Shown one piece after another: positions 1 through 64,000 of a stretch of DNA of 64,000 bases. The notes below the pieces were generated by a model that saw only the letters and a list, made by a program, of their open reading frames with translations, made no database searches and was not told where the DNA came from. Location of the stretch: NCBI GenBank assembly GCA_028713125.1, contig JAQTOU010000002.1:398583-462582 (forward strand), written 5' to 3'. This DNA is from Elusimicrobiales bacterium. Its GTDB lineage: Bacteria; Elusimicrobiota; Elusimicrobia; Elusimicrobiales; UBA9959. Numbering within the stretch: the stretch's first letter is position 1; each line of letters starts with the position of its first letter. Both the position numbers and the translations under genes were made by a program.

Positions 1-19
1 ATTTCGAAGAATAAGCTAT

Positions 20-628
20 ATGAAAAACCATAAGGCCGAAGAGAAAAAGACCAAGGATAAAGCGCAAGAGCCCCCCTGCGAAGCGGAAGCGCAGGCCGTA
101 GATCTGGCCGGTACGGAACTGGAGAAGCAGAAGAAGCAGTCCGACGATTATTACAACCAGCTGCTGCGGCTGCAGGCGGATTTCGAGAATTACCGCAAGC
201 GCCAGGACAAGGAAAAGCCGGAATGGCTTAAGCTGGGCAAGGCGGATATCCTGCTCAGGCTCCTGCCGCTTTACGATATGCTGCTTTCGGCGCACGCGCA
301 CATCAATACCGCCAAAGAGAACGGCGGCGGCGATGAAACCCTGAAGGGCCTGGAGATGATCTTCAAGGAGTTCTCCAAAGTTTTCGACGCTGAGGGCCTG
401 CGCGCGATGGAGCCGGTGGGCAAACCCTACGATCCTATGGCTTCGGAGATCCTCGGCATAGTCGACGGTACCGACGAGAACGACGGGCTGGTGGTGGAGG
501 AGCTGCAGAAAGGCTTCTACTACGGCGAGAAGATCCTGCGCCCGGCGCGGGTGAAGATAGCGAAAAAGAAAGCGCAGGAGCCCCCGCAAGCGGAGGAAGC
601 TCCCGCGGCGGAAGAGGTAAAAGAATAA
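20..628 (+). CDS. grpE: nucleotide exchange factor GrpE
   Basis: 202-aa ORF with GrpE-type core LLRLQADFENYRKR; first gene of a grpE-dnaK-dnaJ array. Confidence 0.93.
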   Translation: MKNHKAEEKKTKDKAQEPPCEAEAQAVDLAGTELEKQKKQSDDYYNQLLRLQADFENYRKRQDKEKPEWLKLGKADILLRLLPLYDMLLSAHAHINTAKENGGGDETLKGLEMIFKEFSKVFDAEGLRAMEPVGKPYDPMASEILGIVDGTDENDGLVVEELQKGFYYGEKILRPARVKIAKKKAQEPPQAEEAPAAEEVKE

Positions 629-680
629 AGGATTTGCAGTAGCGTAAGTCAGACATAATTTAGACTGGAGGAAAAATAAA

Positions 681-2549
681 ATGGCAAAGATAATAGGCAT
701 AGACCTTGGAACTTCGAATACGGCGGCGGCGGTGATGGAAGGCGGAAAAGTCACCATCATCCCCTCGGCCGAAGGCACCAGCCTGGGCGGGAAAGCGTTC
801 CCGTCCTACGTGGCTTTCGCCAAAGACGGCCAGATGCTGGTAGGCGAGCCCGCCCGCAGGCAGGCCGTGGCCAACCCGGAAGGCACCGTTTCCGCCTTCA
901 AGCGGAAGATGGGCACCGACCACAAGTACAGCATCTCGGGCAAAGAGTTCACGCCCCAGCAGCTTGCGGCCTTCCTGCTGCAGAAAGTTAAGCGCGACGC
1001 CGAGGCTTTCCTGGGCGAGAAAGTGGAGAAAGCCGTCATCACCGTGCCGGCCTACTTCAACGACAACCAGCGCCAGGCCACCAAGGACGCCGGCACCATC
1101 GCCGGCCTCGAAGTGGTCCGCCTGGTCAATGAGCCCACCGCGGCGGCGCTGGCCTACGGCATAGACAAAGAGGGCAAGGACCAGAAAATAATGGTGTTCG
1201 ACCTGGGCGGCGGCACGCTCGACGTGACCATCATGGAGATGGGCAAAGAAGGAACCTTCGACGTCATTTCCACCTCCGGCGACACCCAGCTGGGCGGCAC
1301 CGACATGGACAAGGCCCTGGTGGAGTTCATCGCCGGCGAGTTCCGCAAGGACACCGGCATCGACCTGATGAAGGACGCCACTTCTACGCAGCGCATCAAG
1401 GAAGCCGCGGAAAAGGCCAAGATCGAGCTCTCCACTACGATGGAGACCGAGATCAACCTGCCTTTCATTTCGGCCGACGCCACCGGCCCCAAGCACATGG
1501 CCCTGAAGCTGTCCCGCGCGCGCCTTGAAAGCCTTGTGGAAGGCATCGTCAAGCGCTGCCAGAAGTCAATCGACACCGCCCTGACCGACGCGAAGCTCAA
1601 GACTTCCGACATCAGCCGCATCATCCTCGTCGGCGGCCCCACCCGCATGCCCATCGTGCAGAAGTTCATCGAGGACTTCGTCGGCAAGAAGATCGAGCAC
1701 GGCGTGGACCCGATGGAATGCGTCGCTTCCGGCGCGGCCGTGCAGGCCGCGGTGCTGACCGGCGACGTGAAGGACGTGCTCCTGCTGGACGTCACCCCGC
1801 TTACGCTCGGTATCGAGACGCTGGGCGGCGTGCGCACCCCGCTCATCGACAAGAACACCACCATCCCGGCCAAGAAGTCGCAGATCTTCTCGACCGCGGC
1901 CGATAACCAGCCCGCCGTCACCATCCACGTGATCCAGGGCGAGCGCGCCATGGCCATGGGCGAGGGTAATGTGTCGCTGGGCAAGTTCGACCTGGACGGC
2001 ATCCCCCCGGCGCCGCGCGGCATGCCGCAGATCGAGGTGTCCTTCGACATCGACGCCAACGGCATCCTGCAGGTGCACGCGAAAGACCTGGGCACCGGCA
2101 AGGCGCAGCATATCACCATCAGCGCGCCGAACAAACTGTCAAAGGACGACATCGACAAATTCGTCAAGCAGGCGGAAAAGTTCGCCGACGACGATAAAAA
2201 ATACAAGGAAAAGGTGGAGACCAAGAACGAGGCTGACACCGTCCTCTATACCACCGAGAAGGCGCTGAAAGAGCACGGGGACAAGATCTCCCAGGACGAC
2301 CGCCTGGCCGTAGACCGCGCCATCGGCGAGATGAAGGACGCGATGAAGGGCGACGACATGGAGAAGGTGAAGAAGGCGAAAGAAACCCTTATCCAGGTCT
2401 CCCAGAAACTCGGCGAGGCTGTCTATAAAGCCTCCCAGGCCAAGGCCAACCCGGCAGGCGCCGGTCCCGCGCCCGAGGGCGCCAAGGCGTCCGCCGGCGG
2501 CAAGGACGACGTCGTGGACGCGGAAGTCGTGGACGAAAAGAAGAAATAA
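681..2549 (+). CDS. dnaK: molecular chaperone DnaK (Hsp70)
   Basis: 622 aa; Hsp70 signatures [30 protein letters not shown]; GGAGG Shine-Dalgarno upstream. Confidence 0.98.
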
Positions 2550-2659
2550 GCTAAAATTGGGACTAGGGGTCGGGAATCGAGGATCGCGGAAACGCGCTTT
2601 CCGGTTCCCGGCCCTTTACCAAGTTCCCGGTTCTTGATTCTCGATTCTCGATCTATTTT

Positions 2660-3787
2660 ATGGCCTCAAACGATTATTACCGCACCCTGGGCGTGGCCCG
2701 TAACGCCAACCCGGACGAGATAAAGTCCGCTTACCGGAAACTCGCGATGAAGCACCATCCCGACCGGAACCCCGGGAACAACGATTCCGAGGCCGCTTTC
2801 AAAGAGATCAACGAGGCCTACGAAGTCCTGTCCACCCCTGAAAAACGCCAGGTCTACGACCAGTACGGCGCCGAGGGCCTCAAGGCCGGCGCTGGCGCCG
2901 GGCGCGGCGGTTTCGGCGGCTTCCAGGGCGCCGACCTGGGCGACATGTTCGGGGACCTTTTTGAAAATCTATTCACGCAGGGCCAGGGCGGGGGGCGCGG
3001 CAAGCCGCGCTCGCGCCGCGGAGCCGACTTAAAGGAAGAAGCGGAGATAACGCTTGAGGAGGCTTTCACGGGAGTGAAGGTCCCTCTCGACCTCGAGCGC
3101 ACCGAGGTCTGCCAGGAATGCGACGGAACCGGAGCGCGCGGCAAGACCGGCATCCGCAAATGTCCCGCCTGCCGCGGGGCGGGGCGGGTCCAGTATTCAC
3201 AGGGCTTTTTTTCCTTCAGCCAGGCTTGTCCCGAGTGCGGCGGCCAGGGCGAGGTCATCTCCACGCCGTGCAAGACCTGCGAAGGCGCCGGACGCCAGAA
3301 GAAGCGGGCCTCTATAAATATCAAGCTCCCGGCCGGCGTAGAGGAGGGAGCGGTGCTGCGCGTTTCAGGCGGCGGCGACGCCGGGCTGCGCGGCGGCGAC
3401 TCCGGGGACCTCTACATCCAGGTGAGGCTTAAGCATCACCCGCATTTCGAGCGGCAGGGCCGCGACCTGGTCTACGTCTGCCAGGTGGCGGTATGGCAGG
3501 CCGCGCTCGGCGGCGAGGTAGAAGTCCCGGTCATCGAAGGCGGCCGGATAAAGATCAAGATCCCGCAGGGGACCCAGCACGGCAAGGTCTTCCGGGTGCA
3601 CGGCCAGGGCATGCCTACGACCTCCGGCAAGGACCGCGGGGACCTGCTGGTGCAGGTAAAACTTGAAGTCCCCCACGAGCTTACCCCGCGCCAGCGCGAG
3701 CTTTTCGAAGAGCTCGCGAAGATAGCCGGCCACGAAGCGCCGGCCGAGGACAAAGAGAAAGGTTTTTTTAAGAAGATCCTGGGCTAG
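2660..3787 (+). CDS. dnaJ: co-chaperone DnaJ
   Basis: 375 aa; J-domain HPDRNP, G/F-rich linker, four zinc-finger repeats [32 protein letters not shown]. Confidence 0.97.
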
Positions 3788-3804
3788 CCGCGGCCTCTCC
3801 CTAT

Positions 3805-4515
3805 ATGCCCCAATACCTGATCCCGGCGGAAAATATGCGCGAAGGCGAATTCTTCGCCGGCCCCGAAGAGGCCGCCCATATAGCCAGGGCGGCGCGCGCC
3901 CGCGCCGGCGACGAGATAGAGATCTTCGACGGGAAAGGGAACCGCTACCGCGCGGTCCTCAAGTCCGTCATCGGCGACCGGGTCACCGGCTCGGTCAAAG
4001 AGAAGCTGCCCAGCCCCGAGTATAGAACAAAGCTCACTCTCTGTTTCGCCGTGGTGGCGAAGCCGGCCCTGGAGAGCATCCTGGAGCACTGCACCGAGGC
4101 CGGCGTGGAGATCTTTCAGCCGGTGATGGCCTCCCGCGTGCAGTTCGACCTTTTCAGCGACTGGGACAGGCGCGCCGGCCGGCTGGGCCAGATACTGGTA
4201 GCCGCGTCCAAGCAGTGCGGCCGCGGCGTCCTGCCCGAGCTGCGCAAGCCGGAGAAATTCGACGATCTCCTGACGGCGGGAGGCGCCTCCGTCCTCGCTT
4301 CGCCCGAAGGCCCGGCTCCTGACGAAGCGGTCAAGGGGCTTGCGGGCGCTGCCGGGCTGAAGCTTTTTGTGGGACCGGAGGGCGGCTTTACGAAAGGGGA
4401 GCTTGAATTCGCGCGGTCAAAAGGCGCGGCGTTCATGAATCTTGGACTCTATACTTTAAGGGCGGAAACGGCCTGTCTATCGGCCGCCTCCGCCCTTCTT
4501 ACCCGTCTCGGGTAA
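3805..4515 (+). CDS. rsmE: 16S rRNA (uracil1498-N3)-methyltransferase RsmE
   Basis: 236 aa; RsmE layout with PUA-like N-terminus (GDEIEIFDGKGNRY) and C-terminal SPOUT motifs LFVGPEGGF and LRAETA. Confidence 0.85.
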   Translation: MPQYLIPAENMREGEFFAGPEEAAHIARAARARAGDEIEIFDGKGNRYRAVLKSVIGDRVTGSVKEKLPSPEYRTKLTLCFAVVAKPALESILEHCTEAGVEIFQPVMASRVQFDLFSDWDRRAGRLGQILVAASKQCGRGVLPELRKPEKFDDLLTAGGASVLASPEGPAPDEAVKGLAGAAGLKLFVGPEGGFTKGELEFARSKGAAFMNLGLYTLRAETACLSAASALLTRLG

Positions 4516-4522
4516 TAAATAA

Positions 4523-4942
4523 TCAATCGAACCTGGTTCTTAAGGAATTGCGCAGCAGCAGTTTCTTCTTCGCCGCTTTCTCGAACATCATCGTCACGGC
4601 CTTCTTCAGGTCGTCCATGCTTATAGGCTTGTTCAGGAACAGGTCGGCATTCGCTTCCATATTGCCCTCTATCTTGGCATTGTTGGAGGTATTGCCGGTC
4701 AATATTATTATCGGGATGGACCTCGTCTTTGGATTGTCCTTGATGCTGCGGCAGACTTCGAAGCCGCTGATGTCCGGCAGTCCCAGGTCCACGATGGCCA
4801 GGTCCACGTGGATCTCCTTGATCCATTCGATGGCGGTTTTGCCCTTGTCCGTGGTGACGACCAGGTGGCCTTCCGACTCGAGATAGAGCTTCAGAAGCTC
4901 CGTAATGCTTTCTTCGTCCTCGACTACTAATATCTTGCTCAT
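4523..4942 (-). CDS. single-domain response regulator (CheY-like receiver)
   Basis: 139 aa; receiver pattern KILVVEDE ... LAIVDLGLPD ... IIILTG ... LNKP; no output domain and no adjacent histidine kinase. Confidence 0.85.
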   Translation of the reverse strand: MSKILVVEDEESITELLKLYLESEGHLVVTTDKGKTAIEWIKEIHVDLAIVDLGLPDISGFEVCRSIKDNPKTRSIPIIILTGNTSNNAKIEGNMEANADLFLNKPISMDDLKKAVTMMFEKAAKKKLLLRNSLRTRFD

Positions 4943-5015
4943 GATCGTTCCCCTGTAACCTTAAACAAAATATATCATAATTTGCGCGTTTTTATATTGA
5001 TTTTTTGTTAACTTT

Positions 5016-5037
5016 CGTCAATGTAACCAATGTTACA
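5016..5037 (-). promoter_or_regulatory. two tandem GTWACATT boxes abutting a TTGACG -35-like hexamer, upstream of the minus-strand receiver gene
   Basis: The plus strand reads CGTCAATGTAACCAATGTTACA. On the minus strand this is GTAACATT-G-GTTACATTGACG. It also forms the palindrome TGTAAC-CAAT-GTTACA (5022-5037). Confidence 0.35.
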
Positions 5038-5228
5038 ATATGGGCATTTAAAGCCGGCGCGCGGCGTAAACGGGTCACAAAGCCTGAATTCCCGGGGATT
5101 TTATAGAATTGAGCGAAGTTTATCTTGCTATGGGGACAGGCATTTGGTAAAAGATATATAGGGGTTTTGGCGTCCCATCAGCGCATCTTCGCGGCAGCTG
5201 CCCGCGGATTTAAAGGCAGAACGCAACT

Positions 5229-5537
5229 ATGATCGATCTAAAGCCGATTTTCCTGAAAAAAGTTAAGAATATCCTTGCCGGCCACGTTCCGGAGTTCGAC
5301 GTGCTCGTTTACGGCTCCCGCGCCGAGGGCACGGCGAAGAAGTTCTCCTACCTGGACCTCGCGGTGCTCACGGAGAAGCCTCTCGTGTCGCCGCGGCTCG
5401 AGAAGATGGCCGCCGCCTTTACCGCGGCCAGCCTCCCTTTCCGCGTTGAGACGATAGATTGGGCCGCCACCGGGACCTCCTTCCGCAAGGTCATTAAAAA
5501 GACGGGCGTCCTCATCCAGGAATCTCCCAAAAAATAG
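5229..5537 (+). CDS. minimal nucleotidyltransferase (MNT / Pol-beta superfamily, HI0073-like), copy 1
   Basis: 102 aa; YGSRAEGTAKKFSYLDLAV matches the GS-x9-10-[DS]DxDL NTase motif, but the first Asp is Tyr; C-terminal LPFRVETIDW. Confidence 0.75.
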   Translation: MIDLKPIFLKKVKNILAGHVPEFDVLVYGSRAEGTAKKFSYLDLAVLTEKPLVSPRLEKMAAAFTAASLPFRVETIDWAATGTSFRKVIKKTGVLIQESPKK

Positions 5538-5550
5538 GATAATCGCGTTC

Positions 5551-5859
5551 ATGATAGACCTGAAGCCGGCTTACCTGAAAAAAGTCAAAACTATCCTCGC
5601 CGCCAACGTGGGGGAATTCGACGTGCTTGTCTACGGCGCGCGCGCCGCCGGCGTCAATAAGAAGCATTCCTACCTCGACCTGGTCGTGATGTCGGATAAG
5701 CCGCTCGCGGCGGCGAGGCTGGAAAAACTTGAGGCCGCGTTCAGGGAGGCCTGCTTCCCTTTCCGCGTAGAGACCATCTGCTGGGCCGCCACCGGCGCCA
5801 ATTACCGAAAAGAGATGAAAAAGACCGGCGTCCTGATCCAGGAAACAAAGAAGAAGTAG
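5551..5859 (+). CDS. minimal nucleotidyltransferase (MNT / Pol-beta superfamily), copy 2 (tandem paralog)
   Basis: 102 aa; 70/102 residues identical to the upstream ORF in my hand alignment; same SYLDL and FPFRVETICW motifs. Confidence 0.75.
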   Translation: MIDLKPAYLKKVKTILAANVGEFDVLVYGARAAGVNKKHSYLDLVVMSDKPLAAARLEKLEAAFREACFPFRVETICWAATGANYRKEMKKTGVLIQETKKK

Positions 5860-5952
5860 CGGTTACCCTTTCTCATCCTTCCCTCTATAAAATATTTTTT
5901 ACCCAGGAGCGTTCCGGGGCCGGTTCTATTTATTATTCCTGCATTTGGAAAA

Positions 5953-5961
5953 TGGTAAAAT
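5953..5961 (+). promoter_or_regulatory. extended -10 element TGgTAAAAT, 6 nt upstream of the nadC GTG start
   Basis: TGGTAAAAT at 5953-5961; GTG start at 5968; no Shine-Dalgarno can fit between them. Confidence 0.4.
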
Positions 5962-5967
5962 TGGGGG

Positions 5968-6816
5968 GTGAGAGAATTTGATCTAGTCATCAGGGCGGCC
6001 TTAAAGGAAGACATCGGGACCGGGGATGTTACTACCCGGTTCTTTGTGCCTCTGGGAACTCGGTTTTACGGAGAGATGCGGGCCAAGGACAGCGGCGTGG
6101 TCTGCGGCCTGGAAGTGGTCAAACGGGTGTTCAACCTGGCGGCGCCCGGCTCCAAAGTCAAAGCCCTGGTCAAAGACGGCTCCCGCATCGGGAAAGGCGC
6201 TGTCCTCATGAAGGTAGAGGGACCGGCCTCCATCCTTACCGCCGAGCGCACGGCATTGAATTTTCTGCAGCATATGAGCGGCGTGGCCACCAGGGCCGCG
6301 CTTTTTTCTTCCGTCATAAAGAACGGCCGCACCAGGATCTATGACACCCGCAAGACCCTGCCCGGCCTCCGGGCCGTGGAAAAGTACGCTTCGGCCTGCG
6401 GGGGGGCGGTTAACCACCGCATGGGGCTTTACGATATGGCCATGATAAAGGATAACCATGTCGCCCTGGCGGGCGGCAGCCCGGCCAAACTCGCCGGCAG
6501 GATAGCCGCGATGAGGAAGGCCAAGCCTGGGCTGAAGATAGAAATAGAAGCGCAGAGCCTGGCTCAGGTAAAAGCTTTCCTGCCGCTGGGCGCGGACGTC
6601 CTGATGCTGGATAATATGGATTTTGCCGTAATGAAGAAAGCGATAGCGCTTATCAGGGCGCATAAAGGCAAAAAGCCGGAGACGGAAATCTCCGGGGGCG
6701 TGGACCTGGCGAAGGCCGCGCGCTATTCCAGGCTGGGCGCGGACCGTATTTCCGTAGGGTCTATAACCAGCGGGGCGAAGCCCCTGGACATCTCTTTCGA
6801 GGTAAAAACAAAATGA
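5968..6816 (+). CDS. nadC: nicotinate-nucleotide pyrophosphorylase (carboxylating)
   Basis: 282 aa; NadC motifs EDIGTGDVTT, LTAERTALNFLQHMSGVAT, DTRKT, MLDNM. Confidence 0.93.
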   Translation: MREFDLVIRAALKEDIGTGDVTTRFFVPLGTRFYGEMRAKDSGVVCGLEVVKRVFNLAAPGSKVKALVKDGSRIGKGAVLMKVEGPASILTAERTALNFLQHMSGVATRAALFSSVIKNGRTRIYDTRKTLPGLRAVEKYASACGGAVNHRMGLYDMAMIKDNHVALAGGSPAKLAGRIAAMRKAKPGLKIEIEAQSLAQVKAFLPLGADVLMLDNMDFAVMKKAIALIRAHKGKKPETEISGGVDLAKAARYSRLGADRISVGSITSGAKPLDISFEVKTK

Positions 6817-7421
6817 AAAAATGTTATTGCGAAAATTTAGATCTTGAGACCCTGCCCGGCATAAGCAAGATAGTCTGCCTGGACGAGGTCGATTCCACCC
6901 AGTCGGTGGCCCGCGAGCTGGCCCTGGAAGGCACGGCGGAGAAAACCCTGGTCCTGGCCGAGACCCAAAGCGGCGGCAGGGGCCAGCAGGACCGCGAATG
7001 GGAATCCGGCCGCGGCGGTCTTTATATGACGCTCCTGATGAAGCCTGAGACCGAGATCAAGTTCCTGCCGGAGCTGAGCGTGCTCAGCGGCGAGGCCGTG
7101 GCCGAAGCTTTAACTTCACTTTACGGGATAAAGACCCGCATAAAGAAGCCCAATGACGTCTACGCCTGGCATCCCCGCCGCCGCAAGTGGCTCAAGATCT
7201 CGGGGATCCTTACCGAATCCTCCTCCGTAAGCGGCGACGTAAGCTGGCTGCTGGTCGGCGTCGGCGTGAATCTTAACAATACCGTGAAGCTCGATACCGC
7301 TGTCAGCGTCCAGGCTATCAAGGGCGCTAATGTTTCAAGGGAAGAATTTCTGAAGGAATTCCTCAAGATCTTCTGGCTCCGCTACTCGGCCTGGGTCTAC
7401 GGAAGTCAGGCCAAGTCGTGA
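6813..7421 (+). CDS. birA: biotin--[acetyl-CoA-carboxylase] ligase (short, no DNA-binding domain)
   Basis: 202 aa; LDEVDSTQS, QSGGRGQQDREWES..GGLYMTLL (variant of GRGRxGRxW), KKPNDVY; ATGA overlap with nadC. Confidence 0.75.
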   Translation: MKKCYCENLDLETLPGISKIVCLDEVDSTQSVARELALEGTAEKTLVLAETQSGGRGQQDREWESGRGGLYMTLLMKPETEIKFLPELSVLSGEAVAEALTSLYGIKTRIKKPNDVYAWHPRRRKWLKISGILTESSSVSGDVSWLLVGVGVNLNNTVKLDTAVSVQAIKGANVSREEFLKEFLKIFWLRYSAWVYGSQAKS

Positions 7422-8230
7422 ACAAAGCGCGGGTAAAGGCCATAGCGCTGGCCTGCGGCGCGTCCGCGGCCGGTATAGCCGGCGCGGCGGACCTGGAAGA
7501 GTTCGAAAGATTTTCTGAAACCGTAAAGGCCGCGCCCGGCGGCCTTGCCTACCTCGGCCGCGATCCTCTCAAAAGGAAAAATATAAAGAACTGGTTTCCC
7601 GCCGCGGGTTCCGTCCTCGTCTGCGCTTTCAGGTACTGGGAGCCGGGCATGGACTATGCCGCGGAGCTGGCCAAAGCCGGAGAACCGGCATCTTACCTTA
7701 AGCGCACAGGCAGAAAGGCGCACCAACCGGAGCTCCTGGCCGCGCCAGGCGCCAAAATTTCCCGCTACGCTCTTTGCCGCGACTATCACCTGACCGTAAA
7801 AGAAAAACTTGCGGCCGCGCTTGAAGCGATAAAGAAAGAATTCCCGGCCTCTGAAGGAAAGAGCTTCTGCGACACTTCCCCCGTGATGGAAAAAGAACTG
7901 GCCCGCCTGGCCGGCCTGGGTTTCAGGGGGAAGAACACCCTCCTGCTTTCGCGTGAACTCGGGAGTTACTTATTCCTGGGCGGCATCGCCCTGAACATTG
8001 AACTTGAACCGGACGCCCCCATAGTGGACTCCTGCGGCGCCTGCGACCTCTGCCTCAAAGCCTGCCCCACCGGCGCCCTGAAAGCCGGCGCCCTGGACGC
8101 CGGCCTCTGCCTCTCCTACTGGACCACCCAATCCAAAGAAAAGATCCCGCCCGCCATCGCCGCTAAAACCTGCGGCTACGCCTACGGCTGCGACCTCTGC
8201 CAGGAAGCCTGCCCGCTGAATAAGAAATAG
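7418..8230 (+). CDS. queG: epoxyqueuosine reductase QueG (short form)
   Basis: 270 aa; QueG-like N-terminus and two ferredoxin-type clusters CGACDLCLKACP and CDLCQEACP; ends right after the second cluster. Confidence 0.8.
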   Translation: MNKARVKAIALACGASAAGIAGAADLEEFERFSETVKAAPGGLAYLGRDPLKRKNIKNWFPAAGSVLVCAFRYWEPGMDYAAELAKAGEPASYLKRTGRKAHQPELLAAPGAKISRYALCRDYHLTVKEKLAAALEAIKKEFPASEGKSFCDTSPVMEKELARLAGLGFRGKNTLLLSRELGSYLFLGGIALNIELEPDAPIVDSCGACDLCLKACPTGALKAGALDAGLCLSYWTTQSKEKIPPAIAAKTCGYAYGCDLCQEACPLNKK

Positions 8231-8261
8231 AGGTCTATTGAGGTTGAGCCTCGATATAAAT

Positions 8262-8293
8262 AAAAAAGGGAAGCTTTTGGGCTTCCCTTTTTT
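8262..8293. terminator. bidirectional intrinsic terminator between convergent queG and receiver gene
   Basis: A-run, GGGAAGC (8268-8274), loop TTTTGG, GCTTCCC (8281-8287), T-run TTTTTT (8288-8293). Confidence 0.8.
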
Positions 8294-8311
8294 GTTAGGC
8301 CTGGGCGGTTT

Positions 8312-8680
8312 TTACTTTTTCGCGAGGCCGTTCTTGACGGCTTCCATCAGGTCGTCGGTATTGAAAGGCTTGGTGAGGAAAGCGGCTACCTGGGAGAAGC
8401 GCTGGAACATGGTGCGGGATGGTTCGAGAGCGGAGAGGACCACGATGGGGAGCTTGCTCAGCTCTTCGTCCTCGGAGATCTGGGTGGCAAGCGAGTAGCC
8501 GTCTATGCCGGGCAGCATCACGTCCAGGACGAGCAGCTCGGGCTTATAGGACTTGAGCATGTCCATCACTTCGCGGCCGTTGTCGCAGACTTTTACGGTG
8601 TGGCCAAGCGATTCGAGCGTGTACTGCACCAGGCTCGAGATTTCAGGATCGTCATCGACTACAAGAATTTTGTTCCCCAT
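8312..8680 (-). CDS. single-domain response regulator (CheY-like receiver)
   Basis: ATG at 8680 (MGNKILVVDDD) preferred over the track's GTG at 8698; LLVLDVMLPGIDG ... VVLSA ... LTKP. Confidence 0.85.
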   Translation of the reverse strand: MGNKILVVDDDPEISSLVQYTLESLGHTVKVCDNGREVMDMLKSYKPELLVLDVMLPGIDGYSLATQISEDEELSKLPIVVLSALEPSRTMFQRFSQVAAFLTKPFNTDDLMEAVKNGLAKK

Positions 8681-8700
8681 ATATATCAAATCTAACACAT

Positions 8701-8863
8701 TAGTGTAGTATTCGTCAAATAAACGAACAATTGAAAGCCCATCTTTGGCCGGCTGCTTCGTTGCTCCTCACTCGCATACCACCAGTATGCTCGCTCGTCA
8801 CGCCTCGCATCCGTCTCAAATCTGGACTTCCACTTATCCGGTTATTTGACGGACACTACACTA
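8701..8863 (-). repeat. 163-nt element with 47-nt imperfect inverted-repeat arms (8701-8747 / 8817-8863); candidate minus-strand RNA hairpin
   Basis: Hand pairing gives 37/47 Watson-Crick pairs. Five further positions become G-U wobbles only if read on the minus strand, against one on the plus strand. It fills the gap between the DUF1343 stop and the receiver start. Confidence 0.5.
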
Positions 8864-8867
8864 GCCG

Positions 8868-10079
8868 CTATTTGTAAAGCAGGAATTTCTCCGCGCGGGC
8901 CCTGAAATCCGCGTTGTTTTTCTGGAAAGCCGCTATTATTTCAGCTGGCTTCGCTCCGGCCTCGAGCATATTGTAAAGGTCCGATGAACCGGTCATCTTC
9001 CGGATCTCCACGGGGTTAAGTTTGAACTCCGCGCCATTGTATTTCCTGAGCAGGTACGCCGCATTGGCGAAAATATCGAGCGCCCTTACCGCGGATTTGT
9101 CGGTAATTTCTATGTTTATTCCTTCGCAGGGCTTGCCCTCGAAGACGTCTTTATCGGGGGTCAGTTTCAGCACTGTGAATTTAACGCCCTTCAGCCCGGC
9201 CCTATTGAGCCTTTTTGCTATCTTCCCGGCTTTCATCCACGGCGCCCCGAACCAGCGGAAAGGCCTGTCCGTGCCGCGGCCCACCGAGATATTTGAAGCT
9301 TCGAAGCAACCGAGACCCGGGTAAAGGACCTCGGCGTTCACGTCCCTTATGTTCGGCGAAGGATTGGTCCAGACCACGCCGGTCTGGTCGAAGAACATGT
9401 CCCGCGTCCAGTTCTCCAGGGGGACCACCGTCAGGTTCAGGTTTAAATTAAGATTCGCTTTGTGGAAAAGCGCCATCTCGCCGGCGGTAAAGCCGTGGCG
9501 CGCCGGCACCGGGAAATAAGCGGTGAAGAAGCTTATGCCCGGCTCGAGCACCGGGCCTTCCACCAGGCCGCCTATCGGGTTCGGGCGGTCCAGGACCATG
9601 AAAGGCAGGCCCGCTTTAGCCGCCTCTTCCATAGCGTAGCCCATGGTGGTCAGGTAAGTATAAAACCGCGCGCCTATATCCTGTATATCGAAGACCAGGA
9701 CGTCCAGGTCTTTCATCATTTCAGGGGTCGGCCGCTGCTTGTTCTTCCCGTAAAGGCTGAAGACCGGGACCCCGGTGACAGGGTCCGAAGAGCTCGCTAT
9801 GTAAACTCCGCCCTCCTCGGTGCCGCGGAAGCCGTGCTCGGGCGAGAAGATCGCCGCAAGTTTGAAGTTACCGGCTTTGTGGAAAGCGTCCACGGCGTTC
9901 ACCCCGTTCAGGTCCACCGAAGTGTGATTGGTGATAAGCCCGACCCGTTTACCCTCCAGCTGTTTGAAACCGTCGCGTTCGAGGACGTCGAGGCCGCTCA
10001 TTGTCAGTTCGGATGCTTTGAGCGGGGCGAGAAGCATACAGAGGGCGGATAGTAAAAAGCAGCCTGTCCCTTTTTTCAT
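8868..10079 (-). CDS. DUF1343 family protein (YbbC/NamZ-like exo-beta-N-acetylmuramidase)
   Basis: 403 aa; signal peptide; family motifs GLITNHTSVD, IFSPEHGFRG, VFDIQDIGARFYTYLTTM, VLDRPNP. Confidence 0.85.
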   Translation of the reverse strand: MKKGTGCFLLSALCMLLAPLKASELTMSGLDVLERDGFKQLEGKRVGLITNHTSVDLNGVNAVDAFHKAGNFKLAAIFSPEHGFRGTEEGGVYIASSSDPVTGVPVFSLYGKNKQRPTPEMMKDLDVLVFDIQDIGARFYTYLTTMGYAMEEAAKAGLPFMVLDRPNPIGGLVEGPVLEPGISFFTAYFPVPARHGFTAGEMALFHKANLNLNLNLTVVPLENWTRDMFFDQTGVVWTNPSPNIRDVNAEVLYPGLGCFEASNISVGRGTDRPFRWFGAPWMKAGKIAKRLNRAGLKGVKFTVLKLTPDKDVFEGKPCEGINIEITDKSAVRALDIFANAAYLLRKYNGAEFKLNPVEIRKMTGSSDLYNMLEAGAKPAEIIAAFQKNNADFRARAEKFLLYK

Positions 10080-11347
10080 TGTTTGCTCTCTTTCAGGACG
10101 AGGAGGTGCATGGTTCCCTGGTCCCAGAGCTTGAAGGCGAAGGTGCGGGCTTTTTTGCCGTTGCCGGCGAAGAAGTCCACCCGGCCGGGGCCTTTGATCG
10201 CGCCGCCGGTATCCTGGCAGAAAACGAAGCGGCTGTTCAGTTTGCGGCCGAGCAAATTCCCTTCCTCGTCCACGTCCGGCATGGTCGTGCGCATGAAGGC
10301 TATGGTTCCCATGGGGACCAGATTATTGTCCATGGCTACCGAGCGCCAGCCGGTGAGCGGCAGGCCGTAGGTCCCGGCCGGGCCTTCTTCCGGGTCCCCG
10401 TCCATTTTCAGCTTGAAGAAAGTGTAGCGGCGGTTGGCGCTCATTATCTTCCGCTCCTGGTCCGGATGGTCCAGCAGGTACTGCTTGCCTTTCTCATGGC
10501 TGATGCCTTCGCGCGGCATCGCGCCGGCTTCCACCAGCGCGCTCAGCCACCCCTTGAACTTCAGGCTGTTGGTGGAGGCGAAATTCGCTTTTATCTGGCG
10601 CCCGTCCGTAAGTTGAAGGCGCCCGGAGCCCTCTATATGCAGGTCCATGATGTCGGCCCTGTCCTTGAACCAGGCGAGCTCAAGGCCTTTTCCGTCCAGG
10701 GCTCCTTCGAAATCTATCTTTTCGCGGTCGATATAAGGAACCAGCGCTCCGCTCTTGAGCTGCCCGGTCAATTTCTCGCCTTTGAATTTCTCATTGAAAT
10801 CCTCGAGGTTTATGGTGATCAGGTCCTCCGGTTTGGCGTAGATGGGATATTTGTATTCTTTGGTCTTGGTAAGGCTGGCCTCGAGCGTGGGCTCATAGTA
10901 AGAGCTGAAAACCACCGTGCCTGTGGAATCCCGGCCGGCCATCTGGTATACGTCGAATCTTTCCTTTACAAGGCGGTCGAAGTCCTGGGCGGTGGGGGAC
11001 GACTGGAGTATCTTTATGAATTCCTCATTGCTGGCCGCCAGCTCCTTAGGGGTTATTTTGCGGGTTCCGAAAGTGTAGGGGGGGGCTCCGTTCTTCAGGC
11101 CCTGGAAATAAGCGCGGTTAAGCAGGGCGGCTTTCATAAGGGGCTTCAGGTCGTCGCCGTCCTCGAAGACGGGAAGGTTTTCCGGAGACGCCAGGAACAT
11201 CGGGGCGGCTTCAGGGGCTTTGGTGGAAACAGCCACTGCCGGGCAGACGGGGCAGGGGGGGCAGGTCCCGGCCGTTTCAGGCTTCATCGGGGCGGTGGCG
11301 CAACCGGCCAGGCCCAGCGCGAATATAACAAAAGTTAACTTATTCAT
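10076..11347 (-). CDS. mltA: membrane-bound lytic murein transglycosylase A
   Basis: 423 aa; lipobox LAGC; MltA insert and 3D domain ending CQDTGGAIKGPGRVDFFAGNG; 4-nt overlap with the DUF1343 gene. Confidence 0.85.
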   Translation of the reverse strand: MNKLTFVIFALGLAGCATAPMKPETAGTCPPCPVCPAVAVSTKAPEAAPMFLASPENLPVFEDGDDLKPLMKAALLNRAYFQGLKNGAPPYTFGTRKITPKELAASNEEFIKILQSSPTAQDFDRLVKERFDVYQMAGRDSTGTVVFSSYYEPTLEASLTKTKEYKYPIYAKPEDLITINLEDFNEKFKGEKLTGQLKSGALVPYIDREKIDFEGALDGKGLELAWFKDRADIMDLHIEGSGRLQLTDGRQIKANFASTNSLKFKGWLSALVEAGAMPREGISHEKGKQYLLDHPDQERKIMSANRRYTFFKLKMDGDPEEGPAGTYGLPLTGWRSVAMDNNLVPMGTIAFMRTTMPDVDEEGNLLGRKLNSRFVFCQDTGGAIKGPGRVDFFAGNGKKARTFAFKLWDQGTMHLLVLKESKQ

Positions 11348-11464
11348 GGTGTATCTCCCGTGACTTTTATGCCTGAAATAGGACCGTCTCCATCCTTATC
11401 CGTCGTGGCCGGCGCCGGCGCGCCGGCCGCCGCCGGCAGGGCGAGTGACCCTTATCACACTTGA

Positions 11465-11488
11465 CCGCGGTTACAGCCGCGGCTTTTT
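11465..11488 (+). terminator. orphan terminator-like hairpin in the mltA / FecR-like divergent spacer
   Basis: CCGCGG (11465-11470), loop TTACAG, CCGCGG (11477-11482), then CTTTTT; no plus-strand gene upstream. Confidence 0.3.
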
Positions 11489-11538
11489 CATAGGGGAAAA
11501 GCCTCTCCCGCTGTTCCAATTATCCCAAAAAAGCCATG

Positions 11539-11567
11539 TTGACACAAGGCGGATTTTCTAATAAACT
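11539..11567 (+). promoter_or_regulatory. sigma70-like promoter TTGACA-N17-TAAACT ending 6 nt before the ATG at 11574
   Basis: TTGACA 11539-11544, TAAACT 11562-11567, ATG at 11574, no Shine-Dalgarno between. Confidence 0.45.
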
Positions 11568-11573
11568 CTCACT

Positions 11574-13427
11574 ATGAGGACAAATATTCTTTCATTACTG
11601 CTTTTTATAGCGCTGCCGGGGGCAGTTTTGGCCGAGGAAGCCAAAATTCTCTCCATGAGCGGCGAAGTGGAAGTGCGGCCTACACGCGAGGGGATCTGGA
11701 TCCCGGCCAAAGACGGGATGGAGATAGCCGAGGGCGGCGCCGTCCGCACCGGGGCCAAAGGCGGGGCCGTAGTGCTGATGCCGAACAAGACCAAGGTCTG
11801 GTTCAGAAAATCCACCACGCTGGAGATAGAGCAGCGTCAGACCCTGGCTTCGCGCCTGATGCTGGTGTTCGGCAAGGTCAAGATCCGCGTGCCGCATTTG
11901 ATGCGAAGGGAAAAATTCGAGGTACGCACCCCGGTGGCCGTCTGCGCCGTGCGCGGCACGGAATTTACCATGGGCGCGACCGAAGACGGGAAGATGGACC
12001 TGCAGGTCCTCTTCGGCGAGGTCAAGCTTAAATTTACTATCCCGCCCCAGAAAGGCAGCTCGGAATTCAATATCCCGCAGGGCCAGGGCCTTAGCACCGC
12101 CGAAACCGGCAAGGCCGTGACGCCCGTCCTTCTTACCGCGAAGTCGGAGAGGGACGCCCTGGAAAACTGGAACCCGGGCCTGAAGCCCGAAGAGCGGCAG
12201 AAAGAGCTGCAGCAGAAAGACACCGATCGGGCGCAGATCAAGGATTTCGCCCGCGCCACGAACAACGCTGAAGACTCGGTGAAAAGTTTCCTCAACGTGG
12301 TAAAGGAATCCGACCTTGAAGCCGGCCGCACCCTCAGCGACGTCCACGGCAATTTGGTCCGCGTGGACCAGCGCATGGTGCGCCCCGACGGAAGGACTAT
12401 ACAGTTCATGAACCTGGTGAAGAGGCCGACCTACGCCAACTATTCCCAGGCGCCTCATGGCTTCGTTTATAACGGCGGCGCGGTCGCCAACCGCCTGGAC
12501 CTGGCGCAGATGAGCATGGGCTTCAATAAAGACCTGCCGGCCCGCATAGAGGAATGGCCCTCTTTCTTCAACGGCAATACCGTTAACCCGGTCTATGCTT
12601 CCTTCATACTTGCGAACAGGACCAATATCGCTGCCGACGGCATCTTCTTCGTGGCGGAAGGTTACCGCTACGACGCCACCCGTGACGAACTGGTTGATAA
12701 CTTGGCCGTTTTCGCGCCGGGGCTGAGTATCGCCAGCACAAATCCTAATGACAGGCATACTATGATGACCGGCGTCCTCAAGGACGGTGGCGATATTAAT
12801 TCTGGTCTTCTGGCCCAGGATATGTTCAATGCCATCTCCAGGCTTAAAATACGCGATGCTGACCCGCTGCTCCGAAACGGGACTAATAGCACTTCGGCCG
12901 GTAATCTCGAATATTTAAATCCAAAGACCGGTCTTTACATAGCGATGGATAACGCCGGAACCAGCGCAACCAATGTGGACTGGGGGATGCGCCTGACCGA
13001 GACCGTTAACTCCGGCAAGGGTTACAAATATGACGTTAGCGGCGCCAACGCGCCCCTGATGCAGTTCCAGGCCGACCCCTATGCCATCGGAAACGTACAG
13101 GGTCAGGGCGTAATGTGGTACGCCAGGGAAGACTATGTGATAGGGAACGGCGGCGGGATTAAGAGCGCCGACAGCATAACCAATTCCTCCCAGGACCCTT
13201 TCACGCTGCTGAAGGGCCTCGCTGTGCAGAGCATCGTTTATGTGAAACAGTCGAACGCGAACAGCGCGGCGGCGCTTACCAATAGCGCGGCCGCCTACAG
13301 CGATATAAAAGCGACGGATCACATGACGGCTCTGACCAACAGGAACATCGACGTGGTGTTCATTCCCGACCTGATGATAGCCGCGGTGCAGCGCATGCTG
13401 CCGGCGATCACGAATCTTGGCAACTAA
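11574..13427 (+). CDS. secreted FecR-domain protein (paralog 1 of 3)
   Basis: 617 aa; signal peptide MRTNILSLLLFIALPGAVLA; FecR-type core FEVRTPVAVCAVRGTEF. It shares VHGNLVRVDQRMVRP and a C-terminal RNIDVVF with the ORFs at 52989 and 54759. Confidence 0.7.
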   Translation: MRTNILSLLLFIALPGAVLAEEAKILSMSGEVEVRPTREGIWIPAKDGMEIAEGGAVRTGAKGGAVVLMPNKTKVWFRKSTTLEIEQRQTLASRLMLVFGKVKIRVPHLMRREKFEVRTPVAVCAVRGTEFTMGATEDGKMDLQVLFGEVKLKFTIPPQKGSSEFNIPQGQGLSTAETGKAVTPVLLTAKSERDALENWNPGLKPEERQKELQQKDTDRAQIKDFARATNNAEDSVKSFLNVVKESDLEAGRTLSDVHGNLVRVDQRMVRPDGRTIQFMNLVKRPTYANYSQAPHGFVYNGGAVANRLDLAQMSMGFNKDLPARIEEWPSFFNGNTVNPVYASFILANRTNIAADGIFFVAEGYRYDATRDELVDNLAVFAPGLSIASTNPNDRHTMMTGVLKDGGDINSGLLAQDMFNAISRLKIRDADPLLRNGTNSTSAGNLEYLNPKTGLYIAMDNAGTSATNVDWGMRLTETVNSGKGYKYDVSGANAPLMQFQADPYAIGNVQGQGVMWYAREDYVIGNGGGIKSADSITNSSQDPFTLLKGLAVQSIVYVKQSNANSAAALTNSAAAYSDIKATDHMTALTNRNIDVVFIPDLMIAAVQRMLPAITNLGN

Positions 13428-13437
13428 TATGGAACAA

Positions 13438-14184
13438 AAAATGAAAAGGCTGACCTTGATCCTTTTGGCGCTTTTCCTGGTAAAAAGCCCCGCTTTCGCT
13501 TCGGTGGACTGGGAATCCAAAGGGATGCAGATAGCCGGTGAAATTATTGCCAACCCGGCGGGTTTCTTCTACGACTTCCAGCAGGACCTGGAGGGAACCA
13601 CGCCGCTTCCGCCAGGCAAGAGCTTCGGTTTCCAGATGGGACTTTTTCCCACGCTCATCCCGGTGACCTATACCAATATCTCCGGCAAGTACAGGCTGCA
13701 TGCCGAGGGCCGCATAGCCCCGGGCGTGCCGCAGCTGGACCTGATAGGCGGCTACTGGGACATGCTGGCCGCCAAGATGGCGACCAAGGATTCCAAGAGC
13801 ATAGACAGCGCGAAGTTCGGCGGCTACTATATGGGCGCGATCATGAGCACCTCGGTGAGCCCGCGCGTGCGCACTTTCTGGGGCTACAAGCACAGCCAGC
13901 TCGACGCAAAGCTGAAGTTCAAGGCCGGCGAGCAGCCGACCCTGCTTGGCACTACGGTCAATAGTTTCGATACCGGCTTCAAGGACGACTTTTTCATAGC
14001 CGGCATAGAGACGCCCAGGAGCATCGGCAAGCTTTGGAGCATCCAGCTTAATTACGGCCTGAAGACGCAGACCTTCTCGAGCAAGGTTAGCTGGTACGGG
14101 AAGTATTTTGAGCTGGGCCTGAATATTTACCCCGAGGGCGTGCTGGTGGTGCACCCGGTGTGGAATTTCCACCTGAATTTCTAA
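13438..14184 (+). CDS. hypothetical secreted / outer-membrane protein
   Basis: Start at MKRL (13438) preferred over 13417, which overlaps the upstream stop; signal peptide LILLALFLVKSPAFA; Y/G/S/T-rich; C-terminal NFHLNF (terminal Phe typical of OM barrels). Confidence 0.45.
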   Translation, partial: KMKRLTLILLALFLVKSPAFASVDWESKGMQIAGEIIANPAGFFYDFQQDLEGTTPLPPGKSFGFQMGLFPTLIPVTYTNISGKYRLHAEGRIAPGVPQLDLIGGYWDMLAAKMATKDSKSIDSAKFGGYYMGAIMSTSVSPRVRTFWGYKHSQLDAKLKFKAGEQPTLLGTTVNSFDTGFKDDFFIAGIETPRSIGKLWSIQLNYGLKTQTFSSKVSWYGKYFELGLNIYPEGVLVVHPVWNFHLNF

Positions 14185-14196
14185 GGAATAATAACG

Positions 14197-15399
14197 ATGA
14201 AAAAAATAATTTTAGGCGCTTTAATAACGGCGGGCATGGCCGGGAGGCTCTGCGCGGCCGTGGCGGAGGATTCGAAGATCTTCACTCCTTTCTTCGACAT
14301 GACCCTGTCCGAGGCGGCTTTCCTGCCTTCCGAAGGCAATATCTTCAGCGGCGGAAATATGAATACCCAGGTGGGCCTGCTGACCAAGGTAACGCAGAAG
14401 GACCATATCTTCGGCCTTTATAACTTCAACTATACCGGCCAGGGCTTCACGCCGCAGGATTCAAAGCAGTTCACCGACCGGTCAATGTCGCACGGCTTCA
14501 ATATCGAATACCGCCGCTCTATAACCGACCGCATCCGCGTCCGCCCCGGAGTGGCGCTGACCCGGGAATACCGCCGCACGGGGGCTAACGAGGTCTGGAA
14601 GAACGGTCTTTACAATATGAATTCCTCCGGCGCGCAGCTCGCGGCCGACTACACCTTCAGCGAGGAGAAGAACGGCTATGTCACGGTGCAGTACCTTTTC
14701 CGGAACGTGAAGTTCCCTAACTATACCGACCTCCTGAGCGAGTTCCAGAACGCCGGGAACACCGCCGAGACCTCCGGCGGGCTGCAGGACCAGAGCATGA
14801 CCCAGTTCAGCCTGCGCCCGAGCTGGAACCAGTTCTTCGCCGGGCTGACCCTGACCGCTCAGAATTACAAGAACCAGAAAGTGGTGGCCAATACCGGCGT
14901 CTACGGCGCTTCCAAGCAGAAGGACAGCGACACGGCGCTTGATTTCGGCTTCCACCATACGCTTTGGATCTTCGAGCTGTCCCCGATGGTCTCCTATACC
15001 ATGCATACCTCGAACCAGAACTTCATGCTGTACAAATTCCTGGGCGATACCAGCCCGCAGTTCGGGGAGAAATATTACGATTTCAAGGAACTCGCCCTCA
15101 GCGTGCCGCTGGACCTGAACGTCACCAGCAAGTGGGCCGTGGGCGGCGCCCTGAACATGACGCGGCGCGCCTACGACAAGCGCACGGCCCGCGACGCCAA
15201 TAATAATTTCACCTCCTCCAAACAGGTCAATACCATGACCACGCTTACCGGCTCGATCCGCAAGCGCATAAACGAGGTGGCCATGGTGCGCCTGTTCGCC
15301 TCCATCATGGTGGCGAACTCGAATAATAAGTTCGAGAAATACCTGCCCTACAGCTATACCGGCAAAAGCTTCGGCCTTGCCTACCAGCTGTCCTATTAA
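14197..15399 (+). CDS. putative outer-membrane beta-barrel protein, uncharacterised family (paralog 1 of 3)
   Basis: 400 aa; signal peptide; alternating-polarity Y/N/T/S-rich sequence; C-terminal aromatic (..AYQLSY); VKFPNYTDLLSEFQ aligns with VTYPNYSTLLSQSQ in the ORF at 56237. Confidence 0.55.
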   Translation: MKKIILGALITAGMAGRLCAAVAEDSKIFTPFFDMTLSEAAFLPSEGNIFSGGNMNTQVGLLTKVTQKDHIFGLYNFNYTGQGFTPQDSKQFTDRSMSHGFNIEYRRSITDRIRVRPGVALTREYRRTGANEVWKNGLYNMNSSGAQLAADYTFSEEKNGYVTVQYLFRNVKFPNYTDLLSEFQNAGNTAETSGGLQDQSMTQFSLRPSWNQFFAGLTLTAQNYKNQKVVANTGVYGASKQKDSDTALDFGFHHTLWIFELSPMVSYTMHTSNQNFMLYKFLGDTSPQFGEKYYDFKELALSVPLDLNVTSKWAVGGALNMTRRAYDKRTARDANNNFTSSKQVNTMTTLTGSIRKRINEVAMVRLFASIMVANSNNKFEKYLPYSYTGKSFGLAYQLSY

Positions 15400-15422
15400 A
15401 GAGCGAAGGCCATGCGAAGCGG

Positions 15423-15453
15423 AGGCCCGGGTTCCCCGGGCCTTTGTTTTTTT
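15423..15453 (+). terminator. intrinsic terminator
   Basis: 9-bp stem AGGCCCGGG / CCCGGGCCT with TTC loop, followed by TTGTTTTTTT. Confidence 0.8.
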
Positions 15454-15535
15454 ATACCGTTGAAACAAAATTGAAATCGGGGTATGTTTTAATACTTTAT
15501 ATGGCGTATTGGCGTTCTAACCAGGAATAAAAGAT

Positions 15536-16978
15536 ATGCGGGCCGGATCTTTACGCGTACAATTTATCGGTTTTATCCTGTGCTTAACTGCGCCGGCGGC
15601 GGCTTTTGCCTCGGGGCCGGGAACTTCCGCCGCTAATTTCATGAAGATCCCGGTGGGGGCGCGCGAGACTTCGCTTGGGGGGGCTTTTACGGCGGTAGCC
15701 GATAATGCGGACGCCGTATTTTATAATCCGGCCGGCCTCGGCCTGCTCGCGGTTCCGGAGATCTCCTACGCTTATAATAACTACCTGTCCGGGGTTTCAC
15801 AGCAGTGGGTGGCGGCGGCCTATCCCGCCGCATTCGGGACTTTGGGCCTGGGCGTGAATTACCTCGGCGTGAAGGCTTTCGAATCCTACGACAATTCCGA
15901 CAGGAGGACCGGGTCGGTCTCCGCCTATGACCTGGCCGCCTATCTGGGCTGGGGCGACGGCCTGGAGACAAACAATAAATTCCTGCCGTCCGTCCGGTAC
16001 GGAGCGACGGTGAAATTTATTTCAGAGAAGCTGGACAGCAGCGAGGCTTCGGGCTACGGGCTGGACGCCGGCCTGCTGCTCCTGCCGGCCGTAAAAAACC
16101 TCAGGTTCGGGCTCGGGGCGGAAAACCTGGCCGCGAGCCGCCTCTCTTTCATCAGCGGCGGGGCCAGGCCCGCGATGAAAGTGAAAACCGGGGTTTCTTA
16201 CCGGCTGGGGTCCGCCCTGAGGCCCGTCGCGGCGCTGGTTTCCTTGGACCTTAATTTCCCGCAGGACGGGCCCCGCTATCTTTCGGCCGGGATAGAGACC
16301 ACTCTCTACGGCGCATTGGCGCTGAGGGCCGGCTACAGTTCCTTCGGAGATATTTCTAACGGCGTGAGTTTCGGCCTCGGTTTGGGCCTGCCTTCGCGCG
16401 GCGGCAGGGAGCTCCGGCTCGATTACTCCTATGGCGCCACCTATGACCTGGGGAGCGTTCATAAATTCGGCCTCGCCTACAAATTCGCCGCTTTCTCCGC
16501 CGCGCCTCCGGCAGGGCCGCCCCCGGCGGCGGCGCCCGTGCCGGCGCGCCCTGCCGCGCAGCCTGCGCCGGAGCCGGTAATGAAAGCCGACTCCGAATTC
16601 GAACGGCAGGTCGCCTGGCTTTACAGCGACAGCCCCGACGATTCCCGCGCCGCGGCCGAATACCTGGCCGGCCTGGACAGCCCGTTGGTGCTCGAGCATT
16701 TTATAGCCCTGCTGTCCTCCGGTAAAGCCTGGTGGAAGCAGGCCGCCGTTCGCGGCCTGGCCCTGATGAAGGACGGCAGCTCGCTGAAGGTCCTGGAGGG
16801 CGCTTTGACCCATGAGGACCAGGAAGTGAGGCGGCAGGCGGCGCTGGCTATCGGCAGCCGCGGGGAGGCCGGGTCGGCCGCCGCGCTGCAGAACGCGCTG
16901 AAAGGGGAAGAGTCCGACAGCGTGAAAAGCGCGATCATAGAGGCCCTGGGCAAACTGCCCGTACCCGCGGAGGAATGA
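15536..16978 (+). CDS. PorV/PorQ-like (UPF0164-like) barrel fused to a C-terminal HEAT-repeat domain
   Basis: 480 aa; signal peptide; GPGTSAANFMKIPVGARETSLGGAFTAVADNADAVFYNPAGLG is the PorV/PorQ-family N-terminal signature; Pro/Ala linker APPAGPPPAAAPVPARPAAQPAPEP; then HEAT/PBS-lyase-like repeats (EDQEVRRQAALAIGSRG, DSVKSAIIEALGKL). Confidence 0.65.
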   Translation: MRAGSLRVQFIGFILCLTAPAAAFASGPGTSAANFMKIPVGARETSLGGAFTAVADNADAVFYNPAGLGLLAVPEISYAYNNYLSGVSQQWVAAAYPAAFGTLGLGVNYLGVKAFESYDNSDRRTGSVSAYDLAAYLGWGDGLETNNKFLPSVRYGATVKFISEKLDSSEASGYGLDAGLLLLPAVKNLRFGLGAENLAASRLSFISGGARPAMKVKTGVSYRLGSALRPVAALVSLDLNFPQDGPRYLSAGIETTLYGALALRAGYSSFGDISNGVSFGLGLGLPSRGGRELRLDYSYGATYDLGSVHKFGLAYKFAAFSAAPPAGPPPAAAPVPARPAAQPAPEPVMKADSEFERQVAWLYSDSPDDSRAAAEYLAGLDSPLVLEHFIALLSSGKAWWKQAAVRGLALMKDGSSLKVLEGALTHEDQEVRRQAALAIGSRGEAGSAAALQNALKGEESDSVKSAIIEALGKLPVPAEE

Positions 16979-17017
16979 ATTTAGCGGCCTTCAAGAACGG
17001 CACGGAGATGTTTTCTT

Positions 17018-18373
17018 ATGAAAAAACCTATCACTTGTTTAAAGCTGGCCCTTATAGCCTTAAGTCTTTATTTTTCAGCCCTCGCCCCTCTTAACGCGGG
17101 GGCCCCGCTGAAGATAAATTTCCAGGGCCGCCTTGAGGAAAGCGGGCAGCCGGCGGAGGGAACGAAGACTTTTATCTTCAAGATCTATACGGCCATGTCC
17201 GGCGGGAGCCTGGTGTGGACCAGCCAGGCGCAGAACGTGGCCCTGACCAACGGGGTCTTCAGCGTCGTCCTGGCGACCGGGTCGCCGGTAAACTTGTCCA
17301 CGGCCACTTTCTCGGGGGCGAGGTACGTAGAAATTATCGTGAACGGTTATCCGCTGTCGCCCCGCCAGGAGATGGTCTCGGCGCCGTACGCCCTGGTGGC
17401 GCAGGCGCTGTCTTCGGACGCCAGGATCTCCCTCGCGAACCTGGAGAAAGACCCGTCCTCGGCTTCGACCATAAATACCGCGACTAACGCCGTGGACTGG
17501 ACCCAGCTTAAGAACGTGCCCGCCGCGTTCGCGGACGGGACCGACGACGTGGTCGCGGCGGTGCTTTCGACCGCGGCTATAACTTCCGGAAAATTCGGGG
17601 ACGAGCGGGTCGCTATCTCCACAGGCGCTTTTTACGGGGGCTTCAATGCCCCGGACCAGCTGGTGCAGCTGGACGGCGCAGGCAAGCTTCCAGCCTCCCT
17701 GCTCTCCGGGCCGCTGCCGGCCCTGGACGGCGCGGCGCTTACCGGCGTTACCGCCTCTTCGATAGCCGCGGTAAATGTCAGTTCGGGGGCGCTGGGAAAC
17801 TCGGTGATCGCCTCCTCCATAGCGGTGGGAGGGGTCTATTCCGCCTCATTGCAGGCGGGGTCGGTGACGGACCTGAAGGTTCTGCTCACTACCGCGGCCA
17901 TAAGCTCGGGCAAATTCGGGGACGAGCGCGTGTCTATTTCTACCGGCGCTTTCTATGGAGGCTTCAACGCGGCCGGCCAGCTGGTCAGGCTGGACGCCTC
18001 CGGCAGGCTGCCGGCCGGGACTTCTATTGCGGGGGCTATAGCGCTGCCGGTCAAGCGGATAACGGCCGCCGACTTCCCTTACACGGTTACGGAAAACGAC
18101 AGTACGGTTCTGATCGACGCGAGCGCGGCCGGCGCCGGCGCCAATGTGGTCATCGAGCTGCCGGACGCGGCCGGAATTGCCGGAAGGATCTACACTTTCA
18201 AGCGCCTGGACAATCTCGCGGGTTTACAGGTTGTAAATCTTATCCCGGCGCTCGGGGGCAATTCCATAGACGGCAGTTTTCTCTTCGACCTGTATCTTAA
18301 CGGTCTGCAGGGCGAAGCTATAACTTTGCAGAGCGACGGGTCTAATTGGATGATCCTGTCCTGGTATAAGTAG
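17018..18373 (+). CDS. secreted tail-fibre-like protein with internal 42-aa duplication
   Basis: 451 aa; signal peptide; N-terminal FQGRLEESGQP..FKIY....LVWTS...V.LTNGVFSVVL and DWTQLKNVPAAFADGTDD resemble the N-terminal modules of tail-fibre-domain proteins; C-terminal small beta domain ..ITLQSDGSNWMILSWYK. Confidence 0.55.
   Translation: MKKPITCLKLALIALSLYFSALAPLNAGAPLKINFQGRLEESGQPAEGTKTFIFKIYTAMSGGSLVWTSQAQNVALTNGVFSVVLATGSPVNLSTATFSGARYVEIIVNGYPLSPRQEMVSAPYALVAQALSSDARISLANLEKDPSSASTINTATNAVDWTQLKNVPAAFADGTDDVVAAVLSTAAITSGKFGDERVAISTGAFYGGFNAPDQLVQLDGAGKLPASLLSGPLPALDGAALTGVTASSIAAVNVSSGALGNSVIASSIAVGGVYSASLQAGSVTDLKVLLTTAAISSGKFGDERVSISTGAFYGGFNAAGQLVRLDASGRLPAGTSIAGAIALPVKRITAADFPYTVTENDSTVLIDASAAGAGANVVIELPDAAGIAGRIYTFKRLDNLAGLQVVNLIPALGGNSIDGSFLFDLYLNGLQGEAITLQSDGSNWMILSWYK
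17570..18016 (+). repeat. intragenic duplication: 42-codon repeat at 17570-17695 and 17891-18016 (period 321 nt)
   Basis: TAAITSGKFGDERVAISTGAFYGGFNAPDQLVQLDGAGKLPA vs TAAISSGKFGDERVSISTGAFYGGFNAAGQLVRLDASGRLPA, 35/42 identical. Confidence 0.9.
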
Positions 18374-18401
18374 CGTCCGCCGCAATTATCGTAAGGCCTG
18401 A

Positions 18402-18430
18402 CCCCGGTCAAGACACCCGGGGCCTTTTAT
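18402..18430 (+). terminator. intrinsic terminator-like hairpin
   Basis: CCCCGG (18402-18407), 9-nt loop, CCGGGG (18417-18422), then CCTTTTATT. Confidence 0.5.
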
Positions 18431-18501
18431 TCATATAATTATAGTTCGCCCCACCCGCGCCGCGGGCGGCTTCTATTTTATTTTCATCCCAGGGGAATCT
18501 A

Positions 18502-21500
18502 ATGTACCTCAAAGAGCTCGAGATCTACGGTTTTAAATCTTTCGCCAACAAGGTCAAGCTGCCGCTCAAACCCGGCATCACCTGCATAGTCGGCCCCAAC
18601 GGCTGCGGCAAATCAAACGTGGTGGACTCCCTTAAGTGGTGCATAGGCGAAATGTCCTGGAAGTCCCTGCGCATGCCATCCATGATGGACGTGATCTTCG
18701 CGGGCACCACCAAGCGCCAGGCCCTGAACATGGGCGAAGTGGCCATGACCTTCGACAACGAGAGCCGCAAGCTCCCGCTGGACTTCAGCGAAGTCACCGT
18801 CACCCGGAAGATCTACCGCTCTGAAGAAAGCGAATATTTCATCAATAAAGTGCAGTGCCGCCTCAAGGACATCCGCGAGATGTTCCTGGACACCGGCATC
18901 GGCACGGAAGGCTACGCCATCATCGACCAGGGCGAGGTGGAGCATGTGCTGAGCGCGACCCCCGAAGAGCGGCGCGAGCTGTTCGAAGAGGCCGCCGGCG
19001 TCTCCAAGTACAAAGCCAAGCGCGACGAGGCCACCCGCAAGCTCGAAAAAGTCGAGATAGACCTGAACCGCCTCGCGGACTCCATGGTGCTGCTCGACGA
19101 GCAGATAAAGAAGCTCGACAAAGAAGCCGCCAAGGCCCGCCTGGGGCAGAAATACAAGGAAGAGCTGACCGGCGCCGAGATAGCGCTGCTGCTGAAGGAC
19201 GGGGAAACTTTCGCCGCCCGCAGCGCCGAAGCCGCCGCGCGCCTCGAGCCTATCAAAAAAGAGCTGGCCGAGACCGCCGTGGCCATCACCAGCCTGGAAG
19301 GCGAGATCGCCGCTATCAATCTTACCCTTACGCAGAAAGCCGAAGACCAGCGCGTTCTGAAAGAGGCCATGAGCACCGTGAAGACCGACAAGGTCCAGGC
19401 CGAGGGCCGGATAGTCGCCGGCGGCACGATGCTCGGCGAGATAGCCAGCCAGCGCGAGGTCCTTTCCTCCTCCGAAAGGCGCAATGCCGAAAAACTGGCC
19501 GTCACCGGCCCCAGGATAGAGGAGCTTCGGATGAAGCTGTCCTCGGACGAAGGCGGGCTGCCCGCCCTGCAGGCCGAGTACGAGACCGCGGCCGCCGCGC
19601 TCGCCGGCGTGACCGACCAGATGCGCGCCGCCGACGAGGCCGCCGAGAATATCGCCCGCGAAATGAACGAGGCCTATTCCCGCGAGATGAAGATCTCCAA
19701 CGATATCGCCGTGACCAGCTCAAATATCGGCCATTTCAACGACGCCAAGGCCGGGCTGGAAAAAGACATCAACGACATGACTTCCGCCGTGGCCGCCATG
19801 GAGGCCCGCATAGCCGAGCTTAAAGCGCGCTCCGCCGCGCTGGGCGCCGAGCTGGCCGCCGAGAACGAGAAGGCCGCCGCCGCCGAAACGCAGTCCAAGG
19901 CTTTCGCCGCCAGGCTGGGGGAGATAGACGCCCGCCAGTCGGAGATACGCGAGAAAAAAGCCTGGAACGCGGCCCGGCTTCAGGCCATCCTGGCCCAGGG
20001 CGAGCACGACACTTACTGGGTAGGCATCAACGGCGTCCTGAATTCCGGCGTGGCCGGCGTGAAGGGCACGCTCAGGCATCTTCTTACCATCCGCAAAGAG
20101 GACCGCGTGGCAGTGGACGACGCTCTTGGCCGCTTCCTCGACTCCGTGGTCTGTGAAACCGCCGCTTCCGCCCAGGAAGCCATAGAATATCTTAAGCATG
20201 TGGGCAAGGGCCGCTGCCGCTTCCTGATCCTGGAGCGCGCGCCCGCGGCGCCGGCGCAGGAAGGCTGGACCGCCCCCGGCGCTCAGCGGGTGCTTGAGAA
20301 ACTTTCCTGCGAGCCGCAGTACCTGCCGCTGGTGAGCGGCCTGCTGTCGGGCGTTTACGCCGCCGGCGGCTCCGTGTACGGGTCCTTCTGGGTGACCGGC
20401 GGAGTGGACGAAGTGGTCTCCAACGAGCCCTACTGGGAAGAGGAAGGCGACCTTAAGGAACAGATAAAGAAGCTGGACGAGGAAAGCGCCGCCCTGGACA
20501 CCGAGAAGGCTTCGCTGCTGCCGCAGCTCGAGGGCTCCCGCGCCGCCGCCGACGCCGCCGAAGACAAGGCCGTCGCGCTTAACATAGATTTCCACAAGAA
20601 CGGGACCGAGGCCGCCGGGGCCGAGAGCGAGCTGGGCCTGAAGCGCGGGAACCTCGACTTCTCCCGGTCCGAGATGGAAAAGGCCGATGCCGGGATCAGG
20701 CAGGCCGAGGAAGAATTCAGCCGCCTGATAGAGGCGAAGGCCGCCGCCGGCTCCGCCACGGAAACCAAGAAGGCCGAGCAGGCCGCGCTGGGCGAAAGGA
20801 AGAACGCGCTGCACGAAGATTTCGCCCGCCAGAAGGAAGAGCTGGGCGGCCGCAAGGCCAACCTGGACAATTACCGCCAGAACCTCGAGGCCGCAAGGGG
20901 CGAGCTGAACCGGGCCGAGAGCGACCTGTCCTCGCTGACCGACGAGAAATCCCATTTCGAGGAGCGCCGCGCCGAGCTGTCCGCCCGCGAGGTCAAGTAC
21001 AGCGGCGAGATAGCGGTTTCGAAGGCCCGCCTGGCGGAGCTGATGCACGACCTGGCCGAGAAAGAGATCATGGACAGGGCGATGGAAGACGAGCTCAACG
21101 AGCTGCGCGGCAGCCTGTCCCGCCTCAACGCCAATCTTAAGGACAGCCGCGACGTCTCCCTGGAAAACGACAAGATGCGCTACCAGATAGAGACCGAGCT
21201 GGCCACGATAGCCGCCCGCGCCGACGAGACCGCCAAGCGCATGGCCGACGAGTGGAACATCACGCCCGCCGAGGCGAAAGAGCGGTACGCCGGCGTGGAG
21301 TCCAACCACGAGCGCGTGCAGTTCCTGCGCCGCCGCATAGCGGACCTGGGCAACGTCAATATGACCGCCCCCGAGGAATACGAGGCCCTTACCCAGCGCT
21401 TCAACTTCATGAACTCGCAGGTGGAGGACCTCAACCACGCGAAGGCGGACCTCCGTTCCGCGATCAACAAGATCAACGACACCACCCGCGAGAACTTCAA

Positions 21501-21978
21501 GGCCACCTTCGACAAAGTGCACGGCTATTTCAAGGAGATCTACTCGCTGCTGTTCAACGGCGGCGAGGCGGACCTGATCCTGACCATGCCGGACAATCTG
21601 CTGGAGACCGGCGTGGAGATCCTGGCGCACCCGCCCGGCAAGAAGCTGGTCAGCATCACCCAGCTCTCCGGCGGAGAAAAGGCCCTGACGGCGCTCGCGC
21701 TGCTGTTCAGCTTCTTCCGCGTGAACCCGTCCCCGTTCTGCGTGATGGACGAGGCCGACGCCCCGCTGGACGAAGCGAACGTGGAGCGCTTCGTGCGCCT
21801 GATAAAAGAATTCTCGGCCACCACCCAGTTCATAGTCATCACCCATAACAAGCGCACCATGGAAGCCGCAGACACGCTGTACGGCGTCACCATGGAGGAG
21901 CTTGGGGTGAGCAAGCTGATCTCGGTGGACCTGAAGCGCGCGACCGGCATGGTCGAGCAGAAAGCGGTGGGAGTATAG
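18502..21978 (+). CDS. smc: chromosome segregation protein SMC
   Basis: 1158 aa; Walker A GPNGCGKSN, long coiled coils flanking a hinge, signature LSGGEK, Walker B CVMDEADAPLD. Confidence 0.95.
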   Translation: MYLKELEIYGFKSFANKVKLPLKPGITCIVGPNGCGKSNVVDSLKWCIGEMSWKSLRMPSMMDVIFAGTTKRQALNMGEVAMTFDNESRKLPLDFSEVTVTRKIYRSEESEYFINKVQCRLKDIREMFLDTGIGTEGYAIIDQGEVEHVLSATPEERRELFEEAAGVSKYKAKRDEATRKLEKVEIDLNRLADSMVLLDEQIKKLDKEAAKARLGQKYKEELTGAEIALLLKDGETFAARSAEAAARLEPIKKELAETAVAITSLEGEIAAINLTLTQKAEDQRVLKEAMSTVKTDKVQAEGRIVAGGTMLGEIASQREVLSSSERRNAEKLAVTGPRIEELRMKLSSDEGGLPALQAEYETAAAALAGVTDQMRAADEAAENIAREMNEAYSREMKISNDIAVTSSNIGHFNDAKAGLEKDINDMTSAVAAMEARIAELKARSAALGAELAAENEKAAAAETQSKAFAARLGEIDARQSEIREKKAWNAARLQAILAQGEHDTYWVGINGVLNSGVAGVKGTLRHLLTIRKEDRVAVDDALGRFLDSVVCETAASAQEAIEYLKHVGKGRCRFLILERAPAAPAQEGWTAPGAQRVLEKLSCEPQYLPLVSGLLSGVYAAGGSVYGSFWVTGGVDEVVSNEPYWEEEGDLKEQIKKLDEESAALDTEKASLLPQLEGSRAAADAAEDKAVALNIDFHKNGTEAAGAESELGLKRGNLDFSRSEMEKADAGIRQAEEEFSRLIEAKAAAGSATETKKAEQAALGERKNALHEDFARQKEELGGRKANLDNYRQNLEAARGELNRAESDLSSLTDEKSHFEERRAELSAREVKYSGEIAVSKARLAELMHDLAEKEIMDRAMEDELNELRGSLSRLNANLKDSRDVSLENDKMRYQIETELATIAARADETAKRMADEWNITPAEAKERYAGVESNHERVQFLRRRIADLGNVNMTAPEEYEALTQRFNFMNSQVEDLNHAKADLRSAINKINDTTRENFKATFDKVHGYFKEIYSLLFNGGEADLILTMPDNLLETGVEILAHPPGKKLVSITQLSGGEKALTALALLFSFFRVNPSPFCVMDEADAPLDEANVERFVRLIKEFSATTQFIVITHNKRTMEAADTLYGVTMEELGVSKLISVDLKRATGMVEQKAVGV

Positions 21979-21988
21979 TCAAAAGATA

Positions 21989-22723
21989 TTGATGAAATAC
22001 GGCATTTTCTCCGACGTACACGGCAATCACGTGGCCCTCAAGGCCGTGCTTGATTTCTACCGGAAGAACGGCGTGGAGAATTTCGTCTGCTGCGGCGATA
22101 TTGTGGGCTACGGGCCGCAGCCCCTGGAATGCGCCGAGACGCTGCGCGGCCTGAAGAACCTGGTGACGGTCATGGGCAACCACGACGCCGCGGCGGTGGG
22201 CAAGATGGAGCTTAAGTGGTTCAACGCCAACGCGGCCTGGGCCATAGATTTCGCCCGCACCCAGCTTACCGGCCAGGCCCTGGATTTCATAGCGCGCCTG
22301 CCCGAAAGGGCGGAGACGGAGCATTTTACCGCGGTCCACGGCTCCCCGCGCAAGCCGCTTACGGAATACCTGCTGAGCGAGGGTCAGTTCCTGGACAATA
22401 CAAAGAACTGGTCCGTCTCTCCCTGCTTTATCGGCCACAGCCATATGCCGCTTTACTTCAGGGAGGGCGAGGCCGGCGTGCCGGAAACCGATTTCCTCAA
22501 GCCCGCGGTCAAAGTCTTCGTCACCGGGAAGAACATGTTCAACCCCGGCTCGGTGGGGCAGCCGCGCGACGGCGATACCCGGGCCTCCTGCGGCATTTAC
22601 GATTCGGACAAGAAATATTTCGAGCTTTACCGGGTTTTTTACGATGTCGAGGCCGTGCAGAAAATGATGGCCGCCCTCAAGATGCCCGCCATCCTGGCGG
22701 AGCGCCTCAGCTTCGGATTCTAG
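21989..22723 (+). CDS. metallophosphoesterase (YfcE/MJ0936-like)
   Basis: 244 aa; SDVHGN, CCGDIVGYGPQP, MGNHD, GHSH calcineurin-like phosphoesterase motifs. Confidence 0.85.
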   Translation: MMKYGIFSDVHGNHVALKAVLDFYRKNGVENFVCCGDIVGYGPQPLECAETLRGLKNLVTVMGNHDAAAVGKMELKWFNANAAWAIDFARTQLTGQALDFIARLPERAETEHFTAVHGSPRKPLTEYLLSEGQFLDNTKNWSVSPCFIGHSHMPLYFREGEAGVPETDFLKPAVKVFVTGKNMFNPGSVGQPRDGDTRASCGIYDSDKKYFELYRVFYDVEAVQKMMAALKMPAILAERLSFGF

Positions 22724-22733
22724 GTCTCTAATT

Positions 22734-23117
22734 ATGCCAATGAACATCCTGATAGTCGACGACGATAAGAATTTCATAGATACGCTCAGGGACGGCCTTA
22801 AGCTTAAGAACGTGGACGCCGAGATCAACGTGGCCGAGACCGCCCGCGAGGCGCTGGACGCGCTTACCGCGGCGGTGCCCTCCGCCATCATCCTGGACAT
22901 CCAGCTGCCGGATATGCACGGCGTGGAGTTCCTGCGCGTCATCCGCGAATCCGAAAGGCTTAAGAAAGTGCCAGTTATTTTCATCTCCGCCAGGTACACC
23001 GAGCCGGCCGACCGCTCGGAGGCCATGCTGGCCGGGGCGGCGGCTTTCTTCTCCAAGCCGGTGCAGGTGGAGGAGCTCTGGAAGGAACTTAATTACCTTC
23101 TTGACAAGAAAAAGTAA
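22734..23117 (+). CDS. single-domain response regulator (CheY-like receiver)
   Basis: 127 aa; ILIVDDD ... AIILDIQLPDMHG ... VIFISA ... FSKP. Confidence 0.85.
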   Translation: MPMNILIVDDDKNFIDTLRDGLKLKNVDAEINVAETAREALDALTAAVPSAIILDIQLPDMHGVEFLRVIRESERLKKVPVIFISARYTEPADRSEAMLAGAAAFFSKPVQVEELWKELNYLLDKKK

Positions 23118-23192
23118 GTCTTATAGTATAAAGTTAAGCGGCGGGGAAGTGAGGCTCAACCTCGATAATTCGGGCCGGATAAGGATAATAAT

Positions 23193-23519
23193 ATGTCAAA
23201 CGAGATACAGCTGACGGATGCTACTTTCGACCAGGAAGTTATAAAGAGCGACCTCCCGGTGCTTGTCGATTTCTGGGCCCCCTGGTGCGGCCCCTGCCGG
23301 ATGCTGGGCCCCGTCATCGACGAGCTGGCCAAAGAATACGCCGGCAAGGTGAAGGTCTGCAAGCTTAACACCGACGAGGCGCAGGACGTCGCCGGCAAAT
23401 ACCAGATCTCCGCCATCCCCACCATCCTCCTGTTCAAGGGCGGCAAGCTGGCGCAGCAGCTGGTGGGCCTGCAGCCCAAGGAAGAACTTAAAAAACAACT
23501 GGACGAACTGATAGCTTAA
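23193..23519 (+). CDS. trxA: thioredoxin
   Basis: 108 aa; active site WAPWCGPC and typical thioredoxin length. Confidence 0.95.
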   Translation: MSNEIQLTDATFDQEVIKSDLPVLVDFWAPWCGPCRMLGPVIDELAKEYAGKVKVCKLNTDEAQDVAGKYQISAIPTILLFKGGKLAQQLVGLQPKEELKKQLDELIA

Positions 23520-23534
23520 TTTCCAGGCCATAAA

Positions 23535-23572
23535 GCGGTCAGGCCGGCCGGGGAAACCGGCAGCCTGGCCGC
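23535..23572 (+). terminator. long GC hairpin after trxA (no U-tract)
   Basis: GCGGTCAGGC (23535-23544) pairs with GCCTGGCCGC (23563-23572) with one G-U; inner CCGG-GGAAA-CCGG. Confidence 0.35.
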
Positions 23573-23606
23573 ATAAATCCTGCCCTCCGCGATCCTCCCA
23601 AAATAA

Positions 23607-26180
23607 ATGTCAACCAAGCGCGTTTTCATCATAGACGCACACGCCTTTCTTCACAGGAGCTATCATGCGCTCCCCAAGTTCTCGACCTCCAAGGGCGAGG
23701 AGGTAGGGGCGCTTTACGGTTTTATGCGCGTGCTCCTGAAGCTGCTGCGCGAGCGGCGGCCGGACTATGTGGCGGTTTGTTTCGATTCTAAAGGCGGGAC
23801 TTTCAGGGACGATCTTTATTCTGAGTATAAAGCTAACCGCTCTGAGACGGAGCCGGGGCTTATCGGCCAGCTCAATACCGCGCGCGAGCTGGTAAAGGCT
23901 TTGGGGCTGAAAGGCGTTTATCTTAAAGGCTTCGAGGCGGACGATATCATAGCCACCCTGGCCCGCCGCGCCGTAGACGCCGGCCTGGAGGCCGTGATAG
24001 TTTCAGGGGACAAGGACGCCGCCCAGCTGGCCAATGAAAAGGTCAGCCTCTGGGACGGTTCCTCGCCAGATTTCTCGGGTCCGGAAGCCGTGACTAAAAA
24101 ATACGGGGTTCCGCCCGGGCTGCTTCCCGACTATTTCGCCCTTACCGGGGATTCTTCGGATAATGTGCCGGGCGTGGCGGGCGTAGGCCCCAAGAGCGCA
24201 GCGAAGCTGGTGCAGACTTACGGGCCGCTTGAAAAGATACTTGCCGCGGCCATGGACCCGACCCTTGTCGCTTCCGACAAGGCTCTGGCCAAAGTGGCCA
24301 AAGACATGGAGAATGCGCGCCTCTCGCGCCGCCTGGTTACGCTCGAAGCTGACGCGCCTTTGGAGGAGGGTTTGGAGATATTCAAGCCCGCCGCCCTCGG
24401 AGGCCCCGGGCTGGAAGAAATGGCGCGGCGTCTTGAATTCAAGGAACTGCTGGCCCTGGCCGGCTCCGCTCCGTCCGAGCATAAGCCGGTAGAACTGCCC
24501 CCGCTGAAAACTCCAGAAGAAATCCTTCCCGGCCTGCCGGGGACCGCATGTTTCGCCGCTTTCGAAGACGGGCTGGCCATAGGTTCTAAAGAAGGCGTCT
24601 GCATATTGAAGCCCGGCCTGTTCAGGCCTGAAACCGCCAAAGCAGCGGCGGCAATACTCAAGGACAGCAAGGTCCGCAAATTAACTTTCGGGATAAAATC
24701 GGTCCTGCGCCTTTTGGACCTGCCCTCAGGCTTCGAGCCGGTCAATTTCTTCGAAGCCGAAGCGGCCGCCGCGCTTCTCTCGGCAGGGGCGCGCCGCCAG
24801 GAACTGCCCCAGATGGCCTTCGAGCGCCTCAGCCTGCCTATGCAGCTGCCCGGCTCCGACGAGGAGAAGGCCCAGGCCTGCGCCGCGCTTGCAGGGCTTA
24901 GCGAACTGCTGGAAGCCGAGCTGGGAAAAACCGGCATGACCGGGGTTTATTCCGAACTTGAGCTGCCGCTTCTGCCCGCCGTTTATTCCATGGAACAGCA
25001 CGGCAGCGCCGTGGATACCGGCCTGCTCGGCGAGCTTTCCTCCCGCTTCGAGAAAAGGCTGGCCGAACTGCAGGCCGAGTGCGAGCGGCTTACCGGCGCG
25101 GAGATCAACCTTAATTCACCCAAGCAGGTGGCTTTCCTGCTTTATGAAAAGCTGAATTTGGGCCTTGAAGAGGCGCAGAAAAAGCAGTTCAAGAACAAGG
25201 ACGGCTACTCCACCGGGGAAGAAGCGCTGCAATATTTGAAAGCGTCCCACCCGGTCGTTCCGCTCATCATGGAATTCAGGGAGGTCTCGAAGCTGAAGTC
25301 CTCTTTCGTGGACAACTTGCTCGCCGCCGCCGGCGCCGACGGCCGCCTGCACACCACTTTCGACCAGCTCGGCGCGGCCACCGGCCGGTTCTCCAGCCGG
25401 AATCCCAATCTCCAGAATATCCCGGTGCGCTCGGAGTCCGGCCTGCTGGTCAGGAAATGCTTCATCGCCCGGGAAGGCTTTACGCTTCTGAGCGCCGACT
25501 ACTCGCAGATAGACCTGCGCGTTCTGGCGCATCTTTCGGGGGACCGCAACCTGAGCGAGGCTTTCAGGAACGACGAGGATATCCACCTGCGCACGGCGTC
25601 CGAAGTCTTCCATTGCGCCCCGGGGTTCGTGACCCCCGAAATGCGCCGTGCCGCCAAGGCCATTAATTTCGGCATAGTCTACGGCCAGACGCCCACGGGG
25701 CTTTCGCGGGAGCTCGGGATAAGCCGCGGCGAGGCCGCCAATTATATAAAGCATTATTTCGAAGCTTACCCCGGCGTCAAAGAGTGGAGCGACAAGACCA
25801 TGGCCGAGGCGAAAAAGACGGGTTTTGTGGCCACTTTCGCCGGGCGGCGGCGGCTGCTGCCCGAGCTGAAAGCCTCGAACCCGCATTTGCGGAGTTTCGC
25901 CGAACGCGCCGCGGTGAATACGCCGGTGCAGGGCGGCTCCGCGGACATTATCAAGAAAGCCATGGTAAATCTTTTCTCCGGGCTTAAACATTCAAAAGAT
26001 ATCTTCATGCTGCTGCAGGTGCACGACGAACTCGTTTTCGAAGTGAGGCGCGGCAAGCTGCCTGAGGCCGCCGCCCTTATAAGGAAAGAGATGGAGACGG
26101 CCTATAAGCTGGAAGTTCCTTTAAAGGCCGACCTGAAGACCGGGGCTAACTGGCGCGATATGGAAAAGTATGCGCCTTAG
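23607..26180 (+). CDS. polA: DNA polymerase I
   Basis: 857 aa; 5-prime nuclease domain, polymerase motifs DYSQIDLRVLAH, RRAAKAINFGIVYG, QVHDELVFE. Confidence 0.95.
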   Translation: MSTKRVFIIDAHAFLHRSYHALPKFSTSKGEEVGALYGFMRVLLKLLRERRPDYVAVCFDSKGGTFRDDLYSEYKANRSETEPGLIGQLNTARELVKALGLKGVYLKGFEADDIIATLARRAVDAGLEAVIVSGDKDAAQLANEKVSLWDGSSPDFSGPEAVTKKYGVPPGLLPDYFALTGDSSDNVPGVAGVGPKSAAKLVQTYGPLEKILAAAMDPTLVASDKALAKVAKDMENARLSRRLVTLEADAPLEEGLEIFKPAALGGPGLEEMARRLEFKELLALAGSAPSEHKPVELPPLKTPEEILPGLPGTACFAAFEDGLAIGSKEGVCILKPGLFRPETAKAAAAILKDSKVRKLTFGIKSVLRLLDLPSGFEPVNFFEAEAAAALLSAGARRQELPQMAFERLSLPMQLPGSDEEKAQACAALAGLSELLEAELGKTGMTGVYSELELPLLPAVYSMEQHGSAVDTGLLGELSSRFEKRLAELQAECERLTGAEINLNSPKQVAFLLYEKLNLGLEEAQKKQFKNKDGYSTGEEALQYLKASHPVVPLIMEFREVSKLKSSFVDNLLAAAGADGRLHTTFDQLGAATGRFSSRNPNLQNIPVRSESGLLVRKCFIAREGFTLLSADYSQIDLRVLAHLSGDRNLSEAFRNDEDIHLRTASEVFHCAPGFVTPEMRRAAKAINFGIVYGQTPTGLSRELGISRGEAANYIKHYFEAYPGVKEWSDKTMAEAKKTGFVATFAGRRRLLPELKASNPHLRSFAERAAVNTPVQGGSADIIKKAMVNLFSGLKHSKDIFMLLQVHDELVFEVRRGKLPEAAALIRKEMETAYKLEVPLKADLKTGANWRDMEKYAP

Positions 26181-26919
26181 CGCCTCGCCGCTGAACGAAC
26201 TGCCGCCGGTCACAAAGACTCTGGTGGCGCTGATCTTCGCCGGCTGGCTGGCCGAACTGCTCTTCGGCGCCAGGCTGAACGTAAGCCTCGGGCTTGTTCC
26301 TTACCTGGTAACTAAACAGTTCTGGCTTTGGCAGACCTTAACCTATCTTTTCATCCACGCCGATTTCCTGCATTTCTTTTTTAACGCCCTGATGCTCTGG
26401 ATGCTCGGCCGCATCCTTGAGCCGGAGATGGGGTCGAGGAAATTCCTGACCTATTTCCTGGCCTGCGGCGCCGCTGCTGCCTTCTTTACCGCGGCCTGGA
26501 CCCCGGAGTCGCTGATCCCGGTTATAGGCGCCTCGGGGGCCGTGTTCGGCCTGCTCGGGGCTTTCGCCTTCCTCCATCCTGATACCACCGTGTATTTTTA
26601 CTTTATTTTCCCGATGAGCGCCCGGATGATGGCTTTCCTGCTTGGAGCCTTGGAGCTTGTGATGACGGTTTCCAGGACAGGCTCCAAAATCTCAAGCGTT
26701 ACCCACCTGGGCGGGCTGGCCGCCGGCATGCTCTGGCTCTGGGCGGAGCGCCGCTGGAGGGAAAGGCCTGTCACGGAAGAGCCGGACCCGGAAGTTCTGG
26801 AAAAGGCGGAGGTGGACCGGCTGCTGGAGAAGATCTCCGTGAAAGGGCAGGTCTCGCTGAGCCGTTCCGAGCTCGCCAGGCTTGACGAATACGCGAAGAG
26901 GAAAGGGGGGAGGGCGTGA
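26170..26919 (+). CDS. rhomboid family intramembrane serine protease
   Basis: 249 aa; multi-TM; catalytic GASGAVFGL and HLGG motifs; short soluble C-terminal tail. Confidence 0.85.
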   Translation: MRLSASPLNELPPVTKTLVALIFAGWLAELLFGARLNVSLGLVPYLVTKQFWLWQTLTYLFIHADFLHFFFNALMLWMLGRILEPEMGSRKFLTYFLACGAAAAFFTAAWTPESLIPVIGASGAVFGLLGAFAFLHPDTTVYFYFIFPMSARMMAFLLGALELVMTVSRTGSKISSVTHLGGLAAGMLWLWAERRWRERPVTEEPDPEVLEKAEVDRLLEKISVKGQVSLSRSELARLDEYAKRKGGRA

Positions 26920-27542
26920 AATCCGGTAAAGGTTTTTTTACCGCTGGCGGCAGGACCGTCATAGGCCTGACCGGGCCCATAGCCTCGGGCAAGAGCCTGG
27001 CGCTGAAGTGTTTTCAGGAAGAGGGCGCCTTTACGGTCTCCGCCGACTCTGTATCCGGAGAACTATTGACAACCCCCGGGATTTACCATACAATAGTTAG
27101 GAAGTTTGGTTCCGATAAAATCCTTACAAACGGTTTACTGGACAAAAAAAAGCTTGCGGCCGAGGTCTTTAGCTCGCCCGCAAAGCGGGAATGGCTTGAA
27201 AGCCTGCTGCACCCGCAAATCCTTAAAAGAATCCACTCTCTAATAACCAGATCCAATAAAAAAATATCGGTTGTCGAGGCGCCCCTCCTGTTCGAGGCGG
27301 GACTCGCGGAGTGTTTCACTATTACGGTCTGCCTGGCGGCGCCGGAGAAGACGCTGGAAGCCAGGGCCCTGAAGCGGGGCTGGAGCCGGGCGCAGTACCG
27401 GGGCAGGGCTAAAGCCCAGCTGAGCGCCGCGGAAAAGTACGCAAGGGCCGATGTGGTGCTGGAAAACTCCGGCAAACCCGGCGAGCTGGCCGGGAAGATA
27501 AAATTTTTATGCCGCTTCCTTGAAGGGACGGCCAAGAGCTAA
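26916..27542 (+). CDS. coaE: dephospho-CoA kinase
   Basis: 208 aa; P-loop [11 protein letters not shown]; CoaE-length protein; overlaps the upstream stop. Confidence 0.88.
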
Positions 27543-27552
27543 AAGAGGAAAA

Positions 27553-29085
<1,533 letters not shown>

Positions 29086-29092
29086 GTAAACT

Positions 29093-30019
29093 ATGATCCG
29101 GGGGCGCTGGAAGATAACCGCGGGGCTGGGAGTGCTGCTGGGAACGGCGGCGCTCTCTTCCGCGGTGGCCCCCGGGATCTCCCCGTTCTACTACGCCAGG
29201 TTCTCAGTGCTGACCCCTCCCGGCCCGTCCGAGCCGCCGCCCGAGGCTTTCCGGCTAATCCCCAGGCTGATACACGCGCGCCATAAGGTGGCCAAGGGCG
29301 AGAACGTCCGCTCCCTGGCTACGGATTACGGCACGGACGTCCGCTCTCTCCAGAGCACTAATTCCAACGAATTCATCTTCATGTCGCGCGGCGGCTATAT
29401 CCGGGTGTATAACGGCAAAGGGCTGCTTTATGAGGTGACCTCGAACGGGGAGACGCTGAACGGGATAGCCTCCCGCTTCGCGGTAAAAGGCAGGGACCTG
29501 AGAGTTTTCAAGTCGGAGATAGTGGAGGACAACGGGCTGCCGCCTTCAGCCCTCCTGGTCAACTATAAGTTCGTCAAGGGCGACAGGGTGTACCTGCCCG
29601 CGGTCTATATCGACCTGGATACTTACCGGATGCCGCTTCGCAGCTTCGGGCGCATCAGCTCCAGCTTCGGCAACCGCTACCACCCGGTGCTTAAAAGAAA
29701 GATCTTCCATAACGGCTGCGATATTCCGATGCCGCTTGGCACGCCGGTCTACCCGTCCCGCTCCGGCACGGTGACTTATTCAGGCTGGAAGGGCGGCTAC
29801 GGGAATACCGTGGAGGTAAAGCACAAGGACGGCTCTATGTGCCGCTACGGCCACCTTTCCCACCTGAACGTCACGGTGGGCGAGGTAGTCCAGAAGTCGA
29901 AGACCATGCTGGGGAAGGTTGGTTCGACAGGCATGTCCACCGGGCCGCATTTGCATTTCGAAATAATCACGCCCTCCGGCAAGTCGGTGAACCCGATGGC
30001 GAAGATAGGGAAGAAATAG
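29093..30019 (+). CDS. M23 family peptidase with LysM repeats
   Basis: 308 aa; N-terminal hydrophobic segment; LysM-like HKVAKGENVRSLATDYG and GETLNGIASRF; M23 motifs HNGCDIPMPLGTPVY and GPHLHFEI. Confidence 0.85.
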   Translation: MIRGRWKITAGLGVLLGTAALSSAVAPGISPFYYARFSVLTPPGPSEPPPEAFRLIPRLIHARHKVAKGENVRSLATDYGTDVRSLQSTNSNEFIFMSRGGYIRVYNGKGLLYEVTSNGETLNGIASRFAVKGRDLRVFKSEIVEDNGLPPSALLVNYKFVKGDRVYLPAVYIDLDTYRMPLRSFGRISSSFGNRYHPVLKRKIFHNGCDIPMPLGTPVYPSRSGTVTYSGWKGGYGNTVEVKHKDGSMCRYGHLSHLNVTVGEVVQKSKTMLGKVGSTGMSTGPHLHFEIITPSGKSVNPMAKIGKK

Positions 30020-30028
30020 CGGTTTTTA

Positions 30029-30037
30029 TGCTATAAT
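30029..30037 (+). promoter_or_regulatory. extended -10 element TGcTATAAT upstream of rpmE
   Basis: TGCTATAAT at 30029-30037, about 37 nt before the ATG; AGAGGA Shine-Dalgarno follows. Confidence 0.5.
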
Positions 30038-30074
30038 TGATATTCATTCTTAATATTTTTTAGAGGAAAAGACA

Positions 30075-30449
30075 ATGAAAAACGACACCCACCCCACTTA
30101 CGATATCTGCGAGGTTACCTGCGTCTGCGGAAACGCTTTCCAGACCCGCTCCATAAAGCCCATTATAAAAGTTGAAGTCTGCAATGCCTGCCACCCTTTC
30201 TTCACCGGCAAGCAGAAGGTGCTCGACACCGCCGGCCGCATCGAGAAATTCAAGATGAAGTTCGCCTCCACCGACGGCAAGATGGTGGAGCGCAAGATGA
30301 AGAAGGTCGTCGTGAAGTCCGTGACGCCCAAGCACACCGCCAAGCGCAAAGTGCTCACTTCCGCCCCCGCCAAGAAGGACGAGAAGAAAGCCGCGGCCGC
30401 CGCGCCCAAAGTCGCGCCCAAAGCCGAAACGAAACCCGAAGCGAAGTAG
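30075..30449 (+). CDS. rpmE: 50S ribosomal protein L31 with Lys/Ala-rich C-terminal extension
   Basis: 124 aa; L31 core [32 protein letters not shown] in the first ~63 aa, then a K/A/P-rich tail. Confidence 0.9.
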
Positions 30450-30462
30450 CCAGGCTCCTGAA

Positions 30463-30497
30463 ACGGGCGCTCCTATGTAATGGAGCGCCCGTTTTTT
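30463..30497 (+). terminator. intrinsic terminator after rpmE
   Basis: ACGGGCGCTCC (30463-30473), loop, GGAGCGCCCGT (30482-30492), T-run to 30497. Confidence 0.85.
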
Positions 30498-30512
30498 CAT
30501 GTATAGGCCCTT

Positions 30513-31562
30513 ATGCTCGAAGAAGACTTAAGCGCTATTAGACGGGAATTCGCCGAGATAGAGGCACGCCTCTCTTCCGGCGGCCTCAAGCCCGAAGAGA
30601 TAGAAAAATTCTCCCGGCGCCACGCCGTCTGCCGGCAGCTCCTGGACACTTCCGCCGCGCTGGATAAAGCGCTGAAAGAAGTAGAAGACACCCGGCAGAT
30701 GCTTTCCAGCACCGACAAGGACATCGCGGAGATGGCCGCCGCCGAGCTCCCCGCTCTCGAAGCCGCCGCGGCGTCGCTGGGCAAGAAACTCAAGATCCTC
30801 ATTATACCGCCCGATCCGGCGGACTCCAAGAACATATTCCTGGAAATACGCGCCGGCGTGGGCGGCGACGAAAGCGCACTTTTCGCCGCCGACCTGCTGC
30901 GCATGTACACCCGCTTCGCCCAGACCATGGGCTGGAAAGCGGAGCTGCGCGACCTTTCCTCCACCGGCCTCAAAGGCATAAAGAACGCCGTGCTTTATAT
31001 CTCCGGCCAGGACGTCTACGCCCTTATGAAATACGAGGGCGGGGTGCACCGGGTTCAGCGCGTTCCGCTGACCGAGGCTTCCGGCCGCATCCACACTTCC
31101 ACCGTCACCGTGGCTATCATGCACGAAGTGGACGAAGTGGAGATAAAGATAGAGGCCAAAGACCTCAAGATGGATACCTACCGCTCCAGCGGCGCCGGCG
31201 GCCAGAACGTGAACAAAGTGGAAACCGCCGTGCGCATCACGCATATCCCCTCCGGCATAATCACGGCCTGCCAGGAGGAGCGCTCCCAGGGCAAGAACCG
31301 CGCGAAAGCCATGGCCATGCTCGCGGCCAAGCTCGCCCAGGCGAGCGAGGAGGCCCAGGCCAAAGCCAATGCCGGCGCGCGCAACAGCCAGGTCGGGACC
31401 GGGGACCGGTCGGAAAAGATCCGTACCTATAATTTCCCCCAGAACCGGGTGACCGACCACAGGGTACAGATTTCCTGGCACAACCTCGAAGCTATCATGG
31501 AAGGCGAGATCAAAGATATGCTGGAAGAAATAAGGCTCGAGCTCACCAAGGAAAAAGAATGA
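30513..31562 (+). CDS. prfA: peptide chain release factor 1
   Basis: 349 aa; GGQ motif SGAGGQNVNKVETAVRITHIPSG; RF1-type PxT tripeptide present as P-L-T (QRVPLTEASGRIHTS). Confidence 0.95.
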   Translation: MLEEDLSAIRREFAEIEARLSSGGLKPEEIEKFSRRHAVCRQLLDTSAALDKALKEVEDTRQMLSSTDKDIAEMAAAELPALEAAAASLGKKLKILIIPPDPADSKNIFLEIRAGVGGDESALFAADLLRMYTRFAQTMGWKAELRDLSSTGLKGIKNAVLYISGQDVYALMKYEGGVHRVQRVPLTEASGRIHTSTVTVAIMHEVDEVEIKIEAKDLKMDTYRSSGAGGQNVNKVETAVRITHIPSGIITACQEERSQGKNRAKAMAMLAAKLAQASEEAQAKANAGARNSQVGTGDRSEKIRTYNFPQNRVTDHRVQISWHNLEAIMEGEIKDMLEEIRLELTKEKE

Positions 31563-32401
31563 CAGCCGGAAAAACACTTAAAGAAGCCCTCTCACGTCTC
31601 GCAGCCGCCGGGGTGGACGAAGCCGAACTGAACTCCCAGTGGCTGCTTGCTGAAGCGATGGGCGTGCCGCGCCTGAACCTCCTCGCCGACCCCTCCCTCC
31701 CGGTCCCCGCCGCCGCGCTTCGCAAATTTAATAAAGGCCTCGCCCTCAAAGAGCAGGGCCTGCCTCTGGCCTATATCCTCGGCTGGCAGGATTTCCGCGA
31801 TATCCGGATAAAAGTGGATAAAAGAGTCCTCGTCCCGCGCCCGGAGACGGAAGAGCTGGCCGGGTTCGCCGCCGATTTCCTGCGGACCCGCAAAGGCGAG
31901 CTCTCGGTGATGGATTACGGCGCCGGCAGCGGGGCCATCGGCCTCTGGTTAACTAAAGAATTTCCCAAGCTTCGCGTTAAAGCCGTAGAAAAATCCGCCA
32001 GGGCCCTCGCCTGCGCCGCCGAGAACGCCGCCGCATTGGGCCTCGCGGCGCGGATGGAATTCATAAGGGCCTCCACGCTGCAAGGCCTGAGCGCGAACGT
32101 CGACCTCATAGTTTCAAACCCGCCCTATATCCCCACCGGAGTCATCCCCGGCCTCGCCCCCGAGGTCCTGAGCGAGCCTCGCATGTCCCTGGACGGCGGC
32201 GGGGACGGCCTCGACGTGGCCCGTATGCTGGTGAACCTCGCGCCGTCGAAGCTGAAGAAAGGCGGAGCGCTACTCCTTGAGCTGAGCGGCGGCCAGGCTA
32301 AAAAACTTATGGACGCCCTGCCTGGGAAAGTCTGGAAAGAAAAGCGTACCCATAAAGATCTCAACGGCATCGAAAGATTCGTTTTCGCGCGGATTAAATA
32401 G
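31559..32401 (+). CDS. prmC: release factor glutamine methyltransferase
   Basis: 280 aa; SAM-binding MDYGAGSGAIG and catalytic NPPY; 4-nt overlap with prfA. Confidence 0.88.
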   Translation: MTAGKTLKEALSRLAAAGVDEAELNSQWLLAEAMGVPRLNLLADPSLPVPAAALRKFNKGLALKEQGLPLAYILGWQDFRDIRIKVDKRVLVPRPETEELAGFAADFLRTRKGELSVMDYGAGSGAIGLWLTKEFPKLRVKAVEKSARALACAAENAAALGLAARMEFIRASTLQGLSANVDLIVSNPPYIPTGVIPGLAPEVLSEPRMSLDGGGDGLDVARMLVNLAPSKLKKGGALLLELSGGQAKKLMDALPGKVWKEKRTHKDLNGIERFVFARIK

Positions 32402-32418
32402 GCGCAAAAGAGGGACCC

Positions 32419-33675
32419 ATGGATAATTTTATTATACGCGGCGGCAGGCCACTGAACGGGCAGACCATGATCAGCGGCTCCAAGAACGCCGCCCTGCCCA
32501 TACTCGCCGCGACCCTGCTCACCAGGGAAAAGTGCGAAATAAAGAACGTCCCCGAGCTTATGGACATCAGGTCCACCTTCGAGCTCCTGAATTACCTCGG
32601 GAAGAACTGCTTTTACGGCTACGGGAATTTCGTGGCCGAGGAACACGTGCAGCTCAAGCTTCACGCGCCTTACGACCTGGTGCGCAAGATGCGCGCCTCC
32701 ATGCTGGTGTCCGGGCCCCTGCTCGCCCGGTTTAAAAAAGTCCGCTTCTCGCTGCCGGGCGGCTGTTCCATCGGCATGCGGCCCATCGACATACACCTCG
32801 AAGGTTTTAAAAAGCTCGGCGCCAAAGTCACTTATGAAAAGGGCGACGTTATCCTTTCCGCGAAAAAATTGAAGCCCGGCACAGTTAAATTCCGTTTCCC
32901 CAGCGTCGGGGCCACCGAGAACCTGATGATGTGCGCCGCCCTGATAGAGGGGACCACCACCCTGGAGAACTGCGCCCGCGAGCCGGAGATAGAAGATCTT
33001 GCCGCCGCGCTGACAAAAATGGGCGCTCCTGTAGAAGGCGCCGGCACCCCGACGATAAAGATCCACGGCGCGGCCTCGCTTAAAGGCCTGAAATATACCG
33101 TAATGCCCGACCGCATCGAGGCCGGGACCTTCATGCTCCTCTGCGCCGCCGTGGGGGGGAAGATAAAACTTCTCAACGCCGCCCCTAAGAACCTGGACGC
33201 TTTGATACGCTCGATGAAGAAAGCCGGCGTCAAGATCACCTCCTATAAAGATTCCATCGAGGTCGAGGCGCCCCGCGGGCGGCCCAGGCCCGTTAACGTC
33301 GTGACCAAGCCGCACCCCGGCTTCCCCACCGACCTGCAGGCGCCCTGGATGGCTTTTATGGCGCGCGCCAACGGCGTGAGCGAAGTGCAGGAACATATTT
33401 TCGAGAACCGCTTCATGCACGCGCCCGAGCTGGTGCGCATGGGCGCGGATATCACGGTGATGGACAAGAAGGCCGTGATCCGCGGCGTGCCGGAACTCCT
33501 GGGCGCCCCGGTAATGGCCTCCGATCTCAGGGCCGGCGCGGCCCTGGTGCTGGCCGCCGCCGCCGCGAAAGGCAAGACCGTGATACGCCGCATCTACCAT
33601 ATAGACCGCGGCTACGAGAAGCTGGAGCATAAGCTTAAGGACCTTGGAGTGGACGTGTCGCGGGTAAAAGCTTAA
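32419..33675 (+). CDS. murA: UDP-N-acetylglucosamine 1-carboxyvinyltransferase
   Basis: 418 aa; GSKNAALPILAA and the catalytic-Cys loop LPGGCSIGMRPID. Confidence 0.96.
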   Translation: MDNFIIRGGRPLNGQTMISGSKNAALPILAATLLTREKCEIKNVPELMDIRSTFELLNYLGKNCFYGYGNFVAEEHVQLKLHAPYDLVRKMRASMLVSGPLLARFKKVRFSLPGGCSIGMRPIDIHLEGFKKLGAKVTYEKGDVILSAKKLKPGTVKFRFPSVGATENLMMCAALIEGTTTLENCAREPEIEDLAAALTKMGAPVEGAGTPTIKIHGAASLKGLKYTVMPDRIEAGTFMLLCAAVGGKIKLLNAAPKNLDALIRSMKKAGVKITSYKDSIEVEAPRGRPRPVNVVTKPHPGFPTDLQAPWMAFMARANGVSEVQEHIFENRFMHAPELVRMGADITVMDKKAVIRGVPELLGAPVMASDLRAGAALVLAAAAAKGKTVIRRIYHIDRGYEKLEHKLKDLGVDVSRVKA

Positions 33676-33700
33676 GTCCGGGGGCGCGAAGAAGACGCAA

Positions 33701-34975
33701 ATGACCTCTTTTGAAGAAGCGCAGAGAATACTTAATTCCAGGCAGGACTTCGTTAAGAAGGACGGGCTGGACCGCGTCCTCGCCTGCCTGAAAAAGCTTG
33801 GAGACCCCCATCTCGGCCTTAAGACCATCCATGTCACCGGAACCAACGGGAAAGGCTCGGCCTGCGCGGCTTTCGAGGCCGCGGCCAGGGCCGCCGGGCT
33901 GAAGACGGGCCTGTTCATTTCGCCGCACTTGGTAAGCCCGACGGAAAGGATAAGGTTTTGCGGTGACTGCGTAAGCGAGAAAGATTTCGCCGCCCTCTTC
34001 GAAGAAATTTTCGCCGCCGGCCCGGACCTCGGCTTTTTCGAGCTTGTGACCTGCATGGCTTTTCTTTATTTCAAAAGGCGGAAAACGGACCTTGCGATCA
34101 TAGAAGTGGGGATAGGCGGCCGCTTCGACACCACAAATGTCCTGCCCAGGCCGGAGCTGAGCGTCATAACTTCAGTGGACTACGACCATAAGAAGTACCT
34201 CGGCAATACCCTGGCGGAAATAGCTTCGCAGAAGGCCGGGATAATAAAGCAGGGCGGGATCTGCGTCGCGCCCATACTGCCGCCCGAAGCGAGGGCCGAA
34301 ATTTCTAAAGAGGCGGCTGAAAAAGGGGCCCAGTGCCATTTCTTCGCCCCAATTTTCGAGATCACCGGCAGGGACTGGGAAAAGAACCGCATAACCCTGC
34401 GCCATAAAAAAACCGGTGAAGTTTACCCTTTCGGCATATCCGGCGAGGCGCAGGCCTCCAATGCGACGCTGGTGTGGGAAGGCCTGGAGATAATGCGCGG
34501 CCTGGGCTGGCCCATTAGCCGCGCTCACGCCGCGGCCGGCTTCGCTTCGGTGCGGTGGCCCGCCCGGTTCCAGGTCATAGCCGCGTCCGGAAAAAATATT
34601 TTTATAGTCGACGGGGCTCATAACGAGGAGGCCGCGCGGGCCTTCGCCGCCACGTGGAAAATCTCCCCTTTCGCCGTCAAGCCGGCCGTTTTCGTGGTCG
34701 GCATGCTGCAGGACAAGGAGCGGCGCGGCATACTCGAGCTCCTCGCCCCGCTAGTGAAAAAATTCGTTTTTACCAGGCCGTCCTCCCCGCGCGCGGCCGA
34801 CCCCTGCGCGCTTGCCGACGAGCTTTCCTCCATCGATCCCGCCGCCGAAGTAGAGGTGCAGGAGGACATAGGCGCGGCGCTTACCGCGGCGTCCAGGGGC
34901 GGGACCGTAGCCGTGCTTGGGTCGTTCTACCTGGCGGGCTCCGTACTGAGAATTTTAGGAGAAAGCTCGAACTGA
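33701..34975 (+). CDS. folC: bifunctional folylpolyglutamate synthase / dihydrofolate synthase
   Basis: 424 aa; Mur-ligase P-loop HVTGTNGKGS; typical FolC length and layout. Confidence 0.9.
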   Translation: MTSFEEAQRILNSRQDFVKKDGLDRVLACLKKLGDPHLGLKTIHVTGTNGKGSACAAFEAAARAAGLKTGLFISPHLVSPTERIRFCGDCVSEKDFAALFEEIFAAGPDLGFFELVTCMAFLYFKRRKTDLAIIEVGIGGRFDTTNVLPRPELSVITSVDYDHKKYLGNTLAEIASQKAGIIKQGGICVAPILPPEARAEISKEAAEKGAQCHFFAPIFEITGRDWEKNRITLRHKKTGEVYPFGISGEAQASNATLVWEGLEIMRGLGWPISRAHAAAGFASVRWPARFQVIAASGKNIFIVDGAHNEEAARAFAATWKISPFAVKPAVFVVGMLQDKERRGILELLAPLVKKFVFTRPSSPRAADPCALADELSSIDPAAEVEVQEDIGAALTAASRGGTVAVLGSFYLAGSVLRILGESSN

Positions 34976-34994
34976 CTTTCATTTAGGAGACCTT

Positions 34995-35939
34995 ATGCTT
35001 GGAATCGGCATAGATATCGGCGGTACTAATACTAAACTGGTGGTCGTGACCCGCGCCGGCAAGCTGCTTGCGCACGAGCGGTTCCGCACCGAGGCCTCGA
35101 ACGGGCCCGCCTCTTTTTTAAAGCGCCTCGCCGCCGCGGTGTCCTGCTTCAGGCGGGACTACGGCCGCCAGCTCGTCTCCATCGGCATCGGCGCCGCGGG
35201 CGACGTGGACCCCGAGCGCGGCGTGCTCCGCTTCTCGCCCAACCTGGCCTGGCGCTCGGTTAAGCTGGCCGGACCGCTGGAAAAACTTACCGGCCTGCCC
35301 TGCGCCATGGAGAACGACGCGAACATGGCCGCCTGGGGCGCTTACGAGGTGGAGATGCGTCGTAAAACGGAAGATATACTGACTTTGACGCTTGGTACGG
35401 GGATAGGCTCCGGGATGATCCTGGGGGGGAAGCTTTACCACGGCGCCAGCGGCACCGCCGGAGAGGCCGGCCATCTTAAAATAGTGCCGGACGGGCGCCC
35501 CTGCCATTGCGGCGCCAACGGCTGCCTCGAGGCCTACTGCGGCAGCTATTCCATCCTGGCCCGGGCCCGCGAACTTATAAAGAACGAGGCGGCCTTCGTC
35601 AAAAAATTCGGCGCTCCCGGGCGCGAGAAATTCAATACTATCTGCCTTACCAATGCCGCGGCCGCCGGCCATGCCGGCGCGCGCAGGGTCTGGGCCGAGA
35701 CCGGCCACTACCTCGGGATGGGGCTGGCGGGGCTGATACTGGTGCTCAATCCCGGCTGCGTGGTCCTGACGGGAGGGGTTTCCAGGGCGCGCAAATGGTT
35801 CATGCCGGCCATGCAGAAGATCCTGAGCCACCAGCAGATCAAGACGCCTTTTCAGAAGGTGAAGATCCGGATCTCCGACAATGCCGACCTCGGCTCCTAC
35901 GGCGCCGCGCTGTTCGGGCTCGAACACGGATTAAAATAA
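34995..35939 (+). CDS. ROK family sugar kinase (glucokinase-like)
   Basis: 314 aa; GIDIGGTNTK, ENDANMAAWGE-like segment, ROK zinc motif CHCGANGCLEAY. Confidence 0.8.
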   Translation: MLGIGIDIGGTNTKLVVVTRAGKLLAHERFRTEASNGPASFLKRLAAAVSCFRRDYGRQLVSIGIGAAGDVDPERGVLRFSPNLAWRSVKLAGPLEKLTGLPCAMENDANMAAWGAYEVEMRRKTEDILTLTLGTGIGSGMILGGKLYHGASGTAGEAGHLKIVPDGRPCHCGANGCLEAYCGSYSILARARELIKNEAAFVKKFGAPGREKFNTICLTNAAAAGHAGARRVWAETGHYLGMGLAGLILVLNPGCVVLTGGVSRARKWFMPAMQKILSHQQIKTPFQKVKIRISDNADLGSYGAALFGLEHGLK

Positions 35940-36017
35940 AATAGAAGATCGAAAGTATGGGATCGGGGAGCGGGACTGTGCTTGTCGGGAAGAAGCGGAG
36001 AGAGAATTTAACGGTAA

Positions 36018-38105
36018 TTGATGCTAAATAAGGTTTTAATTGCGCTTTTTGTGTGGACGGCGACGGCTCTCAGCGCCGCCGCCTACGACCTGCCTTCTTC
36101 GACCGGCACGCACAGGGTGTACTTCGAGGCGGACTCGGCCGGCTTTAACGAGTATTCCCGCGCCATAGACCTGGAGGGGAACGTCCGGCTGGAGGAGTTT
36201 TCCGAGAGCGGCAAGCAGCAGAAGCTTATAAGGGCCAGGAACCTTTCCGTGAATATGGCCAGCCGCACCGTCGTCGCCCCTTCCGATTTCGTGATGGACG
36301 ACGACACGGGCACGGTTTACGGCAAGAGCGGCTTCGTCGATTACGGCTCTGAAAAGGGCAGGATAAACGACGGGCGCTTCGCCTATAAGAATTTTATCAT
36401 CAAGGGGCGGGTGGTGGAGTTCGACAAGTCGGAATATACCTATAAGAAGGCCAGCATAACCAGCTGCGACGAGGAGCCCCCGCATTACAGGCTCAGGGCT
36501 TCGCGCCTTTACCTGGTCCCGGACCGCTATTTCCTCGCCTACAATACCGTATTTTTCGTGGGAAAGATCCCGGTGTTCTACTTCCCGGTGGTTTACCGGC
36601 CTATAGGCGGCGGAACGCCTTTCGTCAGCATTTTCCGCCCCGGCTACGATCAGCGCAACGGCTTTTTCGTCAAGTCCAGCTACATCTTCCGCGTTAACCG
36701 GGAGACGCGCGCCAAGCTGTACCTGGATTATTTCGCGAAGCGCGGTTTCGGCACGGGGGGCGAGCTGGATTACCGCCGCCCCGAAAAAAACATCACTAAC
36801 GTGTCCGTTTACCGCATCCGCGAGTACAGCGGCGTCAGGGACCGGTGGGGCGTGAACGGGGGCTACTGGCATTTGTTCAACCGCTTCAACGAGTCCGACC
36901 CGGCCCAGTATTACAGCCAGGGCTTTTTCCGCCTGCTTTCGGACCCCAAGGTGAACAATAATTTCTTCAGGACCAACCCTTTCGCCGTAAGCCCGGACGA
37001 GCAGGCCAGCGTGGCCCTCACCCGCAAGACCAACTATACCGTGACCCGCCTGAGCGCTTACGGCAGGGAGACTCACACGCCGGATTTCGAGAAATTCCGG
37101 AAAGCCAACAGCTCCCTCCCGAGGCTGGATTTTAACACGGTGCCTTTCAGCGTCCTGCGCCTGCCTGTGCTGAACTCTTTTTCAGGGTATTTCGAGAACG
37201 GCAGGGATGAGGGCAGGGACTACGCGCAAAAGCGGGGGAACGGGGTCTGGACCGTATCCAAGTCCGTGCCGCTGGTCAGGCGTGTCACGCTGTCTCCGTC
37301 CGTGTACTACGACCAGTCCGTCTTTATCTCGACTAATGCCGGCGGCAACGATACGTGGACGGGTCGCTACGGCGGGGGGGCTACGCTGCGCTACGACAGG
37401 TTCTGGGGCTCCTTCGACCTGGGCTACGCTTACAGGCGCCGCCTGCGCGATAATAAGCTGCGGGAAGACCTGGGGGCGGCGGATAAAGGGCAGGAGACAA
37501 GCTCGCTTTCCTCGCAGCTGTTCGTGATGCCGCGGTTCAATACTTATTACAAGCTGTCCACGGCGTACGATATGCGCGACTATTTCAGGGCTTCGTTCAC
37601 GAAGCGGCTGGCGCCCCTTATCGCCGAGGTTTATTACGCGCCGCGGCCTAATGTGGATTTTTTCGCGACCGAGACCTACAGCCTGTCCGGCGGGAGCAAG
37701 AGCTTCGTTACGCAGATAAATTTCGGCGGCAAGGAGAATTACATCGGCGGCGGCATCGCTAATTACAGCAGCGCCCCCCGGGAGTGGGTTTTCAGCAATG
37801 TCCTCGGCTTCCGTCCGTGGCGCGGGTCCGGCTGGCGCGCCGAGACCGTGCTGCGCTACCGGCTCAAGTCGGAGGGACATTTCAATTACAGCGATTTTAA
37901 ATTCTTCGAAAAAGGGATCACTCTTTACCGGGATTTCCACGATTTCCGCACCAAGTGGGATTACAGGGAGCGCTCCGGAGGCGTCAGGGAGTTTTATTTC
38001 TACCTGAACCTGAAAATAAGCGAGCCCGCGCGCAAGGACGACCTGGAGGAGAGGTCCCGGCAGTACTGGCACCCCTGGCGGAAGGACGGCGAGGTCAGGG
38101 ACTGA
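36018..38105 (+). CDS. lptD: LPS-assembly protein LptD
   Basis: 695 aa; signal peptide; OstA-like N-domain followed by ITSCDEEPPHYRLRASRLYLVPDRY..FFVGKIPVFYFP and a long Y/R/F-rich barrel region. Confidence 0.75.
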   Translation: MMLNKVLIALFVWTATALSAAAYDLPSSTGTHRVYFEADSAGFNEYSRAIDLEGNVRLEEFSESGKQQKLIRARNLSVNMASRTVVAPSDFVMDDDTGTVYGKSGFVDYGSEKGRINDGRFAYKNFIIKGRVVEFDKSEYTYKKASITSCDEEPPHYRLRASRLYLVPDRYFLAYNTVFFVGKIPVFYFPVVYRPIGGGTPFVSIFRPGYDQRNGFFVKSSYIFRVNRETRAKLYLDYFAKRGFGTGGELDYRRPEKNITNVSVYRIREYSGVRDRWGVNGGYWHLFNRFNESDPAQYYSQGFFRLLSDPKVNNNFFRTNPFAVSPDEQASVALTRKTNYTVTRLSAYGRETHTPDFEKFRKANSSLPRLDFNTVPFSVLRLPVLNSFSGYFENGRDEGRDYAQKRGNGVWTVSKSVPLVRRVTLSPSVYYDQSVFISTNAGGNDTWTGRYGGGATLRYDRFWGSFDLGYAYRRRLRDNKLREDLGAADKGQETSSLSSQLFVMPRFNTYYKLSTAYDMRDYFRASFTKRLAPLIAEVYYAPRPNVDFFATETYSLSGGSKSFVTQINFGGKENYIGGGIANYSSAPREWVFSNVLGFRPWRGSGWRAETVLRYRLKSEGHFNYSDFKFFEKGITLYRDFHDFRTKWDYRERSGGVREFYFYLNLKISEPARKDDLEERSRQYWHPWRKDGEVRD

Positions 38106-38151
38106 GGAATTTAAAGTTTAATTCTAAAATGATAAACTATTATTTACAGGG

Positions 38152-39120
38152 ATGGAAAATATGAAAAAACCGCTTTGGCTTGTTACCGGGGGGGCCGGGT
38201 TCATCGGCTCCAATATCGTCGAAGAGCTCGTACGCAGGAAATACCGCGTGCGGGTGTTCGATAATCTTTCCACTGGTTTTAAAGAGAACCTGGAGCTGTT
38301 CAAGGGTAAGATAGAATTTATAAAAGGCGACCTCCGCGAGCCGCGGGACCTGGTCAAGGCCATGAAGGGCGTCACCTACGTGCTGCACCAGGCGGCATTC
38401 CGCTCGGTTCCCAAGTCGGTGGATAATCCCCGCGCGGCCCATGATAATAACGCCACCGGAACCCTTAACGCCCTGATGGCGGCCAAGGCAGCGGGGGTGA
38501 AGCGCTTCGTTTACGCCGCTACCAGCTCCGCCTACGGGGAATGCCCGATCTTCCCTCAGAAGGAGACGCTGCCCACCGCCCCCATCTCGCCCTATGCCGT
38601 CAGCAAGCTGGCGGGGGAGCATTACTGCCATGTTTTCGCCAAGACCTACGGGCTCGAGACCGTGGCGCTGCGCTATTTCAATGTTTTCGGCCCGAGGCAG
38701 AACCCCGAGTCGGTCTACTCCGCCGTGATCCCGCGCTTCATGGAACTGGTGATGCAGGGCAAGCCGCTCGAGATCCACTGGGACGGGAAGCAGTCCCGCG
38801 ATTTCACCTACGTGAGCAATGTGGTGGACGGCAATATCCGCGCGGCGCTGGCGCCGTCCAGGGTTTCCGGGCTGACCATCAATGTCGCCACCGGCACGAA
38901 TATTTCGCTGCTGGACATCGCGAACCAGCTGGAAAAAATAACCGGCAAAAAGATAGAGAAGAAATTTTCCCCGAAGCGCCAGGGCGACATCAGGAAGACC
39001 TATTCCGATATCTCGCGCGCCCGCAGGGAGCTGGGTTATAAGACCCTGGTCACTTTCCCCGAAGGACTTAAGTTCACGTGGGATTATTTCTCGTCTAAAT
39101 TCCGGGGGGAAAGGAAATGA
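38152..39120 (+). CDS. SDR-family NAD-dependent sugar-nucleotide 4-epimerase (WbpP/TviC-like)
   Basis: 322 aa; Rossmann VTGGAGFIGSN and catalytic YAVSKLAGE; the start could be 38161. Confidence 0.85.
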   Translation: MENMKKPLWLVTGGAGFIGSNIVEELVRRKYRVRVFDNLSTGFKENLELFKGKIEFIKGDLREPRDLVKAMKGVTYVLHQAAFRSVPKSVDNPRAAHDNNATGTLNALMAAKAAGVKRFVYAATSSAYGECPIFPQKETLPTAPISPYAVSKLAGEHYCHVFAKTYGLETVALRYFNVFGPRQNPESVYSAVIPRFMELVMQGKPLEIHWDGKQSRDFTYVSNVVDGNIRAALAPSRVSGLTINVATGTNISLLDIANQLEKITGKKIEKKFSPKRQGDIRKTYSDISRARRELGYKTLVTFPEGLKFTWDYFSSKFRGERK

Positions 39121-39680
39121 TATTCAATGTCTCGTCTTCTTCGGGCTGGATAGAAGTGGTCTGCGGAAGCATGTTCTCGGGCAAGACCCAGGAGCTGATA
39201 CGCCGCCTTAAGCTCGCAAGCATAGCCAAGCAGAAAGTCCAGGTCTTCAACTCGCACCTGGACGTGCGCTATTCCAAGGAGCACCTCGTTTCCCACGATA
39301 AATCGACGCTGGCCGCCCGCCCGGTCAAGACCGGCAAAGAGATCCTGAAAGAGGTCGCCAAGGACACCCAGGTTGTGGGCATAGACGAAGCGCATTTCTT
39401 CGGCGACGAGATAGTGGAAGTGGCCCAGAAGCTGGCCGATTCAGGCCGCCGCGTCATCGTGGCGGGTCTGGACCAGGATTACCGGGGCGAGGCTTTCGCC
39501 AACATGGCGAAGCTCATGGCGGTCTCGGAGTTCGTCACCAAGAACCTGGCTATCTGCATGGTCTGCGGCAATCCCGCGCATTACAGTCAGCGCCTGACCG
39601 ATTCCGGACGCCGCATCGAAGTGGGGGCCGGCGATAAATACGAGGCCCGCTGCCGCAAGTGCTTCCAGCCGGAAAAGTAA
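39117..39680 (+). CDS. tdk: thymidine kinase
   Basis: 187 aa; P-loop GSMFSGKT; DEAHFF; C-terminal zinc ribbon CMVCG..A....C..C. Confidence 0.93.
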   Translation: MIFNVSSSSGWIEVVCGSMFSGKTQELIRRLKLASIAKQKVQVFNSHLDVRYSKEHLVSHDKSTLAARPVKTGKEILKEVAKDTQVVGIDEAHFFGDEIVEVAQKLADSGRRVIVAGLDQDYRGEAFANMAKLMAVSEFVTKNLAICMVCGNPAHYSQRLTDSGRRIEVGAGDKYEARCRKCFQPEK

Positions 39681-39737
39681 GGCCGGCCGGGGCATATTCC
39701 CGTCGGGCGATTAGAAATTCTCGATTCCTGATAACTT

Positions 39738-40238
39738 ATGTATAGATCCGAAAAATTCAACCCAACCTTGTTCGGGAAGTTGTTCCACCTGGGCGGCAAG
39801 CTCGCCGATGGCAACCGCTGGCTTAAGCTGGCCGAGGTCCTGCCCTGGGAAAAGCTAGACGCCGAATACGGCCGCTCCTTCTCGGCGGGCTACGGGCGCC
39901 CCGCGAAGGATTCCCGCCTGGTCTGCGGCCTGCTGGTGGTCAAGCGGCTTAAGGACCTGTCTGACGAGGACGCCGTGGCCGAGTTCATGGAGAGCCCGTA
40001 CCTGCAGGCTTTCTGCGGCCTTGAATATTTCTCGCTCGAGGACGTTATAAACCCGGGCATACTTTCGGAGCGCCGCAAGCGCCTGGGCCCCGAATTCCTC
40101 GCCCTGCTGGACGCGGAGCTTTCATCCGCGCTCAAAGCCAATAAGGACCTGAAGTTCCACCTGGCGCGCCCCGAAGCCAAAGGATCCTGCTTTTTCTGCT
40201 CCCTTCTCGAGAAAGCAGGCTCTCTCTTCTCCAAATAA
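39738..40238 (+). mobile_element. truncated IS5/IS1182-like transposase fragment (N-terminal DUF772-type region only)
   Basis: 166-aa ORF; GRPAKDSRLVCGLLVVKRLKDLSDEDAVAEFMESPYLQAFCGLEYF matches the InsH-type N-terminal domain; no DDE catalytic domain follows, and the ORF tail is unrelated sequence running into the tolB terminator. Confidence 0.6.
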
Positions 40239-40261
40239 AAAAGCGGAACAAGTGTTCCGCT
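40236..40261 (-). terminator. intrinsic terminator of the pal-cpoB-tolB unit
   Basis: The minus strand reads AGCGGAACA-CT-TGTTCCGCT followed by TTTTTTATTT, about 30 nt after the tolB stop. Confidence 0.8.
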
Positions 40262-40289
40262 GGCCTCTTCGATCCCCGACTCCCGATCG

Positions 40290-41582
40290 CTACGGCGACC
40301 AGTTCGGCGTGAACGACTGCCCCTTCATCTCGGCAAGCGGGTGGGGGGCGCTGCCGTCTGAGTCCATGATAAAGATCTCCCTGCGCCCGCCGCGCGTCGA
40401 GGTGAAGGCCACGAACCTGCCGTCCGGAGACCAGGAGGGGTCCTCATTGTCTCCGGCCTTGTAGGTCAGGCGCCGTATCTGGCTGCCGGTCAGGTCGGTT
40501 ATGAAAATATTGAAGTTTTCTCTGGGCGTTTCTCGCCCGGCGAACACGATCCACTCACCCGACGGGGACCACGAGGGCGAGTCGCACCAGTTAAAGCGCG
40601 TTAGCTTGCGGGTGGTGCCGGAGGCGACGTCCAGCACGTAAAGCTGCGGGTTGCCGGAGCGGTCGGAGACGAAAGCCACCTGCTTGCCGTCGGGAGCCCA
40701 GGTGGGGGAGGAGCTGACGCCGTAGCCGTTCAGCAGCTTCTTCACCGCCTTGGTCACTACGTTAAGGGTGTAGATGCCGGGGTCGTCGCCGCGGGAAAGC
40801 GTCATCACCATGGTCATCCCGTCCGGAGAGAAGCCGCCGGGGATATTGAGCCCCTGGAAGGTGGTGAAAGGCTTTATCTTGCCGGCCTTCAGGTCTATCT
40901 CGAACATGTCCGGGTTGCCCCAGCGGTAGGTGGTGTAGTAGATCCTGGAGGCGTCCACCGACCAGCGCGGGAGCAGGGTGATGCTGTTGTCCGAGGTAAG
41001 GCGGGACAGGTTCTCTCCGTCGTAGTCCGCCATGTAGATCTCTTTGCGTCCGGTGGCGTTGTTGGCGAAGGCCAGCTTGGAGTGAGCTATCCCCTTGCGC
41101 CCGGTCAGCTTCATCACCACGTCGTCGGCGAACAGGTGCGCCGCGCGGCGCCTCGCCCGGGGATCTTTCCCCTGGTAGAATTTCTCCATTACCGCTTTCC
41201 CGGTGGAAAGATCGTACAGGCTGGCGGCGAAGGTCCAGGCCGTTCCGGAATCCTGCGCCCTGCCCGTTACCAGGTGGGCGGCCATGGCCTTCCAGTAGTC
41301 GAGCGACTCTTTGCCCGTGTCCAGGTTGGCCTGGGCCATGGGATCCTCTTTGACGTCGAAATAGCGGGAATACATGAGGTCCGCGCGGATCACGCCGCGC
41401 ATCTCCTCGGCAAGATTGAGGTCTTCGGGAGTCTGGGGTCTTGAGGGGTGGAACTGGGCGATGGCCACGCCGGTCTTTTTGGCTTCGATCTGCGGCGAGA
41501 CGCCTATATAAACTTCGGTGCCGGCAATGGCGCGGGGCGCCAGCGCGAATATCGCGGCTGCCAGTACCGAAGTCTTGAGCAT
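40290..41582 (-). CDS. tolB: Tol-Pal system beta-propeller protein TolB
   Basis: 430 aa; signal peptide; N-terminal TolB domain and repeated propeller motifs P.WSPDG..IAF.S.R.G...IY. Confidence 0.92.
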   Translation of the reverse strand: MLKTSVLAAAIFALAPRAIAGTEVYIGVSPQIEAKKTGVAIAQFHPSRPQTPEDLNLAEEMRGVIRADLMYSRYFDVKEDPMAQANLDTGKESLDYWKAMAAHLVTGRAQDSGTAWTFAASLYDLSTGKAVMEKFYQGKDPRARRRAAHLFADDVVMKLTGRKGIAHSKLAFANNATGRKEIYMADYDGENLSRLTSDNSITLLPRWSVDASRIYYTTYRWGNPDMFEIDLKAGKIKPFTTFQGLNIPGGFSPDGMTMVMTLSRGDDPGIYTLNVVTKAVKKLLNGYGVSSSPTWAPDGKQVAFVSDRSGNPQLYVLDVASGTTRKLTRFNWCDSPSWSPSGEWIVFAGRETPRENFNIFITDLTGSQIRRLTYKAGDNEDPSWSPDGRFVAFTSTRGGRREIFIMDSDGSAPHPLAEMKGQSFTPNWSP

Positions 41583-42362
41583 TTAACGGCCTTTTTTTAT
41601 CGGGGCTTTGGCCGGCTTGGCGGCGGCTTTCGCGGGGGCGGCCGGCGGCTTAGGCATAAGCCGGTCTATGTAGTCTTTGGCCGTTTTGGCTTCCTGCGAC
41701 TGGGGGAAATCCTTTACCACGGACTGCAGGTATTTAAGCGCCTCGGCCTTTTTGTCTTCCGGCAGCTTAAGCAGCGCCATGGCGTATTTAAGCCTCGCGG
41801 CGGGCACGCGCGCGCTCTGAGGGAATTTTTCCAGCACGTTGGCGTAGGCCAGCGCGGCGTCCTGCCAGCGCTCCTTGAGGTAGAGCGACTCGCCGAGGTA
41901 GAAATAAGAACCTTCCGCCATTTCTCCGGCGGGGAACTTGGAAAGGTAGGACTTGAAGCCGGTGGCGGCGCCGTCGAAGTTGTTGTTGAGGTAAGCGTTG
42001 TAGGCGTCGTTGTAGATCTTCGCGGGGAGGAGCGAGGTCTCCACGGCCTCCTGCTGCTTGCGGATGGTGGCGCCGATGGCGTTGACGCGCTTGTTCATGG
42101 AATTGTCTATCTCGTCGAGCCTGGTGGTAAGGCGGTCCATCTGGCCGGAGATGTCCTTCATGCTCTCGGAGGAAGAATTGAGGTTCTTGGAGAGGTCCTC
42201 CATCTTCACGGCGAGCTCGGCCTGGTTCTTCTGCATGTTGGTCAGGCTGGTGTTCAGGTCGTCCATCTGGCTCTGCATCTGCAGCATATCCTGCTGCGTG
42301 GCCACGCAGCCGGAGGCGAACAGGCAGGCGGGCAGCAAAAAGAATATTTTTTTAAGAGCCAT
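41583..42362 (-). CDS. cpoB: Tol-Pal system protein CpoB/YbgF (coiled coil + TPR)
   Basis: 259 aa; lipobox-like LFASGC; N-terminal coiled coil; C-terminal TPR region YLGESLYLKERWQDAALAYANVLEKFPQS. Confidence 0.8.
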   Translation of the reverse strand: MALKKIFFLLPACLFASGCVATQQDMLQMQSQMDDLNTSLTNMQKNQAELAVKMEDLSKNLNSSSESMKDISGQMDRLTTRLDEIDNSMNKRVNAIGATIRKQQEAVETSLLPAKIYNDAYNAYLNNNFDGAATGFKSYLSKFPAGEMAEGSYFYLGESLYLKERWQDAALAYANVLEKFPQSARVPAARLKYAMALLKLPEDKKAEALKYLQSVVKDFPQSQEAKTAKDYIDRLMPKPPAAPAKAAAKPAKAPIKKGR

Positions 42363-42366
42363 TTTT

Positions 42367-42909
42367 TTATTTGCCCTTCACTTTCGTCTCGGCCCGGCGG
42401 TTCTGCATCCAGCAGGCGTCGGTCTGCTCGGAGCAGAGCGGCTTTTCCTCGCCGTAGGAGATGGTTCCCATCACGCTTTCCGGCACGCCCAGTCTCACGT
42501 AGTAGTCGCGCACCGACTTGGCGCGCTTCTGGCCCAGCGCAAGGTTATATTCCACGGTTCCGCGGTCGTCGCAGTGGCCTTCCACCAGCACGGTCCAGTC
42601 CTTGCGGGCTTTTATCAGCGCCGCGTTGGCCTGCAGAGCCGCGCGGGATTCTTCGGAAAGCTCGTAGCGGTCGTAGTCGAAATTGACGGTTTTTATGGTC
42701 GCCAGGCTCTGGAATTCAGTGCCGCGGATATCGCCCTCTGTGGAGGCGGCGGAGCCTTCCTGAATGTCCAGGGCGGGGATAGTTTCGGTCGCGGTGGTCA
42801 TGTCCACGGCCGTCTCGTCGGCTTTTTTATTCTTATTGCCGCAGGACGAAAGCGTGAAGGCGACGAACAGCGGCAGGACAAAAGCGGAGAGCAAAGTGTG
42901 TTTCTTCAT
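42367..42909 (-). CDS. pal: peptidoglycan-associated lipoprotein Pal (OmpA-like)
   Basis: Start at MKKHTLL (42909) preferred over 43008; lipobox LSSC; OmpA-like GHCDDRGTVEYNLALGQKRA; AGGGAGG Shine-Dalgarno. Confidence 0.9.
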   Translation of the reverse strand: MKKHTLLSAFVLPLFVAFTLSSCGNKNKKADETAVDMTTATETIPALDIQEGSAASTEGDIRGTEFQSLATIKTVNFDYDRYELSEESRAALQANAALIKARKDWTVLVEGHCDDRGTVEYNLALGQKRAKSVRDYYVRLGVPESVMGTISYGEEKPLCSEQTDACWMQNRRAETKVKGK

Positions 42910-42945
42910 TAACTGAACCTCCCTGATACTATCATAACCTATATA

Positions 42946-42973
42946 ATTTATAAAAATTCCCGCGTCTTTACAA
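42946..42973 (-). promoter_or_regulatory. candidate pal promoter (TTGTAA ... TATAAAT on the minus strand)
   Basis: The minus strand reads TTGTAAagacgcgggaatttTTATAAAT about 35 nt upstream of the pal ATG. Confidence 0.35.
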
Positions 42974-42977
42974 TAGG

Positions 42978-43006
42978 AATAAAAACGCAGGCCTGAAATG
43001 CCTGCC
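42978..43006 (-). terminator. minus-strand intrinsic terminator between the polyprenyl synthase gene and pal
   Basis: The minus strand reads GCAGGC-atttcag-GCCTGC followed by GTTTTTATT. Confidence 0.7.
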
Positions 43007-43042
43007 AAATGTTCTTTCGGAGGGGTGGCAGGGGTTACGCTT

Positions 43043-43130
43043 CGCGAACCCTTTGGGGATGGGGGGCCCCGCCATGAATTCCCAAAGGCGGGGGGAAACC
43101 GCGCAACGGTTTCCTCTTCCAGGGTTCGCG
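43043..43130 (-). other. GC-rich nested-hairpin element (three-way-junction-like); candidate structured RNA or 3-prime UTR
   Basis: Outer 10-bp helix CGCGAACCCT (43043-43052) / AGGGTTCGCG (43121-43130) encloses TTTGGG/CCCAAA around a near-palindrome ATGGGGGGCCCCGCCAT, and an 8-bp hairpin GGAAACCG-cgcaa-CGGTTTCC (43094-43114). Confidence 0.3.
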
Positions 43131-43189
43131 GGGCGGAATCCCTGACAGGACCCCGACTTTACTTCCCGCGGTTCTGAATCGGAAATAAA

Positions 43190-44155
43190 TTAAGCTGTGC
43201 GGGTGCCGAGGGTGAGGAGGAAGTCCTTGAGCGCGGCGGCTTCATCCTGGCGGGGGAATTTATCCACCAGCAGGAAAAGCTCCTTAAGCTTATCCGAAGC
43301 GATCTTCCTGGCCGTGCCGGAGAAGCCGCCCTTTCTTACAAGCCCGGCAAGATCGAGCGCGGGGGCAAGGTCCGCTTCGGGCCCGGCTTTAACGGCCGCA
43401 AGCAGTTTCTCGGCCGCGGGGCCGGCCTGCGGGTCGTTCAGGGCCAAAATGAGGGGGAGCGTGAATTTTCCTTCTTTTATATCTTTCAAAGTTTCTTTGC
43501 CGCAAGCACCGGCGTCGCCCTCGAAATCCAGCACGTCGTCGATTATCTGGAAGGCCGCGCCGGCCTCTTCGCCGAGGCGGGCGCAGTCCGCGAGAAGCTG
43601 GGGCTTTTCAGAAAGCCGGCAGGCCGCCAGCCCGCACCAGCGGAAAAGCGCGCCGGTCTTTAAAGTCACTATTTTCTCGGCCGCGGCGGCCGAGATCTTT
43701 TTGCCCCTGGAGTTCTCCTCTATCAGGGCGCCTTCGGCCATGCGCTTTACGGCTCCCGCCAGGCTTTCCTGCAGGTCGGGGGCGGCGCGGCCGGCGCATT
43801 CGATGGCCAGGGCGAACAAAATATCTCCAACCAGGATCGCGGAGTTCACCCCGAGCTGGTCATAGAGGGTCGGCAGGCCCCTGCGGTAGCGGGCCAGGTC
43901 GATGCAGTCGTCGTGCAGGAGGGAGGCTGTGTGGGTAAGCTCGGCCGCGGCCGCGGCTTTTTCAGCGCCGGCCTGCCCGGCGCCCAGCGCGCCGGCCGTC
44001 AGCAGGGTGAAGCGGGCCCTGGCCGCCTTGCCCATGAAGCTGAAAGGGTATTTTTTAAAATCAAAAACCTCGGAGTCTATGGCGCCGAGCTGGTCCGCGA
44101 TATAATCGTTAACCGTGCGCAGGGAGTTATCAATGTTCGGGGCGGTTTTTTCCAT
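43190..44155 (-). CDS. polyprenyl diphosphate synthase (IspB-like, long chain)
   Basis: 321 aa; first and second Asp-rich motifs LLHDDCIDL and FQIIDDVLD. Confidence 0.88.
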   Translation of the reverse strand: MEKTAPNIDNSLRTVNDYIADQLGAIDSEVFDFKKYPFSFMGKAARARFTLLTAGALGAGQAGAEKAAAAAELTHTASLLHDDCIDLARYRRGLPTLYDQLGVNSAILVGDILFALAIECAGRAAPDLQESLAGAVKRMAEGALIEENSRGKKISAAAAEKIVTLKTGALFRWCGLAACRLSEKPQLLADCARLGEEAGAAFQIIDDVLDFEGDAGACGKETLKDIKEGKFTLPLILALNDPQAGPAAEKLLAAVKAGPEADLAPALDLAGLVRKGGFSGTARKIASDKLKELFLLVDKFPRQDEAAALKDFLLTLGTRTA

Positions 44156-44168
44156 ATAAAATCAAAAT

Positions 44169-44174
44169 ATTATA
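44169..44174 (-). promoter_or_regulatory. minus-strand TATAAT box 13 nt upstream of the polyprenyl synthase ATG
   Basis: Plus-strand ATTATA at 44169-44174; ATG at 44155; no Shine-Dalgarno between. Confidence 0.3.
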
Positions 44175-44200
44175 GCATTTCCGGAAGACGGCTAGCCTGA

Positions 44201-44322
44201 AAGTTGCTGCTGCAACTTCCCGCCCGCATAGCGGGCGCCCTTCGGGAGGCATACACCTCCTCGGTCCTGGCGCGCATAGCGCTTGGCCCTCGGCCCGCTT
44301 CGCGGGGAATCCTGCTGGATTC
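44201..44322. repeat. array of six consecutive short GC-rich hairpins in the divergent spacer
   Basis: AAGTTGC-tgct-GCAACTT (44201-44218); CGCCCG-catag-CGGGCG (44221-44237); GGAGG-cataca-CCTCC (44245-44260); CCTGGCGC-gcata-GCGCTTGG (44266-44286); CCCGC-ttc-GCGGG (44294-44306); GAATCC-tgct-GGATTC (44307-44322). Confidence 0.6.
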
Positions 44323-44349
44323 AGGTTAAAGCGGCGCGCGCAAAAGTAA

Positions 44350-44355
44350 TATAAT
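44350..44355 (+). promoter_or_regulatory. consensus TATAAT box 6 nt upstream of the CDF transporter ATG
   Basis: TATAAT 44350-44355, ATG 44362, no Shine-Dalgarno. Confidence 0.4.
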
Positions 44356-44361
44356 CTTTGT

Positions 44362-45339
44362 ATGGGACACGACCACGAACACGGAGATCCTTCAAAGCAC
44401 GGTCATGAACACGGCCCGGACTGCGCCCACGGCCATGAGCATAGCCACGGGCACGGGCATCACGGCGCCCATTCCCAGCGCAGGGCCCTCACTATCGCTT
44501 TCTTCATAACGGCCGGCTTCATGGTGGTCGAGGCCGCCGGCGGCCTGCTCACCGGCAGCATGGCCCTCCTCAGCGATTCGATGCATATGATGACTGACGC
44601 GGCCGCGCTGGGGATGAGCTTTTTCGCGTCCCGCCTGGCCGCCCTGAAGCCGGACTCCTCCCGCACCTTCGGCTACCGGCGGGCCGAGGTTGTGGCGGCT
44701 TTAGCCAACGCCATGCTTCTGTGGATCCTGTCCGGCTATATGCTGCGCGAGGTTTATGACAGGTTCAACAGCCCGGTGCCGATACTTTACGGACCCATGC
44801 TCGTGGTCGCGGTGCTCGGCCTGCTGGCCAATTTGGCCAGCGCCTGGATACTGCACGGCCACAGCGAGGAGAATATAAATATACGGGGCGCTTTCCTGCA
44901 CGTGGTCAGCGACCTGGCCGGTTCCGTAGCCGCCATCATAGCCGGCGTCGTGATCTATTTCAGCGGCTGGTACCTTGCGGATACCATAGTCTCCCTCCTT
45001 ATAATAATCCTTATACTGTTCAGCTCCACCAGGCTGCTCCTGGAAGCTTTCCATATAATAATGGAAGGAGCCCCGAAGGGCCTTTCGCTGAAAAAGCTGG
45101 AAAAAGACCTGCGCGCGATAGACGGGGTCTCGGACGTGCATGAGCTTCACGCCTGGAGCCTGTCCTCCGGGTTCAACGCCCTGAGCGCGCACCTGGTGGT
45201 AAAGGACCCCTCCAAGCAGCAGTCGGCCCTTAAAACAGCCGCCGGCGGAGTGGCCCCGGCCTTCGGCATCCGCCACAGCGTGTTCCAGGTGGAGAGCGAG
45301 CCGGTGGAGAATTCCTCCTGCGATACCTGCGCCCAATAA
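44362..45339 (+). CDS. cation diffusion facilitator family metal efflux transporter (CzcD/ZitB-like)
   Basis: 325 aa; His-rich N-terminus HDHEHGDPSKHGHEHG..HGHEHSHGHGHHG; six TM segments with the CDF signature (LLSDSMHMMTDA, HVVSDLAGS); C-terminal cytoplasmic domain. Confidence 0.9.
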   Translation: MGHDHEHGDPSKHGHEHGPDCAHGHEHSHGHGHHGAHSQRRALTIAFFITAGFMVVEAAGGLLTGSMALLSDSMHMMTDAAALGMSFFASRLAALKPDSSRTFGYRRAEVVAALANAMLLWILSGYMLREVYDRFNSPVPILYGPMLVVAVLGLLANLASAWILHGHSEENINIRGAFLHVVSDLAGSVAAIIAGVVIYFSGWYLADTIVSLLIIILILFSSTRLLLEAFHIIMEGAPKGLSLKKLEKDLRAIDGVSDVHELHAWSLSSGFNALSAHLVVKDPSKQQSALKTAAGGVAPAFGIRHSVFQVESEPVENSSCDTCAQ

Positions 45340-45362
45340 ACTTCCTCCGCAACTTCCCAAAG

Positions 45363-45568
45363 AATGTAACTTAGGTCAAGTGTTACTTCATTGCCATGGC
45401 GCGGGCGGCCTTCATGCATTAGACTATCGGAAGTGTTGTTCGCGTGGCTACGAGCTGAGCAGTCACAGGTTTGAAGTAAATATGAAGTTTTCCGGAGATT
45501 CTTCACAGCAGGACCCTGTAGACTATACTTGAGGAGTGGCGCCGGTTTTATGTATCCTAAGTTACATT
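45363..45568. repeat. perfect 13-bp inverted repeat AATGTAACTTAGG (45363-45375) / CCTAAGTTACATT (45556-45568) flanking 180 nt of lower-GC non-coding sequence
   Basis: Read directly from the sequence; the interior contains complementary ACTTCA/TGAAGT and CTTCAT/ATGAAG pairs. Confidence 0.85.
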
Positions 45569-45607
45569 AAAACTTTGTTGACATGCGTCAAGTCTATTTA
45601 GTATTTT
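45556..45607 (+). promoter_or_regulatory. CCTAAGTTACATT box, 9 nt, TTGACA-N18-TATTTT promoter for the 1669-aa surface protein gene
   Basis: TTGACA at 45578-45583 (also part of the palindrome TTGAC-atgc-GTCAA), TATTTT at 45602-45607; about 90-nt leader with GGAGGG Shine-Dalgarno before the ATG at 45706. Confidence 0.45.
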
Positions 45608-45705
45608 TGCTAAGTGCCGTGTTTTTAGAATAGGCGGGGTCTTAATTTAAATATCGTTCATCGTCGGGGCGGCCGTGTAGTAACGGTCAATTAACGGAGG
45701 GTAAT

Positions 45706-48700
45706 ATGAGCTCATTCACCAAAATAATCCTTGCGGCGGTCCTGTTCGCCGCTTCTTCTGGCTTGGTCTCGGCGGCTCCTCCCACGCTGAAGGTTCATAT
45801 CCAAAAATCTGACTTGAGCCCCGTCCAGTACGTGACGGTCGCCGCGATAGAATTCGGCATGAACGGCCCTTCGACTTACACCCAAGTAGGGCTTACCGAC
45901 ATCGGCGGCGATGTGACCTTTACTCTCTCCAGCGGAACATACGGAAGGAGCTATAACCTCTACTACAGCTCCCACGGCTTTTCTCCTTCCATCTCCGATC
46001 AGTTCAATAACCCGGAATACGACCCTAACAGGTATGTGTGGGCTATGGGTTCTCAGGCGTATTTTTCCACTTTTACTATAACCCAGCTCGCTCCGTCCGA
46101 AGTAGGCGGAAGGCTGATACAGCAGTTTATAGGCGCTTCTACGGGTACGGTGCTGTTCGGCGGCGTTTACAATATGGTCTCCCAGATGCAGGGTGGTTCG
46201 GGTATTGTTCTTACAAATTCCGTTGCCGGATCCACCGATACCCTGGTGGTTGATAACGTGCCGTTCGCTGACGCTAACACTTACAATATCGGCCTTTACG
46301 ACCCGAAAAAGAATAAAGGTATCGGCCGAAACGTTATGACGGCCTTGAGCGCGGGGACTCCCGTGATCGCCTATCTTGCCGCCAGCAATGCCGCCCTTAA
46401 CTTTGACCAGTCGGTCCCCCCTGCCAGGGTAGAAACCAAGACGCAGCAGGGCGGGGAACCTACCGCCGGCGCGAGCGTAGAGGGCGTGCTGATGAGCACC
46501 AATTCCACGCCTATAGGCTATATGGGCCTTGAAGTGAAAGGCTGCGGCGGGTCGTACAATTGGCAGACTTGGGCGCATGCCGACCAGAACGGCCGCTTCC
46601 AGCTTTACGGCCTTACCCCCGGCGTCACCTACTACGTCAACGCCATGGGCGGCTGCACCTGGAACAATGACACGCACGAAAGCAAATGCTATGCACCTTT
46701 CAGCAGCCCCAATTATAAATTGAACGATATGTGCACCGGGGTAGATAATTCCCTGGCAACGCCGAATGACATCGTTTACAGCGTGGCCAACAGTTCGGAA
46801 GTTATATATAAGATAATTACCCTTGATGAAATGCCCAGGAGCATAGGGCAGATCCGTGTTTACGTCAGGTCCACCTCGGGCGTCCCGATGCCCAATTCCA
46901 ATGTGAATATAAACCCGGACGGCTCGCCGTGGCCCAATAACCCGACCAGCTGCCAGAGCACCAACTTCTTCAATAACTATAGTTCCAGCGCCGGTTACTC
47001 CAACCTTAATGTAAATACCTCTGCCACCGGCTACGCCCTTTTGGACGGGCTGCCCAGCGGTAACTACACCCTGAACGTAAATACTCCTTTCTCTAATAAT
47101 AGCGGCGGCCCTTCCGCGCCCTTCAACGGGAACGGCGACGACTTTACCGCCTTCGGCATGAATGGCGGCGGCCCCGGGATGGATTGGACCCAGGCCCACT
47201 GTTCCGGCACCGGCAAGAACGATTACCGTATTACCATTGATACCGACCCGGTCACCAATGGCGGGCAGACTTTCCATATTTACAATAGCAGCGGCAGCCA
47301 CGTTCAGTTCGCCGCCGGCGGCGCTATCGTAACCGATGGAAGCGGCGTCAATATGTCCTCTATTACCTATATAGTGGAAGCCGGCGCCATCAATATGTCC
47401 GGACTGGTCAGGGGCACGCTCCGTTTCCCCGGTATAACCGATCTCAGCAACAACCCGGTAACGATATCCGTGTTCCCGCAGTGCATGAATATGGGCCCCG
47501 GCAGCAGCTGCCCTCCCGGCAACTTATATTCCGAGGTCCGCAGCGGAGCAAGCAGCTACGATTACTCCATAAATGTCTCCAGCGGCTACTCCTATTATAT
47601 GAATGTGACCGCCAGCGGCTGGGGCCGCGTAAACCGCGGCGGGGGTAATAATAATATCAACCTCGCTTCGACCGGTACGGCCGTAGTAGACATGGACTTC
47701 GTCCCGGCCGGCTCGATCTCCGGAACCGTTTATAAACCCGGCGGGACGGAGATCTTTACTCCATCCTCCAACCAGTGGGTCTGGATAGACGCTAACAGCA
47801 ATAACGGCTGGACCGGCACGCAGCTTCAGAAGGACGGGACTTTCGCCATGAACGACGTCCTGCCCGGAGTGAACCGGATCAGGATAAACGTCAGCGGCGG
47901 CGGTCCGGGCGTTACCACTTTTAACTACGCCCTTCCGAATCCCGCTCCTTCCGTTATGGTTACCGCGAACTCTTCGACCACGCTTAACCTTAACCTTGTT
48001 AAGGCCAATTATGTGGGCGTCGATGTTTTCATATCCTCTTTGCCGGCGCGGAGCATGATGAAAACCGGCAGGGAAACCGTGCTCGGGTTCAAGGTAATTC
48101 CCCTGCCTTCCGGCACCGTGCTTAAGGGCGAAACTATAGCCAAAATGCTTACCGGCGGAGACGAGGAAGAGATGCGTATGAACTATTCTTCCGCGACCCT
48201 CCCCGGCGATGAGACCGGGCGCTGCGGCAGCCCCTGGCCCGGCGGTTTCTGCGCGATGAGTTTCCCGTCGCCGGCTGTTTATGACTTCTACCTGATGCGC
48301 GCCGGCGATATGGGCAAAGGGGAAGGAGCCTCGGCTGACAGCCCTTATCCTCACTTCACGCTTATCAGTTCTTCCAAGAACGTTGTGATAGATGACGCCC
48401 ATGCAAAGGGCCTCGTTCGCCCCGGGCAGGGCGTAGGTTTATCCAGCGGCGTTGTTGTAAATCTTACCCCGTCTACGAACCAGCATGACAGGGGCAATGC
48501 GACCCTTGCCGGGCGCGTCACTGCCGCGAACTTCTTCAGGAAAACGGACTATGAAGCCACCGGCGGAGACTTCGAGAACTTTGTAAAGTATCTCCCTGTC
48601 CTTTCGCTCTACGACGCTAACGGAGTTTTTGCCGCGGCGGGCGTAGTGCTGCCGCCTCCCGACTATATAGCCACGCATGACCTGAACAACGACTTCCAGA

Positions 48701-50715
48701 CCAAATACGCCGAGAGCTACGAAGCGTTCTCAGCGCTATTAGGCGGATCTCCGACCGGCTACGGCTTCGAGATCCGCGCGCTTGCCCCGTCGACCTGTTA
48801 TACCGCAGTACTGACTACCCCCAACTACCCGCCCTACCAGGAAAAGGTCTGTATGGGAGTTAACGGTTCGACAAAAACAGTGACCACCATAAACATGGAT
48901 ACCGCTGTGGGCGCGGGCGCCACGCTTTCGGGCGTGGTGACCACCACCGGAACTCCGGTGAAGCTGGCCAATGCCGAGATACAGATCTCCGGCGAAGGCG
49001 TAGATACCCGGTCGGTAGTTACCAGCTCGGTCGGCTACTACAAGTTCGAGGGTCTGCCCGAGGGCGCGGTAAGGATAAAGGTTTCGCTGAGCGGCTACTC
49101 CGCGAGCGAAGCCGAGGAAAGCCTTGTCGGCCATAATACCTATACGCAGAACTTCGCGCTGTTCCCTGCCGACGGCTCAATAACCGGCACGGTCTACTCG
49201 CAGAAGCTGCCTTTCTCCAAGGTACAGCCGGGAGCCATCATAGTGGCCTATGACGATACTTATAACGTCAATAACCCGACCAAGCCGCTGCCCCTGATGA
49301 AGACCATGACGGGCTCGGACGGAACGTACAAACTGGAAAACCTGATCGCCGGCGACGTCTATAAAGTGTTCCTTAAAGTCCCCGGCAAGTATACGCTGAA
49401 CCAGACGACTACGGCCGCGGCCGGTATTGTCGCCGGGGTTGACTTCACCATGCTGGCGAAGCCCCTGGACCTGGAGATATTCGCCAAAAAGGTCGGCGAT
49501 GATGCCACGGGCTCTTATGAGTTCACGGTACTCAACCCGCAGGACTTCAAGCAGGGCGAGGCAAGGTGGGCGCCCCAGACCGGTTTCTCGTTCGGCGCGG
49601 CTACCGTGCTCAACCTGGAGAAGCTCTCCAGCGGCGAACTGCGCGGCTCGATACCGCTTAGCTCGCTCGCCTCTAACATAACTTACATCCTGCAGGGCAA
49701 TGCCACGTCTTATTCCAATAAGACCGTTTCCAGGCAGATCCTGTTCGGTAAAGCCTACAAAGGCAGCGCCGAGCAGCATATCGACGACACTATCCTGGGT
49801 GACGACTCCGACGACGGTTTCGGCCGCAAGAGCAATGAGGCCCCCATGGATAAGAGCGGTGACGACGCCTCGGCCCTGATGTTCCCGGCCGGCGCTGTGC
49901 AGGTGATCTCTTCCGGGGCGATCCCGACCTGCTCTTTCAAGGGCGAGGGCAAGGATTCCCCCGCGGTGGCCGATAAAGTAGCGGCGCTGGGCGCGGACGC
50001 CTTCGCCGGCAACCTTTATACCGTGGACATGACCAGCGCGGTCATCAATACCGGCAAGGAAATAGAGCTGACGCTGGCTTATGACAAGAGCACGTCCAAC
50101 CTTAACGACCTGTCAGTGTCTCAGTATAATGACACCACCGCCAAGTGGGAACAGGTCCCCGGCGTGGCTACTATTAACCCGGTGAAAGGCACGGTGAAAG
50201 TAAAGCTCAAGAAGCTTGCCTCGGTGCTTTCCAGGCCTAACGGCTATGTGAGCGTCTCCGATGGCCGTCAGTACGTGGTGAGGCCGCAGTCGGGCGGGAG
50301 CAGCAGCTCCGCCGGCACGTTCGCGGTGGTCAGGCCCTCCATCGCCGGGAACGCTTTCGCCGGCAAAAAGATAAAGGTGTTCAACTACCCGAACCCCTTC
50401 AACCTGAAGGACAAGGCCATCTCCAATAATAACGGCGCGGCCCTGCCCGGCACGGTCAACGGCACGGTGATACACGTAGAGGTTCCCGCCGGTAACGGCG
50501 GCGCGGGCCATGTGAAGATCTACACCCTGTCCGGCGAGCTTGTGAAGGATATTAAAGTGGACTTCACGGACGGCGCCTACAACTACGTGGGCTGGGACGG
50601 CCACAATGCCGGCGGCCAGGAAGTCGCCAACGGCGTGTATTACGGCGTCGTGGAGATGTCCGGCAAGTCCGTCAAACGCGAAGACGCCACCTTCAAGATG
50701 GCCGTGATAAAGTAG
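45706..50715 (+). CDS. giant secreted surface protein with CarboxypepD_reg-like beta-sandwich repeats and a T9SS-type (FlgD-Ig-like) C-terminal domain
   Basis: 1669 aa; signal peptide MSSFTKIILAAVLFAASSGLVSA; several modules of the type G.V....G.P...A.I......T.SDG.Y.L..L..G.Y.V (e.g. GVVTTTGTPVKLANAEIQISGEGVDTRSVVTSSVGYYKFEGLPEGAVRIKVSLSGY); S/T/N/G-rich. Confidence 0.8.
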   Translation: MSSFTKIILAAVLFAASSGLVSAAPPTLKVHIQKSDLSPVQYVTVAAIEFGMNGPSTYTQVGLTDIGGDVTFTLSSGTYGRSYNLYYSSHGFSPSISDQFNNPEYDPNRYVWAMGSQAYFSTFTITQLAPSEVGGRLIQQFIGASTGTVLFGGVYNMVSQMQGGSGIVLTNSVAGSTDTLVVDNVPFADANTYNIGLYDPKKNKGIGRNVMTALSAGTPVIAYLAASNAALNFDQSVPPARVETKTQQGGEPTAGASVEGVLMSTNSTPIGYMGLEVKGCGGSYNWQTWAHADQNGRFQLYGLTPGVTYYVNAMGGCTWNNDTHESKCYAPFSSPNYKLNDMCTGVDNSLATPNDIVYSVANSSEVIYKIITLDEMPRSIGQIRVYVRSTSGVPMPNSNVNINPDGSPWPNNPTSCQSTNFFNNYSSSAGYSNLNVNTSATGYALLDGLPSGNYTLNVNTPFSNNSGGPSAPFNGNGDDFTAFGMNGGGPGMDWTQAHCSGTGKNDYRITIDTDPVTNGGQTFHIYNSSGSHVQFAAGGAIVTDGSGVNMSSITYIVEAGAINMSGLVRGTLRFPGITDLSNNPVTISVFPQCMNMGPGSSCPPGNLYSEVRSGASSYDYSINVSSGYSYYMNVTASGWGRVNRGGGNNNINLASTGTAVVDMDFVPAGSISGTVYKPGGTEIFTPSSNQWVWIDANSNNGWTGTQLQKDGTFAMNDVLPGVNRIRINVSGGGPGVTTFNYALPNPAPSVMVTANSSTTLNLNLVKANYVGVDVFISSLPARSMMKTGRETVLGFKVIPLPSGTVLKGETIAKMLTGGDEEEMRMNYSSATLPGDETGRCGSPWPGGFCAMSFPSPAVYDFYLMRAGDMGKGEGASADSPYPHFTLISSSKNVVIDDAHAKGLVRPGQGVGLSSGVVVNLTPSTNQHDRGNATLAGRVTAANFFRKTDYEATGGDFENFVKYLPVLSLYDANGVFAAAGVVLPPPDYIATHDLNNDFQTKYAESYEAFSALLGGSPTGYGFEIRALAPSTCYTAVLTTPNYPPYQEKVCMGVNGSTKTVTTINMDTAVGAGATLSGVVTTTGTPVKLANAEIQISGEGVDTRSVVTSSVGYYKFEGLPEGAVRIKVSLSGYSASEAEESLVGHNTYTQNFALFPADGSITGTVYSQKLPFSKVQPGAIIVAYDDTYNVNNPTKPLPLMKTMTGSDGTYKLENLIAGDVYKVFLKVPGKYTLNQTTTAAAGIVAGVDFTMLAKPLDLEIFAKKVGDDATGSYEFTVLNPQDFKQGEARWAPQTGFSFGAATVLNLEKLSSGELRGSIPLSSLASNITYILQGNATSYSNKTVSRQILFGKAYKGSAEQHIDDTILGDDSDDGFGRKSNEAPMDKSGDDASALMFPAGAVQVISSGAIPTCSFKGEGKDSPAVADKVAALGADAFAGNLYTVDMTSAVINTGKEIELTLAYDKSTSNLNDLSVSQYNDTTAKWEQVPGVATINPVKGTVKVKLKKLASVLSRPNGYVSVSDGRQYVVRPQSGGSSSSAGTFAVVRPSIAGNAFAGKKIKVFNYPNPFNLKDKAISNNNGAALPGTVNGTVIHVEVPAGNGGAGHVKIYTLSGELVKDIKVDFTDGAYNYVGWDGHNAGGQEVANGVYYGVVEMSGKSVKREDATFKMAVIK
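50368..50712 (+). other. C-terminal sorting-type domain (T9SS type-A CTD / FlgD Ig-like pattern)
   Basis: KIKVFNYPNPFN....HVKIYTLSGELVKDIKV......YNYVGWDGHNAGGQEVANGVYYGVVEMSGKS...FKMAVIK matches the YPNPF ... IYd..G..V ... WDG.n..G..v.sGVY pattern of Por-secretion C-terminal domains. Confidence 0.6.
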
Positions 50716-50741
50716 GACCAGATTAAGACTGAGGAGAGACT

Positions 50742-51650
50742 ATGAAATATAAAATATGGCTTTCAGCGGCTTTAATGCTGGCAAATACGGCGGCTTACGC
50801 CTCCGGCCCCGGGACCACCGGCGCTGCGTTCCTCAAAGTGGGAGTGGGGGCCAGGGAACTGGCCCTCGGGTCCGCGGCGAGCGTGCTTACCGAGGGCGCG
50901 AACGCGGCTAACTGGAACCCCGGCAAACTCGCCGAGGTGAAGGGCAAGAACCTGAGCGCGAGCTACAATATGCTCTTCATCGACGAGTCTCAGGGCGCGC
51001 TCGCCTACGCTACCCCGCTCAGCGGCGGGAGCGCGGTGGTCGGCGCGGGTATCAACTACCTGACCGTCTCGAATATCGAAAAGCGGGCCAGCGATACCAA
51101 TACCCCTGATTCGAAGTTCAGCAATAATAACATGGCCTTCACTCTGTCCTATGCCCGGCCCGAAGTAAAGCCCGGCCTGGCCCTGGGCGCGAACCTGAAG
51201 TACATCTCGCAGAAACTGGACACGGCGGACGATAAAGCCATAGCGCTGGACCTCGGCTCCACCTACAAGGTTAACGACACCTGGACCGCCGCTTTCGTCA
51301 TGCAGAACCTTGGCAGCAGCATAGGTCCGGATAAACTGCCGCTTACCTTCAAGGGCGGCGCGGCCAGGAGTTTCCTGGACGGGAAGCTGGCCGCCGGGGC
51401 GGACCTGGACTGGCTGGCCCAGGACGAGCGGTTCTACCTGTCTTTGGGCGGGGAGTACCTGCTGAACAAGAATTTCGCCTTCAGGGCGGGCTACCAGTTC
51501 GGCCACAGCGCGGATAAGCTGGGCAGCGGCCTGGTGGGGCTCGGCGCAGGCATCGGCCTCAAGTTCGACCGCTTCGCGCTCGATTACGCCTATGTGCCTT
51601 TCGGCGACCTGGGCGATACGCACAGGATGACGCTTGGATTTAACTTTTAG
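50742..51650 (+). CDS. PorV/PorQ-like (UPF0164-like) outer-membrane barrel
   Basis: 302 aa; signal peptide; GPGTTGAAFLKVGVGARELALGSAAS......NWNPGKLA N-terminal signature; C-terminal ..HRMTLGFNF; starts 27 nt after the CTD-bearing gene. Confidence 0.7.
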   Translation: MKYKIWLSAALMLANTAAYASGPGTTGAAFLKVGVGARELALGSAASVLTEGANAANWNPGKLAEVKGKNLSASYNMLFIDESQGALAYATPLSGGSAVVGAGINYLTVSNIEKRASDTNTPDSKFSNNNMAFTLSYARPEVKPGLALGANLKYISQKLDTADDKAIALDLGSTYKVNDTWTAAFVMQNLGSSIGPDKLPLTFKGGAARSFLDGKLAAGADLDWLAQDERFYLSLGGEYLLNKNFAFRAGYQFGHSADKLGSGLVGLGAGIGLKFDRFALDYAYVPFGDLGDTHRMTLGFNF

Positions 51651-51761
51651 TCCGTAGTTTGGCGGCAGCAGGCAGGTTTCCCGCGCTTTCCCTTAAAGGG
51701 GCCAGTGCGGGATTCTGCCGTTCAGGGTCTGGATTCTAACTCAATAAATATAGGACAAATC

Positions 51762-52985
51762 GTGAAAAAAATATTACTTTCAGCGCTTTTGCTCGCGCCG
51801 GCCTGCGCCGGGGCCAAAGGTTTCGAACTCCAGGGCAAGCTCGATCTTTTCGGGGGCCAGTACTTTTTTCAGAACCAAAACGGAGCTTTTAACGGCTACG
51901 GCGTGCTGGACGCCCAACTGGCCAAAAGCCAATCGTCCAGTTCCGGTTATTTCATCAGCCTCCGTTCGATGTACACCGGCTTCAAGCAGGTGAACGAACT
52001 GGCCGGCGGCGGAACGCTTTTCCAGCAGAGCCTGGACAATTCCCTCGGCTTCAAATGGATAAGGCGCTATGAAGGCGGCTATTCCTTCAAGCCGCGCGTC
52101 GGGATAAAGAGCCAGCTTTTCAGGGAGACCAAGGACGAGAAATGGGGCAAAGGCCTTTACGACCTTACCCGCTACGAGGCCGGCCTGACGCTGGAGCGCA
52201 AGACGCGCCTCGGCCTGTCCACGCCGTGGATCTACCAGTTCTCCTGGGACGTCTATTATAACCGCTATACCCGCTTCAAGACCCTGGCCAGCCAGTACGG
52301 GCAGGAACTCGCCGCGCCCAATCCCGGCAGCCGTACCCTCGACACCGTCACCAACCAGTTCTCTTACGACAGCGAGTTCGACCTGCCGAACTTCGTCCGC
52401 CTGGACCTCTTCGCAGCCGTATCCCTGGTCGGCTACCAGGACCAGAAAGTCATAAACGCGGACGGCAACTACCTCTCCTCCATGCGCTCGGATTCCTACC
52501 AGGCGCTTAATGTAGGGCTCAGCAAGCGCTATAACGATATAGACTTCCTCGGAGGGGTGCGCCCTGTGATGAGCGTCCGCCTCGGCCTGGCCAATAATTT
52601 CTCCAACCAGAGCCACCTGGATACGGACCCGGCCCACCTCAGGTTCACGCGCGCTTATTACGATTACTGGGAGGAGCGGCTTTCTCCCGGCGCCCAGTTT
52701 ACTTTTATAGATTCCGGCCTCATCGCCCGCCTGAATTATGAATTCGCCATCCGGCGCTATACCGGCAGGCTGGCCCAGAAATCAGACGGCGCTTACAGCC
52801 GCGACAAGCTCGGCCAGTATTCGGGGAGCTTCACCGCCGAAGCCGCCTACCCGCTGTTCCGCCACATTGATATCAAGCTTCAGGGCACCTGGGCGAACTC
52901 GAGCTCCAACAACCACTACGAGCAGGTCTACCGGTACAATTATTACAGTTCGATGTATTTCGCGGGTCTGGAATGGAGGTTTTAA
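51762..52985 (+). CDS. putative outer-membrane beta-barrel protein, uncharacterised family (paralog 2 of 3)
   Basis: GTG start at 51762 (VKKILLSALLLAPACAGA signal peptide) preferred over the ATG at 51705; ETKDEKWGKGLYDLTRYEAG aligns with ETKDEKWGDGLFDYTTLSFG in the ORF at 56237; ends ..YFAGLEWRF. Confidence 0.55.
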   Translation: MKKILLSALLLAPACAGAKGFELQGKLDLFGGQYFFQNQNGAFNGYGVLDAQLAKSQSSSSGYFISLRSMYTGFKQVNELAGGGTLFQQSLDNSLGFKWIRRYEGGYSFKPRVGIKSQLFRETKDEKWGKGLYDLTRYEAGLTLERKTRLGLSTPWIYQFSWDVYYNRYTRFKTLASQYGQELAAPNPGSRTLDTVTNQFSYDSEFDLPNFVRLDLFAAVSLVGYQDQKVINADGNYLSSMRSDSYQALNVGLSKRYNDIDFLGGVRPVMSVRLGLANNFSNQSHLDTDPAHLRFTRAYYDYWEERLSPGAQFTFIDSGLIARLNYEFAIRRYTGRLAQKSDGAYSRDKLGQYSGSFTAEAAYPLFRHIDIKLQGTWANSSSNNHYEQVYRYNYYSSMYFAGLEWRF

Positions 52986-52988
52986 ATT

Positions 52989-54617
52989 ATGAAATCCATA
53001 TACTTTTTCACCGTCCTTTTTTTAGCCGCGCAGACCGCGAGCGCCTCCGCTCCCAGGGAAATAGTATTGGTTCCGGAAGGCGCCGTTGAAGCCCGCCAGG
53101 GAGCTGCCTCCGCCTGGGCCCCGGTCCAGGGCCGGACCAGGCTGGCGGAAGGCTCCGAGATCCGCACCGGCAAAAATTCAAAAGCCGCCGTTTTCTTTTC
53201 TGACGGCTCCACTTTCCTTCTCGGCAACAGCAGCATTTTCGCCGTAGAGGACACCAGCAAGAAGAAAGCCGGCTTCAGCCTTAAGGTAGGCCGCCTCAAA
53301 GCCATCGTTTCCGGCTATTTCGCCAGCCGTTTCCAGGTGCGCACCCCGGCGGCCGTTTGCGCCGTGCGCGGCACCGAATTCGATATCGAAGTGGGCAAAG
53401 ACGGCGCCACCGGGATGAACGTCACCGAAGGCCTCGTGGAAGTGAACGATTCCAAGGGCGCGATGGCCGTGGTTTCTTCGGAAGAAAAGATAAAGATAGG
53501 CATGGACGGGATGTCCAGGCCGGAAGGTATTTCGCTTAATGACGAGCGCGCCGGCGAGGCCGCCCGCCCTATGGCCGTGCGCCAGGAAACGGCCCGCGAG
53601 CGCACCCGCACCATGCTGGAAGAGCTGCGCAACCGCGAGCTCAAGGCCAATGAGTCGCAGCTGGGCAAAGATTCCATAGACGCTTTCGGCCGCCGCGTGC
53701 GCCTCGAGGAATACCTCCTGAGGCCCAGCGACAGCGAGTTCAAACTTCTGTTCCTGAGCCGCCGCGAGGAGTCCCACAGGCTTGACTGGGGCCACCTGAT
53801 AGAGCGGTTCAACTCAAAGATCCCGGACGATATCAACGAAGTGGGCAAGGTGATAGACAGCATGTATTTCTCCGCTACCGCCCCGACCAACTGGATGAAA
53901 TATTTCGAAGTCTATATGACCAATACGGTGGACAGCATAAAGGAAACCATAGACTTCACCGCGCCCGTAGCTATTAACTTCGCCGGCTACGGAGCCGGAA
54001 CGCGCTATTATCCCGGCTCCATAGACTACAGGCAGATCCTTTCCGGGCCCGGGGTGGCGGTGGCTGCAGGCGCCGGCTCGCTCACTAATACCGGCCTGAC
54101 CTCGCTGGCCGCTGACGAGCGCGTCCAGTTCAGGCAGATACAGGACTACAATACCACTACCGCCGGCCAGTTCACGTTTACCCAGAAAGTCGTGAACGCT
54201 TCCGGTATCCTGAACGATATGTACCAGGTTACTTTGAACCAGGCCAGCCTGGCAGATGTAGGGGCAGGCGGGACAGCGACTCTTTATAACGCCGCTATAG
54301 ACCCGGAAGCCCTTACGCCGGCGTACAGCAACTACCCGAGCGGCCCCGGGAAAGCGGACTTCCTCGCTTACTCGCTCTACGCGGACGGCTCTTCCGTTTC
54401 CTCGCGCAAACTGCTGGTGTCGAACGAAGGGGATATCCTTAATATCGGCGGCTCGGCCAACTCGAACACTTTCCTTAAAGAGGGCAGTTTCAACCTTGAA
54501 CTGGTTTTAGGTTCCAGCCTCTTCCAGGGCCGGAACATAGATATTCTGTTCGCCCCTGAAATACTTACCCAGAAGAAGGACGCGACCACGACAGCCGACA
54601 GTTTTGCTATAAATTAG
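52989..54617 (+). CDS. secreted FecR-domain protein (paralog 2 of 3)
   Basis: 542 aa; signal peptide MKSIYFFTVLFLAAQTASASA; FQVRTPAAVCAVRGTEFDIE; DAFGRRVRLEEYLLRP; C-terminal GRNIDILF. Confidence 0.7.
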   Translation: MKSIYFFTVLFLAAQTASASAPREIVLVPEGAVEARQGAASAWAPVQGRTRLAEGSEIRTGKNSKAAVFFSDGSTFLLGNSSIFAVEDTSKKKAGFSLKVGRLKAIVSGYFASRFQVRTPAAVCAVRGTEFDIEVGKDGATGMNVTEGLVEVNDSKGAMAVVSSEEKIKIGMDGMSRPEGISLNDERAGEAARPMAVRQETARERTRTMLEELRNRELKANESQLGKDSIDAFGRRVRLEEYLLRPSDSEFKLLFLSRREESHRLDWGHLIERFNSKIPDDINEVGKVIDSMYFSATAPTNWMKYFEVYMTNTVDSIKETIDFTAPVAINFAGYGAGTRYYPGSIDYRQILSGPGVAVAAGAGSLTNTGLTSLAADERVQFRQIQDYNTTTAGQFTFTQKVVNASGILNDMYQVTLNQASLADVGAGGTATLYNAAIDPEALTPAYSNYPSGPGKADFLAYSLYADGSSVSSRKLLVSNEGDILNIGGSANSNTFLKEGSFNLELVLGSSLFQGRNIDILFAPEILTQKKDATTTADSFAIN

Positions 54618-54629
54618 GGAGGAAAGTTA

Positions 54630-54685
54630 CCTTAGTAACATTTACCGTTGGTCATCTTGACATTGGCCGGCTCATATCTTAAGAT
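54630..54685 (+). promoter_or_regulatory. CCTTAGTAACATT box, 14 nt, TTGACA-N17-TAAGAT promoter for the third FecR-domain gene
   Basis: Box at 54630-54642 (11/13 identical to the box at 45556-45568) lies within the palindrome GTTAC-ctta-GTAAC (54626-54639); TTGACA 54657-54662; TAAGAT 54680-54685; AAGGAG Shine-Dalgarno at 54748. Confidence 0.5.
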
Positions 54686-54758
54686 ATGCGCTGAAGCTAT
54701 TGTTTGTTTTTTCACTTATCCCGGGGGCCGGTCAATGGCTTTATTTCAAGGAGTTTCT

Positions 54759-56198
54759 ATGAGACTGATAATTGTTTCAGCGGCTCTGCTTTTTGCCTGC
54801 CGCTACTGCGACGCCGCCTATGTTTACTCGCTGCGCGGCGACGTGGATATCAAGAAAAGCGGCTCCACCGAATGGACGCGCATAGATGCGGACCAGAATA
54901 AAACTCCGCTGAAGCAGGGCGACGAAATGCGCACTTCCAGGGCTTCCACGGTGGAGATCTTCATGGACGACGGCTCGAAGGTGAAACTGGCGCCTCTTTC
55001 GGCCTTCAGGATGTCCGCGGAGGACAAAGAGACCGTTTCTCTGGGGCTCTATTTCGGCCGGGTGCGCTCCTGGGTAAAGAAATTCTCCAAAAAATTCGAA
55101 GTCCGGACCCCGTCGGCCGTCTGCGCCGTGCGCGGCACTGATTTCATGGTCTCGGCGGACGCGGAAGGGAACAGCCGCGTCGAAGTTTACGAGGGCAGCG
55201 TGCTTACCGGGGACTCCCGGGGCAATTCCTCCCTCGTGAGGGAGGGCCAGTTCTCCGAGATCCCCAGCGGCGGCAAGATGAAAGACCCCGACTCCAATCC
55301 CAATGAGCCCGCCGACATGAACTCCTCGCTCGGAGACGCGAGGCAGATAGCCAGGGCCGAGATCTACGGCGAAATTTCCAAGGAGGACGTGCTGGCGCGG
55401 GCGCAGGAGGAGATGCAGTCGGCGGAGTACCAGAGCCGCAAGGTGGCGATAGACGCTTTCGGCAACCGGGTCCGCATGGAGGAATACACTATCAGGCCCG
55501 CCGCCGACCAGTTCAAGTACGTGGTGCTGAACACCCGCGGGGACCGCTTCGATTTCGGCAAGATCCTGTTCACTTTCGACACTGACCTGCCGGCCGACCT
55601 CTCGCAGGCCACGCAGAATATGATCTCCTCTCCCGGCTCCGCCGCGCCGCAGTGGCAGCTTATCGCCATGAACAGCGTGATGAGCAATACCACCGATAAA
55701 GTTACCGAGGATGCCAGCGGCGGCAGCATGGCCTATAACGGCAGCCTGACCGACCCGCGCTATAATTTGGTTTTCGGGAATTATTCATTCTACGCGGCCG
55801 GCCCCGCGGAGGCCAATGATAACGGCGGCCTTGGGAAACTGCTCTGGGCCAAGACGAATTATAATGTGCCGCTGAACACGGAAAGCTCCATCTCCTACCT
55901 GGGCGGTTCGGCGCCGGCGCTCGAATCCTCCAACCCGGCCGATTTCCATTCTATCTCTAAGAATACCTACAGCGACGGGACCTGGATAGCTGCGGAGGAC
56001 TTCGTGCTTTTTAACGACGGGAGCATCCTCTCGCCCGGGGATTTCAGCAGCGGCCTGAGCGCCGGGAACAGCCTGGACGCAATAACCGACAAGCTCAATT
56101 TCCAGCGGGTTTACACCAGCTCACTTTTCGGCGGGCGCAAGATAGACCTGATATACTCCGCCAAGCTGCTCAAGGAGATCGGCCTGCTGCGCTTCTAG
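54759..56198 (+). CDS. secreted FecR-domain protein (paralog 3 of 3)
   Basis: ATG at 54759 (MRLIIVSAALLFACRYCDA, preceded by AAGGAG) preferred over 54648; FEVRTPSAVCAVRGTDFMVS; DAFGNRVRMEEYTIRP; C-terminal GRKIDLIY. Confidence 0.7.
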   Translation: MRLIIVSAALLFACRYCDAAYVYSLRGDVDIKKSGSTEWTRIDADQNKTPLKQGDEMRTSRASTVEIFMDDGSKVKLAPLSAFRMSAEDKETVSLGLYFGRVRSWVKKFSKKFEVRTPSAVCAVRGTDFMVSADAEGNSRVEVYEGSVLTGDSRGNSSLVREGQFSEIPSGGKMKDPDSNPNEPADMNSSLGDARQIARAEIYGEISKEDVLARAQEEMQSAEYQSRKVAIDAFGNRVRMEEYTIRPAADQFKYVVLNTRGDRFDFGKILFTFDTDLPADLSQATQNMISSPGSAAPQWQLIAMNSVMSNTTDKVTEDASGGSMAYNGSLTDPRYNLVFGNYSFYAAGPAEANDNGGLGKLLWAKTNYNVPLNTESSISYLGGSAPALESSNPADFHSISKNTYSDGTWIAAEDFVLFNDGSILSPGDFSSGLSAGNSLDAITDKLNFQRVYTSSLFGGRKIDLIYSAKLLKEIGLLRF

Positions 56199-56236
56199 AG
56201 GTTTTGCGCTGAACAAAAAAATGGAACGAATAATTT

Positions 56237-57472
56237 ATGGTAAATAAACATAATCCCTTTATAGTGCCGTCCCTGATCCTTCTTTCACTTTTAGGCCCTG
56301 CCGCGCCGCTCTACCCGGCGTCGAAGATCCTTACCGTCGCCGACGTCTCCCTCCTGGGCGGGAAATATTTCCTCGATTCCCAGGCCGCTTCTTTCCAGGG
56401 CCGGGTGGACGCTTTTGTGTCCCCGACTATCAAGCTGTCGGAGAACAGCGATCTTATCCCGGTTTACTCCGGCAACTATTCCGGTACCCAGGACATACAG
56501 GAGCTCGCCGGCGGCGGCGTGCTTACCCGGAAGCGGATGACCAATACTTTTTCCCTTAAATATATCTACACAGACGAGTTCAACAAGTACAAGCCGCGCC
56601 TCTCCTACTCGAAGGCGGGCATAAAGGAAACCAAGGACGAGAAGTGGGGGGACGGCCTTTTCGACTATACCACCCTGTCCTTCGGTTTCGAGGCCGAGCA
56701 GGAGCGCCCGCGCGGGACCTTTACCGAATCCTACGACTATTACAAGGTGACCTACCCCAATTACAGCACACTGCTCTCGCAGTCGCAGTCCGTCTTCAAC
56801 GACACCACTACCTTTAACCAGCTTTCCACCAATGCCGGCGCGAACCCGCTGGACAATACCAGCCACCGCCTGGGCTTCGTTTACTCCTGGTTCCCGGAGC
56901 CGCTCAATATGAAGGCCGGCTACGATTTCACCTACCGCACCTACGGCGACCAGGCCGTGGCGGCCAGGCCCGTCACGGGGCAATCTCCTTTCAAGAGCGA
57001 CAAGCGCGCCGATATCATGCAGAACTTCAGCCTCAGGGCCAGCCGCGCCCTTAAGCCGCTTTTCCTCAGTGCCGGGGCGCGCCTGGGCTGGCTCAGCTCC
57101 AACCAAGGCTCGTACGATTCCACCCGCAGCAAGTATATGGAAGATTATTACAGCTATGTGGACCTTTCTTTAAGCCCGGCGATGACGCTCGCCCTCCCGA
57201 GCGGCGCGCAGTTCAATTTCGGCGTGGACTGGCGGCAGGTCTGGTACCAGGGCCGCCCGGCTCAGGCCGATACCGGCACCTACGGAAAAGCGGAGATCAA
57301 GCAGACCTGCTGGCTTACCTCCCTTTCCGTCCGCTACCCGCTGGCCAACAGGTTCTTCGCGCGCGCGGCCTATAACTACCAGGTTTCGAGCTCGAACATG
57401 CATTACGAGGAGAGCTACCGGTACAATTACCGGGCCAGCACCTATCTGATGGGGATAGAGTGGGAGTTCTGA
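56237..57472 (+). CDS. putative outer-membrane beta-barrel protein, uncharacterised family (paralog 3 of 3)
   Basis: 411 aa; signal peptide; paralogous to the ORFs at 51762 and 14197; ends ..YLMGIEWEF. Confidence 0.55.
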   Translation: MVNKHNPFIVPSLILLSLLGPAAPLYPASKILTVADVSLLGGKYFLDSQAASFQGRVDAFVSPTIKLSENSDLIPVYSGNYSGTQDIQELAGGGVLTRKRMTNTFSLKYIYTDEFNKYKPRLSYSKAGIKETKDEKWGDGLFDYTTLSFGFEAEQERPRGTFTESYDYYKVTYPNYSTLLSQSQSVFNDTTTFNQLSTNAGANPLDNTSHRLGFVYSWFPEPLNMKAGYDFTYRTYGDQAVAARPVTGQSPFKSDKRADIMQNFSLRASRALKPLFLSAGARLGWLSSNQGSYDSTRSKYMEDYYSYVDLSLSPAMTLALPSGAQFNFGVDWRQVWYQGRPAQADTGTYGKAEIKQTCWLTSLSVRYPLANRFFARAAYNYQVSSSNMHYEESYRYNYRASTYLMGIEWEF

Positions 57473-57531
57473 GCGGGGGAGTCTGAGGAAATAAATTTAT
57501 CGGTACCGTAAGTTTCAGCCGGAGAATAATT

Positions 57532-60500
57532 ATGCGAAAGATAAAAAACATTTTCATCAACCTGCTGGGGGCGGCGCTTTTCGCCGCCGGCTCCGCCGGG
57601 CTGGCCCAGGCCCAAAGCCCCTTTACCGGGAATTTCGCCGCCGGCGGCGTAACCTATGACGGCGGCCCCTACCAGATCGGGATGATGCAGCGCGGCGCCG
57701 GGATCGCCGTGGATACTATAACGATAAACGGTCCCTATACTTACACCGTAGCGGTTTCTTCGAACGGCGGCTCGGCCGACTACCTTATAGCGAAGTACGA
57801 TCCCGCCGGTGTGGTGCTTTCTTCCGTTTCTTTCTCCAAGGGCCCGTCGAATATGGAGCAGCCGGCCATAGCTGTCGGACCTGACGGCTCCGTCTATGTC
57901 GCGGCTGACGTGGCCGAGCAGCCCATGACGTATTCTTATTCTTTTGACAGCCTCCTGCTTAAATTCAACCCCAGCCTGGGTTTCGTGTCCTCCACCACTT
58001 TCAGGGTCGCCGCTGGCGGCGCAAACGACGGCTTTTATGCCGTGGCCACCGACGCAGCAGGAAATGTTTACGCGACTGGAACCTCCAATAACGGGACAGG
58101 CGGCAGCGGGAACGGCGAGATAGTCACTTTGAAATACGATCCCGCCCTGGTCTTCATCTCGTCCGCCGTCTTTAATATCGAAGGGGCCGGCCTCCATGAT
58201 ATAGCCCGCGGCATCGCCGTAAATTCCGCGAACGTTTATGTGGCCGGGATGTCCTATACCGCGCCCGGGATCAATCCTGTCTGCACCATACTCAGGTACA
58301 CCCAGGCGATGACTTTCGTTTCCTCCGCCGCTTTTGCCGGCGGCTTCGGGGCCTGTAATGCCATAACGGCGGTGCAGAGCGCCGGGGCCGTCTTTGTGGC
58401 CGGTTATCTGGACGCCGGTTCTTTCAACACGGCTTCCATAGTGGCGAGATATACCAACACCCTGGTGTTCGAGTCCTCGGCCGGCTATAACGGCGGAGGC
58501 TATAACATAGCCAACGGCCTGGCGGCCGACGGGGCGGGCGGCGTTTACGTGACCGGCAGGTACGACGGCGTCACCGAGAACTTCGTCCTGTTCGCCTACG
58601 ACAATTACCTGAACTTTATCTCTTCCACCGGCTATGACAGCGGCTACTCCGATATAGGTTATGGCCTGGCCGCGGACGCCGCCCGGAACGTGTATGTCGC
58701 CGGTTATTCCAATAACGGCATTAACGACGTCGTGAAAACTATCAGGTACACCCAGGCGGACCTCGCACCCACGTTTCCCGCCGCGGCGACGCAGCGCGTC
58801 TGGATCGGCGGCGGCGCCGACCTGGCCAGCGAACCCGGTAACTGGCTGAACGGTCTGCCCCAGCCCGGCGACGGCATACTTTATGACGCGGCCTATATCC
58901 CGAATGCCAGCCTGACATGGGACCTCGGGGCCTCCGTCCCGCTTTCTTCCGTCACTGTCAGCGGCGCCCTTCCGAGCGGCACGCTGATAGTCGCTTCGCC
59001 GCTGCTTGTCACCGGCGATCTCGTTTTGAACTCGCCTAACGCTGCCGTGCTCTTCGATTCGGGGAGCGGGATCTCCAGCGTCAGCGGTGAGGTTAAGGTA
59101 GACGCCGGAGTTTTCTCCGTCACCGCCTCCACGTTCATCTCCGTCACGACCTTTACCGTAAACGGCGGGACCTTCGACCTGGCCTCGGCCTATTTCATGG
59201 GCAACAGGCTGACCGTCAACAGCGGGGCGGCCCTCTCTCTCCGCGTCGCCGACCCGCTCTTTAATACTGAGCCGCCGGTCCTTACCAGCACCAGCCCTAC
59301 CTCAGCGCTCAAACTGACCGTGGACGGAACGGTCGACGTTTCCAGCTGCGTCATCGGGAGGACCTGGCATAAGGGCATCGATTTCGGGCCCGCCGTTTCC
59401 TTCACTAATTTCTCCAACGTTCTTTTCCAGGGGCCCCTGCTCCCCGGAACCACGGCTATTTATTTCGAGGGCGGCGCGCCTTACGTCACTTTCAGCAGCG
59501 TAAGTTTCGCCGACGCCAATATCTATTTCAACGTGAACGCCAGCCTGCTGAGCCCCGGCGCGAGCATAACCATGCTGTACTTCTCCGGCCCCAGGGCCGG
59601 CGCCTCCTTCGAGAACGATCCCTTCAGCTACGTGCAGTGGGGGCCGCCGGTAGTATATATTTCCACCGCCGACGTTTCGCCGGCCGCCTATTTAGCCGGC
59701 CAGGAAGCCGCGGCGCTAAGGATAACGCCTTATACTCTTTCGGGTTCGGCAGCTTTCACCGGGATGCAGATAGCCGTAAATCCAGCCGGCGCCTACACCG
59801 ATATAGCCTCGGTCGCCGTCTATAAAGACACCGACCTGGACGGAATCTGGAACGGCCAGGTGGACCAACTCCTGGCCGGCGGCCCGGTCACCTCCGCCAC
59901 TTTCAATTTCGACCTCAGCGGCGGGCAGCCCCCGGCCGCGCCCGGGCGCAAGCCCGCGGGGTTCCCCGGCTCTCCGGGCGGGATCGTGGATACGAACCCT
60001 ATCGGTCTTTTCATAACCCTGACGCCCGCTGTCGCGGCCGTGGGCAATAATGTCAATGTTTCTGTGGTCTCTTCCAACTCCTTTACCACAGGCGGCGACA
60101 TGGCGCAGCAGGCTATCTACCCCGTGGTTTCGGCTCCCAAACTGGTCAACTACCTGGCCGGCGTGACGACCCTCGCCGCCCCTGCGGGCGCCAACCTCAA
60201 TACGCTCAGCCTGGCCTGGACCTATCCGCAGGACATCGCCGCCGGGCATTACATAGTCCGCTATAGCACTAACCCGGCTGACCTCGCCGACCCCGATTCG
60301 ACCGATAACCAGACGGTGACTGATATCAGCGGCGTGACGGCCGGCTCCGTGGACAGCCTCGATCTATACGAGCTTCCCGTGGTGACCGACGGGCTGCGCG
60401 TATTGCCGCGCTACGCCGCGGTCTGGCTCTATAACGGGACGAGCACGTCCTCGGTTTCAAATTTGGTGCGGAACCTTTATTTCCCCGTGTCTTCCGTGAG

Positions 60501-63500
60501 CGACCAGGACGCCAGGCTCCTTACCCGCTCCGGGATGTCCGCCCAGCCCGAGAACGGCCCCAGGTTCGCCCGCGGCCCCGCCGGGCTCTATTCAGCCCTC
60601 AGCTTCTACGGCGACGCGAACTATCTCGTCACCCTCAACACCCCGTACGGCGGCTCGCACTTCTATTACGACCCTTTCGCCCAGCTGGAGCTTAAGGACC
60701 TGGCCGCCGACCAGGACGGGAATGCTTACGGCTTTATCCAGAGGGGCGGCGACACGCCCCTGGTGGTCAAGTTCGGCCCCGGCGGCGCCGTGCTGTGGAC
60801 CAGGACTTTCATTACCGCCTCCACCGAAACCGCGAAGGCGCTGGTCTACGGCAATAACGCCGTATACGCGGCCACCGAATACGAGAACGGTTCCAACGGC
60901 CGGGACTATAAGATCCGCAAGCTCAGCGCCGCCGACGGCACCGGGGACGTGGAAGCCTCCTACGACAGCGCGCCGGGCACGGGCGTTTACGACGAGGTGG
61001 ATAGCCTCGCCTTCGCGGCGGATCCCTCGTTCCCTTCCGGCGGAAATATTTACGCCGCCGGCGCCAGCGGGCAGTACCCGCTGAACGGCAGGCTGCATAA
61101 ATTCACGGATAGCGGTTCGACCCTGGCCCCTTCCCTCGCCGGAACCTGGCCCGTGCAGTATTACAACCCGGGCGGCGGGGATTCCCGCGCCCTTTTCGTT
61201 AAAGAGGACGGGAACGGCAACCTGGTGGTGGCCGGCTCCGAGCAGCGCTATGACCTCAACCAGGGCCTCAATATCTGGCTGAACAGGTACAGCCCCTACG
61301 GCGGCCAGATGCTCGCCGCGCGCTATAATAACGCGCAGGCCAACGCCGACGACGTCCCCACCGGCCTGGACTTCGACAGCTTCGGCAATATCTACGTCTC
61401 CGGCTACACCGACATGTGGAACATGTCGCAGGGTTACAATATGCTTCTGGCCAAGTTCGCTCCCGGCGGCCAGCTTATTTCCGGGCGCGTCTACGATTCC
61501 GGCTCCGGCGGCTACGACTGGGGCATGGCCGTGCAGGTCTCAACCGACAATTACGCGCACGTTGCCGGCGTGTTCGACGGATCCTTCGGTGTCTACTCCG
61601 TGCCGCTGGGCGCGGCCAACGCGCAGTTCTTCACCGCCGCGGAAGGCCCCTATACGGCCACCGTGGACCTGACGTGGAACTACCCCGGGCGCCTGCCCGC
61701 CGGCTCGACTTTCTCCGTGCAGTACAGCACGGATGCGTCTCCGGCCTGGAACCGCGCTTCGGCGCAGATAGTCGCCAGCACCGGGCCCCTTTCCGCCGGT
61801 TCCGTGCAGCTTCGCCGCGTGGGAGAACTGACGGCGCTGCGCTACCCCGGCGCGGGTGGCGGCACCGCGGGACAGGAGACCCGCGGCAATCTCTACAAGT
61901 TCAAGGTCTGGATAACCAGCGGCGGCCTCACTACCGAACTGCCTGAGGCGCAGGCTTTCGCGAGGACGCCCTCCGCCTACGACAATACCCAGTATTTCGG
62001 GCGCGAGCGCCTTTCCTATATGAGCGGCCTGGGCGGCCCGGCCAGCGCCATAGCCGTGGACGGCCCCTATGTCTACCACGCCTTCGGCGGCTATTCCGAC
62101 GGCGGCTCGGCCGGTTTCGGCCTGCGCAAATATAACACCGACCAGTACCTGGAATGGACCAAGTTCTTCAATAACAGGAACAACCGGGCTTACTCTGTGG
62201 GCAATATGGCCCGCGACGCGGCCGGCAACTTCTACCTGGTGGGCAGCCAGAGAACCGTGGACGTCTCACCGACCGGGCCTGAATACCTGGTGGCCGGCAA
62301 GAACATGTGGATAGCCAAACTGAACGCGGACGGGGACTTCGTGTGGTCCTACGCCGTAGACGCCTCGGGCATAAACATGATGGACGAACTATACGACGTG
62401 GCCGTGCAGGGGAGCTCCCTTTACGTGGTCGGCGTCACCTCGACTTCCTCCAGCGGCATGAACGTGCTGGCGCGGAAGTACGATATCTCACCGTCGACCT
62501 ATCCGGCCCTGGTGTGGACCTACACCGAGAACGGGACCGGGAACGGCGACGACTTCGGCTACGGCATAGACGTGGGCACCGGCGCTGTTTACCTGTCCGG
62601 GACCGTGTTCAATACTGACAAGGATATCCTGGTGCGGGCCCTTGATAAGACCAGCGGAGCCGCCGCCGGCGGGTCCATAGTGATAGCTTCCGCGAGCGGC
62701 GACGATGAAGGCTACGACCTGGCCGTCACCACGACCGCGCCGGTTTACATCTACGTGGCCGGCTCCATAGCCGGCACGGCGAACGACGCGGCGCTCTTCA
62801 AATACACCCCCGCCGGCGCTTCCGTATGGAGCCGCTCTTATAACGGCAGGGCCGGCCTGGACGACGCCTACCAGGCGGTCAAGCTGGACGGCAGCGGGGT
62901 GCTGGTCGCCGGCTACGAAACCACTTACGACCAGGGCAGGAACAGCCTTTACCGCGAGTTCGACCATTCCGGAACCGAGGACTGGAGCCGCAGCTTCGAC
63001 TTCTCCTACAGCGGCGACGACGAGGCTTACTCCCTGGCCGTGGACGTTTCGGGACGGGTCTATTCGGCCGTTTCCCTGTGGAGCGACAAGCCCGGTTTCT
63101 ACTATTTCCCCGAGCCCAGTTTCAACCTCATGGCTTCGCAGAATTACGTGCCCGGCTCGGTGCGCCTGGACTGGATGAACCAGTACAACATGCCCGCCAG
63201 CATGCCCTTCGCCGTACAGTATTCCACCTACGACCTGGGCGTGGCCTGGAGCACGGCCGCCGCGCAGGTGCGGTACCTGTCGGACTCCGCCAAGCTGGAA
63301 GGCATGAACCTGTCCCGCGTGATCTACGGCCTCGACAGCGGCCGCGACGCGCAGGGCATGTCCACCGGCCCCCTCTATCACTTCAAAGTATGGTTCTCCA
63401 CGGAAGCCGGGGTCTATACGGCCGTGCCCGGGGCGGCCTCGGCCCGCGCCTCTGACGGCTGGGCAAATGAGAACATGGTGATGTATCCCAATGAAGCCAA

Positions 63501-64000
63501 GCTCTTCGTCATAAACAGCGGCCAGCAGTCGGCGGCGGCCTATTACGGCGAGAAAGAGTTCCCCGGCATAGCGCGCGACGCTTCCGGCAATATCTATACC
63601 GTGGCGAACATGGATTGGAACGGCAACGGCGGTTTCGCCGTTAAGAAGTTCAATTCCGCCTATATGCCGCTCTGGACCAAATATTACGCCCCCGGGGAAT
63701 GGTTCCAGGTAAAGGCCAACAGGCTGGACATAGACGCGGCCGGCGATCTCTATATAACCGGTTACGAGCGGGATCCTTACGGTTCTACCGGCAAGGACCT
63801 TTTCGTCATGAAGTTCGGCGCCACCGGGGTGGTCTGGAAATCGACCTATAACTTCATCGGCGGTGACGACACCGGCTACGGCGTGGCGGTCGGCGCTTCC
63901 GGCGACGTGTTCGTGGCCGGTTCAGTAGACGCCGGCGACGGCAATATAGACATCCTGGCGGCCAAATTCGGTCCCTCCGGCGCCCTTCTTTCCACCGCGA
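57532..64000 (+). CDS. giant secreted SBBP (beta-propeller) repeat protein, 3-prime partial (continues beyond the window)
   Basis: Not in the supplied track because it has no stop in the window. I translated the frame from the ATG at 57532 (GGAGA Shine-Dalgarno; signal peptide MRKIKNIFINLLGAALFAAGSAGLAQA) to 64000 and met no stop codon (more than 2150 codons). It has many SBBP-type repeats (D..GNVYVTG.....D....KY...G). All other-frame ORFs listed here look like GC-driven shadows. Confidence 0.75.
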   Translation, partial: MRKIKNIFINLLGAALFAAGSAGLAQAQSPFTGNFAAGGVTYDGGPYQIGMMQRGAGIAVDTITINGPYTYTVAVSSNGGSADYLIAKYDPAGVVLSSVSFSKGPSNMEQPAIAVGPDGSVYVAADVAEQPMTYSYSFDSLLLKFNPSLGFVSSTTFRVAAGGANDGFYAVATDAAGNVYATGTSNNGTGGSGNGEIVTLKYDPALVFISSAVFNIEGAGLHDIARGIAVNSANVYVAGMSYTAPGINPVCTILRYTQAMTFVSSAAFAGGFGACNAITAVQSAGAVFVAGYLDAGSFNTASIVARYTNTLVFESSAGYNGGGYNIANGLAADGAGGVYVTGRYDGVTENFVLFAYDNYLNFISSTGYDSGYSDIGYGLAADAARNVYVAGYSNNGINDVVKTIRYTQADLAPTFPAAATQRVWIGGGADLASEPGNWLNGLPQPGDGILYDAAYIPNASLTWDLGASVPLSSVTVSGALPSGTLIVASPLLVTGDLVLNSPNAAVLFDSGSGISSVSGEVKVDAGVFSVTASTFISVTTFTVNGGTFDLASAYFMGNRLTVNSGAALSLRVADPLFNTEPPVLTSTSPTSALKLTVDGTVDVSSCVIGRTWHKGIDFGPAVSFTNFSNVLFQGPLLPGTTAIYFEGGAPYVTFSSVSFADANIYFNVNASLLSPGASITMLYFSGPRAGASFENDPFSYVQWGPPVVYISTADVSPAAYLAGQEAAALRITPYTLSGSAAFTGMQIAVNPAGAYTDIASVAVYKDTDLDGIWNGQVDQLLAGGPVTSATFNFDLSGGQPPAAPGRKPAGFPGSPGGIVDTNPIGLFITLTPAVAAVGNNVNVSVVSSNSFTTGGDMAQQAIYPVVSAPKLVNYLAGVTTLAAPAGANLNTLSLAWTYPQDIAAGHYIVRYSTNPADLADPDSTDNQTVTDISGVTAGSVDSLDLYELPVVTDGLRVLPRYAAVWLYNGTSTSSVSNLVRNLYFPVSSVSDQDARLLTRSGMSAQPENGPRFARGPAGLYSALSFYGDANYLVTLNTPYGGSHFYYDPFAQLELKDLAADQDGNAYGFIQRGGDTPLVVKFGPGGAVLWTRTFITASTETAKALVYGNNAVYAATEYENGSNGRDYKIRKLSAADGTGDVEASYDSAPGTGVYDEVDSLAFAADPSFPSGGNIYAAGASGQYPLNGRLHKFTDSGSTLAPSLAGTWPVQYYNPGGGDSRALFVKEDGNGNLVVAGSEQRYDLNQGLNIWLNRYSPYGGQMLAARYNNAQANADDVPTGLDFDSFGNIYVSGYTDMWNMSQGYNMLLAKFAPGGQLISGRVYDSGSGGYDWGMAVQVSTDNYAHVAGVFDGSFGVYSVPLGAANAQFFTAAEGPYTATVDLTWNYPGRLPAGSTFSVQYSTDASPAWNRASAQIVASTGPLSAGSVQLRRVGELTALRYPGAGGGTAGQETRGNLYKFKVWITSGGLTTELPEAQAFARTPSAYDNTQYFGRERLSYMSGLGGPASAIAVDGPYVYHAFGGYSDGGSAGFGLRKYNTDQYLEWTKFFNNRNNRAYSVGNMARDAAGNFYLVGSQRTVDVSPTGPEYLVAGKNMWIAKLNADGDFVWSYAVDASGINMMDELYDVAVQGSSLYVVGVTSTSSSGMNVLARKYDISPSTYPALVWTYTENGTGNGDDFGYGIDVGTGAVYLSGTVFNTDKDILVRALDKTSGAAAGGSIVIASASGDDEGYDLAVTTTAPVYIYVAGSIAGTANDAALFKYTPAGASVWSRSYNGRAGLDDAYQAVKLDGSGVLVAGYETTYDQGRNSLYREFDHSGTEDWSRSFDFSYSGDDEAYSLAVDVSGRVYSAVSLWSDKPGFYYFPEPSFNLMASQNYVPGSVRLDWMNQYNMPASMPFAVQYSTYDLGVAWSTAAAQVRYLSDSAKLEGMNLSRVIYGLDSGRDAQGMSTGPLYHFKVWFSTEAGVYTAVPGAASARASDGWANENMVMYPNEAKLFVINSGQQSAAAYYGEKEFPGIARDASGNIYTVANMDWNGNGGFAVKKFNSAYMPLWTKYYAPGEWFQVKANRLDIDAAGDLYITGYERDPYGSTGKDLFVMKFGATGVVWKSTYNFIGGDDTGYGVAVGASGDVFVAGSVDAGDGNIDILAAKFGPSGALLSTA

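Follow-up and report, generated by a model that had tools for sequence, protein, structure and literature searches.

The window that we analyzed covers 64 kb out of a contig at least 729 kb long, from an Elusimicrobiales metagenome-assembled genome (MAG; phylum Elusimicrobiota). The gene GIANT1 (45706..50715, + strand) encodes a 1669-aa secreted protein made up of a Sec-type signal peptide with a …GLVSA/AP cleavage site, a β-rich passenger of ~1550 aa, and a C-terminal domain (CTD). A candidate sigma-70-like promoter (TTGACA-18-TATTTT, 45578..45607, + strand), recognized by consensus match only, lies in the 366-nt gap before the gene. The passenger includes CarboxypepD_reg/prealbumin-like domains at residues ~382-459 and 1073-1152, and comparison of the whole of GIANT1 with PDB sequences returned no match. 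Collinear orthologues of 1500-1800 aa were found in 42 genomes at 22-78% identity. In a near-identical strain, the barrel encoded by the next gene was 99% identical and the CTD 94% identical, but the passenger was only 74% identical; i.e., the passenger evolves faster than either the CTD or the barrel. We counted its divergence relative to the barrel in favor of surface exposure of GIANT1.

The CTD (50368..50712, + strand; PNPF … IYTLSGELV … WDG.N..G..VANGVYY … FKMAVIK-COOH) resembles type-A CTDs of type IX secretion systems (T9SS). A sequence-only reading of this DNA had assigned the last 115 residues to that class, and the motifs it quoted (YPNPFN, HVKIYTLSGELV, and WDGHNAGGQEVANGVYYGVV) are all present there. 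Comparison with CTD models bore out the assignment for the family rather than for the single protein: the GIANT1 copy by itself scored below every curated cut-off (15.4 for TIGR04183, cut-off 23; 25.5 for FlgD_ig, cut-off 27) and gave no match in a PF18962 scan, whereas homology at the family level was significant. Since single-sequence scans were sub-threshold, a family profile (A2) was built from 35 members. This profile matched the CTDs of PorZ (5m11 residues 668-758, E 2.7e-11) and PorU (6za2 residues 1055-1154, E 6.6e-11) six orders better than FlgD Ig domains (E 5e-5). The C-termini of the PorZ and PorU models were matched by 33/35 and 32/35 family members, respectively, TIGR04183 by 24 (best 8e-12), and PF18962 by 17, while the type-B model TIGR04131 gave a weak match in two CTDs, that of GIANT1 not among them. 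The CTD matches ended within 15 residues of the protein C-terminus in 69 of 73 cases. In the family alignment, P15, W81, G94, and Y96 are invariant and K115, in the last strand, is near-invariant; type-A CTDs have one conserved Lys that touches PorV in the solved translocon (PMC10994853). As judged from these profile matches, the C-terminus of GIANT1 belongs to a family homologous to the type-A CTDs of T9SS.

The next gene (50742..51650, + strand) encodes a 302-aa outer-membrane barrel of the PorV/PorQ family with a signal peptide (…AAYA/SG) and a C-terminal Phe. Its PorV/PorQ-like character, suggested earlier from the N-terminal signature, was corroborated by a score of 156.6 bits for NCBIfam NF033709 (cut-off 90) over residues 25-302 (model positions 1-326), and the Pfam PorV model was narrowly passed (28.5, cut-off 27). 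A profile of the barrel (A1) aligned with solved PorV (6h3i_F) at E 1e-30 in two collinear stretches, profile positions 1-215 and 233-303, and homologues in Elusimicrobia carry PorV/PorQ family names. The equivalog cut-offs were failed (NF033710, PorV, 71.6/250; NF033711, PorQ, 102.7/220; NF052325, PorV2, 52.5/325), PorQ being the best-scoring of these models, and PorP/SprF models gave no match at E<=0.01. Because the equivalog cut-offs were failed and PorV of Flavobacterium johnsoniae exceeds the barrel by ~100 aa in length, the loops of the barrel may bind the CTD differently. By these comparisons, the downstream ORF is a member of the PorV/PorQ family; from its collinearity with PorV, its signal peptide, and its C-terminal Phe, a FadL-like barrel fold of 14 strands is predicted.

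Both ORFs sit at the coordinates given for them in the sequence-only reading, which had put 27 nt between them; the stop codon ends at 50715 and the next ATG is at 50742, leaving 26 nt that contain a GAGGAG ribosome-binding site. We found no intergenic terminator-like sites on the + strand for the genes from 45706 to 57532. GIANT1 and the barrel are probably co-translated from one mRNA. Pairing was examined in 80 species-level loci from other genomes, holding 93 PorV-like genes; these loci were gathered through the barrel, and CTD proteins encoded elsewhere without a barrel fall outside the sample. Counted over all ORFs with HMM coordinates, a CTD-ending ORF lies directly upstream of and on the same strand as 79 of the 93 PorV-like genes, and a PorV-like gene directly follows 76 of 87 CTD ORFs, with which independent gene calls concur. 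Adjacency of CTD and barrel is thus far beyond chance, and it persists with unrelated passengers of 250-2000 aa and across several phyla.

Several genomes have two or three such pairs per locus, each barrel paralogue matched 1:1 with its own cargo. The CTD and barrel identity matrices were correlated (Mantel r 0.85, reached in 0/999 permutations), a value inflated by the shared species phylogeny. Within one genome, paralogous pairs share 32-45% identity; compared with their best match in another genome, the CTDs of such paralogues are 58-93% and the barrels 40-99% identical, and the top-matching CTD and barrel mostly belong to one and the same partner pair. Cognate-looking clades would also arise from tandem duplication of units, even without functional specificity.

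The sequence-only reading had overlooked that this pair sits in a larger conserved module, which includes 16-strand barrels and FecR-domain proteins. Directly beyond the PorV-like gene, as elsewhere in the near clade, comes U426 (51762..52985, + strand), a putative outer-membrane barrel of ~16 strands (407 aa by the gene callers; the longest ORF starts at 51705) that gave no match in Pfam and NCBIfam scans. It is paralogous (29% identity, E 3e-35) to U411 (56237..57472, + strand), a ~16-strand outer-membrane barrel of an uncharacterized family. Homologues of U411 are unnamed or hypothetical and have no Pfam domain, every named source is from Elusimicrobia, and its profile found no relative among PDB sequences. 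The AF2 model of U411 (pLDDT 84, pTM 0.78) retrieved only generic porin-like barrels by Foldseek (TM 0.4-0.5). Between the two barrels lie genes for two secreted FecR-domain proteins (PF04773, 58-60 bits), FecR_A (52989..54617, + strand, 542 aa, 58 bits) and FecR_B (54759..56198, + strand, 479 aa as called). Sequence searches of the PDB gave nothing for FecR_A alone and nothing significant for the FecR profile; by structure, the N-domain of FecR_A (residues 25-171) has the periplasmic PupR/FecR fold (6ovk_R, E 7e-7), that of the PupR C-terminal domain in cell-surface signaling. The C-domain (residues 227-521) was modeled with confidence and has no PDB match. Unlike FecR/PupR proteins, FecR_A has its FecR domain directly after a cleavable signal peptide, lacks the N-terminal, cytoplasmic anti-sigma domain and the transmembrane helix of a FecR-type anti-sigma factor, and carries this extra C-terminal domain of ~300 aa. 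Its N-domain weakly matches the LipL45 and Lsa33 models, the former representing FecR lipoproteins of Leptospira. In the near-identical strain, FecR_A is 78% identical, compared with 99% for the barrel, and so diverges as fast as the passenger. The second gene pair of this kind, FecR_B and U411, is upstream of GIANT2 (57532..64000, + strand), which encodes a giant secreted protein with SBBP repeats and runs past the window end; on a Logan contig, this 11.8-kb gene encodes 3938 aa with a faint C-terminal FlgD_ig match.

A CTD protein, a PorV-like barrel, a U barrel, and a FecR-domain protein were clustered together in 41 of the 80 loci, in two internally conserved orders (CTD-PorV-U-FecR and FecR-U-CTD-PorV). 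Distant taxa (Aerophobetes and others) have the CTD-PorV pair without U or FecR genes, so these are not required for the pair itself. Another portion of the window, locus 1, encodes a FecR-domain protein (11574..13427, + strand, 617 aa), the small putative outer-membrane barrel U255 (13417..14184, + strand; signal peptide, ending …HLNF), U400 (14197..15399, + strand), a paralogue of U411 (E 5e-14), and a 480-aa protein that combines a PorV/PorQ-family barrel with C-terminal periplasmic HEAT repeats (15536..16978, + strand; HEAT_2, 55 bits, residues 387-472). The last of these had been reported as a second PorV-like gene and is genuine (NF033709, 100.4 bits, cut-off 90); no CTD gene was found upstream of it. 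U255 is clustered with the giant/PorV module in three of the comparison loci (L045, L046, and L050).

Pairs of a CTD protein and a barrel are familiar from Bacteroidota. PorZ and PorU are CTD proteins anchored to the outer membrane via PorQ and PorV, respectively (PMC5562754, PMC12365241), and the CTD and the barrel described here are closest to those of these two pairs. The GIANT1 passenger is unrelated to PorZ and PorU and has no sortase or β-propeller signature; a further difference is that there are many paralogous pairs per genome, in an Elusimicrobiota host without known SprA or PorKLMN. The arrangement shares its logic with SprB-SprF of F. johnsoniae, in which a giant adhesin gene adjoins that for a dedicated carrier/anchor barrel (PMC9143113, PMC10994853), and type-B CTD/PorP-SprF systems likewise have several cognate pairs per genome. 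Unlike SprB-SprF, the CTD here is type-A-like and the barrel is of the PorV/PorQ type; with TIGR04131 weak in 2/35 CTDs and no PorP/SprF match, the two genes are not a type-B pair. PorV (LptO) of Bacteroidota, to which the barrel is homologous (6h3i_F), is one general type-A carrier for dozens of scattered cargos and sits at the lateral gate of SprA. Here, by contrast, each barrel goes with a single cargo, and no translocon is known. CTDs bind the extracellular loops of PorV (PMC10994853). Adjacency of a cargo gene and porV had been called unusual, a claim that needs correction: adjacent or cognate genes are known for sprB-sprF and for further type-B CTD/PorP-like pairs (PMC9143113), and PorU and PorV of Porphyromonas gingivalis have consecutive locus tags (PG0026 and PG27; PMC5562754). 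Of the earlier proposal of a dedicated cargo-shuttle pair, we retain a pair that is dedicated, conserved, modular, and co-diversifying and drop the shuttle role; a shuttle is the poorer analogy because pairing is 1:1, the barrel is closest to PorQ, and the CTD is closest to those of PorZ and PorU.

We favor, with moderate confidence, the view that the two genes encode a cognate cargo and carrier/anchor built from type-IX-secretion parts, not a cargo with a general shuttle. Sec would export the 1669-aa GIANT1, and its β-rich passenger would reach the cell surface; the uncleaved type-A-like CTD would then bind its own PorV/PorQ-family barrel at the extracellular loops, holding GIANT1 non-covalently at the surface as PorZ is held by PorQ, PorU by PorV, and SprB by SprF. 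The direct results are the homologies, gene order, conservation, co-diversification, and fast-evolving passenger, and from these we infer that the CTD physically binds the barrel and is retained, that GIANT1 is exposed at the surface, and whatever role the U and FecR proteins have. The pair forms the core of a larger envelope cluster conserved across Elusimicrobia, in which it is joined by ~16-strand barrels (one or two of U426/U411/U400) and by FecR-domain proteins that are secreted. Speculatively, the FecR-fold domain might dock on a barrel from the periplasm, and the U/FecR sub-module might aid passage across the outer membrane or assembly there. An anchor by itself leaves the crossing of the outer membrane by a protein of 1669 aa unexplained.

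The sequence-only reading had presumed a T9SS organism; the source belongs to Elusimicrobiota, where no T9SS has been reported. In a canonical system, GIANT1 would be an ordinary type-A cargo and the barrel a PorV that takes it up at the translocon and passes it on to a sortase for removal of the CTD, with SprA/Sov, PorKLMN, PorU, and PorZ encoded in another part of the genome. In its favor, the CTD and the barrel are each homologous to T9SS components, the contig (at least 729 kb) leaves room for core genes outside the 64-kb window, and one related locus (L053) comes from an Ignavibacteria MAG. Ignavibacteria belong to the FCB group, where T9SS occurs. Within the window, however, we found none of the core genes (SprA/Sov, PorK/L/M/N, PorU, PorZ, PorT) and saw no homologue of the PorU sortase, a single general PorV is a poor fit for a set of barrel paralogues that each go with one cargo, and the score of the barrel with the PorV equivalog model was 71.6 (cut-off 250). 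Among complete genomes, one survey detected T9SS in Bacteroidetes only (PMC4793230), and other papers call the system specific to Bacteroidota/FCB (PMC12398890, PMC10994853). Our literature searches found nothing relevant on Elusimicrobia with PorV, T9SS, or a sorting domain and no phylum-wide survey of SprA. We consider a canonical T9SS unlikely here.

The cluster itself could instead be a self-contained export-and-anchor device operating without SprA or PorKLMN, with a channel formed by the 16-strand barrel and with the PorV-like barrel in the role of receiver and anchor. The co-occurrence of all four families in two conserved orders (41/80 loci), the confidently modeled U411 with no specific known relative, the second FecR-U pair before GIANT2, and the docking of the FecR fold on outer-membrane barrels in cell-surface signaling (the 6ovk_R match) are consistent with such a device. 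We nevertheless regard it as improbable: distant taxa keep the pair without U or FecR, nothing ties U or FecR physically to GIANT1, the lumen of a 16-strand barrel offers little width for a folded passenger of 1550 aa, and no energy source is evident; divergence of FecR_A at the pace of the passenger (78% identity, barrel 99%) would also be odd for a part of a periplasmic machine. The genes might, at the other extreme, be coincidental neighbors among co-transcribed envelope genes, a FadL-like transporter of hydrophobic compounds next to a protein with a generic FlgD-type Ig domain that plays no part in sorting. Weak secondary matches of the barrel to Toluene_X/TodX, the FlgD matches of the CTD (E 5e-5), and the scores of the GIANT1 CTD under the T9SS CTD cut-offs point that way, but the match of the barrel to PorV (E 1e-30) surpasses that to TodX by 28 orders of magnitude, and the PorZ and PorU CTDs outscore FlgD by six orders. 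The position of the CTD at the extreme C-terminus (69/73), adjacency maintained with unrelated 250-2000-aa passengers in several phyla, and co-diversification of CTD and barrel likewise make coincidence highly improbable.

What is new is that the pairing is conserved in Elusimicrobiota, a phylum from which no type IX secretion has been described. This kind of secretion is regarded as an invention of Bacteroidota/FCB, and recognition of CTDs by PorV is understood only together with the SprA translocon; a conserved 1:1 pair in a different phylum suggests that CTD-barrel recognition may be an older, separable module. Tentatively, and while leaning against it, we raise the possibility that Elusimicrobiota and neighboring candidate phyla use the carrier-cargo half of T9SS without SprA/PorKLMN, coupled in Elusimicrobia to a lineage-specific ~16-strand barrel and a FecR-fold protein that is secreted. 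If true, this would be a minimal, T9SS-independent surface route for giant proteins or a surviving relative of the ancestral module of T9SS; if these genomes have no translocon, another route takes proteins of 1600-4000 aa over the outer membrane. The analysis also brought out three uncharacterized envelope families (U411/U426/U400, U255, and the FecR C-terminal domain), and the pairs are a natural source of cognate and non-cognate sets from which to work out a CTD-carrier specificity code. GIANT1 is probably a major, fast-evolving surface protein of the largely uncultured Elusimicrobia.

The open reading frame of the secreted protein GIANT1 (45706-50715, +, 1669 codons) is followed, after a gap of 26 nt, by that of the PorV/PorQ-like barrel (50742-51650, +, 302 codons). 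Inspection of the sequence located a GAGGAG ribosome-binding site inside this gap, promoter-like sites were present in the 366-nt gap 5' of GIANT1, and the intergenic spaces of 45706-57532 contained no terminator-like sites on the + strand. Each protein has a Sec-type signal peptide at its N-terminus, and all C-terminal domain (CTD) motifs named in the sequence-only reading lie within the last 115 residues of GIANT1. The remaining window genes are those of an ordinary chromosome (GrpE-DnaK-DnaJ, SMC, PolA, Rho, RF, TolB, and others). Two further products are uncharacterised: a 642-aa ORF (32125-34056, -) with no Pfam match and a 695-aa protein (36018-38105, +) with a weak LptC-related match alone (19.8 bits vs a cut-off of 21).

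The NCBI entry 'PorV/PorQ family protein [Elusimicrobiales bacterium]' matches the barrel protein at 100% identity, and the protein is also present on a Logan contig; homologues, followed down to ~35% identity, come almost exclusively from Elusimicrobia. The barrel passed NCBIfam NF033709 (PorV/PorQ family) with 156.6 bits (cut-off 90) and full model coverage, bearing out the family identity suggested earlier, and missed the equivalog cut-offs (PorV 71.6/250, PorQ 102.7/220, PorV2 52.5/325). A profile of 25 barrel-family sequences (A1) matched PorV of F. johnsoniae (6h3i_F) collinearly over the whole protein (E = 1e-30), with TodX second at 7e-3, and the barrel is ~100 residues shorter than PorV. 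Because the family model was passed, the equivalog cut-offs were failed and PorV was matched collinearly, the barrel is classified by sequence as a distinct subfamily within the PorV/PorQ family.

The GIANT1 CTD scanned singly fell under the cut-offs of TIGR04183 (15.4 vs 23) and FlgD_ig (25.5 vs 27); it aligned best with the C-termini of the PorZ and PorU models. A profile (A2) was made by aligning 35 diverse CTD copies gathered from related loci; its conserved pattern is PNPF … I.IYN.AGELV … WDG.N..G..VASGVY … K.AVIK-COOH, and in the alignment P, W, G and Y never vary, while a Lys located six residues before the end is nearly invariant. A2 matched the CTDs of PorZ (5m11, 668-758; E = 2.7e-11) and PorU (6za2, 1055-1154; E = 6.6e-11), with the FlgD Ig domains (5e-5) ranking behind. 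Individual members matched the PorZ model C-terminus (33/35), PorU (32/35), TIGR04183 (24/35, best 8e-12) and PF18962 (17/35); only 2/35 weakly matched the type-B CTD model. On the basis of A2 and the member-by-member matches to these four, we assign the CTD to a divergent, type-A-like T9SS class. The earlier claim of a T9SS-type CTD thus holds at the family level, whereas the single-copy check fell short. A Lys is the sole conserved CTD residue that touches PorV in the solved translocon (PMC10994853), and the near-invariant Lys of A2 would fit as its putative equivalent.

Scanning species-representative genomes with the barrel profile yielded 80 loci, ascertained via the barrel, mostly from Elusimicrobiota but also from Aerophobetes, one Lindowbacteria, one Ignavibacteria and unclassified MAGs. 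Using all ORFs and HMM coordinates, we counted same-strand CTD-terminated ORFs ending -60 to +400 nt from a PorV-like gene. Such an ORF lay upstream of 79 of the 93 PorV-like genes whose upstream sequence was long enough and, in the reverse count, a PorV-like gene directly followed 76 of 87 CTD-ending ORFs, the exceptions being mostly tandem cargos with one common barrel or threshold artefacts. Independent gene calls on other contigs contained the same pair. The passengers, the parts preceding the CTD, vary in length between ~250 and >2000 aa; only those of the ~1600-1750-aa GIANT1 family are related to one another.

Identity matrices of CTDs and adjacent barrels were correlated (Mantel r 0.85, reached by 0/999 permutations), a value inflated by shared phylogeny. 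Several loci contain two pairs. Paralogous pairs inside one genome share only 32-45% identity in both parts (23% for one CTD pair); their best matches in other genomes reach 58-93% for the CTD and 40-99% for the barrel, except for one weak pair, and in most cases the best CTD and barrel matches led to the same partner pair. Cognate clades would also be expected from unit duplication alone. Arrays of two or three tandem CTD-ending proteins, followed by a single PorV-like gene, were observed in three loci (L069 1868-10921, L061 and L064), so in some genomes a few adjacent cargos may share one barrel.

Comparison of 45706-54617 with positions 4999-~14000 of the near-identical strain L002 gave identities of 99% for the barrel, 94% for the CTD, 93% for the neighbouring barrel U426, 78% for the FecR-domain protein FecR_A and 74% for the passenger; this ranking was unchanged in more distant genomes, and along GIANT1 conservation is highest in the CTD. 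A fast passenger with a constrained CTD and barrel is the pattern that would be expected for a surface-exposed protein on a conserved anchor. Past FecR_A, the L002 operon has a truncated FecR_B and lacks U411 and the second giant, GIANT2; another CTD-PorV pair occurs at L002 15323-18767. Given these identities and the changed gene content, the locus seems to be a hot spot for the turnover of surface proteins.

The genes 3' of the barrel belong to the same conserved cluster, in which GIANT1, PorV, U426 and FecR_A are followed by FecR_B, U411 and GIANT2 (3938 aa long on the Logan contig, where its end shows a faint FlgD_ig match). U426 (51762-52985, +), U411 (56237-57472, +) and U400 (14197-15399, +) are paralogues with signal peptides and aromatic C-termini, no Pfam or NCBIfam match, and homologues found in Elusimicrobia only. 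The AlphaFold2 model of U411 is a ~16-strand barrel (pLDDT 84, pTM 0.78) whose structural matches are limited to generic porins and secretion barrels (TM 0.4-0.5); sequence comparison of U411 with the PDB found no relative. In the three FecR-domain proteins (at 52989, 54759 and 11574), a signal peptide replaces the anti-sigma domain and transmembrane helix. The predicted structure of FecR_A (52989-54617, +) has a PupR/FecR periplasmic fold at residues 25-171 (6ovk_R, E = 7e-7) and a confidently modelled domain at 227-521 (pLDDT mostly >90); since the latter had no PDB match by Foldseek or by sequence, this domain may represent a novel fold or family. According to independent gene calls on the Logan contig, U426 begins at 51762 (407 aa) and FecR_B at 54759 (479 aa), which gives both of them proper signal peptides, so the longest-ORF starts at 51705 and 54648 are probably wrong.

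The second PorV-like gene noticed in the sequence-only reading (15536-16978, +) indeed encodes a PorV/PorQ-family barrel (NF033709, 100.4 bits), to which presumably periplasmic C-terminal HEAT repeats (residues 387-472) are attached by a Pro/Ala-rich linker. The gene 5' of it encodes a U411-type barrel rather than a CTD protein, and PorV-like ORFs of comparable length (437-555 aa) are found in L030, L056, L066, L071, L072, L079 and L081. Just 3' lies a gene for a 451-aa secreted protein (17018-18373, +) in which no CTD was detected; the N-terminal part shows a weak resemblance to Bdellovibrio mosaic adhesive trimer fibre proteins (27 bits vs a cut-off of 60), and the protein has a ~50-residue internal duplication, with …AAITSGKFGDERV.ISTGAFYGGFNA…QLV.LD..G.LPA… occurring in two copies. 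In three distant Elusimicrobia (L045, L050, L055), a contiguous cluster of U255 (a small putative outer-membrane barrel), U400, FecR, U411, a CTD-bearing giant and PorV merges 11574-18373 with 45706-64000, which suggests that the genes of both window loci belong to one envelope system.

The best-supported reading is that GIANT1 and the barrel are a cognate carrier/anchor pair: GIANT1 would be exported via Sec, displayed on the cell surface, and kept there by a CTD that binds its own barrel non-covalently, presumably at the extracellular loops that form the CTD binding place of the carrier (PMC10994853). PorV and PorQ serve to anchor PorU and PorZ (PMC5562754, PMC12365241), and the barrel and CTD here score best against PorQ and against PorZ and PorU, respectively, which favours a putative anchor over a shuttle. 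Type-B CTD adhesins such as SprB likewise have adjacent cognate PorP/SprF-like barrels as anchors (PMC9143113), but the CTD here is type-A-like. The original observation was confirmed; of the proposed dedicated cargo-shuttle pair, the conserved, dedicated pairing of T9SS-type parts was supported, and the shuttle role was the less favoured one.

A purely coincidental neighbourhood is very improbable given how regularly the two genes recur together. A canonical T9SS encoded elsewhere in the genome is unlikely; the parts are T9SS-type, and domain and family model scans of the genes in the 64-kb window found no T9SS core genes. Similarly doubtful is a self-contained outer-membrane route via the 16-strand barrel and the FecR-fold protein that are conserved with the pair. 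In its favour, both families flank the CTD-barrel pair in 41/80 loci, with CTD protein, PorV-like barrel, U barrel and FecR protein in that order in the near clade and FecR, U, CTD, PorV in a distant clade; against it, more distant taxa have the CTD-PorV pair alone. We found no paper linking Elusimicrobia with PorV or T9SS, and a complete-genome survey placed T9SS in Bacteroidetes only (PMC4793230). The cargo-carrier pairs described here are T9SS-type, 1:1 and conserved in a phylum beyond the known T9SS range, and they sit inside a cluster of uncharacterised envelope proteins.
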